Assembly: GCA_964532285.1 (NCBI GenBank)
Contig: CAZHHB010000003.1
Span: forward strand, 3,626 to 67,625
Reading direction: 5' to 3'
Origin: an uncultured Candidatus Saccharibacteria bacterium
GTDB taxonomy: Bacteria; Patescibacteriota; Minisyncoccia; Phycocordibacterales; PALSA-1337
DNA: 64,000 nt
Numbering within the stretch: position 1 is the stretch's first letter; each line of letters opens with the position of its first letter. A program made the translations under genes and the position numbers. The notes under the pieces are model-generated. The model had not been told where the DNA came from and searched no databases. It saw only the letters and a list, made by a program, of their open reading frames with translations. Shown here piece by piece: positions 1 through 64,000 of the stretch.

Positions 1-237
1 ATTATATGCGGTGATTTTAATCTCTTGCCGGATACAAAATCCATTAAAATGCTTGATGATAAGTATGAAAATTTGATCAGGAAATACGAGATAAAAGATA
101 CGAGAGGTTCGTTGTATACCAAGGATCTTCGATATTCCGATTATGCTTTTACTGACACGAATATTATTGTACACAATTTTACTGTCCCAAATATGAGTGT
201 ATCCGATCATTTGCCATTAGTTATACATTTAAGTTAG
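1..237 (+). CDS. Endonuclease/exonuclease/phosphatase (EEP) family protein, C-terminal fragment (gene begins upstream of window)
   Basis: Reading frame is open from nt 1; translation IICGDFNLLPD...SDHLPLVIHL has the GDFN and SDHLP motifs typical of the EEP fold. Confidence 0.5.
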   Translation: MICGDFNLLPDTKSIKMLDDKYENLIRKYEIKDTRGSLYTKDLRYSDYAFTDTNIIVHNFTVPNMSVSDHLPLVIHLS

Positions 238-247
238 TATATTTTTT

Positions 248-799
248 ATGATCACAATAATTTTTGAAGCCCACGGTACCACTTTTGATAACGAGGCGCA
301 TCTGTCATCAGGACACAATGATGTCGCTCTTTCGCCATTAGGCATACAGCAGTCTAAGGAAATGGGTGAACGATATAAGGATGATCATTTTGATGCGATA
401 TTCTGTTCTGATCTTCAGCGTGCATATAAAAGTGCAGAAATTGGTTTTGGCAACAAATGGCCGATCATTAAAGATGTCAGACTTCGCGAGTGTAATTATG
501 GTGACTTAACCCAGGCTCCAAGTGAAAAAGTTGACGTTGAAAAACCGAAGAGAATCAATACACCATTTCCAAATGGAGAGAGCTATACACAGACAACTGC
601 GAGGGTGAAATCATTCTTGGAAGATTTGCTTAAGAATCATGACGGCCAAAAAGTTATGGTAATAGGACACCGTGCTACTCAATATGGTCTAGAAAATTTG
701 ATCAATGGAGTTTTGTTGGAAAAATTAACGACAACTCATTTCAAATGGCAACCGGGATGGAAATATGAGTTTAGTAAAATTGTATTGAGTAATAAATAA
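248..799 (+). CDS. Histidine phosphatase superfamily (phosphoglycerate mutase-like) protein
   Basis: N-terminal IIFEAHGTT (RHG-like catalytic His motif) and GHRATQ later; size ~180 aa typical of branch-1 histidine phosphatases. Confidence 0.55.
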   Translation: MITIIFEAHGTTFDNEAHLSSGHNDVALSPLGIQQSKEMGERYKDDHFDAIFCSDLQRAYKSAEIGFGNKWPIIKDVRLRECNYGDLTQAPSEKVDVEKPKRINTPFPNGESYTQTTARVKSFLEDLLKNHDGQKVMVIGHRATQYGLENLINGVLLEKLTTTHFKWQPGWKYEFSKIVLSNK

Positions 800-801
800 T
801 T

Positions 802-1443
802 ATGGCTATCATATACGCATTTGGAGACAGTATTACCTATGGTGCATGGGATATCAAGAAATCCGGATGGGCTACGCAGTTGAGGCAATTTCTCGATGAT
901 CTCCAAGAGAAAAATCCAGACTATTACTGTCTTTTTTATAATCTCGGTATTCCCGGAGAGACAACTGACGGTCTGGTAAAAAGATTTGAGAATGAACTAA
1001 CTGCTCGTGAAAGAGAGGGTGAGGAAGCTGTATTTATATTTGCCTTCGGCGCAAATGATGCAGCTTATCTTTCAAACGAGAAAAGCCTCCGAGTCTCAAA
1101 AGAAGATTTTAAAATTAATCTAGAAAAGGTAATCAAAAAAGCAACGGTCATTTCGAAAAAGATTTTGATTGTTAATATTTTGCCAGTTATAGAAAAAATG
1201 AATAGTACGCCTAGGAATGGGAAGATTAGGTTGAACAAATACATGGATGAATATAACTATGTGCTGCGAGAGATGGCAGATCAGTTCAAGGTACGGTTAA
1301 TTGACGTTAACTCTGTTTTTATGAAGGTAGGGCATGAGAACTTGTTTATTAAGGATGATGGTTTACATCCGAACGATGAAGGTCACAGGATTATGTTTGA
1401 GACAATTAAACCCATAGTTCAAGAATTGATTGGTTGGAACTAA
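802..1443 (+). CDS. SGNH/GDSL family hydrolase
   Basis: IYAFGDSITYG block I (GDS motif), GAND block, and C-terminal DGLHPNDEGH (block V DxxH). Confidence 0.65.
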   Translation: MAIIYAFGDSITYGAWDIKKSGWATQLRQFLDDLQEKNPDYYCLFYNLGIPGETTDGLVKRFENELTAREREGEEAVFIFAFGANDAAYLSNEKSLRVSKEDFKINLEKVIKKATVISKKILIVNILPVIEKMNSTPRNGKIRLNKYMDEYNYVLREMADQFKVRLIDVNSVFMKVGHENLFIKDDGLHPNDEGHRIMFETIKPIVQELIGWN

Positions 1444-2006
1444 TATACACAAATATGACTAAACAATTAGGCAAATTAAATATTATATCTATCACTGAAA
1501 ATCTCACATTGGTCGCTGAACCGACAGCTATCTTGTTGAAATCTTTGCAGAATGTTGATCAAGAAGTAGGTGTCACAGAAATCGATTCAAATTTTTCTGA
1601 TACTGCCGCTTTCTGTGAACATTATGAAATTAGTATCGCCCAAACGGTCAACTGTGTTGTTGTTAAGGCAACGCGAGGAGATAAATATTGGTATGCCGCT
1701 TGTATGATCTTCGGTAATACTCGAGCTGATGTGAATGGTTTAGTTCGTCGCCATTTAGGGGCTCGTAAGGCATCTTTTGCCCCCATGGAAGAAGCGGTAG
1801 CTTTAACCAAGATGGAATATGGAGGCATTACTCCGGTAGGGTTGCCGGCTGATTGGCCGATTTTGATTGATAAGGCAGTTGCCGACTCGCCTGAAGTCGT
1901 TATTGGAAGCGGAATCCGAAAGTCGAAACTCATTGCCTCTGGGAAATTTCTTGCAGGCTTGCCTAACGCAACTGTGTTAGAGGGTTTAGGAACAATAAAG
2001 TCATGA
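1434..2006 (+). CDS. YbaK/ProX-like aminoacyl-tRNA deacylase domain protein
   Basis: ARKASFAPMEEAVALTKMEYGGITPVGLP resembles the YbaK/ProX editing-domain core; 190 aa. Confidence 0.45.
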   Translation: MELIYTNMTKQLGKLNIISITENLTLVAEPTAILLKSLQNVDQEVGVTEIDSNFSDTAAFCEHYEISIAQTVNCVVVKATRGDKYWYAACMIFGNTRADVNGLVRRHLGARKASFAPMEEAVALTKMEYGGITPVGLPADWPILIDKAVADSPEVVIGSGIRKSKLIASGKFLAGLPNATVLEGLGTIKS

Positions 2007-2629
2007 AGAAACTCCTATTACTCTCTAGTAGCCGATTCCTAGTCGATAATACTCAAGTGTTTGAGAAGTCCTTTAGAGATCTCAGGATGGCATATGTGAC
2101 CACAGCCTCTAAAAGCGTCCCGAGTACTGCATATCTAGATCGGCATAGGCAATTTTTCAAGGAACAAAGATACAATGTCCAAGAATTGGATTTGGATGGC
2201 AAGAATGAAAATGAACTGAGAGATTTCCTGCAGGATTTTGACGCTGTTTTCGTGGAGGGTGGTAATAGCTTTTATCTCCTCAAATCCATTAGGGAAAGCG
2301 GTTTTGATAAAGTCATAAAGGAATTACTGCCCAAAGGATTGATCTACATCGGTGCAAGTGCGGGAAGCTATGTCACTTGTCCGACAATAGAAATGGCTCT
2401 TTGGAAACATCAGGATAAATACGATCATCATGGAGTAACTAATTTTACTGCTATGGGCTTAGTGCCATTCCTAATGACGGTTCATTACAAACCCGAAAAC
2501 AGGGATTTGCTGAAAGATAAAATATCAAAGACTAGTTATTCAACTAAGATTTTGGATGATGATCAGGCTCTCTTGATTGAAGATGATACAGTCAGACTTA
2601 TCGGAAAAGGAGAAGAAATAAAACTATGA
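2003..2629 (+). CDS. Peptidase S51 (dipeptidase E-like)
   Basis: VEGGNSFYLL ... YIGASAGS matches the S51 catalytic Ser region; start overlaps the upstream stop by 4 nt (operon). Confidence 0.55.
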   Translation: MKKLLLLSSSRFLVDNTQVFEKSFRDLRMAYVTTASKSVPSTAYLDRHRQFFKEQRYNVQELDLDGKNENELRDFLQDFDAVFVEGGNSFYLLKSIRESGFDKVIKELLPKGLIYIGASAGSYVTCPTIEMALWKHQDKYDHHGVTNFTAMGLVPFLMTVHYKPENRDLLKDKISKTSYSTKILDDDQALLIEDDTVRLIGKGEEIKL

Positions 2630-2916
2630 AACAAATCACTCTTATCAATCTGGAGAATGTTTCAACGCAAGAAGCTGAAAAATTTGCGGTTCGAACTGCT
2701 GCTCGGGCGATAGTTTTTGATGAAAATAATAATATTGCACTACTTCATGCCACTAAATATGACTATTTTAAGTTACCTGGTGGTGGAATAGAAAAAGGCG
2801 AAGATCCTGAATCAGCAATGAGACGTGAATGCTTGGAAGAGATCGGTTGTAACGTCGAAGTCACTGGAGAACTTGGAACCATTCTTGAATATCGCAAGAG
2901 ATTTAAGCATTTGTAG
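2626..2916 (+). CDS. Nudix hydrolase (short, 96 aa; possibly truncated)
   Basis: Nudix box LPGGGIEKGEDPESAMRRECLEEIGCNV (GX5EX7REUXEEXGU). Confidence 0.55.
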   Translation: MKQITLINLENVSTQEAEKFAVRTAARAIVFDENNNIALLHATKYDYFKLPGGGIEKGEDPESAMRRECLEEIGCNVEVTGELGTILEYRKRFKHL

Positions 2917-2921
2917 TTTTT

Positions 2922-3506
2922 ATGAAAATAATCCGACCAAAATCAAAACAACCAATTCCAGACAATGCCGAGCTGGTATTTAAAGGCGTACTTTTCGATG
3001 TGTATCAATGGGAACAGAAAATGTTTGATGGTACCACAGCTACCTTCGAAAAATTAAAGCGTCCCGATACCGTGGTAGTTTTTCCTGTATTGCCTGATGG
3101 CAAAATCATCCTGACTGAGCAAGAGCAGCCAGGAAAGGAGCCATTCATAGGAGCAACTGGTGGGAGGGTAGATAAAGATGAAGACATTTTGGATGCTGCT
3201 AGACGAGAACTCCTAGAGGAGAGTGGATACGAAGCAAAAGAATTTATCCTATGGGATGCACAACATCCCACGAGTAAGATTGATTGGGTGATATATACAT
3301 TTATTGCGAAAGGTTTGAAGAAAGTAGCAGATCTTGATTTGGATAGCGGTGAGAAGATAACGCTTAAGCCGGTGACATTCGATGAATTTATTGATCTTGG
3401 AACAGATGAAGAGTTTGCAGAAAAAGAGATTATTTTTAAGTTACTAGAAGCAAAGCTCTATCCTAAAAAGAAAGCTGAAATGCAAAAACTCTTTAATCCC
3501 ATTTAA
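2922..3506 (+). CDS. Nudix hydrolase
   Basis: GATGGRVDKDEDILDAARRELLEESGYEA Nudix box. Confidence 0.65.
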   Translation: MKIIRPKSKQPIPDNAELVFKGVLFDVYQWEQKMFDGTTATFEKLKRPDTVVVFPVLPDGKIILTEQEQPGKEPFIGATGGRVDKDEDILDAARRELLEESGYEAKEFILWDAQHPTSKIDWVIYTFIAKGLKKVADLDLDSGEKITLKPVTFDEFIDLGTDEEFAEKEIIFKLLEAKLYPKKKAEMQKLFNPI

Positions 3507-3610
3507 TCATATGAAAGCTGTCTATTTTGAGAAATCAGGAAACGTAGATGTCCTCAAATAACGGCTTAAATCCGTTCGGATAACATCCCAGACGGCCAGC
3601 AAATTAAATC

Positions 3611-4135
3611 ATGAATAACAAAATATTTAATGTTCGAAAATCCAGCATAGAAGGTCAGGGGATTTTTGCCCTATCACTCATATCTAAGGGTCAAAAGATT
3701 TGCTCATTCAAGGGCGCAAGGATGACTATCAAGGAGCTTAAGGACAAGTATAGTTCTGGTGAGGAAAGGATCGATGACCCATTTCAGATCGGTAACGATA
3801 CCTATATTGATCTAGAAGAACCATATGTCTTTTTCAATCATTCCTGCATTCCAAATGCTGGTGTAAGAGACACCGGTACTTTATTTGCTCTCAGGGATAT
3901 CAAATTGGGAGAAGAAATCACTTACGACTATTCTACTACTGAATGGACGGATGATAACGCTTGGGGAATTGACTGGACTGATCTGTGGAAAATTCCATGT
4001 AATTGCGGAACTCAAGCTTGTCGTGGAGAAATACGCGTTTTCTCTCTATTGTCTGATGAGTTGAAAGATAGTTATCGCAAGCAGGATGCTTTAATGGATT
4101 TCATTCTCGCTCGGCTTGACCAGTATGCTTCTTAA
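3611..4135 (+). CDS. SET-domain protein (lysine methyltransferase fold)
   Basis: NHSCIPNAG (SET NHSC motif), ITYDY, and post-SET Cys cluster CNCGTQACRG. Confidence 0.7.
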   Translation: MNNKIFNVRKSSIEGQGIFALSLISKGQKICSFKGARMTIKELKDKYSSGEERIDDPFQIGNDTYIDLEEPYVFFNHSCIPNAGVRDTGTLFALRDIKLGEEITYDYSTTEWTDDNAWGIDWTDLWKIPCNCGTQACRGEIRVFSLLSDELKDSYRKQDALMDFILARLDQYAS

Positions 4136-4216
4136 TAAAAGTTCCAATTTCGTCCCAGACAGTCAGCAAATAAAAACTGCCCCACATTTCTGTGTGCAGT
4201 TCGTGTTGCGAATATT

Positions 4217-4885
4217 TTACAGACTTTCAACTTGAGTAAGAATAGCTTTCAGCTCTCCTGCCTCAAGATAAGTCCGAACCTCGTCCAAAAACTCTTGTAG
4301 GTTTTTTCCATGTTGTAATGAATAGATCTTAGCTTGAAAAGCCATCTCAAGCTTATCCAGCTGTCTGACCAACTTTGCCTCTGGACTTGCACCCTCCTCG
4401 AATTCTTCCCATAACTGCAAGTAATCACCAGCGTTAGGTAAGTCCTTGAGTAAGGCAATTATGGCATCATGCTCTGCCAAGTATTTTTCTTTCTTGCCAG
4501 CGTCGTCTTGTGGTGAGCGAGGATCTCCATTGATAATCTCGCCTAATTCATGTGTAAGGCACATTTTGATAACTTTGAAGCAATCAAGTTTAGGAAAATA
4601 TAGCTCACAGATAAATAGGCCGAGCAGAGACATTCCAAAGACATGGTCAGCGACGCTTTCACAGAATTTTTCAGGGATATCGCGTCCTTCGCGTAACCAT
4701 CCTTGGCTATAGAGCTGTTTGAGGTGGTTTAGTTGGAAATACAACAGAACAATCGGTTCAACCCGTTTGCCTGTCAAGAATAGGGCGGCATTTGAGTTTT
4801 TTGTTTTCATCTGTATACCAATATACGTGATTCGCCAGAATTGTCTAGTTGTTGCATAATAGTTCCTATATTGACTTTGTATCAT
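4217..4885 (-). CDS. HD-domain phosphohydrolase (YfbR-like 5'-deoxynucleotidase family)
   Basis: ADHVFGMSLL ... THELGEIINGD (H...HD metal-binding motifs). Confidence 0.6.
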   Translation of the reverse strand: MIQSQYRNYYATTRQFWRITYIGIQMKTKNSNAALFLTGKRVEPIVLLYFQLNHLKQLYSQGWLREGRDIPEKFCESVADHVFGMSLLGLFICELYFPKLDCFKVIKMCLTHELGEIINGDPRSPQDDAGKKEKYLAEHDAIIALLKDLPNAGDYLQLWEEFEEGASPEAKLVRQLDKLEMAFQAKIYSLQHGKNLQEFLDEVRTYLEAGELKAILTQVESL

Positions 4886-4922
4886 ATATGACTATATTTA
4901 CGATAGAGATCTACGGTATAGA

Positions 4923-5240
4923 TTGATTTGCATGTCGTCATGCAAGACCGATTCTCTATTCCATACATTCACAATGCCTACCAATACATTGCCTCGAAGC
5001 AAAGAGGATCTTTCTCCCAAAGAACGATCATTCTTCGATTCTATGATTCAACAAATCCCTGAGGTTGAAGCGTTCTTCCGTCTCCACAATGTTACGTTTC
5101 GCTTCCGGGTTCCTGCTGATTTTACAAAAGAAGAATTTGATCGTGTCGGACACTGCCTCACCATTTTGAGCTGGGATTGGGAGGAACTTGGAATTCGCGG
5201 CGAACGCCGTTGGTCATACATCCTCGATCCGGGAGTATAA
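4923..5240 (+). CDS. Hypothetical protein
   Basis: ORF only; followed by an intrinsic terminator. Confidence 0.3.
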   Translation: MICMSSCKTDSLFHTFTMPTNTLPRSKEDLSPKERSFFDSMIQQIPEVEAFFRLHNVTFRFRVPADFTKEEFDRVGHCLTILSWDWEELGIRGERRWSYILDPGV

Positions 5241-5277
5241 CTTCTCATCGCCAGGTCTGTCAGATATTTTGTCACCA

Positions 5278-5305
5278 TCTCCGCCTCTGATTGGGCGGAG
5301 TTTTT
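5278..5305 (+). terminator. Rho-independent terminator
   Basis: ctccgcc-tctgattg-ggcggag followed by ttttt. Confidence 0.6.
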
Positions 5306-5385
5306 ATATAGTTATTTCAACCTCACTTCACACGGCCAGCAATACGATTGGTTAAAAGGTCTAAAAATGTTAAAATCGTTAAATC

Positions 5386-6000
5386 ATGGACTTAAAGGCA
5401 ACCTACAACAAAATAGCCGAAGATTGGTTTAAGGATCATCATGGCGATACTTGGTGGCAAGAAGGCACAGAGAAATTTCTTACCGAACTTCCAAAGAACG
5501 CATCTATTTTAGATGTTGGATGTGGCGCTGGAGTTAAATCTCGATATCTTACAAATAAAGGTTTTAAGGTTACCGGAATTGATTTCTCAGAAAAGATGAT
5601 TGAGATCGCCAAACGAGAATCCCCAGAGATTCCATTTGAAGTTGTTGATGTGTATGAAATAGATAAATACCCCAAAACATTCGACGGCGTCTTTGCTCAA
5701 GCCGTTCTACTCCATATTCCAAAAGAAAAGATTCGATCAGTTCTTGCAAAACTAAAAGGTAAGATAAAACCAAACGGCCTTCTCTACATTGCCGTTAAGG
5801 GAATGCGAGATGATGGTGTTGAGGAGGCGGTAAAGAAAGAAGACGATTATGGATATGAATATGAGAGATTTTTCAGCTTCTTCAATCTTTCCGAATTAGA
5901 GAGTTATCTAAAAGAACTTGGTATGGAGATAATCTGGAAAACCAGTACTACCTCTAGTCGAGCCGATTGGTTGCAGATTGTCGGGAGGAATTCAGGCTGA
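5386..6000 (+). CDS. Class I SAM-dependent methyltransferase
   Basis: ILDVGCGAGVKS motif I (GxGxG), acidic residue after beta-2 (GIDFSE). Confidence 0.7.
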   Translation: MDLKATYNKIAEDWFKDHHGDTWWQEGTEKFLTELPKNASILDVGCGAGVKSRYLTNKGFKVTGIDFSEKMIEIAKRESPEIPFEVVDVYEIDKYPKTFDGVFAQAVLLHIPKEKIRSVLAKLKGKIKPNGLLYIAVKGMRDDGVEEAVKKEDDYGYEYERFFSFFNLSELESYLKELGMEIIWKTSTTSSRADWLQIVGRNSG

Positions 6001-6066
6001 TTGCCCTAAGACAATATATAGTGAGAGGTCTTAATCGGTAGCAATAAGTTTGGTACAATTACAAAC

Positions 6067-6462
6067 ATGAAATGTGTAATCTCAGGAAGTTTCAGAAAAC
6101 ATTACGACGATATCTGTAGAACGATTTCTGATTTTGAAAGATTGGGCGTGGAAGTACTTTCTCCCAAGAAATCATCTGTAGTAGATTCGAACGAGGCTTT
6201 CGTTATCCTTGAGACCGATAAGTCGAGTGATCCAAAGAAATTAGAAGAGGACCACCTAAATGCAATACGGCAATGCGATTTCCTCTATGTATGCAATCCT
6301 GATGGATACATCGGTGCGAGTACGCTATTGGAAATAGGTTTTGCTATCGGAGTCGATAAAGAGATATACTGTATTAAGCAACCAAAAGAGCTCATCATCG
6401 ATGTCTTAATAGCAGGGGTTGCTTCTCCCAAGGAGATAATTCATATTTATGCTACAACTTAA
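6067..6462 (+). CDS. Nucleoside 2-deoxyribosyltransferase-like protein
   Basis: CNPDGYIGASTLLEIGFAIGVDKEIYCI resembles the NDT family Glu-containing catalytic region; ~130 aa Rossmann-like. Confidence 0.4.
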   Translation: MKCVISGSFRKHYDDICRTISDFERLGVEVLSPKKSSVVDSNEAFVILETDKSSDPKKLEEDHLNAIRQCDFLYVCNPDGYIGASTLLEIGFAIGVDKEIYCIKQPKELIIDVLIAGVASPKEIIHIYATT

Positions 6463-6769
6463 GAAAAACCCAACACTGAAAGATTATCAGACATATGTTG
6501 CTGATATGGTCAAAGAACGAGGGTTCGATAAGGAGTCCGTGCCGCAACTTTTCATGCTTCTCATGGAAGAGTGTGGTGAGTTTGCAAAAGCTGCTAGGAA
6601 ATCGCAAGGCATACATATTGACTCTGCGTCAGAGAAATACAATACCGGTCACGAAGCTGCCGATATTCTTATATACCTTTTGGATATTTGTAATCACTAT
6701 GGAATTGATTTGGAAGAAGCTTTTAGGAGTAAAGAAGATATCAATTCTAAACGGAATTGGACGAAATGA
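6449..6769 (+). CDS. MazG-like nucleotide pyrophosphohydrolase
   Basis: EECGEFAKAA ... EAADILIYLLDICNHYGIDLEEAF (EExxE...D MazG motifs). Confidence 0.7.
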   Translation: MLQLKKNPTLKDYQTYVADMVKERGFDKESVPQLFMLLMEECGEFAKAARKSQGIHIDSASEKYNTGHEAADILIYLLDICNHYGIDLEEAFRSKEDINSKRNWTK

Positions 6770-6820
6770 CGGTTCCAACTTTGTCCCACACGGCTAGCAA
6801 TAATCAAATCCGTACACCCT

Positions 6821-7465
6821 ATGAATATTATATTGAAAGTTCCATTTTACTCCAATACTCCTGACAATATACATTGTGTTCAGGCGTGCATGAAAATGGT
6901 GTTGGAATATTTTTCTCCGGATAAAAAGTTGTCGTTTGAAGAATGGGATAAGATTTCATGTCACAAAGAAGGCTTATGGACATGGTCCATGGCCAGTCTT
7001 ATCTGGTTTAAGAAAAATAATTTTGAGGTGATCAATATAGAGGCATTTGAATATGAACATTTTTCAAATGAAGGTGAAAAGTATATTATTGATTTCTTCG
7101 GCGAAGAAGTTGGACAGTCTCAGATTAGACATTCAGATATCCAACAGGAGATTATTATCTCAAGAGATTTCATCAAGGAAATTGAATCTGAGATTCGCGT
7201 GCCGAACATACAGGATATTAGATCACTTCTCAAGAATGGATTTGTCGTCGTGTGTTCTATTAACGCAAACGCGTTGGATGATCTTGAGGGTTATTCAGGT
7301 CATTCTATTGTCGTAAAAGGTTGTACTGATTCAGGTTTGATAATACAAGATCCAGGCTTGCCCCCAAGACAAGACTACGAAGTCTGTGACGCGCAATTCT
7401 ATAAGTCGTGGGCATATCCAGATGAGAAAGCTCCTAATCTGACGGCCTTTAAATTAAATATATAA
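6821..7465 (+). CDS. Putative papain-like cysteine peptidase (C39-like domain)
   Basis: N-terminal Cys in HCVQACMKMVLEYF, C-terminal GYSGHSIVVKG...QDPG: Cys/His/Asp order as in peptidase_C39-like proteins. Confidence 0.35.
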   Translation: MNIILKVPFYSNTPDNIHCVQACMKMVLEYFSPDKKLSFEEWDKISCHKEGLWTWSMASLIWFKKNNFEVINIEAFEYEHFSNEGEKYIIDFFGEEVGQSQIRHSDIQQEIIISRDFIKEIESEIRVPNIQDIRSLLKNGFVVVCSINANALDDLEGYSGHSIVVKGCTDSGLIIQDPGLPPRQDYEVCDAQFYKSWAYPDEKAPNLTAFKLNI

Positions 7466-7554
7466 AATAGTAAATTTTAAAGCCCATTGGGAATAATGGA
7501 AATCAAATCCACACTGACAAATAGTTTTTTTATCTCTGATATAATAGTAATGTC

Positions 7555-7995
7555 ATGAAAATATATGTTTTAGGAAGTAATCGCTTTTTGGCAGAGATGC
7601 TTGCTTGCAAGGATAAGCTATGCGAGATCGGAATGGATGGTTGGATCCACCCTGATTATGAGGCTTTTGGTAGAGGCGAGAAATTGGATATTTGGAAGAG
7701 GGCGCATAGTGGTGAACATGTGCAAGTTAAAAAGGAAAATAATTATGTTAAGGAACATTACAAAAATATCTGCGATAGCGATGCGATCTTGGTCGTCAAT
7801 TCCGAGAAAGATGGGATGAAAAACTATATCGGTCCAAATGTTTTGATCGAAATGGGACAAGCTTATGTAAATGACAAAAAGATATTTTTATTGAACGAGA
7901 TTCCTGTGGGAATGCCACATACTGACGAGGTTGAGACATTTGATCCTATCTGTCTGCATGGTGAACTAGAGAATATTACCAAATATCATAAATGA
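7555..7995 (+). CDS. Nucleoside 2-deoxyribosyltransferase-like protein (second copy)
   Basis: MKIYVLGS start and NVLIEMGQAYVNDKKIFLL pattern similar to the NDT-like core. Confidence 0.35.
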   Translation: MKIYVLGSNRFLAEMLACKDKLCEIGMDGWIHPDYEAFGRGEKLDIWKRAHSGEHVQVKKENNYVKEHYKNICDSDAILVVNSEKDGMKNYIGPNVLIEMGQAYVNDKKIFLLNEIPVGMPHTDEVETFDPICLHGELENITKYHK

Positions 7996-8564
7996 ACATG
8001 ACCAACAGGAAAGAAGAAATGCTTGAAGTTGTAGATGAAAATGATGTTGTCATTGACTTGAAATCAAGGAAAGAGATACATCAAAAGGGGTTGTTACATC
8101 GCGAAATTCATATTTGGTTTATAACTCCGACCAAAGAGATTATTTTTCAACATCGTGCGAAAGACAAAGATACATATCCAGACAAATTGGATGCAACAGT
8201 AGGCGGACATGTCGAGCCTGGTATGTCGTATGGTGATACGGCTGTGAAAGAGTGTGCTGAAGAAACCGGTATAAATATTGATCCTTCAAAGTTAAGAATG
8301 GTAGGAAAGATTTTTAAGAAAACTATTGATGAGGCGACAGGGCTCATAAACAACACAATCCGATCACAGTATGTATACCTGTTTGACGGTAAAATAAGCG
8401 ACCTACAAATAGAGCCCGGTAAGGCATTGGGTTTTGAGGCTTGGAGAATAGATTCTTTGCATGACCTTAAGCAAGAAGATAAAAATAGGTTTATTCCAGT
8501 CATACTTTCAAGCGAGATGCTGGAACTATTTGATGAAGGGCAGAAGTTATTGAATCTCAAGTAA
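7992..8564 (+). CDS. Nudix hydrolase
   Basis: GGHVEPGMSYGDTAVKECAEETGINI Nudix box. Confidence 0.65.
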   Translation: MNMTNRKEEMLEVVDENDVVIDLKSRKEIHQKGLLHREIHIWFITPTKEIIFQHRAKDKDTYPDKLDATVGGHVEPGMSYGDTAVKECAEETGINIDPSKLRMVGKIFKKTIDEATGLINNTIRSQYVYLFDGKISDLQIEPGKALGFEAWRIDSLHDLKQEDKNRFIPVILSSEMLELFDEGQKLLNLK

Positions 8565-8578
8565 ATAAATCAAAAACC

Positions 8579-9034
8579 ATGTCGCACATACACGAAAAAA
8601 TAGATTTTACTGTAGAAGTATTTGTCGTTTACAAAGATAAGGTTCTCCTTCGACTGCACGAAAAATATAAAATCTGGCTAAGTGTTGGTGGACATATTGA
8701 ATTGGATGAAGAGTCAAACCAGGCTGCATTACGGGAAGTAAAAGAAGAGGTGGGGTTAGATGTAAATCTTCTTGATGATTTGAGACCATTCGAAAGCGAG
8801 GACGGGGAGTACAAAGAACTAATCCCTCCAAAATTTTTAAATATGAACAGAATAAGTCCGACCCATCAGCATGTAACACTAACTTACTTTGCGAAGACAG
8901 ATAATGATAATATAAAGCCAGAAAGCCCAGAGGATAAATGGAAATGGGTGACTAGTGACGAGTTGGATAAGATGGACCTGAGGCCGAGCATAAAATATTA
9001 TGCTAAGAAAGCTCTTGAGGAATTGGGATCCTGA
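8579..9034 (+). CDS. Nudix hydrolase
   Basis: VGGHIELDEESNQAALREVKEEVGLDV Nudix box. Confidence 0.65.
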   Translation: MSHIHEKIDFTVEVFVVYKDKVLLRLHEKYKIWLSVGGHIELDEESNQAALREVKEEVGLDVNLLDDLRPFESEDGEYKELIPPKFLNMNRISPTHQHVTLTYFAKTDNDNIKPESPEDKWKWVTSDELDKMDLRPSIKYYAKKALEELGS

Positions 9035-9100
9035 TATCTTTCTTGAAATAGTTCCAACCTCGAACCATGCGGTTCACAAATACTTTTGATATAATCAAAA

Positions 9101-9331
9101 TTACCTAGTCGTACCAGTGGTATCCGTCGATGGAGCTGCCGGAAGGGTTACATTTACGGTCGTAACGCCGTTCGGTACCGCTTGTGTTTGCGGAGATGTT
9201 CGATTTCTCAAATAAGGTATACCGAAAATCACTAAAAGAACGACGATTAGTGCTCCAAAGATGATTCCGATAACCACTCCTGCCGATGAATCTTCGGTTG
9301 TGCTGGGTGGTGTATTGATGATTGTAGTCAT
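9101..9331 (-). CDS. Small single-pass membrane protein
   Basis: Hydrophobic stretch VVIGIIFGALIVVLLVIFGI. Confidence 0.3.
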   Translation of the reverse strand: MTTIINTPPSTTEDSSAGVVIGIIFGALIVVLLVIFGIPYLRNRTSPQTQAVPNGVTTVNVTLPAAPSTDTTGTTR

Positions 9332-9416
9332 ATGATTCTATAAATTATGATGATAAACTGTTCTATACTGCTCATAGGAATAGCCGTATAACCAGCGTGA
9401 CCATTACAACGACATC

Positions 9417-9878
9417 ATGAAATGGAAGAAACCACCAACCGCAAAAATATATGAAGCACTGGGAGCCGTTGCTGATGATCGTATTGATCTGATCGGTAAT
9501 ACAGCGAAAGTGTATTCTTCGAGTCGTAATAAATACTATGATGTCAGTTATGATTCGGAAAAGAAGGCAATCATGGCCAACGACAACGGTTCATATTGGA
9601 GGGGTTATCTCGGATACCCATCAATAGCTTTTCTAATGAAATCAGGACTCCTCTCCTATGACCAGGAAATAGCAGAATTACTTAAGGGGATATCCTGGAA
9701 AGATATCAATCAAAAGTTTAAGAATGATTTCGATAAAGCTCTGGAATATATACTTTCACCCAAGACGAATGAACAAGTACACATACTTAAGAATTTTGTA
9801 CAAAAAGTTGAAGATGAGATCGTCTCTCTAGATTTAAGTCTTTTAGGTAAGAAGACTATTCCACCAGACGGCTACTGA
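9417..9878 (+). CDS. Hypothetical protein
   Basis: ORF only. Confidence 0.3.
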   Translation: MKWKKPPTAKIYEALGAVADDRIDLIGNTAKVYSSSRNKYYDVSYDSEKKAIMANDNGSYWRGYLGYPSIAFLMKSGLLSYDQEIAELLKGISWKDINQKFKNDFDKALEYILSPKTNEQVHILKNFVQKVEDEIVSLDLSLLGKKTIPPDGY

Positions 9879-10206
9879 TTTGTATTTAAGCTCATGTACT
9901 CTGAGATCTGGAAGAATGTGAATGGTATATAAAAAGAGGCGAACCGAAGTCCGCCCCGTTGAGATGTTTTGTGTTTGTTGTCAGATTCGACTAAACCCGG
10001 TGTTGGCTGGTAATATCCATACCCAACCTTGACTAACCCTTAATAATAATGCAATCTGTCTGTAGATCTACCCTGTAGGTAGCTCTTTTACAGCTCAAAA
10101 CCAAGGCGCCTTGCCTTACAAGGCCCTGTAATGGGGAAGTGCACGCAGTGCGCGCGGTGAGACAAGGCAATGCTTTTCGGCATTTCGTCTCCCGTGGATT
10201 ATACAT

Positions 10207-12546
10207 ATGAAAAAACTGCCTATTAATGACAGTGAAGCAGAGATCGTCTCTGCGATTCAGGGGAACCAAGTGACGATAATACTTGGAGCAACGGGATCAG
10301 GAAAGACGACACAAATTCCAATAATGCTCTATAAAGCAGGGTTTGCTAAAGAAGGCATGATCGGAGTCGCTCAGCCTCGAAAAATAGCCACGACGGCAAT
10401 CGCCGAGTACGTCGCCGAACAGCTTGGAAGCGTGCTCGGGAAAGTCGTCGGCTACAAAGTCAGGTTTGATAATCTGACTGAAAGACAAACAGCAATTAAA
10501 TTTGTTACAAACGGAGTGTTGCTTCGGGAAATTCAGAATGATCCGCAGCTCACAAAATACTCCGTCATTATGATCGACGAAGCTCATGAACGCAGTCTTG
10601 AGATCGACCTTCTCCTAGGACTGATCAAAAATCTCCTCAAGAAAAGAAACGATCTCAAGCTCGTCATCACTTCTGCGACAATCAATGCAGAAAAGTTCAT
10701 GAATTACTTCAAGTCCGATTCTGATGTGCCCGTAGTACTGGTTGGTGGTCGCATGTATCCTGTCGAGGTGAAATATCTCGATTGGAATCCATACGGCCAT
10801 GAAATGGTATCTGCGGCAGTAGAAATGATTGCTTCAATTCACGCTTCAAACGAGCTAGGTGACGTATTGGTGTTTATGACAGGTAGGGATGATATCTCTG
10901 CCGTTGTAAAAAACCTCACTGTCCGCTTGGGTACGAATGCTGTCGTGATGCCTCTCCATGGAGGAATGGAAGCTACCGCCTATAAAGCCGTGTTCCAGCC
11001 CCATAAAGGAAAACGGAAAATCATCGTGGCAACGAATATCGCTGAGACTTCGCTTACGATCGACGGCATAAGGTTCGTCGTCGATAGCGGCCTCATCAAG
11101 CAACAGCACTTCGATTCCCAGACCGGAATGGTTAGCTTGGATATTGTCGAGCATTCTATGGCTGGATGCGAGCAAAGAAAGGGTCGGGCAGGCAGGACGC
11201 AGCCAGGCGTATGCTACCGTCTCTACTCTGAAAAGAGTCTCAAATCACGGCCGTTGTTCACACTGCCGGAAATCCAACGGATGAGCCTATCAAAAGCGGT
11301 GCTCATCATGGAAAGCATGGGCATTAGTGACGTCGAACATTTTGACCTCATTGATCCCCCTGGCTTTCAAGCATTCAGAGAAGCCTATCAGACTCTCATC
11401 ATCATCGGCGCGAACGATTTTCGCACTAAAAAGATAACTGAGCTTGGCAGAAAGATGGCAGAGTTACCGCTCGAACCATGCATCTCCCGAATGCTCATCG
11501 AAGCGGAAAAATACCGCTGTGTGAAAAGCATTGCCGCCTTCGCAGCATTCCAATCGGTACCGCACGTATTCATGCGTCCGCGAGGAAAGGAGGAATCTGC
11601 TGATCATGCGCACCAACAGCTCATGCACCCCAAGTCGGATGCACTTACGCTCATCACCGTTTGGAACAAGTATATTGCAAACGGCCGAAAACAGGACTGG
11701 TGCTACAAGCACTTTCTGAATTCGCACGCTCTTGAGGAGGTGGAACTCATCTACTCCCAGTTGCTTGATATTTTGGAGCAAAACAATGTTTCGCTTACGA
11801 GTACTATGAACGAGGATGTCATCATGAAGTGCGTCGTCTCTGGGCTCGTATTCAACCTCATTGAGCATGATTCGCGATGGGAATATCGTGGCATTTTCCA
11901 GGGGATGGATAAGATCGGCTTACACCCGTCTTCGTCGCTCTACCGCTTGATGCCAAGGTTTGCTGTCGCTACGAGTCTGGTCCGTACGACCAAGCTCTAC
12001 GCTCGGTGTTGTACAGCCGCACCGGTTGAATGGCTCGCGGAGTTCCTTCCGCAGCTCTTCACCTGTAATGAGCCTATCCTGTCCTCATACACCAAAGGAG
12101 AATCGTATGCAGTCGGAGAGCAATCCATCCTGTTCAAAGGGAGGGGAGTCATCCACCGTAGGGTCAAGATTTCCTTGGAATTGGCAAAGCGCCTCAACGA
12201 ATGGAGAGACACACAGATGAAAGCCAAGAGATTGGTACGCCTGGTGTTTCAAAAAAGCGGTGAGCGATACGTTGCCGATTGCAGTGGTGTGGAAGTTGAA
12301 GTGAGCAAGAGAGGAAAAATACTCTCTGTTCGCACAGATGTTCCATACTACTGCGAAGTGGTTCGTCTCGGGCCTGCAGTATTCGCTCATGTCCAAGAAG
12401 AAGCGATAGACCTTGGTGAAAAAGCCAATATTCTGATTCCGGTTCAAAAGGTTGAAAAGCCTGTTTCGACTGCCGACAATCACACTCAGTCACTCGCCCA
12501 GGAATTGGCGAAGGGTTGGGAATTGGTATTGGAAACGCTCAAATAA
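10207..12546 (+). CDS. ATP-dependent DEAH-box RNA helicase, HrpB/HrpA-like
   Basis: GATGSGKTTQIP (motif I), IDEAHERS (DEAH), TSATI (motif III), QRKGRAGR (motif VI); 779 aa. Confidence 0.8.
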   Translation: MKKLPINDSEAEIVSAIQGNQVTIILGATGSGKTTQIPIMLYKAGFAKEGMIGVAQPRKIATTAIAEYVAEQLGSVLGKVVGYKVRFDNLTERQTAIKFVTNGVLLREIQNDPQLTKYSVIMIDEAHERSLEIDLLLGLIKNLLKKRNDLKLVITSATINAEKFMNYFKSDSDVPVVLVGGRMYPVEVKYLDWNPYGHEMVSAAVEMIASIHASNELGDVLVFMTGRDDISAVVKNLTVRLGTNAVVMPLHGGMEATAYKAVFQPHKGKRKIIVATNIAETSLTIDGIRFVVDSGLIKQQHFDSQTGMVSLDIVEHSMAGCEQRKGRAGRTQPGVCYRLYSEKSLKSRPLFTLPEIQRMSLSKAVLIMESMGISDVEHFDLIDPPGFQAFREAYQTLIIIGANDFRTKKITELGRKMAELPLEPCISRMLIEAEKYRCVKSIAAFAAFQSVPHVFMRPRGKEESADHAHQQLMHPKSDALTLITVWNKYIANGRKQDWCYKHFLNSHALEEVELIYSQLLDILEQNNVSLTSTMNEDVIMKCVVSGLVFNLIEHDSRWEYRGIFQGMDKIGLHPSSSLYRLMPRFAVATSLVRTTKLYARCCTAAPVEWLAEFLPQLFTCNEPILSSYTKGESYAVGEQSILFKGRGVIHRRVKISLELAKRLNEWRDTQMKAKRLVRLVFQKSGERYVADCSGVEVEVSKRGKILSVRTDVPYYCEVVRLGPAVFAHVQEEAIDLGEKANILIPVQKVEKPVSTADNHTQSLAQELAKGWELVLETLK

Positions 12547-12594
12547 AAAAACAAACGCGGAAGGAATCAAATCCTTCCGCGTATTTTATTTTTA
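12547..12594. terminator. Bidirectional rho-independent terminator between convergent helicase and rnc
   Basis: A-run, cgcggaagga-atcaaatc-cttccgcg, T-run. Confidence 0.65.
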
Positions 12595-13269
12595 TATCAG
12601 AGTAAGAGCAACTTTTGCCGCCGCTTTCTCCGCCTTGGCCTTAGTCGACCCTTCACCTTGTGCAATAAATGATCCACCGAAGTAGACACCCATCACATAC
12701 TGCTTATCGTGGTCAGGGCCAGATTCCCGAATAACTTGATACGACGGCGTTATTCCAAGTTTGTCCTGAATCTGTTCCTGAAGCAATGATTTCGGATCGG
12801 TCATTTCTTCCCGAGAGTAATCGAGATTGCGCTTGGTAAGAAGTAGTCTACAGATGACTTCCCGAGCCATTTCCATTCCTTGATCAAGTCGGATCGCGCC
12901 GAGAACTGCCTCGAATGCATTTGCGAGAATCACTCTGCGGGATTTGATATCCTTCTGCTCCCCTCGTGAAAGAAACAGAAAGTCGTTGATGCCAAGGAAG
13001 TCACTGACTTCGCTTGCTCTCTCGGAGTTGACTATGTGTGACCGAATCGCTGTCAGTTCGCCTTCCGTTTTTGTAGGAAAGAGATTGAACAGATGCTCGG
13101 TGACGACGATTTGCAAAACAGCATCTCCCAGGAACTCTAGGCGTTCATTGTGGGGGACATCGTTTGCACGATTTTCATTGATATACGACCGATGGGTTAA
13201 GGCTTCCTTTAGAAGCCGTTTGTTTTTGAAGGTACAACCGATTTTCTGCTCAAGAGATGCGTAGTTCAT
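12592..13269 (-). CDS. rnc: Ribonuclease III
   Basis: RNase III signature ERLEFLGDAVL; C-terminal dsRBD-like region. Confidence 0.9.
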   Translation of the reverse strand: MNYASLEQKIGCTFKNKRLLKEALTHRSYINENRANDVPHNERLEFLGDAVLQIVVTEHLFNLFPTKTEGELTAIRSHIVNSERASEVSDFLGINDFLFLSRGEQKDIKSRRVILANAFEAVLGAIRLDQGMEMAREVICRLLLTKRNLDYSREEMTDPKSLLQEQIQDKLGITPSYQVIRESGPDHDKQYVMGVYFGGSFIAQGEGSTKAKAEKAAAKVALTLI

Positions 13270-13380
13270 CAGCTCTCCTTTCTGAGTGCAAATTACATCA
13301 TTAATAAGTTTTTGTCAAAGAAAAAAACCGTCCCTTTCTAGGTGCACGGTTTTTGATTTAAGGCGTACCGATGGAAGTTT

Positions 13381-14109
13381 TCAGGCCGGCGAACATGCTG
13401 CGCGTGCCGCCTTGAGCTTCTTCTTGAGTTCACCCCCGTCCTCTTTCAGACAGACCGAGATTCTTCCGATTGCTCGGTAGAGGCCGTCCTGATCGAGATG
13501 AAACGCACTCAATATTTCGGGCAAGGTGATTTTCGGAAAATCATCCCAGACCAGAAACACCACTGCGTCCTTGGCGAGCAGAACTTCGGCGGCTGGATCA
13601 CGGCTTTGCAAAAGATCCGCACCCAAGAAGAAACTGGTGACCGCTTTCTGAACCTTCCCGATGACCTGGGTTGTGTTCATGGTCGTAACGACCGAAGCCG
13701 TCTCGATCGGCTCAGGCGGGTTCGGCTTTCCACCTGCCGAAATGGTCTGTCGTAGGGGACTGCTAGGACTTGTGGTCGGCAAGCCCACCTGTCCTCCTCC
13801 TGGTATGGCCGACAACATGAGTACTTCTGTCTTGATCTCCTCGATCAATGTGGCCAGTGCCGTGTCGGTTTTCAGCAGTTCCTTAACTGTCTTTGAGGCA
13901 GTGTACACCGTCATGGATGTGGTACTCAAGGCCTCGCAGGTGCCTTTGAGCGAGCTGCCGAGGGCGTCTTTCAGGACATGCATGACCACTTGCCGGTGAA
14001 GGCGGTCACCTTCTTTGCCTTTGATTACTTCAGGCGTTGTTTTGTAGTGCACTGCAACCATCTCGATCACTTTTTGAGCGATACGAGGGTCTTGAGTCTT
14101 TCTTTTCAT
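13381..14109 (-). CDS. DnaA domain IV-like (Bac_DnaA_C-type HTH) protein
   Basis: N-terminal 90 aa (IAQKVIEMVAVHYKTTPEVIKGKEGDRLHRQVVMHVLKD...) aligns with the DnaA C-terminal DNA-binding domain pattern; rest low complexity. Confidence 0.45.
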   Translation of the reverse strand: MKRKTQDPRIAQKVIEMVAVHYKTTPEVIKGKEGDRLHRQVVMHVLKDALGSSLKGTCEALSTTSMTVYTASKTVKELLKTDTALATLIEEIKTEVLMLSAIPGGGQVGLPTTSPSSPLRQTISAGGKPNPPEPIETASVVTTMNTTQVIGKVQKAVTSFFLGADLLQSRDPAAEVLLAKDAVVFLVWDDFPKITLPEILSAFHLDQDGLYRAIGRISVCLKEDGGELKKKLKAARAACSPA

Positions 14110-14210
14110 ACGATTCTTCTACTTTCTTTTTGTTAAGGTTTCTGTGTGTTTATTGAAAACTTTCCGTCTCTGAACCCAATACTACATACTTTAAGGATTT
14201 TGTAAAGAGA

Positions 14211-14242
14211 TAATAAAAAAGCCATCCGATTTCGCGGATGGC
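14211..14242 (-). terminator. Rho-independent terminator after sigma gene
   Basis: Perfect 8-bp stem gccatccg/cggatggc followed (minus strand) by TTTTTT. Confidence 0.55.
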
Positions 14243-14263
14243 TGTGATTTCGACGCTTGTGCA

Positions 14264-17200
14264 TCAAAGGTTCTGTAATTCAACCAGAAAGCGGACTTTC
14301 TCGAACTCTTGAGTGTAATCCGTCATTAGTTGAATGTCTGATTGATCCAATGTTGGGGTTAGCCTCTCCATTGTGACCATTAGAATCTGACGAACTCTTT
14401 CCCGTGTAATGTCATAGGTTTGCCCTAGAGCTTCGTAAGTCAGAGTTTCCTTTGTGGGGTCTCCAGCATAGCGAAGCCTCAAGATTTCCTTGTGACGATC
14501 TGGTACATCGAGTGCGTCGAGCTTGGCATGGAGCTGTTGCACTTTTTGCTTGAATGGCTTGACTACCTTATCAACAATGCTTTTCAGCTCCTCAACCTGT
14601 TTAGGGAAGAGTCGCTTTTGACATTTTTTCAGCAGTTCAAGATCTGATCCATATGGCTCCAAGGTGTACTGCGATCGAATCAGTCCAATCTTCTCCTTGA
14701 GCGCAGGGTTTAACTCCGCCTGCTTCTCAATGTCTCCGCAAATGACGGATACGTTGCCTGGGTCGCTGAAACCGAACATCCTCGCCATTTCCTGACGCTG
14801 TAGCCCGATGTCGTTGTGTAGCAGGTGCATGGTCACATCCCGTGCAAACTTGCGATTTTTTTGTTCTGCATTAGGTCTTGTTACCGACTTTGCGAACAGA
14901 CTCGACTTCTCGATGTTGAATGCTTGGCTCGTGAGAGTAAGCACTTGATCGACAATCGGGGAGGCTGCCATGTTTACTGTCTCGACAGCCTCTGCTAGTT
15001 GCTCGGTCTCGACTGGCTTTTCTTGTCGCAGACCGCACAGGGCGATGATCTTTTCGATTTCGTCCCGAAGGGCGGGATTCTGATCTATCAACCTTTTGAT
15101 CGATCTATATCCATGCATGGCTACCGTGTGCTCTTTATACTGGAGTGCCTGAGCGATTCCAGGAAAGGAAGACTTTAGCTCTTCCCTCATTATGTAAGTG
15201 CAGACCCATCTCACCCACACGATATCGCGTGGCCTTGTTTCGCCGAGTACGGTCTCTGGAGTTTTGCCATAGACCTTACTTACTATACCGACGATATCGT
15301 CAGGTGTAATGATCACTTTTTCCACGCATGTTCCTTCGAGGTTGGCCACAGGCGTTTTGATTAGCTCAACCTCTCCAAGGTTTGCGGCTGGTCGCCCAGG
15401 TATAATCAGGACACCGGGGACCATCTCGCCTTCATCCGCTTGATCCTGGAACACAATAGATACTTCATCCAGAATTAATGCTTCAGTCGGAGTAGAAAGG
15501 TCAGCTTCACCACAAACAATGTTTTCAAGATCATGGACGCGTTTTAATGCAGCCACGAGCTTCTCATCGTTCATTGAGATACCGTATTCACCGAGTTTAT
15601 TCCAGATTTGACTATTCATCTGGCGAATCCGTTCCCGAGTGACTCCAAAACTTGAAGTCTCTGCGATGGATTCCAAGGTATAATCCTCGGCGTGTCCTTC
15701 GAGTCCGTAGTACATTTTGAAGGCAGTTTTTGCCTTTTCTGACACTGGCAATGCTTTGATTGCTGCCAACAATGTTCGGATGTTCCGAGATGCTATCTCC
15801 AAATCCTCCTTTGCTTCAAGAGCAGTGACGGCAGAAGGGAAACATTGATCCATGATTTTGTCGCCGAAGGTAGTGGTGTCTAAATATCTTGACGAGGAGC
15901 AATAGGCCAATTCCTCCAGAGACACGACGGGGACTTTGAGTTGGTGAAGAATCTTCTTCACCTTGTCAACGTCCTCTTCTGCCTTGGCCGCGACTTCTTC
16001 AAGCGTCGGTTCACGCTGCAATTGCATTCCCAATTCACACGTTATCTTGAGGATCTTATTCAGAGCCTCTTGAGCGTGGACTGGCATTCGAACAAGATCC
16101 CTGAAGTTCTGGATTGCTCGTTGCATGTGCTGTCGAACCCACCATGTTGCATATGTAGTGAAGTGAAATCCTTTTTCGGGATCAAACCTTTCCACTGCAA
16201 CCATGAGACCGATATTGCCCTCCTGGACAAGATCGTCGTAGTCCAAACCTCGGCCCATATAATGCGCGGCGATTTTCATCGACAAACGCAAGTTATGAAC
16301 CACGATGGTGTTGCGGGCTTCGTAGTCGCCGTGCATGTGCCACCGGCGTGACAATTCCAACAAGTGTTCGTGTTTTAAGAACTTGTGATTCTTGGCTACA
16401 CGATAGTACGGATTAGTGACACCGGATTCTCGATCGAAGATAAACTTCGGTATGAATTCTCCGTCGGGATCAGCATTCTCGCTTTCCTCACCATCGATTT
16501 CGACTTCTCCGCCTTGTTCCATTTCCAGCAGGGCTTCTTTTGAAGGCTCCTCAGAAACGGTTTCGCTAATGCCGGTTGAGTTGAACAATGCCGGTAGCTT
16601 GCCTTTGTTGATCGGAGCTTCATCGGAACGGCGAGAGTAGGAAGTCACTGGACTCCGTGACTCGGGTTTTTTGTAGTGAACTTCCCCGATCACGATTTTG
16701 ATGTCGATGCCACTCAGAAGTTGAGTGATCCATCGCATTGCTGGTCGGAGCTTCTCACTATCCTGCGAAATTTCCGCAGGGATGAGGGCGCCGATTTGTT
16801 GAGGCGAGATGCGACCTTCGTCTTTGGCTGCTAGAAGAATTCCAAGTGCTTCGGGTTTAAGCCCGTGCTCCTGTAGAATTTTGGCATTCAAGAAAGGCGA
16901 CTCATGACCTTCTCCTGCATATTGCGGTCCCTTAGCTACTGCTAAGAGAGGAACAGTCTGTTCCTCGACTTTCGGTTGCGGTTCCGGCTTTTGAGCCGGA
17001 GCTGCGGGCGCGACAGCAGGGGATTGGACAATATGTGTATGAGTGTGGACGATGTTGAATGTAACAATGATGTGGAGATTTTGCAGTATTTTTTTAATTT
17101 CCTGCAACACCTCCGCCATTTTCTGCCGGTCTTTGGCTAGGGCGCCAGAAACCATTTCACTGATTTCTTGAGGGGTGATTGCCCCTCTTTCCTTGGCTCG

Positions 17201-17293
17201 GGTGAGAGTTTCCTTGGCATGGGGCTTTAACCCCCATCGTTCAAGTACAGCCTCATCAAAACCAACGAGTGCGTGGTCGATTCGGTCTATCAT
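14264..17293 (-). CDS. rpoD: Sigma-70 family factor (RpoD-like, 1009 aa) with duplicated region 1.1, two region-4 HTH units and two DnaA-domain-IV-like modules
   Basis: Region 2: HLLELSRRWHMHGDYEARNTIVVHNLRLSMKIAAHY ... DLVQEGNIGLMVAVERFDPEKGFHFTTYATWWVRQ. Region 4.2: LESIAETSSFGVTRERIRQ and again LTYEALGQTYDITRERVRQI. Two ~60-aa N-terminal repeats resemble sigma70 region 1.1. Two internal segments align with DnaA domain IV (...KEHTVAMHGYRSIKRL). Confidence 0.75.
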   Translation of the reverse strand: MIDRIDHALVGFDEAVLERWGLKPHAKETLTRAKERGAITPQEISEMVSGALAKDRQKMAEVLQEIKKILQNLHIIVTFNIVHTHTHIVQSPAVAPAAPAQKPEPQPKVEEQTVPLLAVAKGPQYAGEGHESPFLNAKILQEHGLKPEALGILLAAKDEGRISPQQIGALIPAEISQDSEKLRPAMRWITQLLSGIDIKIVIGEVHYKKPESRSPVTSYSRRSDEAPINKGKLPALFNSTGISETVSEEPSKEALLEMEQGGEVEIDGEESENADPDGEFIPKFIFDRESGVTNPYYRVAKNHKFLKHEHLLELSRRWHMHGDYEARNTIVVHNLRLSMKIAAHYMGRGLDYDDLVQEGNIGLMVAVERFDPEKGFHFTTYATWWVRQHMQRAIQNFRDLVRMPVHAQEALNKILKITCELGMQLQREPTLEEVAAKAEEDVDKVKKILHQLKVPVVSLEELAYCSSSRYLDTTTFGDKIMDQCFPSAVTALEAKEDLEIASRNIRTLLAAIKALPVSEKAKTAFKMYYGLEGHAEDYTLESIAETSSFGVTRERIRQMNSQIWNKLGEYGISMNDEKLVAALKRVHDLENIVCGEADLSTPTEALILDEVSIVFQDQADEGEMVPGVLIIPGRPAANLGEVELIKTPVANLEGTCVEKVIITPDDIVGIVSKVYGKTPETVLGETRPRDIVWVRWVCTYIMREELKSSFPGIAQALQYKEHTVAMHGYRSIKRLIDQNPALRDEIEKIIALCGLRQEKPVETEQLAEAVETVNMAASPIVDQVLTLTSQAFNIEKSSLFAKSVTRPNAEQKNRKFARDVTMHLLHNDIGLQRQEMARMFGFSDPGNVSVICGDIEKQAELNPALKEKIGLIRSQYTLEPYGSDLELLKKCQKRLFPKQVEELKSIVDKVVKPFKQKVQQLHAKLDALDVPDRHKEILRLRYAGDPTKETLTYEALGQTYDITRERVRQILMVTMERLTPTLDQSDIQLMTDYTQEFEKVRFLVELQNL

Positions 17294-17461
17294 TTTGTGC
17301 TCCTGTGGTTAATTGTTAATGTGCGAAAACTAAAAACACATTACATTACATATATATACTTGTCCAGTCACGGGGGAGCTTTACAGATATCTATTTTAAT
17401 GATATGAAGATGGTTAGATACTTTCAGTTTTTTGTAAATAAACCCTCAACCAAAGGACGAT

Positions 17462-19471
17462 ATGTACACACCTTATGACTATCAAGAAGGGTGTCTTGTT
17501 GTCTTAAAGACAACTCGCATCCAAGGAAAAACCGTCGCACTCATCGTGATGGCGAGCGGTCTTGGAAAGACCGTGACCGTTGCCTTCGATGCTAAAGAGT
17601 GGCTCAAGGAAAACAAGGGCAGGGTTTTATATCTCTGTCATCAGAACGATATTCTCGGCCAAGCTCAGCAGACGTTCGAGTCAATCCTCGGTAGCGGTTA
17701 CACTTACGGATTCTATACGGGTAGGGAAAAAACAGCCCACGGGGCAGATTTTCTGTTCGCCTCCTTCCAGACCATGGCGAAGAATACTCAAAGGGTGTTT
17801 TCGTCAGACGAATTCGCATACATCATTGTTGACGAGAGTCACCATTCGCAGGCGCCGTCTTATCTGAAGATCGTGGAATACTTCAAGCCGAAATTTCTGC
17901 TTGGAGCGACTGCCACGCCAGATCGTGCCGATAGTCTCAATATCCGCTCGGTTTTCGGCGAGGAAGTTTACAATCTTCCTCTCGAGAAAGCTCTTGCACA
18001 GGGACTGCTCACTAGAGTGAACTATCGCCTCGTCACGGACGAAATATCTCTCGACGAGGTCAACAGGACTAACGTCGAAGATTGGTCTCTCGAGGATATC
18101 GACCACAATGTCTTCATTCCCAAACGGGACGAAGAAATTTCCGCCTCAATCGATCGGCATGCGGCTGAACTTGAAGATCAGAGGATCATTGTCTTTGCGA
18201 GCACTATAGCTCGGGCCGAGCAGTTGGCCCAGCGCATTTCGGGAAGTATAACCATTCACTCCGAAGTTCCAACCAAGGAGAGATTGGTCAGGCTCGAAAT
18301 GTTTCGCCAGGGAATGGTTCGTGCGGTGATCACTGTTGATTGCTTTAACGAAGGTATCGACATACCAGAGGCTAATGTAATTGTGTTTCTGCGTTCGACG
18401 ACCTCGATGAGGATATTTTATCAACAGCTTGGTCGGGGCCTACGCCTCTCTCCAGGGAAAGATAAAGTTATCGTCCTCGATTTCGTAGGAAATGCAGAGC
18501 GACTCGTCATGCTCAAGGAACTTGCTGATGCAATTGGTATTCACTATTCGGAGGAAATGGCTGCTCGTGTAAACAAGCGGCAGAATCCCTTCGATATCAA
18601 ATTCGATGAAAAGGCTCAGGGCGTTCTGGATCTCGTCAAACGCATTCGCGTGAAACGAGTCGCTGATGTGCCTGATCTGCTCTTAGAGTATTCACCCCGC
18701 AACCCATTGTCTGCATCGAGTATCTCAGCCAAAAGCTGGAAAGATGTCTGGTGGAAATGCGGAAGATGCGAACATGAATGGCAAGCCAGCCCTGCCGCTA
18801 AAGCATATGGGAGGCAGTGTCCCAAATGTGAAGGACAAGTAACTGCGGAAAATAATCTTGCAGTTCTCCGTCCAAACCTCGCTAGGCAATACACAAGCCG
18901 AAATCTTCTCCCTGCAGATCAAATAATAGGGAAGACGAAAGAGATAGCTTGGTGGAAATGCCCTAAGTGCTCCTATGAATATGGGGCCAGACCTTACAGC
19001 CGCATATACCGAAGCGATGGCTGTCCTGCATGTGCGGCAGAAATGCCTGCATATAAAGACAACTTGGCGTTTCATTCACCCAAACTAGCACTTGAATACT
19101 CTTATACCAACATGCTCTCACCGGAACATGTCGGCTTCAGAACTACATTCGGGCGTTGGTGGATTTGCTCGGACTGTGGCAACAGCTATCAAGCGAGCGC
19201 GCTAGCTAGGGATAATGGAAAAGGCTGTCCAAGATGCACCGCTAAGGTCCCCACGAAAGTGGTCAACCTTATAACGACCCACCCTTTCCTTGCGGAAGAA
19301 TATTCCTCCAGAAACAGGAAATCGGCAGACACGATTCTTGCTGATACCGACGAACAGTTGTGGTGGGTATGCTCTTCTTGCGGCCGTTATTGGCAAGCAA
19401 GTGGAAGGGAACGACTCAACGGAAAGATTTGTCCCCATTGCCCCAAGCTGATACCGGTTTCGGTTGAGTAA
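17462..19471 (+). CDS. SF2 helicase (XPB/ResIII-like) with four C-terminal CxxC-CxxC zinc-ribbon repeats
   Basis: MASGLGKTVT (motif I), VDESHH (II), GATATPDR (III), QQLGRGLR (VI); C-terminal repeats WWKCGRCEHEW...CPKC x4. Confidence 0.75.
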   Translation: MYTPYDYQEGCLVVLKTTRIQGKTVALIVMASGLGKTVTVAFDAKEWLKENKGRVLYLCHQNDILGQAQQTFESILGSGYTYGFYTGREKTAHGADFLFASFQTMAKNTQRVFSSDEFAYIIVDESHHSQAPSYLKIVEYFKPKFLLGATATPDRADSLNIRSVFGEEVYNLPLEKALAQGLLTRVNYRLVTDEISLDEVNRTNVEDWSLEDIDHNVFIPKRDEEISASIDRHAAELEDQRIIVFASTIARAEQLAQRISGSITIHSEVPTKERLVRLEMFRQGMVRAVITVDCFNEGIDIPEANVIVFLRSTTSMRIFYQQLGRGLRLSPGKDKVIVLDFVGNAERLVMLKELADAIGIHYSEEMAARVNKRQNPFDIKFDEKAQGVLDLVKRIRVKRVADVPDLLLEYSPRNPLSASSISAKSWKDVWWKCGRCEHEWQASPAAKAYGRQCPKCEGQVTAENNLAVLRPNLARQYTSRNLLPADQIIGKTKEIAWWKCPKCSYEYGARPYSRIYRSDGCPACAAEMPAYKDNLAFHSPKLALEYSYTNMLSPEHVGFRTTFGRWWICSDCGNSYQASALARDNGKGCPRCTAKVPTKVVNLITTHPFLAEEYSSRNRKSADTILADTDEQLWWVCSSCGRYWQASGRERLNGKICPHCPKLIPVSVE

Positions 19472-19479
19472 GTTGTTTA

Positions 19480-19525
19480 TTTGAATCACGGGCCCCGTTG
19501 CTTACGCGCGGGGTCTTTTTGTACA
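19480..19525 (+). terminator. Probable rho-independent terminator
   Basis: ccccg...cgggg stem followed by tctttttg. Confidence 0.4.
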
Positions 19526-19621
19526 TTTTTATTGACATACTAATGAAATTATGATATCCATTACCCTAGAAACTTTGAAAAATAGGAGCTTAAAAACCTC
19601 CGCAAATAGAAAGAAAAACCT

Positions 19622-21616
19622 ATGTTTGAATCCAGATTCTATCAAGACGATTGCCTACGGATCCTTCAAAAGGTTCGACAAAAAGGCATACTTCGGGCGC
19701 TCGCTATAATGGCAAGTGGTCTCGGAAAGACGGTTACGATGGCCTTTGATGCCCTTAGTTTTCGAAAGCAATTTCCGAAGGCTCGGGTGCTCTACATTTG
19801 TCATCAAAATCAAATATCCAATCAGGCTCGTGGCACCTTTGAAGCGATCAACGGCAACAGTTGTACATATGGTTATTACAACGGCATCGAGAAGATCGCA
19901 CACTCAGTAGATTTCCTGTTCGCTTCATTTCAGACAATGAGAACGCACATGAAAAACTTTCGTCCAGACGAGTTCGACTATGTGGTTGTTGATGAAAGTC
20001 ATCACACATACGGCGACACTTTTTTGGATGTAGTGACCTACTGGAAGCCCAAGTTCCTGTTAGGGATGACGGCGACACCTGACCGCACTGACTGTCAAGA
20101 TATACGCAAAGTTTTTGGTCAGGAGGTATTCTACCTTCCGCTCGAAGAAGCACTTGCTCAAAGCCTGCTCACCCCGGTCGATTATCGCTTGATGACGGAT
20201 GAAATTCGACTCAAGAAGACGATCGAGTCGGCTGAACGGCGCTTGAGTTTGAAGATGCTTAATCGCACGATTTTTGTCCCAAGAAGGGATGAAGAAATTG
20301 TACGAATTATCCATAAACACTCACAAGAACTTCAAGAACCGAAGATTATCATCTTCTGTCAGTCGATTCAGTACGCTGAAGAATTGGCAAAGATCATGAC
20401 TGGGTCAATGACGATTCATTCGCGCGTATCGCTCAAGGAGAGGATTGTTCGAACAGAATTGTTCCGCCAAGGGCTCATCACTACGTTACTGACTGTGGAT
20501 GTTTTTAACGAAGGTATCGACATACCGGAAGCGAATGTTATCGTGTTCCTTAGGACCACAACATCTCACGTAATATTTTTCCAGCAACTCGGGCGCGGTC
20601 TGCGTCTGAGTGCTGGAAAGGATCGTGTGGTTGTTCTCGACTTTGTGGGTAGTTGCGAGCGAGTCAAAACCATCTACACTCTGTGGGACAATGTGAAAGC
20701 TCGCAGACAAAAAGTCATCAGTGCCACACCTGCTGCGAACCGAAACATGGGGAATCATACTTCTCGGAATATTGATCCCTTTTACCTCAATATGGGCGTC
20801 GTTGACTTCGAGGAGAAAATCCTCAAGGTGGTCGATATCGTTCGCAGGATCAATGACGGGTTTACTCGGGAGGAATGCATCTTGATGCTTCAGGCTTTTG
20901 CCGCACGGCTAAAGAGATCGCCCACACAAAAAGAAACCCATAAAAACAGACAGATGCCGAGTCAGTCTCTATATTGTAGGTACTTTGGTAGCCACACTGA
21001 GGCATTGAAGGCAGCGGGGCTTGCAGTCAATCAGATTCGAGATGTAACCGATGAAGAACTTCTTGAACAACTCCGAGGTGTCCAACAGAGGCTCGGTCAC
21101 TCACCTTCTCAGGGAGAACTCGCACAGGCTTCGAAAGACGGCTTGTGTTCTTGTGAACCTATGTTCCGTGAGCGCTTTGGATCGTTAAACGAGGCGCTTA
21201 AGGAAATTGGCTCAACACCTGCTCGGCAAGTTGGTCTCACAAAGATGGAGCTTGTCGCTCAGCTTCAGAAGCTGAAGGAGAAGGTCAAACGAGTTCCAAC
21301 GGTTGAGGATCTGATTGAAGCGTCAGCACAAAAGAAGATGGCAAGTTATTCTGTTTTCCGTAAGCACTTCAAGACCTGGAACAATGCACTTAGAGAAGCA
21401 GGCCTTACCGATAAAAAGGTCGAGGTACCTCACTATACCGAGGCAGAGTTGGTGGCTGATTTGAAAAAAGCCAACAGTATTCTGGGGCATGCACCAACGA
21501 CTGGGGATATGAATCGTCTTCGTAAGCAAGGGAAATTGAAAGTGGGAAGTCTCGGGGCTTTCTACTGGCGATTCAAGACTTGGAATAATACCCTCAAAGT
21601 CGCCGGATTGAAATAA
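19622..21616 (+). CDS. SF2 helicase (XPB/ResIII-like), paralog of the upstream gene, with four C-terminal homing-endonuclease-associated-type helical repeats
   Basis: Same motif set (MASGLGKTVT, VDESHH, GMTATPDR, QQLGRGLR); C-terminal ~45-aa repeats ending ...FKTWNNALREAGL x4. Confidence 0.7.
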   Translation: MFESRFYQDDCLRILQKVRQKGILRALAIMASGLGKTVTMAFDALSFRKQFPKARVLYICHQNQISNQARGTFEAINGNSCTYGYYNGIEKIAHSVDFLFASFQTMRTHMKNFRPDEFDYVVVDESHHTYGDTFLDVVTYWKPKFLLGMTATPDRTDCQDIRKVFGQEVFYLPLEEALAQSLLTPVDYRLMTDEIRLKKTIESAERRLSLKMLNRTIFVPRRDEEIVRIIHKHSQELQEPKIIIFCQSIQYAEELAKIMTGSMTIHSRVSLKERIVRTELFRQGLITTLLTVDVFNEGIDIPEANVIVFLRTTTSHVIFFQQLGRGLRLSAGKDRVVVLDFVGSCERVKTIYTLWDNVKARRQKVISATPAANRNMGNHTSRNIDPFYLNMGVVDFEEKILKVVDIVRRINDGFTREECILMLQAFAARLKRSPTQKETHKNRQMPSQSLYCRYFGSHTEALKAAGLAVNQIRDVTDEELLEQLRGVQQRLGHSPSQGELAQASKDGLCSCEPMFRERFGSLNEALKEIGSTPARQVGLTKMELVAQLQKLKEKVKRVPTVEDLIEASAQKKMASYSVFRKHFKTWNNALREAGLTDKKVEVPHYTEAELVADLKKANSILGHAPTTGDMNRLRKQGKLKVGSLGAFYWRFKTWNNTLKVAGLK

Positions 21617-21637
21617 CGGTGTATTGCACATTCACAC

Positions 21638-21667
21638 GGGGCTGGAGTAACATCCGGCCCCTTTTTA
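21638..21667 (+). terminator. Rho-independent terminator
   Basis: ggggctgg-agtaacat-ccggcccc + ttttt. Confidence 0.6.
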
Positions 21668-21763
21668 TATTTAGGATTCACTGCCTTGTTATTCAAATTT
21701 ATCTTATTTTTCATTTAGTTCAGCTAATGCTAAAATGTAAAACATAGTGACTATTTCAAAACC

Positions 21764-22639
21764 ATGAAAACAACATTTCAACGCATAATAACAAAAGATA
21801 ATATAGAACTTGCCGGTCTTTTGTATGAACCAGATGAAGGATCAAATAAGGTACTTGTTCATGTGCACGGTATGGCAGGCAATTTTTATGAGAACAAGTT
21901 TTTAGATTTTCTAGCTCATACTTTAACTGCCAACGGTATTGCTTTTTTCGTTTTCAATAATCGTGGTTGTGAATACATAAAAGATATGTTTAGGGTTGTG
22001 GATGGTTGGAGAAAAGTTGTTCGTATTGGTGATACCTACGAAAAGTTTGAAGATTGTATATTGGACATTGAAACAGCGATTAATTTTGTGGAACAGAAAG
22101 GGTTTACCGAGATACATTTATCAGGTCACAGCCTCGGTGGTCCAAAGGTTGCATACTATGTGTCAACCACCAAAGATAGACGGTTAAAATCCGTGATCTT
22201 TTTGTCTCCAGCAGATATGGTCGGTTTGGCTAAGTTGGATAAAGATTATGCGGTGGACATAAAAATGGCTAAAGAAATGATAGCTCAAGGTAAAGGCAAG
22301 GAGATAATGCCAAAGATTATTTGGGGCGAAGGTCATTTGACTGCCGACACTTATATGGATTTATCAGATGACAAATCCAAAGTCGCAATATTCAATTTCT
22401 ATAATTCTAAGGATAAATTTTATGTCCTATCTACCATATCTATTCCCGCGATGACTATTATGGGCAGGAAAGATGGTGCTTTGAGTATTCCCATTGAACA
22501 GACAATGGAAATTATTAAAAAAGTGATGACTTCATCAAAGAGAGTTGAAACTATCATATTGGGTGATGCCAATCATCAATACGATGGTTATCAGCAAGAA
22601 TTGGCTGATACTGTTAAAACATGGATTCAAAAAATGTAA
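21764..22639 (+). CDS. Alpha/beta hydrolase
   Basis: GHSLGG nucleophile elbow. Confidence 0.6.
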   Translation: MKTTFQRIITKDNIELAGLLYEPDEGSNKVLVHVHGMAGNFYENKFLDFLAHTLTANGIAFFVFNNRGCEYIKDMFRVVDGWRKVVRIGDTYEKFEDCILDIETAINFVEQKGFTEIHLSGHSLGGPKVAYYVSTTKDRRLKSVIFLSPADMVGLAKLDKDYAVDIKMAKEMIAQGKGKEIMPKIIWGEGHLTADTYMDLSDDKSKVAIFNFYNSKDKFYVLSTISIPAMTIMGRKDGALSIPIEQTMEIIKKVMTSSKRVETIILGDANHQYDGYQQELADTVKTWIQKM

Positions 22640-22944
22640 AAATTGTAGTATTTGTACCAGAAACTCACACCGACATGGTCCGTGAAGCTATGGGCAAGGC
22701 TGGTGCTGGTAAAATTGGTAACTATAGTTCTTGCTCGTTTTCATCAAAAGGAGTCGGAAGATTCAGACCAGACCAAGGAGCTAATCCCTATATTGGAGAA
22801 GTCGGGAAGTTTGAGGAAGTTTTTGAAGAAAGAATTGAAGTGATTTGTCCAAGAGAGAAACTCCAAGATGTGATAAAAGCAATTAAGGAAGTTCATCCGT
22901 ATGAGGAGGTTGCCTTAGATGTCTATCCTCTGGAAAATATATGA
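22621..22944 (+). CDS. Small conserved protein resembling the PII/CutA-like insert domain of Nif3/YqfO proteins
   Basis: VFVPETHTDMVREAMGKAGAGKIGNYSSCSFSS...HPYEEVALDVYPL pattern; recalled similarity only. Confidence 0.35.
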   Translation: MDSKNVKIVVFVPETHTDMVREAMGKAGAGKIGNYSSCSFSSKGVGRFRPDQGANPYIGEVGKFEEVFEERIEVICPREKLQDVIKAIKEVHPYEEVALDVYPLENI

Positions 22945-23537
22945 TTGAAATTAAAGCATTATTTGGAATACTCTCGTCATTCTTTGTCCTTATTGGTGGA
23001 ATACCATATTTAAAAGATATTCACCAAGGCAAAGCGCACCCTCATGTACTGAGTTGGCTTGGTTGGGCTTTTATCACGGCCCTTGGGGCAAGTGCGATGC
23101 TTGCTGAAGGAAGTACGTGGGCAGTTGCAATATTATTTGCCAATACGTTGCTGTGTCTTTCGGTTGCAGGATATTCGATAGTGAGAAAGGTGGGGGTTTG
23201 GTCAACTGGTATGTACGACTATCTATTCTTTGGGTTAGGTATTCTGGGTTTAATCCTCTGGCAGGTTCTTGATGTACCAGTCATTGCTCTCGTGTGTGCA
23301 ATTCTGGCGGATCTCTCATTTGGATTGCCAACAATCATCAAGACCTATAAAGACCCGACAACTGAAACTCCTTTTGTTTGGGCTACAGCGACAATATCCG
23401 GCTTATTAAGTTTGTTCGCTGTTCAAGATTTTGCTTTCCATGAAATGGCATATCCTCTTTATCTTTTTATATACGACACAATTGTGCTCTTGCTCGTGGT
23501 AAGAATAATTTATCGTCCTAACAATAAAAATATATGA
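22941..23537 (+). CDS. Multi-pass membrane protein
   Basis: Several hydrophobic segments. Confidence 0.4.
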   Translation: MIEIKALFGILSSFFVLIGGIPYLKDIHQGKAHPHVLSWLGWAFITALGASAMLAEGSTWAVAILFANTLLCLSVAGYSIVRKVGVWSTGMYDYLFFGLGILGLILWQVLDVPVIALVCAILADLSFGLPTIIKTYKDPTTETPFVWATATISGLLSLFAVQDFAFHEMAYPLYLFIYDTIVLLLVVRIIYRPNNKNI

Positions 23538-23616
23538 ATATAAATCTTGGAAATCTTTTTATTTCTTTGCCGAATGTTCAGGTTTTGGAGGATTTAACTA
23601 AGGCCGTAAAAAATAT

Positions 23617-24495
23617 ATGAAAATTCCCAGAAAAAAACTCAAAAATGGTTTTGAAATGCCTGAATATGGATTGGGTACATGGCAGATGGGTGGTCGACAT
23701 GAAAGAGATCAGATGAATGACGATAGAGCGGATATTCTGGCAATACAAAATGCTATTGAGAAAGGTGTAACTCATATTGATACTGCCGAAATGTACGCGA
23801 ATGGACATTCTGAAGAACTGATTGCGACTGCTATCTTAGATAAAAATATAAACAGAGAAAATCTTTTCATCGTTTCTAAAGTACCCGGAGAGCATCAGGG
23901 GTATGAAGGAGTCATAAATGCCTGCAGGGGAAGTCTTAAAAGGTTGAATACTGACTACCTCGATCTTTATTTATTACATGATTATGATGTGGATGATTTT
24001 CCTTTAAGAGACACCATCAAGGCTCTCTGTGAACTGAAGGAGATGGGTTTGGTGAGGAATATTGGGGTATCAAACTTTGGCGTAGAGCATCTCAAGGAAG
24101 CCCAAACGTATAGTAGATATCCCATAGTGTGTAATCAAGTACACTACAATCTAAGGGTGAGGGAAGCTGAACATAGTGGATTGCTAAAATATTGCCAGGA
24201 AAATGATGTCATGGCCGTAGCCTATAGACCAATAGAGAAGGCGAATATCCTCGACAAAACTCCTGCTATAATAGAAGAAATATGCAAAAAATATAACAAG
24301 ACTTTTGCACAGGTTGCTATCAATTGGCTGATCTCTCAGTCAAATGTGGTGACTATATCAAAGACAAGGAGTCTGGAACATCTCAATGAAAACCTAGGGG
24401 CAATCGGATGGTATATGGAAAGAGAGGATATAGAGAGGTTGCGTAGAGAATTTCCAGATCAAAAAAATGTTTCCGATGTGATTGCACTTGGTTAA
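23617..24495 (+). CDS. Aldo/keto reductase
   Basis: GLGTWQMGG start, DTAEMYANG, LYLLHD, NIGVSNF motifs. Confidence 0.75.
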   Translation: MKIPRKKLKNGFEMPEYGLGTWQMGGRHERDQMNDDRADILAIQNAIEKGVTHIDTAEMYANGHSEELIATAILDKNINRENLFIVSKVPGEHQGYEGVINACRGSLKRLNTDYLDLYLLHDYDVDDFPLRDTIKALCELKEMGLVRNIGVSNFGVEHLKEAQTYSRYPIVCNQVHYNLRVREAEHSGLLKYCQENDVMAVAYRPIEKANILDKTPAIIEEICKKYNKTFAQVAINWLISQSNVVTISKTRSLEHLNENLGAIGWYMEREDIERLRREFPDQKNVSDVIALG

Positions 24496-24565
24496 GGCGT
24501 TGTCTGTGATGGATTATCAGATATTAATTTAGTATGATTGGGGATGTCTATCCTTTATAAAATAT

Positions 24566-25207
24566 ATGAAAATAAAAAAGATCGGGCATTGTTGCCTCCT
24601 CATAAAAACTAAAAACCTAACCATCCTTACTGACCCAGGCGCTTTTTCCGTCAACCAAAATTCGATCAAAGGGATTGATGTTATCTTGATAACCCATGAA
24701 CATGCTGACCATCTACATATTGGTTCACTGAAAGAGGTGGTCTCGAATAATCCAAAAGCTATAGTTCTGACAAATTCCGGAGTCGCGAAAATCTTAGATC
24801 AAGAAGGCATATCGTATGAGCTTTTGGAAGGGCGAGATTCCAAACAGATTAATGAAGTCTTACTTGAATCCTTTGACTCCAAACATGAAGAGATTTTTGA
24901 ACAGGTCGGACAAGTTCAAAATACCGGATATTTTATAGATAATAAGCTTTTCTACCCCGGTGATTCCTACGCCAATCCCGGGAAAGCGGTTGACATTCTG
25001 GCACTACCCGTTGCTGGTCCATGGTGTAAAATTCCCGATGCTATTCGGTACACGCTAACTATTAGGCCTAAAAAAGCTTTTCCTGTTCATGATGGAATGC
25101 TCCAAAGAGACCGTATAGGAGGTTCTCACAAAATACCGGAAAAGATTTTGACCGAAAATGGTATTGAATTCATCGTCATGAATGATGGGGATGAGAAAGA
25201 GTTTTAG
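24566..25207 (+). CDS. MBL-fold metallo-hydrolase
   Basis: ILITHEHADH (HxHxDH). Confidence 0.65.
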   Translation: MKIKKIGHCCLLIKTKNLTILTDPGAFSVNQNSIKGIDVILITHEHADHLHIGSLKEVVSNNPKAIVLTNSGVAKILDQEGISYELLEGRDSKQINEVLLESFDSKHEEIFEQVGQVQNTGYFIDNKLFYPGDSYANPGKAVDILALPVAGPWCKIPDAIRYTLTIRPKKAFPVHDGMLQRDRIGGSHKIPEKILTENGIEFIVMNDGDEKEF

Positions 25208-25219
25208 ATATAAGAAATT

Positions 25220-25636
25220 ATGATCAAAAAAATACTCATAATAGGAACTATTAGTATCTTAGGTTTTATAGCAATTTTTATCTTTATTATTTACTCTTTT
25301 ACAAATGGAATGTGCAAAGATGAAATAATTGGAAAATATATTTCACCTGACACAAAACATACAATTAATTACTTTGTAAGAGATTGCGGTGCAACTACGG
25401 GATTTGTAAATAATATTGAGCTTGATAGTAACTTAATTGTACGAGCAGAACCTAACGATGGTGGCTATGCTCCATTTCGTGTTAGATGGATAGACGATGA
25501 GCATATCTTAATCGAAGTTGTCGCGAGTACAACAAGTATGAGGATCTATAAACAACCACTAAGTAATTACAGAGGAATTGATATCTCATTAGATCCTAAA
25601 ATTATAAGTAGTTATAATGCATACCAAAGACGGTAG
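25220..25636 (+). CDS. Hypothetical membrane-anchored protein
   Basis: N-terminal TM segment ILIIGTISILGFIAIFIFII. Confidence 0.3.
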   Translation: MIKKILIIGTISILGFIAIFIFIIYSFTNGMCKDEIIGKYISPDTKHTINYFVRDCGATTGFVNNIELDSNLIVRAEPNDGGYAPFRVRWIDDEHILIEVVASTTSMRIYKQPLSNYRGIDISLDPKIISSYNAYQRR

Positions 25637-25997
25637 TGTTATGGAGTTTAAACCTTAATCAAAAAAGACCCTCCCGTGGGAGAGTCCTCGTAGCCGAAAT
25701 GTCGCCTGTTATTGATGACTGCGCATCATCATGGACATTTTGGTGTGGTGGCCGGGCTTCATTTTGCCAATACAGCACTTGAGGGCGGGAGGCCGAAACT
25801 TGGGGGTGATGATCGTCCGCTCTTTGGTGTCCTGTTCCTTGACCAATTTTTTTGCACTCATTTAGTTATTTGCTTTTTGTTGGTTTTGGTTTGTGCGATT
25901 TGTACGATTAGAACTGACCGTGTTAAATAGTAGCGTGTATATACGAGATGTGTCAATATGAGTGACCCTGAGGATAGATACCATAACCGCACAACCC

Positions 25998-26026
25998 TTG
26001 ACAGATATTCATCTACAATATAATAT
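25998..26026 (+). promoter_or_regulatory. Sigma-70-type promoter upstream of ORF 26094
   Basis: TTGACA - 17 nt - TAATAT. Confidence 0.45.
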
Positions 26027-26093
26027 ACGCAACTGGAAAGTGGTGATATAAACAGATAAAATACAGATTGACAACAACAAACGAAAGGGCCAT

Positions 26094-27059
26094 GTGAAAG
26101 CAAAAACTCTGGACATTAAAAAAATGGGCATCATACAGATGCTCCGTGCAATATTCAGTCTCCAAACTCCCGAAGGTTCGGGGTCAAAAGAAAAACAGAA
26201 GGACGGAGAAAGACAGTGCGGAGTCATCACTTGTGCTTTGTCACGCCGTCTCTATGCCGCCAACTCAATCATGGTTGATCATATTAATGGTCTCGCGAAA
26301 AAACACGCTCACTTGCACGATGATGGCAGGAAGCAGATACCTAAACACGACTGTGAAGCTTTCGCAAATCGGATAAAGCGACTTCATGCCCGTCAGAAGA
26401 TCCTCAGTGGCTTGCTGTGGCAATCTGTCGGGGAGAGTTTTCCGCAATCTGCCATCAACAGTGTGGGCATCCGAGATGGTTGGATGTTGGTTGATCGGGA
26501 AGGTAAATGGAATGATCACATCCCATTCATCAACAAACCGAACAGTATCGCGGACAACTATTTGAACCGCGTGATGAAAATCATCTGTGGCGACTCCGTT
26601 TCTTCCGCCAGGGTGATTGCGGGGGAAGGTTTCGGCCCTGTGACTGCCGGCGAGGAAGTCGTCGGCTGTCTCGATGACGAGAAGGTTCGGAGAATCTGGA
26701 TGATCCTTTCGGATATCAGAAGTGAAGTGACGAAAGAACTCCCGACCGGTCTTACGGATGATAACTTCAGGGAAGTCTTCGGAACCTTGACGATCAATGA
26801 GATAGATCGTCTGCGATTGCTGTTGGCACGCTGCGATAAGCTGGTTGAGATTACGACCGCCCTATTTTGGTGTGGTGTTCGGGATACTGTTCCCGCCGCG
26901 TCAGACATTCCGGATATTGGCATTCGCCAGGGGTGGAAGGTCGTCAAGTGTGTTCCCGAGGAGGATTACGGTGGCGTAAGGATGGTCATGACCCCCATGG
27001 GTCCTGCCATTTCAGTTCCCAGAACTCTGGTGGAATCACTCATGCGTCTGGGGCAGTAG
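26094..27059 (+). CDS. Hypothetical protein, GC-rich relative to neighbours, with internal repeat (GIRDGWMLV / GIRQGWKVV)
   Basis: ORF with consensus promoter; no recognisable family. Confidence 0.35.
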   Translation: MKAKTLDIKKMGIIQMLRAIFSLQTPEGSGSKEKQKDGERQCGVITCALSRRLYAANSIMVDHINGLAKKHAHLHDDGRKQIPKHDCEAFANRIKRLHARQKILSGLLWQSVGESFPQSAINSVGIRDGWMLVDREGKWNDHIPFINKPNSIADNYLNRVMKIICGDSVSSARVIAGEGFGPVTAGEEVVGCLDDEKVRRIWMILSDIRSEVTKELPTGLTDDNFREVFGTLTINEIDRLRLLLARCDKLVEITTALFWCGVRDTVPAASDIPDIGIRQGWKVVKCVPEEDYGGVRMVMTPMGPAISVPRTLVESLMRLGQ

Positions 27060-27148
27060 TTGCGTTCACGTCAAATTATCCAAGCGCTCGCCGTTAAGGT
27101 GGGCGCTTTTTTATTTATGCATATGTAGGCTTTTGATTGTAATACACC

Positions 27149-28075
27149 TTGACCACATACGGCATGTGGTATATTAGTATGAACATGAATCCATCAAAAA
27201 ATATAGCAATCATTACCGGAATTATCGTAATAGCTGCGATCTTAGTTTTTGTCATAAAGTATGCCAACTACTCACCAGAGGTTGTCGATACCGATCCCGT
27301 AGCCTGCACCATGGAAGCGAAGATGTGCCCAGACGGCAGTTATGTAGGTCGACAAGGACCTCGTTGTGAGTTTAAGGCGTGTCCAACGCCAACAACTACA
27401 TCTGTCACCGTACCCGTTGATGAGAATGTCACCCTAGCTGTTGGTGAAAAAAAGAAAATTGACGATCTCACCATTACCCTAAATTCTTTTGTACAAGACA
27501 GTCGTTGCCCGATAGATGTCGTCTGTATTCAAGCTGGGGCTGTCACTGTGAATGTAACACTAGCTGACTCTTCTCATTACATAACGAAAAATTTTCCATC
27601 AGATGAAATCCCGTATAGTTTTGGAAAGTACCGTATTTCAATTGTAGACATCGCTCCTCCTCGTCAAAATCAGAAAGAAATCTTGCCGAGTCAGTATCGC
27701 ATTACATTCCATGTAACTTCTGATACTGGCAACGAACTTGATAAAACAAACCTTATCCGTGTCGATTATCCCAAACCCGATCAGACCATAACCAGTCCGC
27801 TGATTATCAAAGGAACAGCGAGAGGGAATTGGTTTTTTGGGGCGAGTTTTCCTGTTGTCCTAACCGATTGGGATGGAAGGATCATTGCGGATGGAATTGC
27901 AACAGCGAAGAGTAACTGGATGACTGCTGACTTCGTTCCATTTGAAGCGACGCTTACTTTCTCCGTAGATAAAGATGTTTACAGCAGGAGGGGGTCTCTC
28001 ATCTTGAAGAAAGACAATCCATCTGGTTTACCAGAATATGATGATGCTCTAGAAATTCCTGTGGTATTCGAGTAG
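27149..28075 (+). CDS. Membrane-anchored protein with C-terminal Gmad2-type immunoglobulin-like domain
   Basis: N-terminal TM; C-terminal SPLIIKGTARGNWFFGASFPVVLTDWDGRIIADG...FEATL pattern. Confidence 0.45.
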   Translation: MTTYGMWYISMNMNPSKNIAIITGIIVIAAILVFVIKYANYSPEVVDTDPVACTMEAKMCPDGSYVGRQGPRCEFKACPTPTTTSVTVPVDENVTLAVGEKKKIDDLTITLNSFVQDSRCPIDVVCIQAGAVTVNVTLADSSHYITKNFPSDEIPYSFGKYRISIVDIAPPRQNQKEILPSQYRITFHVTSDTGNELDKTNLIRVDYPKPDQTITSPLIIKGTARGNWFFGASFPVVLTDWDGRIIADGIATAKSNWMTADFVPFEATLTFSVDKDVYSRRGSLILKKDNPSGLPEYDDALEIPVVFE

Positions 28076-28116
28076 CTAGGTCGGACCTCGCTAACCTCTA
28101 ATTTCTATGTTATAGT

Positions 28117-30162
28117 GTGCCTTCAGTGAAAAAAGACCAAAACAGGGATAAAAATCAAAAAGGAAAGACTCAGCATATACTAACTGGCATCGTCTCAACC
28201 ACAAGGAGAGGGGCTGGGTACATAGATGATGTTGATCCCAAGAAAGATTCTATCTATATAGAAGAGGGCAATCTAAATACCGCACTCAATGGCGATACGG
28301 TGGAATTTGTCGTGCGTGATGGCAATGTCCGCGGAGTCAAGACAAAGATTGGTAAAGTTACACGAGTCGTAACCAGAGCTAGAGAAAATTTTGTTGGTAT
28401 TGTAGATAGTATTCAGAATGATGGTTGTTTGATCATTCCAGATGACAAAAAGATGTATGTGAATATTTCTATACCAGCCGCCGAATCAAAGGATCTCAAG
28501 AAAGACGATAAAGTATATTTAAAACTTTTACCGTGGAATAATCCAAAAGATTTACCAGTTGGAAAAGTTTTGCGCGTCTTGGGTAAAAAAGGTGTGAATG
28601 ATGTTGAGATGGAATCTATCGTCCTTGAGCGCGGTTTCGAAGTAGGATTCCCACCAGCTGTCGAAAGGGAAGCGGAGCATATCGGTCAAAACGAAAAGAA
28701 AATCACACCCGAAGAGATTGCCAAACGTCTCGATATTCGAAATACACTAACATTCACCATTGACCCTTTTGATGCCAAAGATTTTGACGACGCCATTTCA
28801 TTCAAAAAGCTTCCAAATGATATATATGAGATAGGTGTACACATCGCCGATGTCTCTCACTATGTCCGTGAAGGTACTGCTCTAGACAAAGAGGCCGTCA
28901 AGCGCGGGTGCTCTATTTATTTAGTCGATCGCACCATACCCATGTTACCCGAGGTCTTATCAAATGATGTCTGCAGTCTAAATCCTCATGAAGACAAGTT
29001 GAGTTTCTCTGCCATTTTCACGATGGATGCAAAAGGGAAGATAGAATCACGTTGGTTCGGCAAGACGGTGATGAATTCTGACCATCGCTTCACATACGAG
29101 ACCGCTCAAGCTGTGATTGATGGTGATATTTTGAATACAGAAAAATATTCAAAAGGCATTCAGACCAAAGCTTCCGCTGAAGCTGGTATGAAATATCGTG
29201 AAGAACTTGTGACATTAAATAGTTTGGCGAAGATTCTCCAGAAAGAGAAATTCTTCAAAGGCGCTATAGAATTTGAACAAGAAGAGATCAAGTTCCGTCT
29301 GGATGAAAAAGGCAAACCTGTTGGCGTGTATTCATATGAGCGTCTGGATACTCACAAGTTAGTTGAGGAATTCATGCTGCTCGCCAACCGTGAAGTCGCG
29401 AAGTTCATCTTTGAATCAATAAAGAAAAAGGGACATCGCGATACTGGTGCTATATATCGTATTCACGAAGTGCCTGACAGAGACAAGATCAAGAGTCTGG
29501 CTTCATTCGTAAAGACTCTAGGCTACAATTTGAATATCCCGAAAAGCGGAGATGTCACTGCTCGCGATATCAATCACCTCTTGGATCAGATAGAAGATAC
29601 TCCGCACGAATCACTCATTCGCACAGCCGCTATTCGTTCTATGCAGAAAGCTATTTATTCAACCAAGAATATTGGGCATTTTGGTCTGGCTTTTGATTTC
29701 TATACGCATTTCACTTCACCTATCCGTCGCTATCCGGATCTGTTGGTTCATCGTATCCTTCACCAGCACCTCAATCACGAACCTTTCGGCGATCGTGATA
29801 TTGTGACTTTCCAAAATATCGCCCAGAGTTCTACTCGTCGCGAGATAGATGCTAGTCAGGCAGAGCGTGAGTCTAAGAAATTAAAACAAGTAGAGTATAT
29901 GAGTACTCGTGTCGGTCAGACTTTCCACGGGGTTATCTCCGGTGTGTCCAAGGGTGGAATATATGTAGAAGAAGTCGAGAGTAAATCTGAAGGCATGATC
30001 GGCATGCGCAACCTGGGTGAGGATTATTATATTTTTGATGAGAAGACTTATTCTGTTGTGGGTGAGAAATCCAAGAAGAGATATACTCTAGGAGATCCTA
30101 TTGAATTTAAGGTCTTGGCGGCGGATCTGGACAAGAAGATGTTGGATTATGGGGTGGTGTAG
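28117..30162 (+). CDS. rnr: Ribonuclease R (RNB family 3'-5' exoribonuclease)
   Basis: N-terminal cold-shock/OB region, RNB domain (FTIDPFDAKDFDDAIS), C-terminal S1 domain. Confidence 0.85.
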   Translation: MPSVKKDQNRDKNQKGKTQHILTGIVSTTRRGAGYIDDVDPKKDSIYIEEGNLNTALNGDTVEFVVRDGNVRGVKTKIGKVTRVVTRARENFVGIVDSIQNDGCLIIPDDKKMYVNISIPAAESKDLKKDDKVYLKLLPWNNPKDLPVGKVLRVLGKKGVNDVEMESIVLERGFEVGFPPAVEREAEHIGQNEKKITPEEIAKRLDIRNTLTFTIDPFDAKDFDDAISFKKLPNDIYEIGVHIADVSHYVREGTALDKEAVKRGCSIYLVDRTIPMLPEVLSNDVCSLNPHEDKLSFSAIFTMDAKGKIESRWFGKTVMNSDHRFTYETAQAVIDGDILNTEKYSKGIQTKASAEAGMKYREELVTLNSLAKILQKEKFFKGAIEFEQEEIKFRLDEKGKPVGVYSYERLDTHKLVEEFMLLANREVAKFIFESIKKKGHRDTGAIYRIHEVPDRDKIKSLASFVKTLGYNLNIPKSGDVTARDINHLLDQIEDTPHESLIRTAAIRSMQKAIYSTKNIGHFGLAFDFYTHFTSPIRRYPDLLVHRILHQHLNHEPFGDRDIVTFQNIAQSSTRREIDASQAERESKKLKQVEYMSTRVGQTFHGVISGVSKGGIYVEEVESKSEGMIGMRNLGEDYYIFDEKTYSVVGEKSKKRYTLGDPIEFKVLAADLDKKMLDYGVV

Positions 30163-30551
30163 GAATTGAACACAGAAAATATATTTTGCCTAGTTGTGTG
30201 ATTATTTCGGTTTGATAAAATAGGGCTACCAGATTGTAGGTTACCTCGGATTTCAAGACAATACATTTCAATATTAGCTTTTATTATTGGCCGAACCAAA
30301 ATAAAAGCTTGGATTCTAATAACGTTTATGGTGCTAGTTAATAGAATCGACTCCGGATAATACCGGATCCCATGCACCAAGCTTACCTATGAAGTTCGGA
30401 AGTAATAGGATAAGTGGGTTATTAACAGTTTCGCTCTCTTGACAGAGAGTTTGGAGGGTGTACTATATGGACATACCTTCTGTTGCTTCGGTGACAGAAC
30501 GCGAAACCGCAACACAGGGTTGCGGTTTCTGCACTAACTAAGTTATCTTAA

Positions 30552-31178
30552 GTGAAATTAAATATTTACATTGACGGATTCAATCTATACTATGGATGTC
30601 TCAAGAACACGCCATATCGTTGGCTTGATGTACACAAGATGTGTAAGTTTCTTTTCCCTAACGATGAAATTGTAAAGATAAAATATTTCACTGCACCGAT
30701 AAAGGTTCGCATGAATGATAATGATCCAGAAAAACCAAATCGTCAACAAATATATTTGCGTGCCTTAAGAACTATTCCTATTTTGGAAACTATAGAAGGT
30801 GTCTTTTTGAAACATAAAGTATCTATGAAATTGGCAAATAAAGACGGTTATGCCCTGGTCATCAAAAATGAGGAGAAGGGGACTGATGTAAATATTGCGA
30901 CACATCTGATTGACGATGCTCATAATAATACTTTTGAAAAAGCTGTGGTTATATCGAATGATTCTGATTTGGTAACACCCATTAAGATAATCACAGGGGT
31001 AATTAAACTACCAGTTACAGTAATTAGTCCTTTTCGTAAGAATAATATTCAACTCAAGACTGTAGCAACTGATATAAAACAAATAAGGAAAGGATTACTT
31101 AGGGTAAGTCAGTTTGAAGATAAATTAATTGATGGTGTCGGTGATTTTTCTGTCCCTGAAAAATGGAGACCGAAATAA
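30552..31178 (+). CDS. NYN-domain (LabA-like PIN-fold) protein; GTG start
   Basis: IYIDGFNLYYG ... KGTDVNIATHLIDDA ... VVISNDSDL. Confidence 0.65.
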   Translation: MKLNIYIDGFNLYYGCLKNTPYRWLDVHKMCKFLFPNDEIVKIKYFTAPIKVRMNDNDPEKPNRQQIYLRALRTIPILETIEGVFLKHKVSMKLANKDGYALVIKNEEKGTDVNIATHLIDDAHNNTFEKAVVISNDSDLVTPIKIITGVIKLPVTVISPFRKNNIQLKTVATDIKQIRKGLLRVSQFEDKLIDGVGDFSVPEKWRPK

Positions 31179-31206
31179 TGTTCTAATTATGATAAAATGA
31201 TCTAAT

Positions 31207-32178
31207 ATGAAAAAACCAGCATTAACAATATTTGGTTTGGGGAGAATGGGGGCGCAGATCGCAAGGAGACTACACAAGAAGGGTTTCAAAGTCGTGGCTT
31301 GGAATAGATCTCCAGAGCCAGTCAAAGCTATTAAAAAGAGCGGAATATTTGGTACGAGTAACATTGAAGAAGCCGTGAATGGTGCGATAATTGGCAAGGG
31401 AGCCTCGGGAAAATCAAAGACTTCTAAGCAAACTGTAGGCAAGTCACGAATCTTCTGGATCATGCTGCCTCACGCTATCGTAGATGATTTCCTTTTTGGC
31501 AATGATCACCTAGGTCCGCATCTCAAGAAAGGCGATATTGTCATAGATGGGGGCAATTCATTTTATAAAGATAGTCAAAAGAGAGCCGCGCGAATGGAAG
31601 AAAAAGGCGTTCATTATTTCGATTGCGGTACATCCGGCGGAGTCTGGGGCGAGAAGAACGGCTTTGCTTTGATGGTTGGTGGCCCGAAGAACAAATGGAA
31701 GCTCATAGAGCCTTTTATGAAAGCTCTCTCAGCTGGCGACAATTACGCTTATTGTGGCGACTCTGGTGCTGGTCATTTCGTCAAAATGGTTCACAATGGT
31801 ATAGAGTACGGCATGATGGAAGCTATCGGTGAAGGTTACGCTGTGTTGGAAGCTAGTTCATTCAAACTCAATCTGGCAGATGTTACGCGTGTATATCAGC
31901 AAGGTTCTGTTGTCAGAAGTTGGCTCATAGATCTCTGTCGCAACATTTTTGGAAATGAAGACATCGCATCTACTTCAGGTAAGATTGACGCTACCGGCGA
32001 AGGTGAATGGACGGTGAATACTGGCCATGAGCTCGGTGTGGATGTTCGGGTCATAGAAGATGCTTTGAAAGTTAGGAGAGAGTCGGCTGATCCAGAGAAT
32101 CAAAAGAAATATTCCAACAAGATTGTGGCACTTTTAAGGAAGCAGTTTGGGGGACATGCAACGCATAAGAAGTTATAA
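31207..32178 (+). CDS. gnd: 6-phosphogluconate dehydrogenase (decarboxylating), short YqeC/Gnd-like form
   Basis: N-terminal NAD-binding LTIFGLGRMGAQIARRL; GGNSFYKDS; CGTSGGVWG; contains an extra Lys/Ser-rich insertion. Confidence 0.65.
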   Translation: MKKPALTIFGLGRMGAQIARRLHKKGFKVVAWNRSPEPVKAIKKSGIFGTSNIEEAVNGAIIGKGASGKSKTSKQTVGKSRIFWIMLPHAIVDDFLFGNDHLGPHLKKGDIVIDGGNSFYKDSQKRAARMEEKGVHYFDCGTSGGVWGEKNGFALMVGGPKNKWKLIEPFMKALSAGDNYAYCGDSGAGHFVKMVHNGIEYGMMEAIGEGYAVLEASSFKLNLADVTRVYQQGSVVRSWLIDLCRNIFGNEDIASTSGKIDATGEGEWTVNTGHELGVDVRVIEDALKVRRESADPENQKKYSNKIVALLRKQFGGHATHKKL

Positions 32179-32251
32179 AGTTTTAAAGTTATAAGGTTAT
32201 CCTTCTTCGCATCTCCCTTCGGTCGAGCTACGAAGGACAAGTAAAGTAAAT

Positions 32252-32929
32252 ATGATTAAGTTTGTTGAAACAAAGACACCGGTTGATGGCATTGAAGCAT
32301 TAGCTGGTAATATTTCAAAGTTATTGAATGATGGCAAGAAAGTCTTGTGGTTAGTTTCGGGTGGGTCGAATGTTAAAGTGGCGGTTGAAGTGATGGAAAA
32401 GATCCGAGCTGGAACTAAAACAAACCTATTGGCGAATCTAACTATTTCGCAGACTGATGAACGGTATGGTCCAGTCGGACATAAAGATTCTAATTGGCAA
32501 CAACTGTTGAATGTTGGATTTAATCCAAGTGGTGTGAAAGTTCTGCCAGTGCTCGCTGATCTAACACTTGGAGAAACGACCAAATGTTGGTCACAATTAC
32601 TTGAGCGAGCTTTCAAGGATAACGATATATGTATAGGTCAATTTGGTATGGGTGCTGATGGGCATATTGCTGGTATCTTGAAGCATTCGCCAGCAACCAG
32701 GGGGAAAGAGTTCGTCTGTGCCTTCAAGACCTTGAATTTTACCAGGATAACTATGACTTTCGCCGCGCTCGAACACGTAACGATGTCATATGTATTCGTC
32801 TTCGGTCTTAACAAGAAAGAGGCCGTGCAAAATTTACGGAATAAAGATCTTTCTATTGAGGAACAGCCCGCGCAGATTTTGAAGACATTACCCGACGTCA
32901 CCTTTTTTACGGACTGTCTTGCTCAGTGA
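32252..32929 (+). CDS. pgl: 6-phosphogluconolactonase (Pgl/DevB family)
   Basis: LWLVSGGSNVKV and ISQTDERYGPVGHKDSN motifs of the glucosamine-6-P isomerase/6PGL fold. Confidence 0.6.
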   Translation: MIKFVETKTPVDGIEALAGNISKLLNDGKKVLWLVSGGSNVKVAVEVMEKIRAGTKTNLLANLTISQTDERYGPVGHKDSNWQQLLNVGFNPSGVKVLPVLADLTLGETTKCWSQLLERAFKDNDICIGQFGMGADGHIAGILKHSPATRGKEFVCAFKTLNFTRITMTFAALEHVTMSYVFVFGLNKKEAVQNLRNKDLSIEEQPAQILKTLPDVTFFTDCLAQ

Positions 32930-32968
32930 ATAAATCCGTGTTATACTGTTTAACTAAATAATCTTACA

Positions 32969-34468
32969 ATGTCCCGAGATGAAGTAGTCCTTAGATTTCA
33001 AAAGGCATCTTTTGAATATGGTCACAACAAACCGATTCTAGATGAAGTCGATTTTTCTGTGCGCAGAGGTTCCAAGATAACTATCATGGGTCAGAATGGT
33101 GCTGGCAAAAGTACTCTGTTTCAACTCATAACCGGAGGGTTTAAGTTGGAATCCGGAGACATCTTCGTAACCGACGGCATAACAATCGCCCTATCGCGAC
33201 AGGTCATCCCGCGCGATGAACTTGACCTATCCCTGCGAGATTTCTTCGCCAAAGCTTTTGAGGATTCAGCATCTTCTGGTTTACGAAAAGATGCTGGCAA
33301 GATATATGATCTTGATCCGAGAATAGATGAAGTCTTGGAAATCGTCAACCTCAGAGGTCACGACAAACTCCATGACAGATTGGTCAAAACTTTTTCTGGC
33401 GGACAACAGGCCCGTATTCTCCTAGCTTCAGCACTTATTCAAGACCCAGATCTATTACTTTTGGATGAACCGACGAACAATCTAGACAAAGCTGGTATAG
33501 AACACCTCACTCAGTTTTTGGTGAATTACAAGAAGACCGTGATCGTCATCTCTCACGATGCAGATTTCTTGAATAGATTTTCTGATGGCGTGCTCTATCT
33601 CGATGTATATACGAAAAAGATTGAACAATATGTCGGCAACTATTTCGACGTGAGAGACCAGATCTCCGCGCGTTTGGAAAAGGAAAATAGGAAGAATGCC
33701 CAGCTTGCAAAAGAAATCCAAGAAAATAAAGATAAAGCAAACTTCTTTGCCAATAAAGGTGGACAAATGCGTCTCGTGGCAAAGAGGATGCGCGAAAAAG
33801 CTGAAGAGTTAGAGGAAGAAAAAGTTGATGTCAGAAGGGAAGACAAAACTATTCGTAATTTCACCATTCCATCACAACCAGATATGATCGGTAATATCAT
33901 AACTATCTCCGAATTTGGGACGATGAATTCTAAGACGCATAAGCCTGTAAAAAAGAAAGTAGATATCAAGCTTAGGAAGAATCAACACCTATTATTGAAG
34001 GGACCAAATGGTATCGGTAAAACTACTTTGCTTGAGGCTATTGCCAAGGGAGATAACAAAGGCTCGGCTATAACGGATGGGATAAGAGTTGGTTATTATA
34101 GACAGGATTTTTCGACATTAAATTTTGAAGATACGGTCTACGATTCTTTGATGGCTGTCATGGAAAGAAAGATTGAGCAAGACATGCGTTCTGTTGCGGC
34201 TGGATTTCTAATTACAGGAGAAATGATATATACCAAGATCGGATCTTTATCAGAAGGACAAAAAGGTCTTGTAGCTTTCACGCGTTTAGTTTTACAGAAA
34301 CCCGGATTATTGATCTTGGATGAACCGACAAATCATATTAATTTTCGACACATTCCAATTATCGCTGAAGCTTTGAGCAAATATGAAGGTGCAATGATCA
34401 TTGTTTCGCACGTCCCTGATTTTGTAGAAAAAATTCGTATCGATGAAATTTTGGATTTAGAAAAGTAA
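32969..34468 (+). CDS. ABC-F family ATPase (tandem ABC domains)
   Basis: Two Walker A (GQNGAGKST, GPNGIGKTT), two signatures (LSGGQQARI, LSEGQKGLV), two Walker B (LLLDEPTN, LILDEPTN). Confidence 0.8.
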   Translation: MSRDEVVLRFQKASFEYGHNKPILDEVDFSVRRGSKITIMGQNGAGKSTLFQLITGGFKLESGDIFVTDGITIALSRQVIPRDELDLSLRDFFAKAFEDSASSGLRKDAGKIYDLDPRIDEVLEIVNLRGHDKLHDRLVKTFSGGQQARILLASALIQDPDLLLLDEPTNNLDKAGIEHLTQFLVNYKKTVIVISHDADFLNRFSDGVLYLDVYTKKIEQYVGNYFDVRDQISARLEKENRKNAQLAKEIQENKDKANFFANKGGQMRLVAKRMREKAEELEEEKVDVRREDKTIRNFTIPSQPDMIGNIITISEFGTMNSKTHKPVKKKVDIKLRKNQHLLLKGPNGIGKTTLLEAIAKGDNKGSAITDGIRVGYYRQDFSTLNFEDTVYDSLMAVMERKIEQDMRSVAAGFLITGEMIYTKIGSLSEGQKGLVAFTRLVLQKPGLLILDEPTNHINFRHIPIIAEALSKYEGAMIIVSHVPDFVEKIRIDEILDLEK

Positions 34469-34616
34469 AAAAGTTATACACAGTTTTTGTGTTTTGAGTA
34501 TTGTATGTTGATGATATAAGTCTCATAATGTATGTATTCAATATAATAATTTTTGTCGTAAGATTATTGTATTCTATTAGCACATCAAGTTAATATTTTT
34601 TCTAATTTAATTCAAT

Positions 34617-34703
34617 ATGAAAAAGAAAAAAGCTGTAAAGTCAAAGCGCAAGGCAACGAAGCGCAAGACTACAAAGCGAAAGGCTGCAAAGAGACGAAGA
34701 TAG
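34617..34703 (+). CDS. Possible 28-aa Lys/Arg-rich peptide
   Basis: MKKKKAVKSKRKATKRKTTKRKAAKRRR, immediately followed by an intrinsic terminator. Confidence 0.2.
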   Translation: MKKKKAVKSKRKATKRKTTKRKAAKRRR

Positions 34704-34716
34704 TCAGGTAAAGTAA

Positions 34717-34750
34717 ATAAAAACTCCCTCAAACGAGGGAGTTTTTATTT
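34717..34750. terminator. Bidirectional rho-independent terminator
   Basis: aaactccctc-aaac-gagggagttt + tttattt. Confidence 0.65.
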
Positions 34751-36113
34751 ACTTCGTGTTGTGAACTTCTTCAATTTCGCTTTTTTTATTGTTGATAACC
34801 AAATCCTCAATATGACTTACGGCTTTCTTGGGAGCATTTAGGAAGCCATTCATGGCTGCCGCTGCCAACCATCCAGAATTCAGCCAGTCAGTTAACCATT
34901 CATCTGTATATTCTGGTTCACCTTGTTCCAATCCAGCGCCGATCATGTGAAGCCAGTCATGGTTGTATTCTTCCTGGCGTCCCAGAGTAGGTGACATGAT
35001 GATTGGTATTCCTAGGGCTGCATAAAACGCCAATTCACTAGGTTTGGTCCATAAGATGTCTGTATCAATAAGAGCACGATTGAATTCATTGAAATACTCA
35101 TTCTTGGTTTCTTGATAAATTATCCTCAATGATTTGCCCATGAGATCCTTGAGTTCCAGGCTATTTATAGCTTCAATGAAAATGTCCCTAATGGTTTCTG
35201 AAGTGCCCGCGACCAAAGTCAGGCTTATTTTATTTTCTCTTATTTTCTTGCTCAGAGAATGTAATATGGTAATGGCAATACTTGATTGGGCACCAGCACC
35301 ACCAATAGCGAACATTATATTTAATGGTTTATCCATTTCGGCCTTGGTGTAATTCCATCCCAGATAGACCGGTAAAGTAGATTTGTATTTCTCATGGTAC
35401 AGACCCTTGGGATCTAATTTTGCCAGACGGCGCATGAGTGAAGAGATTAGGGTGTCCATAGTATTGCTGTCACCTATGGCTTCTTCGGGCAAAGGGAAAC
35501 CTGTGACGACGATATTTTCTGTTTTTACTCCGTACATGATCAGTCTTTCTTTGGCGCGAGGAGTTGGAGCCAAATAGATTATCCTACTTTGAGACGGATT
35601 CAATGGTACCCAAAGTCTCGAAATATCTGTGTCCGTGCATAGGCAAAATATTTTTCCTTTGTAACCATGTACCTCAGCCAATAGTGCTGGCATGGGGAAA
35701 GAGGTAATCATCGGCAATGGGGATTCATTCAAGGTCTTTATGAGATGTTTTCCGAAACCCATTTTGATGAGTAGATGAGTTGTTCTGACTTGAGTTGTTG
35801 GATGAGATAGATCACGACGCGGATAGAACTTTTCTATTCTCTCTATGTAGTTGATGAGATGGAATACTGTTCGCCCGAAGATTGGGAAGCCTCTGAATCT
35901 GGATAATAATTCATAAGATCTCCGTGTGACAGCCCAGACCCACTTGTCCTTGGTTGGTATTCCGGGGTAATTATTTGCGGAGATAATCTTTGCTCCACCC
36001 ACATTCCATTTCTGAGGAGTAGTTGAAAGTCTGAGTAATGGGTGCAGGGCCCTTTCGTGACCATAACCCATATCCACCGAGATTACGTAAGCTTTTCCAG
36101 ATTCTGTAGACAT
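34749..36113 (-). CDS. Putative GT-B glycosyltransferase (MGDG synthase/UgtP-like, GT28-like)
   Basis: N-terminal VISVDMGYGHERA (GxGH motif of GT28 N-domain), 454 aa. Confidence 0.4.
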   Translation of the reverse strand: MSTESGKAYVISVDMGYGHERALHPLLRLSTTPQKWNVGGAKIISANNYPGIPTKDKWVWAVTRRSYELLSRFRGFPIFGRTVFHLINYIERIEKFYPRRDLSHPTTQVRTTHLLIKMGFGKHLIKTLNESPLPMITSFPMPALLAEVHGYKGKIFCLCTDTDISRLWVPLNPSQSRIIYLAPTPRAKERLIMYGVKTENIVVTGFPLPEEAIGDSNTMDTLISSLMRRLAKLDPKGLYHEKYKSTLPVYLGWNYTKAEMDKPLNIMFAIGGAGAQSSIAITILHSLSKKIRENKISLTLVAGTSETIRDIFIEAINSLELKDLMGKSLRIIYQETKNEYFNEFNRALIDTDILWTKPSELAFYAALGIPIIMSPTLGRQEEYNHDWLHMIGAGLEQGEPEYTDEWLTDWLNSGWLAAAAMNGFLNAPKKAVSHIEDLVINNKKSEIEEVHNTK

Positions 36114-36116
36114 TTT

Positions 36117-36740
36117 TTATTTAATGAAATTCTCAATAGAGATATCAGGCACATTCGTATATCGCGGATTTTTCACCAAAGTCGGTTCGCCATCTTTTTC
36201 AATTACAAAATAAGCAAAACCACCCATCTTCTTCACGGGTTCATAGTCTGCATGCTTCGGGAATGCTGGATCGTCATTAATATTAACCGGACTATTATCT
36301 ATCGTAACAAGCCATGTCTTGCCGATATTGACGAGTAGATGACCAGCAAATGGAGGTATTGTGATAGAATCACCGGCTTTCAGTCTGATAGCTTGTGCTG
36401 ATACGATCCCATCATCAATAAATGTGCCGTCAGAAGATTTCTTCCTAGTTTGGAACAAGACGATGGCTTCACCTTCCAATACTTTGTAAACCTCCTCAAA
36501 ATCATCTATGTGATAGTGCCCGTAAGTCTTTATATACTCACCACCGACCGTTCCGCTTTCCATAACTGTGATATTTTGCATTTCTGCACCGCCGCGAATC
36601 ATATAATAGAGCGTTTCTGGGCCGGAAGCATTTGGTTGCATCGAGACTTCGCGCATATCTTCCAATGTACGCACAGCTAGACGTTTGTTCATTACATAAG
36701 TATACACCAAGATCCGATCTTGGTGTAATAAAAAACCCAC
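36117..36740 (-). CDS. Cupin-type glucose-6-phosphate isomerase-like protein
   Basis: TYGHYHIDDFEEVYKVLEGEAIVLFQ matches the cupin PGI metal-binding motif (GHxH...E.Y). Confidence 0.5.
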   Translation of the reverse strand: MGFLLHQDRILVYTYVMNKRLAVRTLEDMREVSMQPNASGPETLYYMIRGGAEMQNITVMESGTVGGEYIKTYGHYHIDDFEEVYKVLEGEAIVLFQTRKKSSDGTFIDDGIVSAQAIRLKAGDSITIPPFAGHLLVNIGKTWLVTIDNSPVNINDDPAFPKHADYEPVKKMGGFAYFVIEKDGEPTLVKNPRYTNVPDISIENFIK

Positions 36741-36775
36741 GAGTATTTCATCGTGGGTGTGAATACGAGAGATTG

Positions 36776-38380
36776 TTAGTCAACCGTACTCATGATCTCT
36801 TTGAGCTTCCTACAGCCCTCAGCGGGAAGGCTAAGATCGCGAGAGTCAAAGAAGTATAAACGCGTGACCTTCGGAAAGGTCATGATGCCCTCTATCTCTT
36901 CAGCATCATCCGGATATGCCTTCGCGAATACCACCGTCTCTCTTTTCTTGCGGACGAGGAACTTCTTGACTGCGCTATTCGTTGACGGCGTGAAGGTGTC
37001 CACGATTGTGATAACCGATTCATCACTTACGAATTCATGGGCTCTCTTCTTGGCCGATTCTACATCGCGATACTCTTCTATGCGCGCGTTCTCCAGATTG
37101 TGGAACCTACCGAGCATCATGTATGCCCCCAATAGTTCATCAATCTTCCTCTCGATCCACCAGTCTCCCTGTTCCAGCAATTCTTCGCGCGTAACCATTC
37201 CATTTTTGTACATGTATTTGACCAATCCTTTGCCGACCATATACTCGAAGAAACGGCTGTATGGGTTACAGTAGAGACCGCGGAACATCAGGGCCCGTAA
37301 TTTTAAGAAACGAGCCAGACGCTCCCCATCTCTGAATACGAGCGAACCGTTGTAACACCGCGCACTTTCCCAGACGGCGCAGATGTGAGGATCATTCATG
37401 ACGATATCCGCAACGGCGTAGAGGTTGGTGCTACGAGTATCCTTTTTGGTAGGCGTACCCGTTCCCAAGTATGCGACCACATCTCTAGCTGTGTAGGAAC
37501 TCTTGTCCGCTATGTCTAGGATCCGTCCGAGCAAACCTTCACCCAGTATGGTCCGCACCAAGAGATCACGGTCAATGCCGAAACGCTCTTTGTATTTTTC
37601 CCAGTCTTCACCAACTAGCAGTTCGGGATAATGGATATCTTCGTCGAAGGCTTCGGGATCTATAAGCTTCACCGAATCTCCACCTGCTGGTGTCAACGCA
37701 TCATGACTGATGGCTGCCGTGAGCAGGGTATTGGCTGTCTTGGTATCTAATCCGATATTGGCAGAGATTAGATTTGCTACGGTGAATGCGTCCAGTGAGT
37801 GGCAATAACGAGTGTGTCCAAACATCATCGCCACCGTTGAACGATCATTTTCTTTCAAGACCGGATCGTGCAAGAAGCTCAACTGTTTGACTTGGGACAA
37901 TCGGTGTAGATGGAAGACTACGCTCGCTTCACATGCCATACCAGCATCAGGGATGACATAGCCAAATCCCATGAAAGGGAACTTGGGAACGATTGCCAGA
38001 GGATCTATTCCATCTCCGATGGCATATTGGCAACGCAAATATCTGCGCACGAACGGCGGTAGATGGCCCATCCATTCAGGTTCAAGTTTGGTATCCATTG
38101 AACTGGATGGTCCATCATTGCTTACATAGCGACGATTCAAGTTAGTCCTCGCTATGTGTAGCATCTCCAAAGACATTATGCCCGCAATTCGCGAACCACT
38201 TAGCGGCACCATTCTAAGCTTCGCACAAATCTCTTTGAACCATTCTTGCTTTGGTAACCATTTAACCAATTTGCCCAAAGACTGAGGACTCACCGGTGTA
38301 TTGGGAAGATATGCCACATTGCCGACGATAGGTACGCCGGCAGAGGCATACATAGATCGTACGGAATGTTGTATTTTCAT
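36776..38380 (-). CDS. Large HD-domain phosphohydrolase (534 aa)
   Basis: RYCHSLD ... AAISHDALTPAGGD (H..H ... HD motifs). Confidence 0.5.
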   Translation of the reverse strand: MKIQHSVRSMYASAGVPIVGNVAYLPNTPVSPQSLGKLVKWLPKQEWFKEICAKLRMVPLSGSRIAGIMSLEMLHIARTNLNRRYVSNDGPSSSMDTKLEPEWMGHLPPFVRRYLRCQYAIGDGIDPLAIVPKFPFMGFGYVIPDAGMACEASVVFHLHRLSQVKQLSFLHDPVLKENDRSTVAMMFGHTRYCHSLDAFTVANLISANIGLDTKTANTLLTAAISHDALTPAGGDSVKLIDPEAFDEDIHYPELLVGEDWEKYKERFGIDRDLLVRTILGEGLLGRILDIADKSSYTARDVVAYLGTGTPTKKDTRSTNLYAVADIVMNDPHICAVWESARCYNGSLVFRDGERLARFLKLRALMFRGLYCNPYSRFFEYMVGKGLVKYMYKNGMVTREELLEQGDWWIERKIDELLGAYMMLGRFHNLENARIEEYRDVESAKKRAHEFVSDESVITIVDTFTPSTNSAVKKFLVRKKRETVVFAKAYPDDAEEIEGIMTFPKVTRLYFFDSRDLSLPAEGCRKLKEIMSTVD

Positions 38381-38439
38381 ATTGTTATTTCAAAGGGTTT
38401 TCTGTTTTGACATTACATATAATTATAAATGTTGTCAAC

Positions 38440-38456
38440 CCAAGATCCGATCTTGG
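38440..38456. promoter_or_regulatory. Perfect palindrome CCAAGATCcGATCTTGG in divergent promoter region (HD gene / SWIB gene)
   Basis: Same 17-mer also at 36707-36723; related CCAAGGTCCGACCTTGG at 43760-43776. Confidence 0.4.
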
Positions 38457-38533
38457 AATAGGGGATACCTCCTATTCCCACCATTCCCCATAGGTGGTAT
38501 AATCTCCTTGTTATTAAAAGATAATCAAAAAAT

Positions 38534-38788
38534 ATGGCAACAACCAATTCTGCGTTTATGAAACCTTTGAATGTTAGTCCTGAACTCGCCGTTGTAGTGG
38601 GTAATGGACCAATGCCTAGATCTGAAGTCGTCAAGAAACTCTGGGTTTATATAAAAGGTAAGAATCTACAGGATCCTAAGAATAAGCGTAATATCGTCGC
38701 TGATGAAGCTTTGAAGAAAGTATTCGGCGGTAAAGATGTCGTCAACATGTTCGAGATGACCAAACTTGTATCAAAGCACCTCTCCTAA
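38534..38788 (+). CDS. SWIB/MDM2-domain protein
   Basis: PELAVVVGNGPMPRSEVVKKLWVYIKGKNLQDPKNKRNIVADEALKKVFG matches the SWIB fold consensus. Confidence 0.7.
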   Translation: MATTNSAFMKPLNVSPELAVVVGNGPMPRSEVVKKLWVYIKGKNLQDPKNKRNIVADEALKKVFGGKDVVNMFEMTKLVSKHLS

Positions 38789-38817
38789 TAACTCCAGAGA
38801 TTATCTCATCTACAACA

Positions 38818-38850
38818 TAAATCCCCAGAACACCCTGGGGATTTATGTTT
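38818..38850 (+). terminator. Rho-independent terminator
   Basis: aaatccccag-aacac-cctggggattt + atgtttt. Confidence 0.6.
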
Positions 38851-38885
38851 TGAGGGGAAACACCTGAAGTTATCCACAGTTTTTA

Positions 38886-38915
38886 TTGACTGGTGAACGG
38901 TAGTTCACCTATAAT
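38886..38915 (+). promoter_or_regulatory. SOS promoter: TTGACT - 18 nt spacer containing LexA (Cheo-type) box GAACggtaGTTC - TATAAT
   Basis: TTGACT 38886-38891; GAAC-N4-GTTC 38895-38906; TATAAT 38910-38915. Confidence 0.6.
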
Positions 38916-38942
38916 TGTAATGTACTAGAAAACATTACGAAC

Positions 38943-39146
38943 ATGAGCAAACATCAAACAATAAAAGCTATACGCACCGAGATCGACAGGCTCAACCAAG
39001 AGATTGATCTCAGAATCATTCGTGGTATGTCATATAGGCATCAGTCTCTGCGACACAAGTTCCTGATGCGTCAGCTCGACAGACTCATGCCGAGGAAGTC
39101 TTGGTTTGCCAGACTGCCGAGCCTTGCGTCCGCTTTTATGTTCTAG
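38943..39146 (+). CDS. Small (67 aa) protein co-transcribed with lexA from the SOS promoter
   Basis: ORF begins 28 nt after -10 and ends 3 nt before lexA start. Confidence 0.4.
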   Translation: MSKHQTIKAIRTEIDRLNQEIDLRIIRGMSYRHQSLRHKFLMRQLDRLMPRKSWFARLPSLASAFMF

Positions 39147-39149
39147 GCT

Positions 39150-39716
39150 ATGACTGATAACTACAAAAACAAAATAATCTCTTTTTATAAAAGAACCAAA
39201 CGCATGCCAAGCTATACCGAGATTATGACCATGCTCGGTTTCAAATCCAAGAACGCTGTTTACAAACTGGTCAACAAACTGATCGGTGAGGGTGTCTTAG
39301 ATAAAGATTCTACGGGTAGGCTCATACCGAACAAACTAATTGGCGAAGTACCTCTATTGGGTCTAGTTGAAGCAGGTTTCCCGACACTTGCCGAAGAAGA
39401 CACTACCAATACTCTCAATCTTGATGATTATCTCATTGAGCACAAAGATTCCACATACTTATTACAGGTCAAGGGTGACTCTATGATAGATGCCGGTATA
39501 CAGGAGGGTGATCTTGTTATTGCCGAACGCAAGAACGAGCCCAAAGATGGAGATATTGTGATCGCAGAAGTAGATGGTGGTTGGACCATGAAATATTTCC
39601 GCAAAAAGGGAAGTACAGTGTATTTAGAACCAGCCAATCGTGCTTATAGCCCCATCTATCCTGAGCATGACCTCAAGGTTGCCGCTATCGTCAAAGGGGT
39701 TGTCAGGAAGTATTAA
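39150..39716 (+). CDS. lexA: LexA repressor (S24 peptidase)
   Basis: N-terminal winged HTH; catalytic GDSMIDAGI (Ser) and KYF..KG (Lys) of the S24 autopeptidase. Confidence 0.85.
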   Translation: MTDNYKNKIISFYKRTKRMPSYTEIMTMLGFKSKNAVYKLVNKLIGEGVLDKDSTGRLIPNKLIGEVPLLGLVEAGFPTLAEEDTTNTLNLDDYLIEHKDSTYLLQVKGDSMIDAGIQEGDLVIAERKNEPKDGDIVIAEVDGGWTMKYFRKKGSTVYLEPANRAYSPIYPEHDLKVAAIVKGVVRKY

Positions 39717-39822
39717 TCCTTCGCTCGCTAATCGCGAGCTCAGGATCAAAGCCGAATGGTCCCGAGACTTTATCCCGAATTTATCTCTTTTTTATCAGGA
39801 ATTTATCTTTGTTTGATAGGCT

Positions 39823-40113
39823 GTGATTATTATTAAATTAATAATCACAAATATGTCATTGGAACAAAAAGACCTTGAGATTATAGAGCACTTGATATAC
39901 AAAAACGCCGACGATATTGCCATCTCCATAGCTAGGAGTTTTGAGAGATTGGAAGAGCGTGTAGATTCTATGGAATCACGGCTGTACTCCAGATTATCTG
40001 AACTAGAGGATAGGATAGAAGCTGGTCGCCAGGACACTGCTGATACTTTCGGCGAAATTAGAGATGAGATGCGGGAGATATTCCGTCGGAGAGAGGCGTT
40101 GGAACTTGATTAA
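39823..40113 (+). CDS. Hypothetical coiled-coil protein
   Basis: ORF only. Confidence 0.3.
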   Translation: MIIIKLIITNMSLEQKDLEIIEHLIYKNADDIAISIARSFERLEERVDSMESRLYSRLSELEDRIEAGRQDTADTFGEIRDEMREIFRRREALELD

Positions 40114-41462
40114 ATTCTTTTTATGACGATTCCTTCCGGTGTATCCTTGAGTGTGTATCCACGAGATTCTATCTCAAGACGCAAGGCATCTGCTTTTTCC
40201 CAATCCTTCTCTCTTCGAGCTTCTTCGCGCGCGTCTGCCAGGGCAGTTATTTCTTCAGGAATTGGCTCATTGGTGGCACGAGGTATTGCATCCAATCTCA
40301 AACCGAAAACTCGGTCAAAATCCAATAAAGTTGCCCTTTTGTCAGCCTCCTTTTGGGCAGTATCTTTTATCAATTCCCAGACCAAAGCAATAGCTTTTGG
40401 CATGTCCAAGTCATCATTGATGAAAGCTCTGAAGCGTTCTGTGTAGCTCTCTATAATATGACCGCCCTCTGAATACTCAGATATAGTTGCCATGAGCCTT
40501 ATGAGGGCATTTTGAGCCCCTTTGACCGCTTCTAGGGTGAAGTTCAGGGGTGTGCGATAGTGTGCCGTTAAGAGCCAATAACGATAGGCGAGAGGGGATA
40601 CGAACTCCTGTTCCAGATCTGACATCTTAACAAAATTATTCTTTGACTTTGCCATCTTCTCATCGTTGGCAGTCATGAACCCTCCATGCATCCAATAATG
40701 AACAAATGGTTTGCCTGTGGCCGATTCTGATTGGGCGATTTCATTTGTATGATGTGGAAAGATGAGATCAGATGCACCTGTGTGTATGTCTATTGTAGAT
40801 CCAAGAGCTTTCATTGACATTGCCGAGCACTCTATGTGCCATCCTGGACGACCAGAACCAAATGAAGCATCCCAACTGACATCTTTATCTCCTGGTGTAG
40901 AGAATTTCCACAGAGCGAAGTCGCTAGGATTTTCTTTGTCGTATTCATCATTAGTGATTCGTTCTCGATGAGTGTCGGAAGGTTTGAGATGGGCTAGTTC
41001 TCCATAATTCTTCACTTTAGAAATACTCAAGTACACACCATCTTCCGCTTTGTAAGCGATTCCTTTTTCTAAGAGAGTATCTATGAGCCTTATCATCTCG
41101 TCTATATTTTCTGTGGCGCGCATTACATTATGTGGTCGCAGGATATTCAGAGAAATAGACTCACTCATAAAAAGTTCCTCGTATTTCTTGGTCAATTCTC
41201 CTAGTGGTATTTTTTCCCGATGACTTCTATTGATCGTCTTGTCGTCAACATCAGTGATATTCATGACTTGTTTAACCTTGAGATCATTGTATTCCAGGAC
41301 ACGACGGACGATGTCTGCCATGATAAGGGTACGATAATTGCCAATATGCGGGGTGTCGTAGACAGTGGGTCCGCAGTTATACATAGAGACCTCACCTTCT
41401 TTGATAGGTTTGAAGTCTTCTATCTTGCGTGTCAGAGTATTGTATATTTTTATCGATCCCAT
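40110..41462 (-). CDS. cysS: Cysteinyl-tRNA synthetase
   Basis: CGPTVYDTPHIGNYRT (HIGH) and KMAKSKNN (KMSKS). Confidence 0.9.
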   Translation of the reverse strand: MGSIKIYNTLTRKIEDFKPIKEGEVSMYNCGPTVYDTPHIGNYRTLIMADIVRRVLEYNDLKVKQVMNITDVDDKTINRSHREKIPLGELTKKYEELFMSESISLNILRPHNVMRATENIDEMIRLIDTLLEKGIAYKAEDGVYLSISKVKNYGELAHLKPSDTHRERITNDEYDKENPSDFALWKFSTPGDKDVSWDASFGSGRPGWHIECSAMSMKALGSTIDIHTGASDLIFPHHTNEIAQSESATGKPFVHYWMHGGFMTANDEKMAKSKNNFVKMSDLEQEFVSPLAYRYWLLTAHYRTPLNFTLEAVKGAQNALIRLMATISEYSEGGHIIESYTERFRAFINDDLDMPKAIALVWELIKDTAQKEADKRATLLDFDRVFGLRLDAIPRATNEPIPEEITALADAREEARREKDWEKADALRLEIESRGYTLKDTPEGIVIKRI

Positions 41463-41475
41463 GATAATGTTCTGA

Positions 41476-42399
41476 TTACAGCCATTTCCTCTTTTTGAAA
41501 TAGAACCAAATACCTATTGTCAGGATTGCCATGAACCCGATTATTATCCACCAACCGGATGATCCTTTTATGAGTGGTACTGATATGGCTGGTATGGTGA
41601 ATATTGCAGCAATGAAAGTGATAGGATAGAAGACGAATGAGACCAAGGTCAAGACTTTTATGATTTCATTCTGTTTGGCATTCAATAGAGAATCATTGGT
41701 CCTGCGTAAATCAGCCAAGAGTTCTCTGGCGTTTTTTATCAATTCGTGAATTATATTGAATTCACCACGGATACTCCAGACATATGAATTAAAATCGGCG
41801 CCAAAAAGTTCTTTGGCATCAATCTTGATCATCTTGTCCCAAATATCGCGATGTATACTAGCTGTTTGTTCAATATCTATCAGTTCTCGACTGAGATTGG
41901 ACAAAACTTCTACCATCTTGCGTTCATCACCACTGAAAGTTCTGGTCTCTGCCTCTAATAGAGCGTCTTTGATATTTTCTAGATCGTCTATCATGCCAGA
42001 ATATATCCTCCTCACCATGTAATAGAAAAGCATGCCGGCATGTTCTATCTTCTCATCTTTGTTGAGAATTGAATTGGCGTCAAAGATCTTACCGAAATAT
42101 TCTAGCTGTTCTATGGTATCGGTGCGGGATGTTATGAGGAAATTCTTACCGATCACGAAATCTATCTCTCTATCAGCGATCTCGTAACTGACTCCATTTT
42201 TCACTCGTGTTGGTAATGTCAAAACTACCAATAAATAGTCTTTGTAGAATTCAACTTTGGCTAAAGAAGAAGATCTCTTGAGTTCCTCTCCGACTAGTGG
42301 GTGTAGTCCGTATCTTCTGACCAACCCAGATGCTTCTTCGTCTGTCGGGGATTCTGTATCCAACCAGACTATTCCACTGTATGTGTGTGTTGTAATCAT
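41476..42399 (-). CDS. CorA-like divalent cation transporter (GMN motif not conserved)
   Basis: Cytoplasmic domain plus two C-terminal TM helices; LTLVSFVFYPITFIAAIF region aligns with the CorA TM1 but lacks GMN. Confidence 0.5.
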   Translation of the reverse strand: MITTHTYSGIVWLDTESPTDEEASGLVRRYGLHPLVGEELKRSSSLAKVEFYKDYLLVVLTLPTRVKNGVSYEIADREIDFVIGKNFLITSRTDTIEQLEYFGKIFDANSILNKDEKIEHAGMLFYYMVRRIYSGMIDDLENIKDALLEAETRTFSGDERKMVEVLSNLSRELIDIEQTASIHRDIWDKMIKIDAKELFGADFNSYVWSIRGEFNIIHELIKNARELLADLRRTNDSLLNAKQNEIIKVLTLVSFVFYPITFIAAIFTIPAISVPLIKGSSGWWIIIGFMAILTIGIWFYFKKRKWL

Positions 42400-42496
42400 G
42401 AGGATATTATAGCGCCAAGCGAGGATTCGTGGAAGCTCGCTTACACAGAATCCGAGCGCAGGCGATATATGAGCGAAGCGAATATAGCGTCTTTAT

Positions 42497-43750
42497 TTGC
42501 TCAACACTACTCGTTTATGCAATAATACCTTCACTATGAATTTTCAGAACAAGAAATTGGCGTACCTATTATTCGGTTTGCCTATAGGCATTTTTCTTTT
42601 GCTGATAGGTGTATACATCGGTAGGCACGAAAAGCCCACTGCTGATTTTTCATCTTTGAATAACACCGAGGTTGTTAGCAAGGAACAGTTCTCGGCCTTT
42701 TGGAAGGCCTGGCAAATTCTCGATGAGAAATTTGTCACTGCTACCAGTACTAGTCCACAGAGTAGGGTATATGGTGCCATTCAGGGACTAGCCGCATCAT
42801 ACGGAGATCCTTATACCGTATTCTTTCCACCAGTAGAATCCAAGATTTTCCAAGATGACATTTCTGGCGCGGGTTTCGAGGGTGTCGGTATGGAGATTGG
42901 TATAAAGAACAAGCAACTCCAAGTAGTATCTCCTCTCAAAGATAGTCCGGCTTTCAAGGCGGGAGTCAAGGCTGGTGATTACATTCTATCTATAAACGGG
43001 ACTTCAACTTCAGGGATGAGTACTGATGCCGCTGTGAAGTTGATCCGTGGCCCAAAGGGGACAAAGGTCATTATCAATTTTTTGACGCCAGGAGCTACGA
43101 AACCCATCGACAAGACCATAGTTCGTGATCTTATAAACATACCAGTTCTGGATAGTTCAGAAAGACCGGGAGGCATCTTTGTTATCAGACTTTACAGCTT
43201 CACTTCCAAATCAGCGGATCTGTTCCGTAATGCATTGCGTCAGTTTGTCTCTTCGGGAGATCACAAACTGATCTTGGATCTACGTGGCAATCCAGGTGGG
43301 TATTTGGATGCTGCTTGGGATATGGCTTCATGGTTCCTGCCAGCAGGGAAGGTTGTCGTCACAGAGGATTTCGGCAACAATCGTGAGCCTATTATATACA
43401 GGAGTAAGGGCTACAATATATTTAATGACAACCTGCAGATGCTCATCCTGGTAGACAATGGTTCAGCTTCAGCTTCGGAAATATTGGCAGGGGCTTTGGC
43501 AGAACAGGGGATAGCGAAACTGGTAGGCATGAAGACTTTTGGCAAGGGTTCAGTTCAAGAATTAGTCTCAGTGACTCCCGATACATCACTCAAGGTCACT
43601 GTAGCTAGATGGCTTACTCCGAAGGGGCACAATTTGTCACACGACGGTCTGGAACCAGATTATCCGGTAACGATTACAGACAAGGACATTACCGCTGGTA
43701 AAGATGTTATCATGGAGAAGGCAGTTGAGCTTATGAATTCACGACCGTAG
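42497..43750 (+). CDS. Carboxyl-terminal processing protease (S41, CtpA-like)
   Basis: N-terminal TM, PDZ domain, LDLRGNPGGYLD and catalytic Ser/Lys region. Confidence 0.8.
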   Translation: MLNTTRLCNNTFTMNFQNKKLAYLLFGLPIGIFLLLIGVYIGRHEKPTADFSSLNNTEVVSKEQFSAFWKAWQILDEKFVTATSTSPQSRVYGAIQGLAASYGDPYTVFFPPVESKIFQDDISGAGFEGVGMEIGIKNKQLQVVSPLKDSPAFKAGVKAGDYILSINGTSTSGMSTDAAVKLIRGPKGTKVIINFLTPGATKPIDKTIVRDLINIPVLDSSERPGGIFVIRLYSFTSKSADLFRNALRQFVSSGDHKLILDLRGNPGGYLDAAWDMASWFLPAGKVVVTEDFGNNREPIIYRSKGYNIFNDNLQMLILVDNGSASASEILAGALAEQGIAKLVGMKTFGKGSVQELVSVTPDTSLKVTVARWLTPKGHNLSHDGLEPDYPVTITDKDITAGKDVIMEKAVELMNSRP

Positions 43751-43755
43751 ATAGT

Positions 43756-43780
43756 TTGTCCAAGGTCCGACCTTGGACAA
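43756..43780. repeat. Perfect 12-bp-arm palindrome ttgtccaaggtc-c-gaccttggacaa, variant of the CCAAGATCCGATCTTGG family
   Basis: Lies between ctpA stop and rplI start. Confidence 0.5.
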
Positions 43781-43809
43781 AATATTCATTTATTAAATAA
43801 AAAATACAA

Positions 43810-44253
43810 ATGAAAGTCATTCTACTCAAAGATGTCGCCAAGTTAGGTAGGAAGTATGATGTGAAGGAAGTGTCTAGTGGTCATGCTATAAATCTACTCA
43901 TTCCACAGGGATTGGTTGTTTCAGCTACACCTGAAGCTTTGAAGCGTTTTGAACTAGAAAAAGCCAAGATGGTAGGTGAAAAGAAAGTACATGAGGATCT
44001 ATTAGCCAAGAATATAAAAGATCTGGAAGATGTCACCTTGAAGATTTCCGGTAAAGCCAATGAAAAGGGACACCTCTTTGCAGGTATTCATAAAGAAGAG
44101 ATTGTCGCAGAATTATTGAAACAGACACAGTTACGAGTTGACCCGACATTTATTGTCATGGAACATCCATTAAAGGAAGTGGGGGAGTTTGTTATTGAAG
44201 TGAAGGGGGGTGGGAAGACAGCAAAACTGAAGGTGGTAGTCAGTAAGCAGTAG
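43810..44253 (+). CDS. rplI: 50S ribosomal protein L9
   Basis: MKVILLKDVAKLGRKYDVKEVSSGHAINLLIPQGLVV. Confidence 0.85.
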   Translation: MKVILLKDVAKLGRKYDVKEVSSGHAINLLIPQGLVVSATPEALKRFELEKAKMVGEKKVHEDLLAKNIKDLEDVTLKISGKANEKGHLFAGIHKEEIVAELLKQTQLRVDPTFIVMEHPLKEVGEFVIEVKGGGKTAKLKVVVSKQ

Positions 44254-44261
44254 TTTGTAAA

Positions 44262-44296
44262 CAAAAATTGCCCCGAGCTTATCGGGGCAATTTTCT
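44262..44296. terminator. Bidirectional rho-independent terminator between rplI and rpmA
   Basis: ttgccccga-gctt-atcggggcaa + tttt. Confidence 0.6.
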
Positions 44297-44300
44297 ATAC

Positions 44301-44573
44301 TTATATCACATGCACGATCTTCCTTCGAATGATGTCGTTATTGAAACCGAGTTTTCTCTTTGAACTAAATGAAACCTTGCCTTCTTTGAGAGCCAAGAGG
44401 GTATAATCTTTGCCTACTGAGACATTCCTGCCAGGAAGGACGGTTGTACCACGTTGGCGGACGATGATCTGACCAGGCATGATGTGCTGACCATGGTTAA
44501 CCTTAACCCCCAGATATTTTGGGTTTGAGTCTCTTCCGTTTTTGGTTGTACCTGCCGCTTTTTTATGAGCCAT
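44301..44573 (-). CDS. rpmA: 50S ribosomal protein L27
   Basis: [24 protein letters not shown]... canonical L27 N-terminus. Confidence 0.9.
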
Positions 44574-44825
44574 GGTGGTTGATTAATGAAGTTATTGAAT
44601 TAGATGAATAGTCTAGCATAAGGCTCAAAAAAGCTCAAGATTAGAGGGCTCCCGCATAGTCATTCCTATAGAACGGCTCTGATTAGCCCTATTTTAGGTG
44701 TAAAATACGGCTCTGTTGAGCCGTATTATAGCATTAAAGGGCTTGACTTTATAGACCAGAGGTGCTAGACTATATGTACAAGTGAGTTATAAGGACACCA
44801 TGTCTAAGTAACTCGCTTTTTAATT

Positions 44826-45293
44826 ATGATTGAACTTACAACTGGCGTGGTCTTCCTTATGTCATCCATGTATGGATCGGCCCAGGGAGCAAACCACAGC
44901 AAAGCGATTGCAAATCATGTATTCTCAGAGGATCAGGTAGCAGCAGTAGTTGAAAGCTCATTTATAGAAACAAATACTCCAGAGGCTATGGAAGCATATC
45001 TCCGCAAGGAATTTGCTGACAGGCCTATATTGGTAGAGATTGCCCGTTGCGAATCAAATTTCAAACAGTTTGACGAAAACGGCCTCGTCGTCCATGGACG
45101 CGTTGACTCCAGAGACATCGGTCTCATGCAGATCAACGAACACTATCAGGGTGATACTGCCAAGAAGCTTGGTCTTGATCTATACACATTAGAAGGTAAC
45201 ATGGAGTATGCTGAGCATCTATATGATGAACAGGGTACAAAACCATGGAATGCTTCATCTAAGTGTTGGAATAAGGATCTTGCTAGGAAGTAA
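44826..45293 (+). CDS. Putative secreted lysozyme/transglycosylase-like domain protein
   Basis: IARCESNFKQFDENG...GLMQINEHY resembles transglycosylase-like motifs; followed by terminator ~45350-45385. Confidence 0.3.
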   Translation: MIELTTGVVFLMSSMYGSAQGANHSKAIANHVFSEDQVAAVVESSFIETNTPEAMEAYLRKEFADRPILVEIARCESNFKQFDENGLVVHGRVDSRDIGLMQINEHYQGDTAKKLGLDLYTLEGNMEYAEHLYDEQGTKPWNASSKCWNKDLARK

Positions 45294-45539
45294 TTGAGCT
45301 CAAACTCAACTACGCATTAACTATTATTAGGTATCAGAAAAGTTATAGAAACAAAAGCCCCAAGCCTAAAAGTGAGGGGCTTTTGTGTTGGGAGGGTATT
45401 CGAAAATAGGTCTCTAAATTCAATGGTGTAAGTCCTAATGTCGTACAACTAAGGATGACTTCCTAGTAGATTTCAATGATGAATTGATGAAGATTATTGA
45501 CAAAGTTCAGGATTGATAATAGTATACAATTGAACAAAA

Positions 45540-45863
45540 TTGATCTATATGAAAATACTAAAAAAGGTTGCATTGGCTGATCCCATAAGGATAGCTGGGA
45601 AGCGTCTTGTGTGTTCAGCTTGTAAAGCAGAATTTGAGCTGGAAGTAAGCGATGGGTCGTCAATCAGGGAAGCTGTTCTTCTTGAAACAAAGGCCACACC
45701 GCAAAATCGAGGTCTTCACATGATGAGACAATTGGTGATAACTTGTCCGAATTGTTATCACGATGTTCCTCTGGATGACCGGCTTCGACAATTCGAGTCT
45801 CAGTGGAAATGCATTTCGAGCTCGACAGGCGGTTATTCACAAATGGGGGGATTGCTTGGATAG
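45540..45863 (+). CDS. Hypothetical protein with CxxC...CxxC zinc-ribbon
   Basis: CSACK ... CPNCYH. Confidence 0.3.
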   Translation: MIYMKILKKVALADPIRIAGKRLVCSACKAEFELEVSDGSSIREAVLLETKATPQNRGLHMMRQLVITCPNCYHDVPLDDRLRQFESQWKCISSSTGGYSQMGGLLG

Positions 45864-46435
45864 AGGCTTTTGGAATCAGAGAGCTGGCGTACAAATGATA
45901 ATGTCGTCGGCTTTTTTTTACCAAAAAATCATATCGCAGTAAACAAACTGTGTAAGATATACAGCACCACAAACAATCTAGGAAGTCCAAAAAAACTTGC
46001 AGGACTGATATTTTGAGTTATATAATCACGGCAGGTCTTTAAAATACTGGCGGGAACGAGTGGGGGACCTGTTTTGGTTTAGGAGTTAATCTTCTTCAGC
46101 TTCCCCTTCAGGGTTTTTATGAATCTTGGAGGGGAAGTCTGTAAGAGTCGAACTTCCTAATTATAAGCCAAACAGAAAAATCCATATATGGGCAAAAAAC
46201 AGGCGGCGAACCGCAAAGTTACTGTTCACTGGATTGCTCTCTCAAACCTTAAAAATCTTAAGGTGAAGCGTCACGGATACATCGCTGGATGTCTATACAT
46301 CCCCTATGTCATCACGGACGATGGTCAGATGTACTTCGTAAAGAGGAATGTCTAACCTTCGCAGAACAATCTATATTCTCGTCAGTATTTTGAAGATCTA
46401 TTACTTTTCATAATCCTATCCTCTATACTTTTAAT

Positions 46436-46473
46436 GTCATTAGAAAACGCCAACCTGTGTGGCGTTTTCCTTT
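46436..46473. repeat. 38-bp perfect direct repeat (copy 1) containing a 9-bp-stem hairpin
   Basis: gtcattagaaaacgccaacctgtgtggcgttttccttt; identical copy at 51776-51813. Confidence 0.9.
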
Positions 46474-46475
46474 TG

Positions 46476-46499
46476 TTGACTTCTAAAATATGATATAAT
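46476..46499 (+). promoter_or_regulatory. Promoter-like element: TTGACT and extended -10 TGaTATAAT, with a 12-nt spacer (short of the canonical ~17 nt)
   Basis: Immediately downstream of hairpin repeat copy 1; ~600 nt upstream of the Dcm gene. Confidence 0.4.
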
Positions 46500-47092
46500 A
46501 TTGGTAGTGCTCTTATCTCTTCGGAGTACGATAGTGGAAAGAAGGGGGTCAGCATTCGAACAAAATGCTTTTGAAATATTTAGTGGTAAGCATTTTGGGG
46601 AAGGAAACTTCTCCAAGGTCAAACTTGAGGGTTAACTCCCAGAGTGCTGACCACTGAATAATTCTGAAGCACAAGTCCGAGGTGGTTTATAAGATTAATT
46701 TTGGGTGGGAAATATAGTCTGAACTTCGACCAGCGGAATCATCAGCCGTGACGACCTACACCTCAGTAGGTAAAGGCATTATACAGATGGTTAATTCAAC
46801 GAGCCATGTCAGAAAGACAATCCAGGCTCGCCGGACGTAATAAACTTGGCCAATTCGAGGAACTCGAAAAGGCAAAGGAGAAGAAGAGCTCGACAGTCGA
46901 GCATCTCGCTCTATCAGGTTACGGCGACGCCAAGAAGGACAAATAGCATTTGTCGCAGGGAAATTGAAAACCGCCCCTGCAAAGCAAGAACGGTTTTCGA
47001 TCAAATGTAAGTATTCTTACAAGCAAGACATCCTGAAGGGGTGTTTTGCTTTTTAATTATACCTTACAGAATTTGTACCTTATCAGACGTCT

Positions 47093-48352
47093 GTGGATAA
47101 TGCCACTTTTTGTATCCCTTGTATCCCAATGAAGATATCCACAGGGGTTTACTGGGTAAACATGATATCATGTTTACACAGTGCTTTTCTAATTGAAAAT
47201 ATCATGATGAATAAACAAATATTAATAAGAAATATTTCTCCTGAAATAAGCGAATGGATAGAAAGTGGACGCTTACAGAGTAACATGACTCAGCAGGAAT
47301 TTGTTCTGTCGATGCTGAAGAATGTTAGTACGAATCACTTAGATAATTCGCAGAGAATATTTCCACGACCGAACGTACCAACAACATTTAGTTTCATTGA
47401 TCTGTTTGCGGGGATAGGAGGTTTTAGGATTGCTCTTGAAAATCTTGGTGGTCGTTGCGTATTTACGTCTGAGTGGGACAAGTACGCTCAAAAAACCTAC
47501 AAGGCGTGGTTTGGAGATTTGCCTCATGGTGATATAAGACAGATAAATCCATCTGAGATTCCGGATCACGATATCTTGGCCGCAGGTTTTCCTTGCCAAC
47601 CATTTTCTATTGCCGGCGTGTCAAAAAAAATAAGTCTTGGAAAGGAGCATGGGTTCAATGATCAAAAGCAAGGAAATCTATTCTTTTATCTGGCTGATGT
47701 TATTGAGGCAAAAAGGCCCCCAGTAATTTTCCTTGAAAACGTCAAAAATCTGCAGTCACACGATCAAGGCAGAACATGGCAAGTTATAGAAAATAGATTA
47801 AAAGAGCTTGGCTATGCAATATTTCATAAAGTTCATAATGCGGCTAATTGGGTCCCACAACACAGGGAAAGAGTATTTATTTTAGGATTTGATAAGAGAG
47901 TATTTGGGGACAATGTAAAGTTTGAATTTCCAGAAACTCCTAATAGCAAACCTAAATTGAAGGACATCTTGGAAAAGAAGCCGGATTCCAAGTACACACT
48001 TACGCCACATCTATGGGAATATCTCCAAAATTACGCTAAACGTCATCGCGAGAAGGGTAACGGGTTCGGATTTGGCATTGCTGACCCAAACGGTATAACA
48101 CGCACTCTCAGCGCAAGATATTACAAGGATGGATCTGAAATCCTTATAAAGCAGAACGGAGGAAAGCCACCAAGACGATTATCACCACAGGAATGTGCAA
48201 AACTTATGGGGTTTCCAAAAGAGTGCAAGATTGTAGTTTCAGACACTCAAGCCTATAGACAATTTGGTAACGCTGTTGTGGTTCCGGTCATTCAAAGTGT
48301 GGCAAAAAATGCTATAGAGACTTTTTTAAAGCACAAGAAAATGAAGCGGTAA
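47093..48352 (+). CDS. DNA (cytosine-5)-methyltransferase (Dcm family); true start probably internal (~47206)
   Basis: FIDLFAGIGGF (motif I), GFPCQPFSIAG (motif IV), ENV (VI), RQFGNAVVVPV (X). Confidence 0.85.
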   Translation: MDNATFCIPCIPMKISTGVYWVNMISCLHSAFLIENIMMNKQILIRNISPEISEWIESGRLQSNMTQQEFVLSMLKNVSTNHLDNSQRIFPRPNVPTTFSFIDLFAGIGGFRIALENLGGRCVFTSEWDKYAQKTYKAWFGDLPHGDIRQINPSEIPDHDILAAGFPCQPFSIAGVSKKISLGKEHGFNDQKQGNLFFYLADVIEAKRPPVIFLENVKNLQSHDQGRTWQVIENRLKELGYAIFHKVHNAANWVPQHRERVFILGFDKRVFGDNVKFEFPETPNSKPKLKDILEKKPDSKYTLTPHLWEYLQNYAKRHREKGNGFGFGIADPNGITRTLSARYYKDGSEILIKQNGGKPPRRLSPQECAKLMGFPKECKIVVSDTQAYRQFGNAVVVPVIQSVAKNAIETFLKHKKMKR

Positions 48353-48415
48353 AGCAACCGGTGGGGACAATATGCGCACTGTCGCAAAAGCCTCAAAAGC
48401 GCTATTATTAAAGCC

Positions 48416-49603
48416 ATGAAACTTTCGGAATATTTTGCGTTTATATCATACAAGAGACTAAGTGCAGTTGAAACAGATACAGAGATTTCGCATCAGCATG
48501 AATTCAATGGCATAGGATCGTTAAAGGAAATGTTTGGCACCAGTAAGAAAGAATTCACAGCCAAGTTGGCCTACTTGGGCGAAGATCTTGATGAACCGCT
48601 TGTAGCCGATGTCGAAATGACTTGGTATGACGCGAGAGAGAAACATCTCACAAGAACCGAGTACAGGTTGTACTACAAACAGAGCGAAGTTAATAAGTAC
48701 ATGCAGGAAGGTGATTTGATGGTAGTCGGGTTGCGACCAGATGGAAAGATATATTTTTTTATTGCGCAGAAAGACTCGACGTATGCCAATCAGCTTGTGT
48801 TGCTTTTTGATTTGGAATCAGATATAGGAACTACTGCTAAGTCGAAAATGATTGCAGGAACGAAAAATGACGTGGAAAACGTGGATTTTGTACGCTCGTT
48901 TATTCTTGAAGAGCTTGGAATTGAAGTTAAAGGTACTGATGAAAATTATCTCGAGGCTCTATTGCAGAAGTTTCCTTCAGGGTTTCCGAATACCAATGAA
49001 TTCTCAGAATTTGCCCGTAGCACGATTCCGGGAATTGATTCTAAAATAGACCCGGATGGGGCCCTCATGAAATGGATGGAGCGGGAGGAACTTCTCTTTA
49101 GGACGTTGGAAAAACATCTTGTGTCTGAAAAAATCAAAAATATCGGCACAGATGTAGATCTGTTTATGAAACTATCTCTTTCGATACAGAACAGGAGAAA
49201 AGCTCGTGTTGGCTTTGCACTTGAAAATCATCTTGAGCGAATCTTTCTAGATTGCGAGGTTCAATATTCTCGTGGAAAAGAAACAGAGAATAACTCCAAA
49301 CCTGATTTTGTATTTCCAAGTATTGAAAATTACCGTGATGCAAAGTTTCCAGATGAAAAATTATTTATGCTCGGATCAAAATCGACTTGTAAAGATAGGT
49401 GGAGACAAGTTTTGGCTGAAGCGGCTAGAATTAAGAACAAGCATTTACTTACTCTGGAACCAGGTATCAGTGTTAACCAAACATCAGAGATGATGGCCAA
49501 CAATCTCAATCTCGTAATTCCTCGAGAACTTTTTGGAACCTATACTAACGACCAGCAAAAATGGCTCCTGAGCCTGAAAGACTTTATTGCTCTTTTGGAT
49601 TAA
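48416..49603 (+). CDS. Putative Type II restriction endonuclease partner of the m5C MTase
   Basis: Immediately downstream in same orientation; possible PD-(D/E)xK-like segment KPDFVFPS...ENYRDAK; no family recognised. Confidence 0.35.
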   Translation: MKLSEYFAFISYKRLSAVETDTEISHQHEFNGIGSLKEMFGTSKKEFTAKLAYLGEDLDEPLVADVEMTWYDAREKHLTRTEYRLYYKQSEVNKYMQEGDLMVVGLRPDGKIYFFIAQKDSTYANQLVLLFDLESDIGTTAKSKMIAGTKNDVENVDFVRSFILEELGIEVKGTDENYLEALLQKFPSGFPNTNEFSEFARSTIPGIDSKIDPDGALMKWMEREELLFRTLEKHLVSEKIKNIGTDVDLFMKLSLSIQNRRKARVGFALENHLERIFLDCEVQYSRGKETENNSKPDFVFPSIENYRDAKFPDEKLFMLGSKSTCKDRWRQVLAEAARIKNKHLLTLEPGISVNQTSEMMANNLNLVIPRELFGTYTNDQQKWLLSLKDFIALLD

Positions 49604-49626
49604 AGTCGCAGCTTATAGATCAATAT

Positions 49627-49827
49627 TCATTAGACGCTCTAAGCAGGAGGCGAGGATTTGACGATGGTCTGGGGTCGGATAGCCCAGTATTCGCGGTACC
49701 GAAATGTCCATTTTTTGATTACTCGTATAGTCACCTTGCAAGATCGTCCCGTGGGCAAACACACCACTCGCCCCGACCCAACTTTAAGTGTGATAAGCGG
49801 TTACTATTTCGCCACTCCTGCACGGAG
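49627..49827. repeat. ~200-bp repeat, copy 1 (~90% identical to 55012-55213)
   Basis: Begins TCATTAGAcgctct..., ends ...ccactcctgcacggag; shares the TCATTAGA start with the 38-bp repeat. Confidence 0.85.
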
Positions 49828-50103
49828 TAGGGAACACATTTATGAATAACCATGCACCATAGGCGTGCAAGTCAATTATCTATAATCTGTAATCAGTAAG
49901 TTATTATTCGAAAGCGGGCAAAAAGATTTGTTATTGGCGGGAATTACTCATGGAAATGACTTGCTACGAGCAAGCCAAACTTTTGCAACATCGGACGATC
50001 TATATCAATAGGGAATGGCTTTAAGAAGAATTGGGCTAGAAACAGACCATGTCGCACAATAGAAACTTGCAAGTCACATTGTCGCACAACTGTGGATAAC
50101 TTT

Positions 50104-50811
50104 TCACTGGTTCTGCCAGACCTCTACAAATGTACCAACATCATTATTATCGAAATGACTATCAAGAGGCCATATTTTCTTGAATTCAATTAGCTTAAAG
50201 CCTGCTGAAATAAATTGATCATGCGCAAATTTTCTTGAAACCTTGTACTCAAAATTATCGCTAGTAGCAGTCTGATTCAGAAACTTTTCCAGTTCAGGAG
50301 ATTTGTTAGGTATCTGATCGTACAAATATTTGTAATAATCAATGGTTATTTTTGGATTCGGACTATAAATCTCACCTAAGAATACTAAACCTTTTGACCG
50401 CAATGCTTTTTTGATCTGGGAGATGTATAGATCTTTTTTGTCATCAGGTACATGGTGGTATGCAAACATCGATATGACAATGTCGGATTTACTTGGAAAA
50501 TCAACATTCAATATATCATTAGAAATAATTTCAACCCGAGCGTGAATGTCTGATTTTTGCGCAATATCTAAAAATTCCTTATTGATATCGATTAGCAGTG
50601 CTCTCTTAATCGAAAATTTTTTGGAAAGAAGATTGGTATTGACTCCGGTACCACAGCAAAAGTCAGCGACAGTAATATCTGTGAGGTCTTGGAGATATTT
50701 ATTACATAAATCGAGGAATGCGGATTCGGCACCCGTATAGTCTGGCCTTAAATGTTGAAGCAAGTTGTAATCACCAGTTGATTTTTTGTATAACTCTATA
50801 TCAGCATCCAT
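50104..50811 (-). CDS. Class I SAM-dependent methyltransferase
   Basis: VADFCCGTGVNT motif I. Confidence 0.55.
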   Translation of the reverse strand: MDADIELYKKSTGDYNLLQHLRPDYTGAESAFLDLCNKYLQDLTDITVADFCCGTGVNTNLLSKKFSIKRALLIDINKEFLDIAQKSDIHARVEIISNDILNVDFPSKSDIVISMFAYHHVPDDKKDLYISQIKKALRSKGLVFLGEIYSPNPKITIDYYKYLYDQIPNKSPELEKFLNQTATSDNFEYKVSRKFAHDQFISAGFKLIEFKKIWPLDSHFDNNDVGTFVEVWQNQ

Positions 50812-50927
50812 GCTGCAATTTTACCACAAATTTTTATCTTTATTCATACCTACAGGCATATTACCAGAACCCACTCTGGACAGATGTTGACTTTCGTATT
50901 GTAATGTGGTAACCTCTTAGAAGTTCC

Positions 50928-51716
50928 TTGTTAAACAACCAACGTAGTATACTTAACCTCATGAACACAACTACTTCAGTTTCGGCAGAAGGGTTCGCCC
51001 TTCAACTCTCTCGGAGAGTCCTCGAACCTGAAGAAGTAATTTCAGGGGAAGAGGCAAAAGCATACGCCAATCGGCGTGACAACAGAACGCTGAGCTCAAA
51101 ACTCATCGCTACTGACATTGTGGAGAAGCTCTTGCTCACTCCTGCGTCAAACGTCTTGGAAGTCGCTTGTGGTCCCGGCCAGCTTGCTTATGAGCTTTGG
51201 AAAGTCGTAGGTTGCTCGATAACAGCAACCGACGGCAGTCCCGAACTTATCGAGGCAGCTACCGATCGCTACAAACAAACTTCGATACGCTTTGCTACGG
51301 AAAATCTGCATAGCCATAACGGGAAAGGGGAATACGATGCTGTGATCTGCAAAGATTCATTTCATCACTTCTTTGATTCCGAGAAGGCTGTCGCAGAGAT
51401 GCTCTCACTCTTGAAGCCCAGCGGTAAAATCTACATCTTTGATTTGTGCAGGAATGTGCGAATCGAAGAAGTGGAATATCGTTTGTCTTCGATACAGGCA
51501 TCACATGAACAGATGCGCTTTCTTAGGTCCTTGAACGCCTCGCTTACGGTTCAGGAATTTAAGGAAGCTTGCGGCACATCTAAGGTTTCTGTTTTCTACC
51601 CTCTCGGTTTCTCGCAAGAGAATCTGAATGCGCACGAAACAGAGATTGAGGCTGATGTTGTGAAGGAGTTCAAGCTCTCCTCGCTGTTCTCGGTATACAT
51701 TGTAGAAAAAATTTAA
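50928..51716 (+). CDS. Class I SAM-dependent methyltransferase
   Basis: VLEVACGPGQLA motif I; LKPSGKIYIFDL. Confidence 0.6.
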   Translation: MLNNQRSILNLMNTTTSVSAEGFALQLSRRVLEPEEVISGEEAKAYANRRDNRTLSSKLIATDIVEKLLLTPASNVLEVACGPGQLAYELWKVVGCSITATDGSPELIEAATDRYKQTSIRFATENLHSHNGKGEYDAVICKDSFHHFFDSEKAVAEMLSLLKPSGKIYIFDLCRNVRIEEVEYRLSSIQASHEQMRFLRSLNASLTVQEFKEACGTSKVSVFYPLGFSQENLNAHETEIEADVVKEFKLSSLFSVYIVEKI

Positions 51717-51775
51717 CCCCCGCGATCTGAAATATGGTCGCGGATTTCTGTTATTGTGATATACTAATGATGTTC

Positions 51776-51813
51776 GTCATTAGAAAACGCCAACCTGTGT
51801 GGCGTTTTCCTTT
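51776..51813. repeat. 38-bp perfect direct repeat (copy 2)
   Basis: Identical to 46436-46473. Confidence 0.9.
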
Positions 51814-51834
51814 ACTATATAGGCTGATTAATCT

Positions 51835-52257
51835 TTAGTCGGATTGAAGATTTTCTTGCAATTGAATAACATAGACCTTTCCAACATTCGGCATCTCAAT
51901 TTCCTCCGGGGTATAGCGTCCTTTATATTTTTTAGCATCAAGATCAAATTTAATAAGAAATGAATTTGCACTAATATGACCTCCTCCTTGTTTCGGAGCC
52001 ATCTTGATCTTCAACATACCTTCCTCAATTTTGTTAGAAAATTTGAAAGCTACAGCCTTTTTTTCCTTATCATAAAATAGCTTAACAGCTGAGGTGCTAG
52101 AATCGATGTCATATTTCTTTATAAATCCAGCACTTACACCAAATCCTCCACTTTCACCGAGGCTAATACTGGGTATAATCCGTCCACCTATTGCATTGTA
52201 TTCCTGAAAATTGTATTTATCCATACGCTGGTATACTAGCAAAATTCCATTAACCAT
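51835..52257 (-). CDS. Hypothetical protein
   Basis: ORF only. Confidence 0.3.
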   Translation of the reverse strand: MVNGILLVYQRMDKYNFQEYNAIGGRIIPSISLGESGGFGVSAGFIKKYDIDSSTSAVKLFYDKEKKAVAFKFSNKIEEGMLKIKMAPKQGGGHISANSFLIKFDLDAKKYKGRYTPEEIEMPNVGKVYVIQLQENLQSD

Positions 52258-52760
52258 GCAAGTTGCTCCAAACTTTACACTAATACATATTTATTATCTA
52301 ATCTATTATCCAGACATTTTTCTATTTACATTTCCGGTAGATATGCGGTACAATTGTGGTAATTGAAAAGGCCAGAACAGAGTTCTGACCGTATCAAGAT
52401 TACCAGCCGCCAAAATACTTATATACATAAAATGCTCTGACAGCGTTTGTGGGTCAACAGTATTTTGGCGAAATTAATCATTTTCTATAATACAGGAAAT
52501 GTTTAATGTCCGCAATCTAAGATATCAACACGTATGTACCGAACTCGCTTCGATATATACCAGGATATCGCTGGAGGTTTTAGGTGGAGATTGATCGCTG
52601 CAAACAACGAAATCGTTGCAATCAGTGAGTCATACACTTCTCGTCATGGCGCTCTTGCGTCAGCAAGGAAGGTCGCCGCTTGGGCCTCATCGGCAACGAT
52701 ACCTTCGGTATAAACCTCTCATGGTTTTTGAACACAGACTCATCATCGGGTCTGTGTTTT

Positions 52761-53924
52761 TTATACGAGCTCAATCAACTTTTTCAAAAACAATTTGCTA
52801 GCTTCAGTATCAATTTGATTATTCGAATTCAAAATAAGCTTATGAATGACGTCACCTTCAAATTGAGCAACTCCTCTAGAATTTCTACCAGCCCAGTGCT
52901 TTAGAAGAATCGTTGATTTGAGTAGATCCTTTTGGAACATTGAGATTAAAGTCTGCGCGACGATCTTGTTTGGTTCGAGCCCAATAAAATAGAACATGAA
53001 CACACTTTTTTCAGTAGAAAGGAAATCTAGAATTTTATCGAGGTTGTATGCCTTCGGATTTGATTTCAAGATCATAATCTTTGTCTTGACATCTGTTGCG
53101 GTCAAATATTTATCAAAAACTTTCGTATAGTCACCTAGATCATTTTTTGTGCCGTAAGGCGATATTTTCTTATTGGCATTGTGTAGTTCTTTCACAAGAT
53201 TTGCCCTAAGCGCTTCATCTTCACCAGCGATCAAGTATTCGATAATTCTGCCGCGGATATTAACATTTTCGATGAAGCCGGCGATTAGAATTTCAGTTTT
53301 GTATTTTTCTACTTTTGCATCGAGATCAGATTTCAAATCCTTGTACTCTTCTGATGTCACGAACTGCTTTGCTCTTTCTGGGGCTGATAATATTATGGCT
53401 TGGGCAGATGTTGATACTTCGAACTTCTTACCAGACGGAGTAATTCCAGTGGTAGCTTCGACAAGACGTGCTAAATTTCCGTTGAACCCGAGTTCCGCAT
53501 GTATGGAAAATAGTTGCTGAAAATTCTTGGGAGAATTAGTCAATCCATCAAAGATCTTAGTGATATCTGATCCATTAAAACTACCCCTGATATTATCCAC
53601 CCTAAATTCTTGTGAACTGTGGCTGATCTTCTTCAGAAATGTTGAATTGGCAAGATAAATGACGTTTTCCTTCGGCGTTACTAAACAAACTAAGAAAGGA
53701 ATTCCGTCATATTTTTGTAGGTTTGATAGTGAAAGGACCGTGTTAGAAAAGCTAAGAGAACCTGAAGAGCTGAATCGAATAGCACAATGCTCTGAATAAT
53801 ACACGCTTCGATCCTTGGTTAGACTAAATTTTTGTTGAACTTCATTTATTAGGACAGATTTATTACCAATACCATTCTTTAATAATATAAAGTCGATAAG
53901 TGCAAAGACTTTTTCGTTAATCAT
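52761..53924 (-). CDS. Putative restriction endonuclease partner of the N4/N6 MTase
   Basis: Start of MTase... stop overlap: this ORF begins 4 nt inside the upstream MTase gene (translationally coupled); no family recognised. Confidence 0.3.
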   Translation of the reverse strand: MINEKVFALIDFILLKNGIGNKSVLINEVQQKFSLTKDRSVYYSEHCAIRFSSSGSLSFSNTVLSLSNLQKYDGIPFLVCLVTPKENVIYLANSTFLKKISHSSQEFRVDNIRGSFNGSDITKIFDGLTNSPKNFQQLFSIHAELGFNGNLARLVEATTGITPSGKKFEVSTSAQAIILSAPERAKQFVTSEEYKDLKSDLDAKVEKYKTEILIAGFIENVNIRGRIIEYLIAGEDEALRANLVKELHNANKKISPYGTKNDLGDYTKVFDKYLTATDVKTKIMILKSNPKAYNLDKILDFLSTEKSVFMFYFIGLEPNKIVAQTLISMFQKDLLKSTILLKHWAGRNSRGVAQFEGDVIHKLILNSNNQIDTEASKLFLKKLIELV

Positions 53925-54943
53925 ATAAGTTGTGCCTGTAGATCAAATGCCATTTTCTTCTTTTCAGTCGTTTGATCAGTTAGCGAATTACGTTCCCAGA
54001 ATACACCATCAGCGTATCCTTGAATAGTTGGGCTATTTTCGACAAATCCGATACGCTTTTCTGCTAAGCAGCAATAGTCCTCATTCATCTCAACACCGAC
54101 ATAATTTCTGTTAAGCTTTTTGGCGACTACTGCGGTTGTGCCTGAGCCCAAAAATGGATCTAGTATTACATCACCCTCATTCGTTGAGGCTAGAATAATT
54201 TTAGCTACTAGCTTTTCAGGTTTTTGAGTCGGGTGATCAGTATTTTCTGGCATTGACCAGAAGGGAATAGTTATATCAGTCCAAAAATTTGATGGGTGTG
54301 TGAGTCTGAACTTTCCATCATCATCTTCTGTCCAATCCTTAGCAACCCCATTTTCTCTATAGGGAGCAATGACTTTTTTCTTCAATTTAACAGCATCAAC
54401 GTTAAACTTGTAGTCGTCAGATAGGGTGGCAAACCAAATATCCTCAGAGCAATTTTTCCAGTTACTCAAAGCACCTCGGCCTTTTTCTCTTTCCCATGTG
54501 ATACGGTTTCTGACTTTTAGATATTTATCTAATACATTAAAGATCATGGGGGAACTCTTCCAGTCACAACATACATAGACAGATGCATTCTCTTTGAGAG
54601 TGTGCATTATCGAAAGCAACCACTTTTCAAAAATTGCTTCATAATCATCCTTGTTTTTTTCACGGAATTTATTATTACCAAAATCCTTATTTAAATTATA
54701 GGGAGGATCAATAAATAGAAGGTCGACAAATCCTTTTGGTAATTTTCCTGACACATCTTCTAGCTGCCCATGTATGGTTTTATTAAGAAAATTGTTATCA
54801 ACATCCTGGCCTAGCAGTAATCTTTTACGCAGATATTCAACCTCGTCTGCTCGGACAAATGTGGTTCTATTATTTTTTGCTCTAATTTTTTCAATCATAT
54901 ATTTGTAGTTGTTAGTATTATACCAAATTTCGTGCAAAAACAA
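53921..54943 (-). CDS. DNA methyltransferase, beta-class N4-cytosine/N6-adenine (DNA methylase N-4/N-6 domain)
   Basis: FIDPPYN (motif IV, DPPY) preceding VILDPFLGSGTT (motif I). Confidence 0.8.
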   Translation of the reverse strand: MFLHEIWYNTNNYKYMIEKIRAKNNRTTFVRADEVEYLRKRLLLGQDVDNNFLNKTIHGQLEDVSGKLPKGFVDLLFIDPPYNLNKDFGNNKFREKNKDDYEAIFEKWLLSIMHTLKENASVYVCCDWKSSPMIFNVLDKYLKVRNRITWEREKGRGALSNWKNCSEDIWFATLSDDYKFNVDAVKLKKKVIAPYRENGVAKDWTEDDDGKFRLTHPSNFWTDITIPFWSMPENTDHPTQKPEKLVAKIILASTNEGDVILDPFLGSGTTAVVAKKLNRNYVGVEMNEDYCCLAEKRIGFVENSPTIQGYADGVFWERNSLTDQTTEKKKMAFDLQAQLI

Positions 54944-55011
54944 ACGATTTTCGATATAATGACAGCATTAACCCCACTGCCACTGCTTGACGAAGCAAGG
55001 GCAGTTTTTGT

Positions 55012-55213
55012 TCATTAGATGCTCTGTGCAAGAGGCGAGGATTTGACGAGAGTCTGGGGTCGGACTAGCCCAGTATTATCTTTACCGAAAAGTCCATTTT
55101 TTGATTACTCGTATAGTCACCTCGCAAGATCGTCCCGTGGACAAGCACACCACTCGTCCCGGCCCAACTTTAAGTGTGATAAGCGTTTACTATTCCGCCA
55201 CTCCTGCACGGAG
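55012..55213. repeat. ~200-bp repeat, copy 2, abutting the integrase gene
   Basis: Aligns with 49627-49827 with ~20 substitutions and a 1-nt indel. Confidence 0.85.
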
Positions 55214-55233
55214 CATCTTATGAAAGAACAAAG

Positions 55234-56094
55234 TCAGATATACTTCTGCGCGTTAGCCAGCATCTCGTTTTGATCGTAATTGAGATATATCAGGGCAGAG
55301 TAGGGGCTAACGTGACCGAGCATCATCTGAATATCTTTGAGATCCGCACCCCGAGCTTTCATACGGTGAGCTTTTGCATGTCTAAACATGTGCGGGGTGA
55401 TCTTTTTTGTGATGCCGGCCGATGCTGTAATCTCTCTGATCCATCGTTCGATGGTTCGAGGTGTTAAGCGTTCCCGTCCTGGCTTATCGAGAGACAAGAA
55501 CAAGCTTGGCTTTTGGTTGATGCAGATGCGACTACCGAGCCAACGGAGCAGGGTATTCTGGTGAAAATCCGGAGCCCAGGCGATAACACGGATACGCTTA
55601 TTTTTCTTTGTTTCGATGCAAGTATGATTTTCAGTTGATGACATCTGATTCACATTTAGCTCACATAATTCGCTTACACGAACGCCTGTGTTGTAGAGCA
55701 TATGGAGAATGGTCAGCTTTTGTAGATCGTGAAGCTCATATGGATTCAATGTTTTACACATTGCGTTGAATTCATCATCAGTGACACCCACACGGGGCTT
55801 TTGAGAATATTTTGGGCCCTCGATCAGGAATGGATTCACAGAGGATTCTTGGATCGAATTCAGGTAACGAAAGAAATTTTTGAGAATGCGACAGGAATAG
55901 GCCACTGTCGGAGGATTGTTTTTAGTAGAGAGAAATTTATGAAATTCCACGATATCCGTATTCTTCATATTTTTCGTATCCACATTGCGAAAATTCATCA
56001 GCCGGTGAAGATAGCTTTTGTATATGTCCGCTGCTCGCGGGCTTCTGATGACTTTCCAATCTAGATAATCTTTTATTGCTTGCTCTATAACCAT
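55234..56094 (-). CDS. Tyrosine recombinase / phage-type integrase
   Basis: C-terminal HMFRHAKAHRMKARGADLKDIQMMLGHVSPYSALIY (H-x-x-R ... H ... catalytic Y). Confidence 0.8.
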   Translation of the reverse strand: MVIEQAIKDYLDWKVIRSPRAADIYKSYLHRLMNFRNVDTKNMKNTDIVEFHKFLSTKNNPPTVAYSCRILKNFFRYLNSIQESSVNPFLIEGPKYSQKPRVGVTDDEFNAMCKTLNPYELHDLQKLTILHMLYNTGVRVSELCELNVNQMSSTENHTCIETKKNKRIRVIAWAPDFHQNTLLRWLGSRICINQKPSLFLSLDKPGRERLTPRTIERWIREITASAGITKKITPHMFRHAKAHRMKARGADLKDIQMMLGHVSPYSALIYLNYDQNEMLANAQKYI

Positions 56095-56111
56095 TGTATT
56101 TTTTGATTAAG

Positions 56112-56912
56112 TTAATAATTTATGACCCTGTATCTTTTGTAAGTGGTATGACCTGTCCATGTGTTGTAGGGAAGATCCCTGGATTCTTCAAGCTTGTACT
56201 CGATTGGTTTCTCATTTATGTATTCGATATCGAGTGGTGGATTGCGGATAACTATTGGCTTGATCAGTCCTCGGGAAGTGAAATAGCATTTTTCGTTGAA
56301 TAGTCTGGCGTCGACGACGCCTTTTTGCAGATACTTGGAAACGTATGCACCGATAGATTGAATGTGCTCGATTCTGTTGATTTTGATGAACCCATGAGAC
56401 CAGATTTTTGCCAGATCATCGTTGACTATGTAGGGAAGATTGAAGAAGACAGTGTGATAATGAACAGCTCCGCGTTTCTGAAATTCAACTACTGAAACAT
56501 ATTTGAGAGCGTGCCCGATTTGATAGTTCAGTCGCATCATGAATTTCCTCCACATCTCATTTGCCTCCTTGAGGATGGTAATATTTTCGGCGAAAGTGAA
56601 TGTTACGAACTTGTCTGAGTGTTCAGGATACTGACCGGAATTACATGCAATCAGGCGTCGTATATGCAGTCTGGCGCGTGATATTGAGAATGGTCGGCGT
56701 ATTCCTAGATTTCTATGTCCTGTGCGTTTCCTGCGGCGATTTCGAGACTTCAATTGACCACCGAAATGTATGTCTTTCTCAAATTCGTAGACTTCTTTAA
56801 CTGGACCAGAGATAACAGCTTTGTACTTTGAGAAATCTACTCCCCATTTAATTTTGTGTAATTCGTCGAAAGCCCTGCCAAGCTGATCGACAGAATATAT
56901 CTGATTGTCCAT
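56112..56912 (-). CDS. Rolling-circle replication initiator (HUH endonuclease superfamily Rep)
   Basis: Motif 1 FVTFTF, motif 2 VHYHTVFF (HUH), motif 3 YVSKYLQK (catalytic Tyr). Confidence 0.75.
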   Translation of the reverse strand: MDNQIYSVDQLGRAFDELHKIKWGVDFSKYKAVISGPVKEVYEFEKDIHFGGQLKSRNRRRKRTGHRNLGIRRPFSISRARLHIRRLIACNSGQYPEHSDKFVTFTFAENITILKEANEMWRKFMMRLNYQIGHALKYVSVVEFQKRGAVHYHTVFFNLPYIVNDDLAKIWSHGFIKINRIEHIQSIGAYVSKYLQKGVVDARLFNEKCYFTSRGLIKPIVIRNPPLDIEYINEKPIEYKLEESRDLPYNTWTGHTTYKRYRVINY

Positions 56913-56976
56913 GACTATTTAGTTTTTAATGATTCTGATTATGTGTGAGAGAGGTCGAGTCTAGAAAGAGTCTCAT

Positions 56977-57678
56977 TCATATATGATAAACCTTTTCAAA
57001 ACCACAGTTCGGATAATCACAGTGACGCTCCTCGTGTCTCAAGGCAGGGTAGGAGCCACGAACAATCTTTTGAGTAGTGTCGAAGATCTCACAGTAGCGA
57101 CGTTGAATAAGGAACATTGAGGGAACAGAGATCGAACTGGCAAACTTTTTCTTATCCTCATTGTAGGAACGAGGATCTAACTCACGAGAGAGACATACGC
57201 CCCATATACGCTCTACAGGAGGCCTTGTGGCACTTGGCCGGGGAGAACCAACAATCTTTCGAATCTCATAGAGGAAATTCGTCAGTCGACGGAATGATTT
57301 ATCAACTTGAGCAAAGTCCTGAGCAGATCCGTATACTTCTATTCCACACTTAGCACCTTGCGTAAGCCACTTACGGACATCGAGAGATAAATCTTGCCAC
57401 TGATGACTATCAAAGTAATTTCCGACTTCATCGATAATGACATCGCATTGTTCATACTTCACCAGATCATCCAGATTTTCCCAGTACATGATCGGGACTT
57501 TCATTTCTTCTACCGCCCATTTATAGAACTCTTCTGAAAAACGTAGATTCGAAACTATTGGCCGAACGACACCGCTTGTCTGTAACCACTTGGAGTTTCG
57601 ATATACAAGCTTCACACACATCATGGCGAGCCTTAAAGACTTACCGGATGATTCAAGACCTGAGTAGATTATTTTCAT
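56977..57678 (-). CDS. Zot-like P-loop NTPase (inovirus pI-type assembly ATPase)
   Basis: Walker A GLESSGKS near N-terminus, Walker B VIIDE; position next to pVI-like gene. Confidence 0.5.
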   Translation of the reverse strand: MKIIYSGLESSGKSLRLAMMCVKLVYRNSKWLQTSGVVRPIVSNLRFSEEFYKWAVEEMKVPIMYWENLDDLVKYEQCDVIIDEVGNYFDSHQWQDLSLDVRKWLTQGAKCGIEVYGSAQDFAQVDKSFRRLTNFLYEIRKIVGSPRPSATRPPVERIWGVCLSRELDPRSYNEDKKKFASSISVPSMFLIQRRYCEIFDTTQKIVRGSYPALRHEERHCDYPNCGFEKVYHI

Positions 57679-57704
57679 TTTATATTTATGTTATTTGTTA
57701 ATAA

Positions 57705-57971
57705 TTAACTGCCTGACTGATTACCGCGTAGGACAGAGACGACCCACTTCAACGCTTGCCATCCCCATATCGCAATATGGAACGTTAAGACAGTGCCCAC
57801 GCAGATAAACAATGTGTCGATCGGAAGAAGAAAATTCCATGCCTTCATATAACCGATGATCAGAGAAATCGACGATGCGATAACAGGGGAGAGTGCACCG
57901 GCCACAGGTAAAATATTCAGGACGACAATGAACAGACCGAGGAATAGAATGAAGAAGATTGCAAATGTCAT
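57705..57971 (-). CDS. Small multi-TM membrane protein (pVI-like position)
   Basis: Three hydrophobic helices; overlaps upstream gene by 4 nt. Confidence 0.35.
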   Translation of the reverse strand: MTFAIFFILFLGLFIVVLNILPVAGALSPVIASSISLIIGYMKAWNFLLPIDTLFICVGTVLTFHIAIWGWQALKWVVSVLRGNQSGS

Positions 57972-59377
57972 AGAAGTTTTCGATTCCTTGCCTCATGGAA
58001 CAGATACCATGCAGTCAAGAAATAAGTTACTGCGACCATTAATCCTCGTAAGAGACCAACATACGAGGGTGTTAAAAAATATCCGATCGTAGACGTGGAA
58101 AACATGTCTATCTTGATTGTCGTTGTAGCGGTAGCTACACCGGATATTCCGAACTTCACCGGAAACTTAACCGAGAAGGATCCGGAGGGAATGGCTGAGG
58201 CGGAGGTGGAACCATTAACAGCATTATAAATTACCGATGAAATTTGGAATACATAAGCGAAAGGAACTTTTGTAGCGAGAAGATTAGGAACATTAACAAA
58301 CGAGAGCATATCTGTAGAAGTCGGAAGAGAATTATTCCCAAAATTCGCACCAGTAAAAGGATTATTGTTGATACCCCCTGCGACAATTGTCGAAGAAGTA
58401 GCCACAGTAGTGGTAGTAGTAGAAGTAAGCAGAGCAGGAGCCACCCCGGAACCGGTAAATGGATCATACCCGCAAGTGGATTGATAGAGTTGAGCATTGA
58501 ACTGTTGATTTGGAGTTAACGAGTAAGTTGTTGAGGTCGCACCAACGGAAACGCTAGAGTCTATAATATCGAATGTGAAATTGAAGGCGCCGGAAGTAGT
58601 GGCATAGATAGGAGCGGTCGTGATAGGGAAGACACCATGCAGAGAAAGTTGTCGATGAGATTCAAGGCCAGTGTTCTGCCAGACATCAAGATACTGAGAA
58701 GCACACGCCGTTGTTGAAGCTGTCCATGTACCGCTGACATTGAATGTACCGGCAGCAGGATTGAGAGTGGTAGAGGTAACGGCGGGAGTATAAGTCTGAC
58801 CGTATTGATCAGTAACTATAAAATACGCGTCATTTATTGTAGAACAAGTACCCGTAGAGCCATTCATAGTGCCTGTACCAGTAAGACACTGACCATTCGC
58901 ATACGTATTAGCTACTGAACCATAAAGCTTAACTGTTATGAATTGCCCCCAAGATCCAATACCTACATAGAGATACTTACCAGCAGTAATTACAGTGGTT
59001 GTGGAATATGTAAGATACTGAAGATAGTCATTGCTACCTAAACTGTCTTGACCACCGCCTAAATTTCCGGCGGTCGACAAAAGGGTATAGTTAATACACT
59101 GCGACATATCCGTAACCAAGTTGTCACAAGTAATCGCGCGGATGCCGCCACCACCAGAATATGTAGAATTGTAACGAATCGAAACCCTACCCAAAGTAAA
59201 TGTTGAAGAAACCTGACCCAGAGACTGCAAGAAGAAACGTGATTGACCAGAACCAATACCATAAGTAGCGCCAGAGCTATAATCAGTTTGCTGATACAGA
59301 GTGGCCGCATTAGCTGACCTTGATCCCAAAAAGACCAAAGAGAGCAGAAAGAGGGAAGTGTAGATTATTTTCTTCAT
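57968..59377 (-). CDS. Secreted Ser/Thr/Gly-rich protein (pIII-like adsorption protein position)
   Basis: Signal peptide MKKIIYTSLFLLSLVFLGSRSANA; low-complexity T/S/G-rich body; C-terminal hydrophobic anchor. Confidence 0.45.
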   Translation of the reverse strand: MKKIIYTSLFLLSLVFLGSRSANAATLYQQTDYSSGATYGIGSGQSRFFLQSLGQVSSTFTLGRVSIRYNSTYSGGGGIRAITCDNLVTDMSQCINYTLLSTAGNLGGGQDSLGSNDYLQYLTYSTTTVITAGKYLYVGIGSWGQFITVKLYGSVANTYANGQCLTGTGTMNGSTGTCSTINDAYFIVTDQYGQTYTPAVTSTTLNPAAGTFNVSGTWTASTTACASQYLDVWQNTGLESHRQLSLHGVFPITTAPIYATTSGAFNFTFDIIDSSVSVGATSTTYSLTPNQQFNAQLYQSTCGYDPFTGSGVAPALLTSTTTTTVATSSTIVAGGINNNPFTGANFGNNSLPTSTDMLSFVNVPNLLATKVPFAYVFQISSVIYNAVNGSTSASAIPSGSFSVKFPVKFGISGVATATTTIKIDMFSTSTIGYFLTPSYVGLLRGLMVAVTYFLTAWYLFHEARNRKLL

Positions 59378-59644
59378 GAGATAAGGTTAAAACTAATAAT
59401 TCTGATTGTTCCTCGCATGCCACATAGGAATGATGTGATTTTTGAAATTTATTCTGTAAAGGGGATTCGCCTGTTGTTTATCGCAAGAAAAATTTAACGC
59501 AAATTTTTCTTGCTCGGGGAACTCACCCCTTGACAGAACAAATTCTCAAAAATACTGATCCTCATATGGCATGCGAGGGACGCCCGCATACCAGGTGTAG
59601 TCGGCGGCTCGGAGCTTCGCAATTCCGAGTCCGCCGACCTACAT

Positions 59645-59953
59645 CTAGAACTTCCTGCCAGTGATGTAGTGCTTGAACTTCCTGATACCCCAGCCGAGAC
59701 CCAATAGGGCAGCCAAGAGACCAAGAATCGCGCCAACTACAGCTCCAATGATCACAGCGACGTCACCGACGAGGCTATTGACCAAGGTAGGCGCTGTCGT
59801 AGTTCCAAAGGTATCCGCAAACGCATACGAACAGGTTGCGATTACTCCGGTAACAACTCCAACGACACCAGCAAGCTTGTACTTCAATTTTGAAATCATA
59901 TTTGCTTGAATTAATTTTAATAATGCTGATCTGGTGCCGGTGCCGAAACACAC
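59645..59953 (-). CDS. Major coat protein-like (pVIII-like)
   Basis: Signal peptide ending AFA, acidic N-terminus (DTFGTT), hydrophobic core, basic C-terminus RKFKHYITGRKF; start probably internal (MISKLKYK). Confidence 0.5.
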   Translation of the reverse strand: MCFGTGTRSALLKLIQANMISKLKYKLAGVVGVVTGVIATCSYAFADTFGTTTAPTLVNSLVGDVAVIIGAVVGAILGLLAALLGLGWGIRKFKHYITGRKF

Positions 59954-60267
59954 GACCCATTAATGTATCGACCTGGAGTGCGAACTCCGAACGCTCCCTC
60001 AAACGAATCTACTAAAATTTGAGAGAGCTCTCGGAACTAACAACTATGATCTCCACCAAAAGAGTAATAATGACCAAACTAGCCCCACAGCTATGCCATA
60101 GCCACTGCAATATCCGAAAAATAGAACTACATCGAGGTTAGACATATCGGTTAATGGTCTCGCATAATGAACCACTTAAATATCGTCAAGGGCACCATGA
60201 AATAGAGTGGTATGAACCAGATCTGCATGAACTCTTGAGGTATTGCGAGATAATCCATGGATTAGAT

Positions 60268-60480
60268 TTAAGATTTTCTAAACAGCCAAATGATAAAGAT
60301 CATGGAGGCCATAGCTACCCCAAAACCGTATGCGAACAGAAGGGGAGTGAGATCGACACTGACAGTGCTCGTACCGACCGATGAGCAAGAAGATTCTGAA
60401 AACTGGAAGAACTCTCCGGATACCGGGGCAGTGTCTTGACCGTTTAATGGAACCGAATATGTGCAGTTTTCAGTTATCAT
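60268..60480 (-). CDS. Small coat-like membrane protein
   Basis: C-terminal TM + basic tail (MASMIFIIWLFRKS). Confidence 0.3.
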   Translation of the reverse strand: MITENCTYSVPLNGQDTAPVSGEFFQFSESSCSSVGTSTVSVDLTPLLFAYGFGVAMASMIFIIWLFRKS

Positions 60481-60484
60481 AGAT

Positions 60485-60667
60485 TTACTTTATGGTCGGC
60501 AACTTGTCCTCGGGATTTAGTGCTTCTTCGAAGATGTGTTTCCAGAAATAGAAAACGGTAGGATCGTTAGCGAAGTAAGCACAGAGCATAAATATCAAGG
60601 AATCGGGCACGACGTTCTTATTGATTGCAAGTGATTTGTTGTTCACTTTGATGTGTATGTTTTTCAC
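60485..60667 (-). CDS. Small hypothetical phage protein
   Basis: ORF in module. Confidence 0.2.
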   Translation of the reverse strand: MKNIHIKVNNKSLAINKNVVPDSLIFMLCAYFANDPTVFYFWKHIFEEALNPEDKLPTIK

Positions 60668-60763
60668 GTTATTATTTTATTTTTTTGTTACGATGTTGCG
60701 ATGTATACATGAGCCGCCAAGGAAGTAAGCTTGGAAACTCATGATGAAAGGGAATAGGTGCGA

Positions 60764-60997
60764 CTAGAGAGGTCTGACGGCGACGATCTTGAGCGAAGCC
60801 AGGCGGTTGCTGCCGGAGACGATGTCTATGTCGGCTTCAACGTCTTGATCGAGCAGGTTTGCAATATTGCCAACCTTGTTGCGATCGAGCTTGAACTTCA
60901 AAATCTTGCCGTTATAACGAGCTTGGATATTGGAGTACTTGACCCCTTGATATTCACCCTCGTTAAATTCGAACAAAGCCAATTTGATTGTTTGCAT
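60764..60997 (-). CDS. Small protein at head of phage module (possible ssDNA-binding gV analogue)
   Basis: 77 aa, position and size only. Confidence 0.2.
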   Translation of the reverse strand: MQTIKLALFEFNEGEYQGVKYSNIQARYNGKILKFKLDRNKVGNIANLLDQDVEADIDIVSGSNRLASLKIVAVRPL

Positions 60998-61226
60998 GTA
61001 GCGTTTGGATTAGAAAATCGCCCGTGATCTCCCGTGCAGGGAAATATCACAGACGATTCTGTTTTGTTTATAAACGACCTTTAATGTTGGTAGGGAGGCC
61101 CTTACTAGCCGGGCTTTGCTCTCAACACTCTGGGTCTATTGTATGTCGCACAATATATCTTTTTGCATTATGTATACCTGATAAAGGAGCCCTTATATTG
61201 ATATAGGCGTTGACCTAGGTGGATAC

Positions 61227-61532
61227 TTACTCAAAGATGCTACCGGAGTCTGTCGTACTGGATGTTTTATCCTTCAGTAGAGTGTTTATGGCGGGTTTCC
61301 ATATGAGTGGTACGAATACATCACTCCAAATGTAATTTACGGGCTTCTTGAGATAAGAATTCCATACAGTGATCGCATTGCCACTAACAAATGACCAATT
61401 GTCCTGAAATGTCGGTGAAGCTACGATGCCACGAATGTTCAGACCTAGGTAGGAGATGATCAAAAGAACAACGATGAAGATCATGATTGACTTCACCAGT
61501 CCCCTGTTTGTGTTTGTATAGGGAAGTCCCAT
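61227..61532 (-). CDS. Small membrane protein
   Basis: N-terminal TM MIFIVVLLIISYLGL. Confidence 0.3.
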   Translation of the reverse strand: MGLPYTNTNRGLVKSIMIFIVVLLIISYLGLNIRGIVASPTFQDNWSFVSGNAITVWNSYLKKPVNYIWSDVFVPLIWKPAINTLLKDKTSSTTDSGSIFE

Positions 61533-61568
61533 ATATTTAATAACATTATTTTAACATAAATAAGTATT

Positions 61569-62825
61569 TTACAAATACGATAATGGATTCAAATAGGCAT
61601 TGAGTGCGGCATATGGAATGGTTATTCCAGAACAAGAGACGCTGTTCGTCGTTCGGAAACCCTTCGTCACATACAGACCGAGATGCAAGTGCGGACCAGT
61701 AGTAAAACCACTATTACCACTATATCCGATTGTCTGACCAGTGGATACTTTGTCGCCGATATTCATTGAATTGAGTGATAGGTGCGCGTAAAGTGTGGTC
61801 AGACCATTCGGATGACTTATAGAAACCCAATTACCGTACCCACACTTGATTGTCGAATTTGTATTGATAACATTTGTTATAACTCCGGATGCCATAGCCT
61901 TAACTGGTGTTCCTCTTGACGCTGCGAAATCAACTCCATTATGTTCACCGCTTGAGCCCTTGTAGACTTGTGGATTTTTTGCGGCGAAAGAAGTGTTGCC
62001 GAAATATTGTGTGATACGAATTGCGTCGAGCGGATAACTGAAAATGCGCGTTCCTGGTTTTGGAATACTATTGGGATCGATGGCGATCTTTAGGGCGGAT
62101 TCGAGAGCATCCACTTCCCTCTCGAAAGCTTCTTTTTGTTGTTGGCGAGTTTTTAATAATTGGTTGTAGTTCGCTTGATTATTCTTCGTTTCTTTCAGAA
62201 GATCATTATTTTCTTTTGTGGTCTCTGTTATGACTTTCTTCTGATCAGATAACTGTTTCTTGAGTGTCATCAGCTCAGCCTGGGCTTTTTCGGTCTTGCC
62301 CTTATTTGTTTCCAGACTGGTCTTCACGGCATTCAGAGAATTTATGCGATCATACAAGCCATTTTGTAGAATAGCTATACTGTTCAACGCATCCCATGTT
62401 TCGGCGATGGACTTATTACCCAGGACAATGCCAGGTAATGATTTCTGGTCTTCAACATACATAGTGTTGAAAGTTCTTGCGATGATACGTTTGTTGTCTT
62501 CAATGTTCCCTTCTTTGGCGGTGATTTGTTTGCCCAACTGTTGGACTTCTAGATTCTTCGCGGATATTTTGTCTTCTGTCAATGAAATATTTGCTTCAAG
62601 TTTCTTACGTGTCAGATCTAAGGACTTGATGGTTGCGGAAAGAGATACCGCCTGTGATCCTAGGGCATCTATCTGAGCTTGGTAATTCTTTATCTCTTTC
62701 TCAAGATTTTCTATAGTTTGATTCCTGGCATTTATCTTGGCTTGGATTTCATCGGCTGTTTGAGCATTTGTAAGTATTGGAAGAATGAGAAATATTATCA
62801 AGATTATTTTTATAGGATTTTTCAT
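61569..62825 (-). CDS. M23 family metallopeptidase with N-terminal coiled coil (EnvC-like)
   Basis: Signal peptide, long coiled-coil, then M23 motifs HNGVDFAA ... HLHLG. Confidence 0.75.
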   Translation of the reverse strand: MKNPIKIILIIFLILPILTNAQTADEIQAKINARNQTIENLEKEIKNYQAQIDALGSQAVSLSATIKSLDLTRKKLEANISLTEDKISAKNLEVQQLGKQITAKEGNIEDNKRIIARTFNTMYVEDQKSLPGIVLGNKSIAETWDALNSIAILQNGLYDRINSLNAVKTSLETNKGKTEKAQAELMTLKKQLSDQKKVITETTKENNDLLKETKNNQANYNQLLKTRQQQKEAFEREVDALESALKIAIDPNSIPKPGTRIFSYPLDAIRITQYFGNTSFAAKNPQVYKGSSGEHNGVDFAASRGTPVKAMASGVITNVINTNSTIKCGYGNWVSISHPNGLTTLYAHLSLNSMNIGDKVSTGQTIGYSGNSGFTTGPHLHLGLYVTKGFRTTNSVSCSGITIPYAALNAYLNPLSYL

Positions 62826-62839
62826 TCATTTTTTGTAGT

Positions 62840-64000
62840 TTACGCTAATTTTTGCAGAGCATTATCTATACGCTTCAACGACTCTTCTTTACCAAGTATA
62901 AACGCACAAGTGAATGGATCAGGAGACCTATCTTGTCCAGTTAGAGCCATACGCAATGGCCAGAGGACATCGCCCTTACCATTTGCTTCAACATAATCCC
63001 AGATGGCTCCTTTTATAAAATCAGTCAGGAAAGAGTCTTCGGACAGGGCTTCTAATAATTGGCGAACTTGGGTGAGGTGAGAATGTGCTGTCTCTGCAAC
63101 GGGATTTTTCTTCCAAAGGAGATGGTCCGATCTGTAATCATGTGTTTTGTGAACAAAACCCAATTCTCCGTCGGCCGTCAAAAGAGTCGAGATATCTTTT
63201 AGGGTTATTATTTTCTCTCGCAGGGTAGGTAGTAAGCGTTTGAAAATATCTGATGATGTGATCATCCATTCAGGTACAAATATGGAAGCATGAGCCGTTA
63301 GGTCTTCATCTGATGATTTAGAAATATATTGGTGGTTATACCAATTTAATTTCTCTATGCTGAATATGGCTCCAGCCTTCTGGACTTTTTCCAGATCAAA
63401 TATTTTGACGAGTTCAGACAAAGAGAAGATCTCTTGTTCTCCGCCAGGATTCCATCCTAGGAAAGCTAGGTAGTTCAGTATGGCTTCTGGTAAATAGCCG
63501 TTTTCTATATAGTCGGTCAAAGCCGTGGCACCCTGGCGTTTGGAGAGCTTGGATCTGTCTGGGGCCAATATCATGGGTATATGCCCATATATAGGCCTAG
63601 GAGCGCCGATGGCTTCTTGGATGAGGATTTGTCTGGGAGTATTGGATAAGTGTTCCTCGGCACGGATAACATGCGTGATCATCATCTCAAAATCATCTAC
63701 TACATTTGCAAAATGATAGATTGGTTCTTCTAGAGATTTTGCAATTACAAAATCTCCCAATTCGGTAGTATTGAACTTTACTTCTCCACGAATGAGGTCA
63801 GAGAAGATAACTTCTTTGTTTGGATTTCTGAGGCGTATAACTTCAGCCCTCTCCCCTTCTGCGACATCTTTTTCTTTGGAGATAAAAGCCCTGTCTTCAG
63901 CTAGGAGTTTTTCAATATATTTTTTATAAATAGCAGTCCTCTCGGATTGGCGTATCAAGCGCTCATTATCCCAAAGTAATCCAACCTTTTTGAAGCCTTC
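62840..64000 (-). CDS. gltX: Glutamyl-tRNA synthetase, C-terminal ~385 aa (N-terminus with HIGH motif lies beyond window end)
   Basis: KLSKRQGA (KMSKS-type), class I catalytic core and anticodon-binding region; frame stays open to nt 64000. Confidence 0.85.
   Translation of the reverse strand, partial: EGFKKVGLLWDNERLIRQSERTAIYKKYIEKLLAEDRAFISKEKDVAEGERAEVIRLRNPNKEVIFSDLIRGEVKFNTTELGDFVIAKSLEEPIYHFANVVDDFEMMITHVIRAEEHLSNTPRQILIQEAIGAPRPIYGHIPMILAPDRSKLSKRQGATALTDYIENGYLPEAILNYLAFLGWNPGGEQEIFSLSELVKIFDLEKVQKAGAIFSIEKLNWYNHQYISKSSDEDLTAHASIFVPEWMITSSDIFKRLLPTLREKIITLKDISTLLTADGELGFVHKTHDYRSDHLLWKKNPVAETAHSHLTQVRQLLEALSEDSFLTDFIKGAIWDYVEANGKGDVLWPLRMALTGQDRSPDPFTCAFILGKEESLKRIDNALQKLA

Follow-up and report, generated by a model that had tools for sequence, protein, structure and literature searches.

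Among described filamentous phages, close counterparts of the locus reported here are the isolated Thermus phages OH3 and phiOH16 (Tubulavirales, Paulinoviridae, Thomixvirus), whose genomes of 5.7-6.5 kb lack a secretin and share the gene order Rep, V, two tiny ORFs, VIII, III, VI, ATPase; phiOH16 is in effect OH3 with an added mobility gene. The better known Ff phages (M13/fd/f1, Inoviridae) keep the core order VII-IX-VIII-III-VI-I, with a pVIII-type coat protein whose leader is cleaved, an HUH initiator and large intergenic hairpins; they also encode a secretin (pIV) and a pI protein with a transmembrane helix and a periplasmic domain, and they carry no integrase. CTXphi, VGJphi and several Xanthomonas and Ralstonia phages integrate at dif sites by means of the host XerCD recombinases. 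The best database matches to the locus are uncultured circular genomes of about 5 kb from animal faeces, their host not known and without integrase or tRNA-like element: MG945510 ("Microviridae sp.", unverified) and the bajarodino viruses, filed under Inoviridae. The content of MG945510 is at odds with the microvirus names in its annotation. Finally, Roux et al. (2019; PMC6813254) described metagenome-derived inoviruses in six candidate families, named CPR bacteria among the hosts and reported tyrosine recombinases as well as tRNA or integrase-adjacent att sites; like the element described below, their prophages and circular contigs are recognised by a pI-like ATPase and short single-TM proteins. 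As that study already reported both inoviruses of CPR bacteria and inoviruses that carry tyrosine recombinases, the phage described here is of a known kind, catalogued from metagenomes.

Positions 55011-61162 of the window, by which we mean the whole 64,000-nt stretch of DNA that was analysed, very probably constitute a temperate inovirus-like filamentous phage (order Tubulavirales) integrated in a CPR/Patescibacteria chromosome. The prophage is about 6 kb long, intact-looking, integrated and of inovirus type. Its coding module lies on the minus strand (55234-60997), with the integrase at the low-coordinate end and a small protein, p77, at the high end, in an order that can be called canonical: Rep-(Int)-small ORFs-VII/IX-like-VIII-III-VI-I. 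A first-pass annotation of the sequence had proposed such a module, and all of the ORFs it described are present; the core order VIII-III-VI-I that it recognised is that of OH3 and also of Ff, and the entire OH3 order, II-V-VII-IX-VIII-III-VI-morphogenesis without a secretin, equals that of the window module. It was wrong in counting two tiny ORFs, as four small ORFs lie between p77 and the coat gene. Its statement that no secretin is encoded agrees with our finding that the sole ORF of the module longer than 300 aa is a 469-aa protein without a Pfam match. Family matches of the integrase, Rep and ATPase, together with the OH3-like order, support the inovirus reading, although profile searches gave a divided result: the integrase and Rep match Pfam and PHROG families, whereas the window ATPase falls below the Pfam Zot cut-off and the coat protein matches no family. 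The pIII-, pVI-, pVII/IX- and pV-like proteins likewise lack Pfam and PHROG matches, and with the coat protein they are candidates named for their size, topology and position. Every structural ORF is conserved in relatives, the 469-aa protein at its C-terminus only.

The tyrosine integrase (55234-56094, minus strand, 286 aa) matches PF00589 Phage_integrase at 1.3e-28 and PHROG 1 at 1.4e-34, and its HxxR and H...Y motifs are legible in the translation (HMFRH, GHVSPYSALIY). As first annotated, it adjoins a repeat of some 200 bp, which lies 10-25 nt 3' of its stop codon. Its homologues with at least 59% identity on the contigs fetched (P0122, P0126, P0146 and P0147) adjoin the same Rep/ATPase module in all cases except P0146 (L051), the most distant at 59%, near which phage genes are absent. 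The mobility gene of phiOH16 encodes a transposase, not a tyrosine integrase, but the relation of phiOH16 to OH3 parallels that of the window phage to its integrase-less relatives. The rolling-circle initiator Rep (56112-56912, minus strand, 266 aa) matches PF23343 REP_ORF2-G2P at 6.8e-22 and PHROG 3419 (rolling-circle initiation) at 2.3e-24, and contains the expected HUH motifs, FVTFTF / HYHTVFF / YVSKYLQK. A tblastn search aligned it at 40% identity, over 88%, with the bajarodino virus 41 Rep, and Reps of Ralstonia RSM-type inoviruses match too; the Thermus Rep, annotated as a "replication endonuclease", is far longer at 446 aa.

The morphogenesis ATPase (56977-57678, minus strand, 233 aa) is a short pI/Zot-like protein with the P-loop GLESSGKS and the motif DVIIDEVG. 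Its assignment to the Zot type stands in part: it matches PHROG 20922 at 3.5e-8 and PHROG 1675, "protein I of M13", at 7.5e-5, this last weak match being the limit of sequence similarity to Ff, and 15 of 20 members of its family match Pfam Zot, but its own Pfam Zot E-value of 0.011 is below threshold and no TM helix was found (maximum 19-residue hydropathy 0.67). The one PDB sequence match is 2r2a (0.006), deposited as "Uncharacterized protein", which we take to be the Zot N-terminal domain of Neisseria. An AF2 model (pLDDT 80.6) retrieved generic P-loop NTPases only with Foldseek. A C-terminal Cys/His cluster distinguishes the protein, its invariant residues including C196, H215, C220, C225 and H232; no such tail was seen in the 318-aa ATPase of phiOH16, and the Thermus N-domain is only about 25% identical, although the Thermus proteins share the lack of a strongly hydrophobic segment. 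More similar are the Zot-like proteins of MG945510 (38% identical over 91% of the query) and the bajarodino viruses, which are equally short (241-246 aa) and free of TM segments. We found more than 770 homologues of the ATPase, nearly all on contigs of 4-5 kb; at 50% identity a large protein library holds 599 clusters, again mostly from 4-5 kb contigs, against only four IMG/VR contigs with a relative. Relatives that lack the integrase measure 4-5 kb and contain, besides the Rep, ATPase and membrane or coat genes, little more than a few small ORFs, and one of them (L007), by virtue of a 121-nt terminal overlap, is a closed circle of 5,053 nt.

Signal peptides and TM helices in the remaining proteins were judged with a window-19 hydropathy script and the -3/-1 rule rather than with SignalP or TMHMM. 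Upstream of the ATPase gene lies that of an 88-aa polytopic membrane protein (57705-57971, minus strand), a candidate pVI-like protein by position or else a membrane partner of the ATPase. It is 35-100% identical in all relatives, the free 5-kb genomes included, and its gene overlaps the ATPase start in two of them (L006, L007); overlapping hydrophobic stretches across residues 1-71 are compatible with the three TM helices first proposed, though the scan does not resolve three. The 469-aa protein (57968-59377, minus strand) is a candidate pIII-like adsorption protein, secreted and C-terminally anchored. Read by eye, the translation begins with a signal-like sequence (...SANA|ATLY), runs through stretches rich in Ser and Thr and has a hydrophobic C-terminus, but the hydropathy scan stayed below threshold (maximum 1.55). 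Distant relatives keep only the last 110 or so residues while the N-terminal part varies, which is the pattern expected of an adsorption protein. The major coat protein candidate (59645-59899, minus strand), an 84-aa precursor from its ATG with a mature form of about 56 aa, has the pVIII-like layout attributed to it: a hydrophobic leader ending in the cleavage-like AFA|D is followed by an acidic start, then by a hydrophobic core of 38 residues and the basic tail RKFKHYITGRKF; it is 39-100% identical across relatives. Between it and the 469-aa gene, the intergenic region 59378-59644 (minus strand) contains a 48-nt hairpin and one of about 170 nt; folded as DNA, its coding-sense strand reaches -65.5 kcal/mol (z -10.4), and the inverted repeat is kept in L004 and L008. 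These hairpins are candidates for a terminator, a packaging signal or a minus-strand origin.

Two tiny ORFs, p35 (35 aa) and p43 (43 aa, or 33 aa if translation starts at an internal ATG), occupy 60044-60258 of the minus strand, each with one TM-like segment by hydropathy. Both are conserved in L004-L009 and L015 by tblastn, p43 in L014 as well; they are placed as are genes VII and IX in OH3, and size and position make them pVII/pIX-like candidates. Beyond them, p70, p60 and p77 fill 60268-60997 (minus strand). p70 has a C-terminal TM segment, and p70 and p77 are conserved in relatives. By its position p77 is a candidate ssDNA-binding protein; its AF2 model is all-beta at low confidence (pLDDT 62), and a Foldseek search with it returned no match.

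The repeat beside the integrase is real, its copies at 55011-55213 and 49626-49827 being about 90% identical, but it is not a plain repeat as first described. Copy B (55011-55224, minus strand) folds most strongly on the minus strand (z -6.0, against -4.6 on the plus strand) into a tRNA-like element. In that sense its acceptor-like stem is GCAGGAG/CUCUUGC, with CUCCUGC replacing CUCUUGC in most of the other copies. It also has a D-arm, GUGGCGGAAUAGUAAACGC in copy B and GGUAGACGC in other copies, that in our judgement resembles that of tRNA-Leu, and a T-stem GCGAGG/CCUCGC with a hairpin of 49-72 nt in the T-loop. Covariation is strong: over the 15 copies compared, pairing is kept in 96.9% of cells and both sides have changed in 15 pairs, a number reached by 0 of 500 shuffles. 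Neither ARAGORN nor Rfam calls the element, and none is annotated in OH3 or phiOH16. This tRNA-like structured element is itself undescribed.

The prophage sits downstream of gltX, an M23 peptidase gene and a small membrane protein gene. Related prophages occupy the same host site, after the same genes (the peptidase excepted in L004), in other genomes that include a Ca. Taylorbacteria MAG and an 876-kb chromosome (L004), and the same insertion beside a host 101-aa gene recurs in L004, L008, L009, L053 and others. These loci, with contigs from the Hainich 0.1-um fraction, support the CPR-like host first suggested. Against L009 the prophage is 87% identical over exactly 55009-61163, and the flanks are unrelated. 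At its right end, the non-coding region 60998-61162 finishes in the core ATGTCGCACAATATA (61143-61157), the right prophage junction. The search for att sites was only partly rewarded: this core is identical in all lysogens, the sequence beyond it differing from host to host, but no clean direct repeat surrounds the 6.1-kb unit. The core resembles one arm and the spacer of a dif-type site, and in L040 it forms an 11-6-11 palindrome; the resemblance to dif-integrating phages extends to a long hairpin-forming element at the opposite end and to the build-up of remnants and tandem arrays at the site. Unlike users of host XerCD such as CTXphi and VGJphi, the window phage carries its own recombinase, and nothing in the analysis identified the core as the dif of the host, or single-stranded DNA as the substrate for integration. 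A second core site, ATGTCGCACAATAGA (50049-50063), follows copy A (49626-49827) after a 207-nt spacer; GTCGCACAA recurs at 50081 and is followed by TGTGGATAA, within a region spanning 49626-50103.

Because the structural proteins have no family matches and the ATPase is TM-less and weakly Zot-like, one might see here a non-viral integrative element, plasmid-like or a secretion module, that merely contains such an ATPase and a Rep. We find this highly improbable, as the small TM proteins, in full set and order, match the isolated phage OH3, and the relatives are 4-5 kb circles that encode hardly anything other than these genes and some small ORFs. That the prophage is a cryptic, defective remnant, no longer excising or making particles, is unlikely. 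Its ORFs are all full length and collinear with those of relatives 87-98% identical in different hosts, and near-identical phages occur in hosts that share no more than about 50% (protein) or 66-76% (DNA) identity in their flanking genes, which implies recent mobility. Decay is nevertheless seen in the family: the ATPase gene of the 876-kb chromosome is cut to 172 aa, L045 is reduced to the right end, the element and 29 codons of the integrase gene, and L018 and L020 retain truncated ends. Moreover, among the contigs of relatives examined there was no circular, episomal genome with an integrase and no evidence of excision or particles.

The limits of the mobile unit invite two further proposals. 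Tyrosine integrases commonly target tRNA genes, which favours taking the tRNA-like element for a host gene, an integration landmark outside the phage. tRNA att sites were used in Roux et al. (2019; PMC6813254), divergent copies of the element stand without integrase or phage genes (L021, L049), no phage remnant adjoins copy A, the element's middle part does not track how the integrases are related, and host copies may have been missed, since searching with an exact 18-mer is biased towards copies that spread recently. But the phage lies 5' of the element, where classical tRNA targets have it 3'; a partial copy is absent at the other junction; a phage-free locus (L020) has the last 54 nt only and no complete gene; an integrase or its remnant lies 10-25 nt upstream of every complete close copy except copy A; and copy A is 95-96% identical to the copies in L004 and L005, where host genes are only about 68-70% identical. 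A host gene is possible but doubtful, and we favour an element that belongs to the integration module, as a phage-borne RNA or att arm in preference to a host target. Rather less plausible is a larger mobile unit, an 11.1-kb array (50049-61157) between two cores, where restriction-modification cargo is carried by the phage or linked to it. The sequence ATGTCGCACAATA is identical in 13 of 13 nt at 50049 and 61143, the cargo region after the element closes with the double-core site in L052 and L062 and with one core and the TGTGGATAA motif in L034, and cargo varies among near-identical phages (R-M types, NYN, AAA). L009 and L053, however, hold the same phage without cargo, homology with the window ending at the element's outer end, and part of the window cargo lies inside a separate 5.3-kb island with perfect 38-nt flanking repeats.

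The life cycle we envisage for this temperate filamentous phage begins with recombination by the integrase, in or close to the core, between the host site and the double-stranded replicative form. After excision, Rep would nick the plus-strand origin and so start rolling-circle synthesis, and p77 may coat the single-stranded DNA produced. The coat precursor of 84 aa would enter the membrane, be cut after AFA and polymerise around the DNA, in a filament presumably started by the two tiny TM proteins and capped by the 469-aa and 88-aa proteins, which would mediate adsorption. Extrusion would be powered by the soluble 233-aa ATPase, probably docked on a partner in the membrane, for instance the 88-aa protein, and, as the host is without an outer membrane, would need no secretin.

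The genes read from the minus strand between window positions 60997 and 55234 very probably constitute an inovirus-type prophage. Every ORF that the first-pass annotation listed there is present in translation, although its "two tiny ORFs" (35 aa and 43 aa, the latter 33 aa from an internal ATG, each with one TM segment) understate the count, four small ORFs lying between the 77-aa ORF p77 and the coat gene. The 286-aa integrase matches Pfam Phage_integrase (PF00589, 1.3e-28) and PHROG 1; the Pfam alignment spans positions 4-170 of the 172 in the profile, taking in the catalytic domain, and the motifs VRVSE, HMFRH and GHVSPYSALIY follow the R...HxxR...H/W...Y pattern of a tyrosine recombinase, as had been claimed. 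The HUH motifs ascribed to the 266-aa Rep are likewise readable (FVTFTF / HYHTVFF / YVSKYLQK), and the protein matches PF23343 (REP_ORF2-G2P, 6.8e-22) and PHROG 3419 (rolling-circle initiation, 2.3e-24), so that a rolling-circle HUH initiator of the kind found in Tubulavirales is present. The structural candidates, among them the coat, 469-aa and 88-aa proteins, have no Pfam or PHROG match, and were described by a hydropathy script that supplied the TM and leader calls, the exceptions being the leader (ending ANA/A) and hydrophobic C-terminus of the 469-aa protein, which were read by eye; that protein stays under the TM threshold of the script (maximum 1.55). The pVIII-like topology proposed for the 84-aa coat candidate is borne out by a leader ending AFA/D, a 38-residue hydrophobic core and a basic tail. 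In the 88-aa protein, annotated as pVI-like with three TM segments, the hydrophobic stretches (residues 1-71) fit about three helices, but they overlap. The 70-aa ORF encodes a small single-TM protein. When p77 was tested for an OB-fold, single-stranded DNA-binding role, its AF2 model reached a pLDDT of 62 from a shallow alignment (28 close homologues), and Foldseek returned no match.

The 233-aa P-loop ATPase (GLESSGKS, DVIIDEVG) had been called Zot-type. Its matches to PHROG 20922 (3.5e-8) and PHROG 1675 ("protein I of M13," 7.5e-5) agree with that assignment, but the Pfam Zot profile gives only 15.7 bits (E 0.011), under the cut-off of 20.3. Fifteen of 20 aligned homologues do match Pfam Zot, the best at 1.1e-5, and a family profile run against PDB sequences has a sole match (E 0.006), 2r2a, which is deposited as "Uncharacterized protein" and which we take to be the Zot N-terminal domain of Neisseria. 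[quoted passage not shown] An AlphaFold model built from 20 sequences (pLDDT 80.6) retrieved from the PDB generic P-loop NTPases (FlhF, RecA, FlaH; TM-scores 0.3-0.43) and nothing else, so the fold search adds nothing to the sequence evidence. The C-terminal Cys/His cluster (C196, H215, C220, C225, H232) is invariant. There is no TM segment in the ATPase (peak 19-residue hydropathy 0.67). The module has no secretin ORF, as the first-pass annotation had noted, and no secretin Pfam match; the combination of a pI TM helix, periplasmic domain and secretin that characterizes Inoviridae sensu stricto (Ff-like) is therefore not found. Both the missing helix and an optional mobility gene have precedent: the 318-aa ATPase of the isolated filamentous phage OH3 likewise has no strongly hydrophobic segment, and phiOH16 is OH3 with a transposase added.

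At 90% identity the ATPase homologues group into more than 770 clusters, and the contigs that carry them are nearly all 4-5 kb long. Clustering at 50% leaves 599 representatives (E<=1e-3), and in almost all of the 150 of these that were listed the protein is 225-260 aa long. Two relatives, L006 and L007, carry the coat protein, a protein of about 465 aa, one of about 88 aa, the ATPase, Rep and small ORFs in order, with no integrase; the ends of L007 overlap exactly by 121 nt, which indicates a closed circle of 5,053 nt. In tblastn searches, conservation in these distant relatives extends to the coat protein, p70, the 88-aa protein, p43 and (less widely) p35, and within the 469-aa protein to the last ~110 aa. 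The rest of that protein, towards the N-terminus, varies, as would be expected of an adsorption protein. Short structural proteins of 30-90 aa with a single TM domain, a pVIII-type coat protein among them, are another hallmark of Tubulavirales and are present here. The best match in the GenBank phage collection is MG945510.1, a 5,022-nt circular genome from flamingo faeces filed as an unverified "Microviridae sp.," whose VP1, VP2 and VP4 notes are at odds with its gene content. The next matches are the "bajarodino" inoviruses (rodent faeces), followed by the Thermus phages OH3 and phiOH16. Among the products of MG945510.1 are relatives of Rep and of the ATPase (the latter 38% identical across 91% of the query), and this genome is more likely that of a small filamentous phage than of a microvirus. 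The order of genes in OH3, II-V-VII-IX-VIII-III-VI-morphogenesis, is that of the window phage, and OH3 similarly has no secretin; with the L007 circle and the 4-5 kb contigs, this gives the gene order and small circular genome of Tubulavirales.

Prophages related to that of the window are present in a Ca. Taylorbacteria MAG (L008; Parcubacteria group, Patescibacteria), in a MAG labelled Ca. Saccharibacteria (L009), in the 876-kb complete chromosome OY969557.1 (L011, which is the same place as L004) and on contigs from 0.1-um fractions of Hainich groundwater. A homologue of the 101-aa membrane protein of the window directly precedes the prophage in L004, L008, L009 and L053, and in the three of these that include the upstream flank (L004, L009 and L053), its gene comes after gltX, with an M23 peptidase gene in between except in L004. 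The flanking host genes are about 43-51% (protein) and 66-76% (DNA) identical to those of the window, whereas L009 is 87% identical to the window over 55009-61163 and the similarity ends there. Since the similarity of the phage stops at its ends and the hosts have diverged, we infer that the phage has been mobile recently and uses a specific site. Not every copy is intact. The ATPase gene of L004/L011 (10001-10519) is shortened to 172 aa, and this prophage of OY969557.1 is decaying; the L045 remnant retains only the element described below, 29 integrase codons, 176 nt of the right end and the core sequence found there.

At the right end, all lysogens share this core, ATGTCGCACAATATA (61143-61157), and the sequence beyond varies with the host. 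In L040 an inverse copy comes after the core, and together they make an 11-6-11 palindrome, ATGTCGCACAA TATACA TTGTGCGACAT, arranged like a dif-type or other tyrosine-recombinase site. Elements that depend on XerCD and dif (IMEX, CTXphi type) offer a parallel in layout, but the window phage has its own recombinase. At the left end, lysogen homology breaks at 55009-55011, the outer end of a tRNA-like element of about 200 nt located 3′ of the integrase gene. No direct repeat of at least 10 nt joins the two prophage ends; TTTTTG(TT)CATTA, considered as an att repeat, was set aside since, although seen in the window, it is not reproduced in L009 or L004. In L020/L030 the locus is free of phage: gltX is followed by the M23 gene, the gene of the small membrane protein, the core, 37 nt, the terminal 54 nt of the element and an NYN gene. 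The phage-free stretch in L020 (Hainich groundwater) is 8140-8300 and contains no complete element. It may be either attB or a doubly truncated remnant; the core is present, yet so is part of the element, and we do not treat the locus as a clean empty site. The integrase clade is small: homologues at or above 59% identity make up about 30 clusters, every one of them chromosomal. No circular genome with the integrase, from which attP could be read, was found among the relatives examined, of which the seven looked up for integrase or Rep all proved chromosomal. If the phage carries the whole element, the junction of the excised circle would read ...CACAATATATCTTT(TTG)/TTCATTAGATGC.

The element was first recognized as a 200-bp repeat, and its two copies in the window (55011-55213 of copy B, 49626-49827 of copy A) are indeed about 90% identical. 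It folds far better than shuffled sequence, above all on the minus strand (z -6.0, against -4.6 on the plus strand). RNAalifold, applied to an alignment (A4) of 15 distinct copies, gives a 19-pair closing helix and three short invariant helices, with 96.9% of cells paired and changes on both sides in 15 pairs; none of 500 shuffles reaches any of these pairing measures, and sliding the partners cuts pairing to about 40%. Pairs that are G-U in the minus sense and A-C mismatches in the plus sense are commoner than the reverse, which indicates that the folded strand has the sense of the integrase gene, here the sense of the strand that inoviruses package. The element begins with a 7-bp acceptor-like stem (GCAGGAG/CUCCUGC), then UG and a D-arm, GCGG-AAUAGGUAGA-CGC, that is presumably nearly identical to the D-arm of bacterial tRNA-Leu; two variable hairpins and a T-stem (GCGAGG/CCUCGC) follow, the loop of which, U...UCAAAU, is split by a conserved 49-72-nt hairpin starting GACUAUACGAG. 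Likeness to tRNA is limited to the acceptor, D-arm and T-stem. ARAGORN finds no tRNA in the window, no Rfam family reaches its gathering score there, and three copies searched against Rfam have no tRNA, tmRNA or other meaningful match at E<=10, so the element is not a canonical tRNA or tmRNA. An ordinary tRNA-Leu with an insertion was also considered and rejected, ARAGORN giving inconsistent low-score calls at a relaxed threshold once the T-loop insertion was deleted. A variable hairpin loop of 6 nt (ATCTTT in copy B) matches sequence adjacent to the core and raised the idea of a guide RNA. The match is probably due to chance, since L025 and L034 lack the hairpin and the agreement is not seen consistently.

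Hits of an nhmmer profile for the element are limited to sites beside the integrase, to remnants and to three divergent copies (L021, L032, L049) that have no integrase; the profile finds the two known copies and no more in the window, and none in the 5-kb relatives that have no integrase. In the survey of Roux et al. 2019 (PMC6813254), tyrosine recombinases were listed with the genes that integrate inoviruses, and att sites within tRNAs or beside integrases were used. The element could be a host gene serving as the integration target, a reading to which we give appreciable but lesser weight, the copies having been collected by an exact-match search that is biased towards recently spread sequences. 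We favor, at somewhat better than even chances, an element carried by the phage, since it always lies 10-25 nt past the integrase stop, deletion remnants retain element and core together, a complete copy is missing in L020, and copy A is 95-96% identical to copies in far more distant hosts. Of the divergent copies, those at L049 8173-8394 and L021 560-761 have no integrase nearby; the neighbors of the former resemble, by eye, HNH-endonuclease, NinG-like and lysin genes, which suggests a tailed phage region in an organism of higher G+C.

Beyond the element, the window, L052 and L062 contain 3-5 kb of varying defense-type genes (R-M types, NYN, AAA/SMC protein), closed by a conserved site with two GTCGCAYAA motifs and TGTGGATAA, which we take to be the reverse complement of the DnaA-box consensus; L034 has a single core plus TGTGGATAA motif about 3 kb past the element. 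In the window this site occupies 50049-50103, with ATGTCGCACAATAGA at 50049, GTCGCACAA again at 50081, and then TGTGGATAA, and is separated from copy A by a 207-nt spacer with no similarity to phage sequence. Because the first 13 nt at 50049 equal the right-end core, the integrated unit may be a mobile array of 11.1 kb comprising phage and cargo. Against this, L053 and L009 carry the same phage without the cargo, and part of the window cargo sits in a separate 5.3-kb island bounded by perfect 38-nt direct repeats (46436-46473 and 51776-51813), each a terminator-like hairpin, GTCATTAGAAAACGCCAACCTGTGTGGCGTTTTCCTTT. Within the island are a Dcm-type methylase, an EcoRII-C-like enzyme, two SAM methyltransferases and copy A. 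In L009 and L010 the 38-nt site is single and retains both flanks, so that the segment looks like an inserted island with no integrase of its own. A second R-M pair on the minus strand adjoins the element (N6/N4 methylase, 53921-54943; 387-aa partner, 52761-53924), and near-identical phages have in this position Dam-type methylases (L061, L062), NYN and AAA/SMC genes (L052), or NYN only (L053).

Within the phage, the 267-nt gap between the coat and 469-aa genes folds, as coding-sense DNA, into hairpins of 48 nt and ~170 nt (-65.5 kcal/mol, z -10.4), and the inverted repeat is retained in L004 and L008; by comparison with Ff, the hairpins are a candidate terminator, packaging signal or minus-strand origin. 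A scan for promoters and terminators gave fewer matches than shuffled sequence and is uninformative. Elsewhere, window 10000-21500 has a G+C of 0.45-0.51, against 0.37-0.42 around it, and ORFs of 779, 1009, 669 and 664 aa; this block could represent foreign DNA or genes of a distinct class.

Inoviruses have been detected in 22 additional phyla, including CPR (Roux et al. 2019, PMC6813254). The first-pass finding is correct, and the prophage is a good example of a kind that is already known; what goes beyond the existing catalogue is the size of the short-ATPase clade and its neglect, the linkage of a tRNA-like element to the integrase, and the exchangeable defense cargo. To our knowledge, filamentous phages have yet to be isolated from any CPR/Patescibacteria bacterium, and the literature searched contained no description of a characterized one. 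Here the gene set is complete and apparently intact, the chromosomal site is defined and represented both with and without the phage, and relatives number in the hundreds, so that a search for particles and hosts has something concrete to start from. With 599 clusters against only four IMG/VR contigs that carry an ATPase relative, and the closest GenBank relative filed as a microvirus, virome surveys probably under-count the clade. We tentatively speculate, while regarding the whole of the proposal as rather doubtful, that the element represents a new structured-RNA family (or one of folded single-stranded DNA) in integrase-bearing CPR filamentous phages, and that integrase, element and core would form a portable module in which a tRNA mimic marks or forms the att site or controls integrase expression, and which nucleates exchangeable R-M cargo. 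It is the element, and the swapping of defense genes beside it, that could bring new insight into integration by phages this small and into their cargo.
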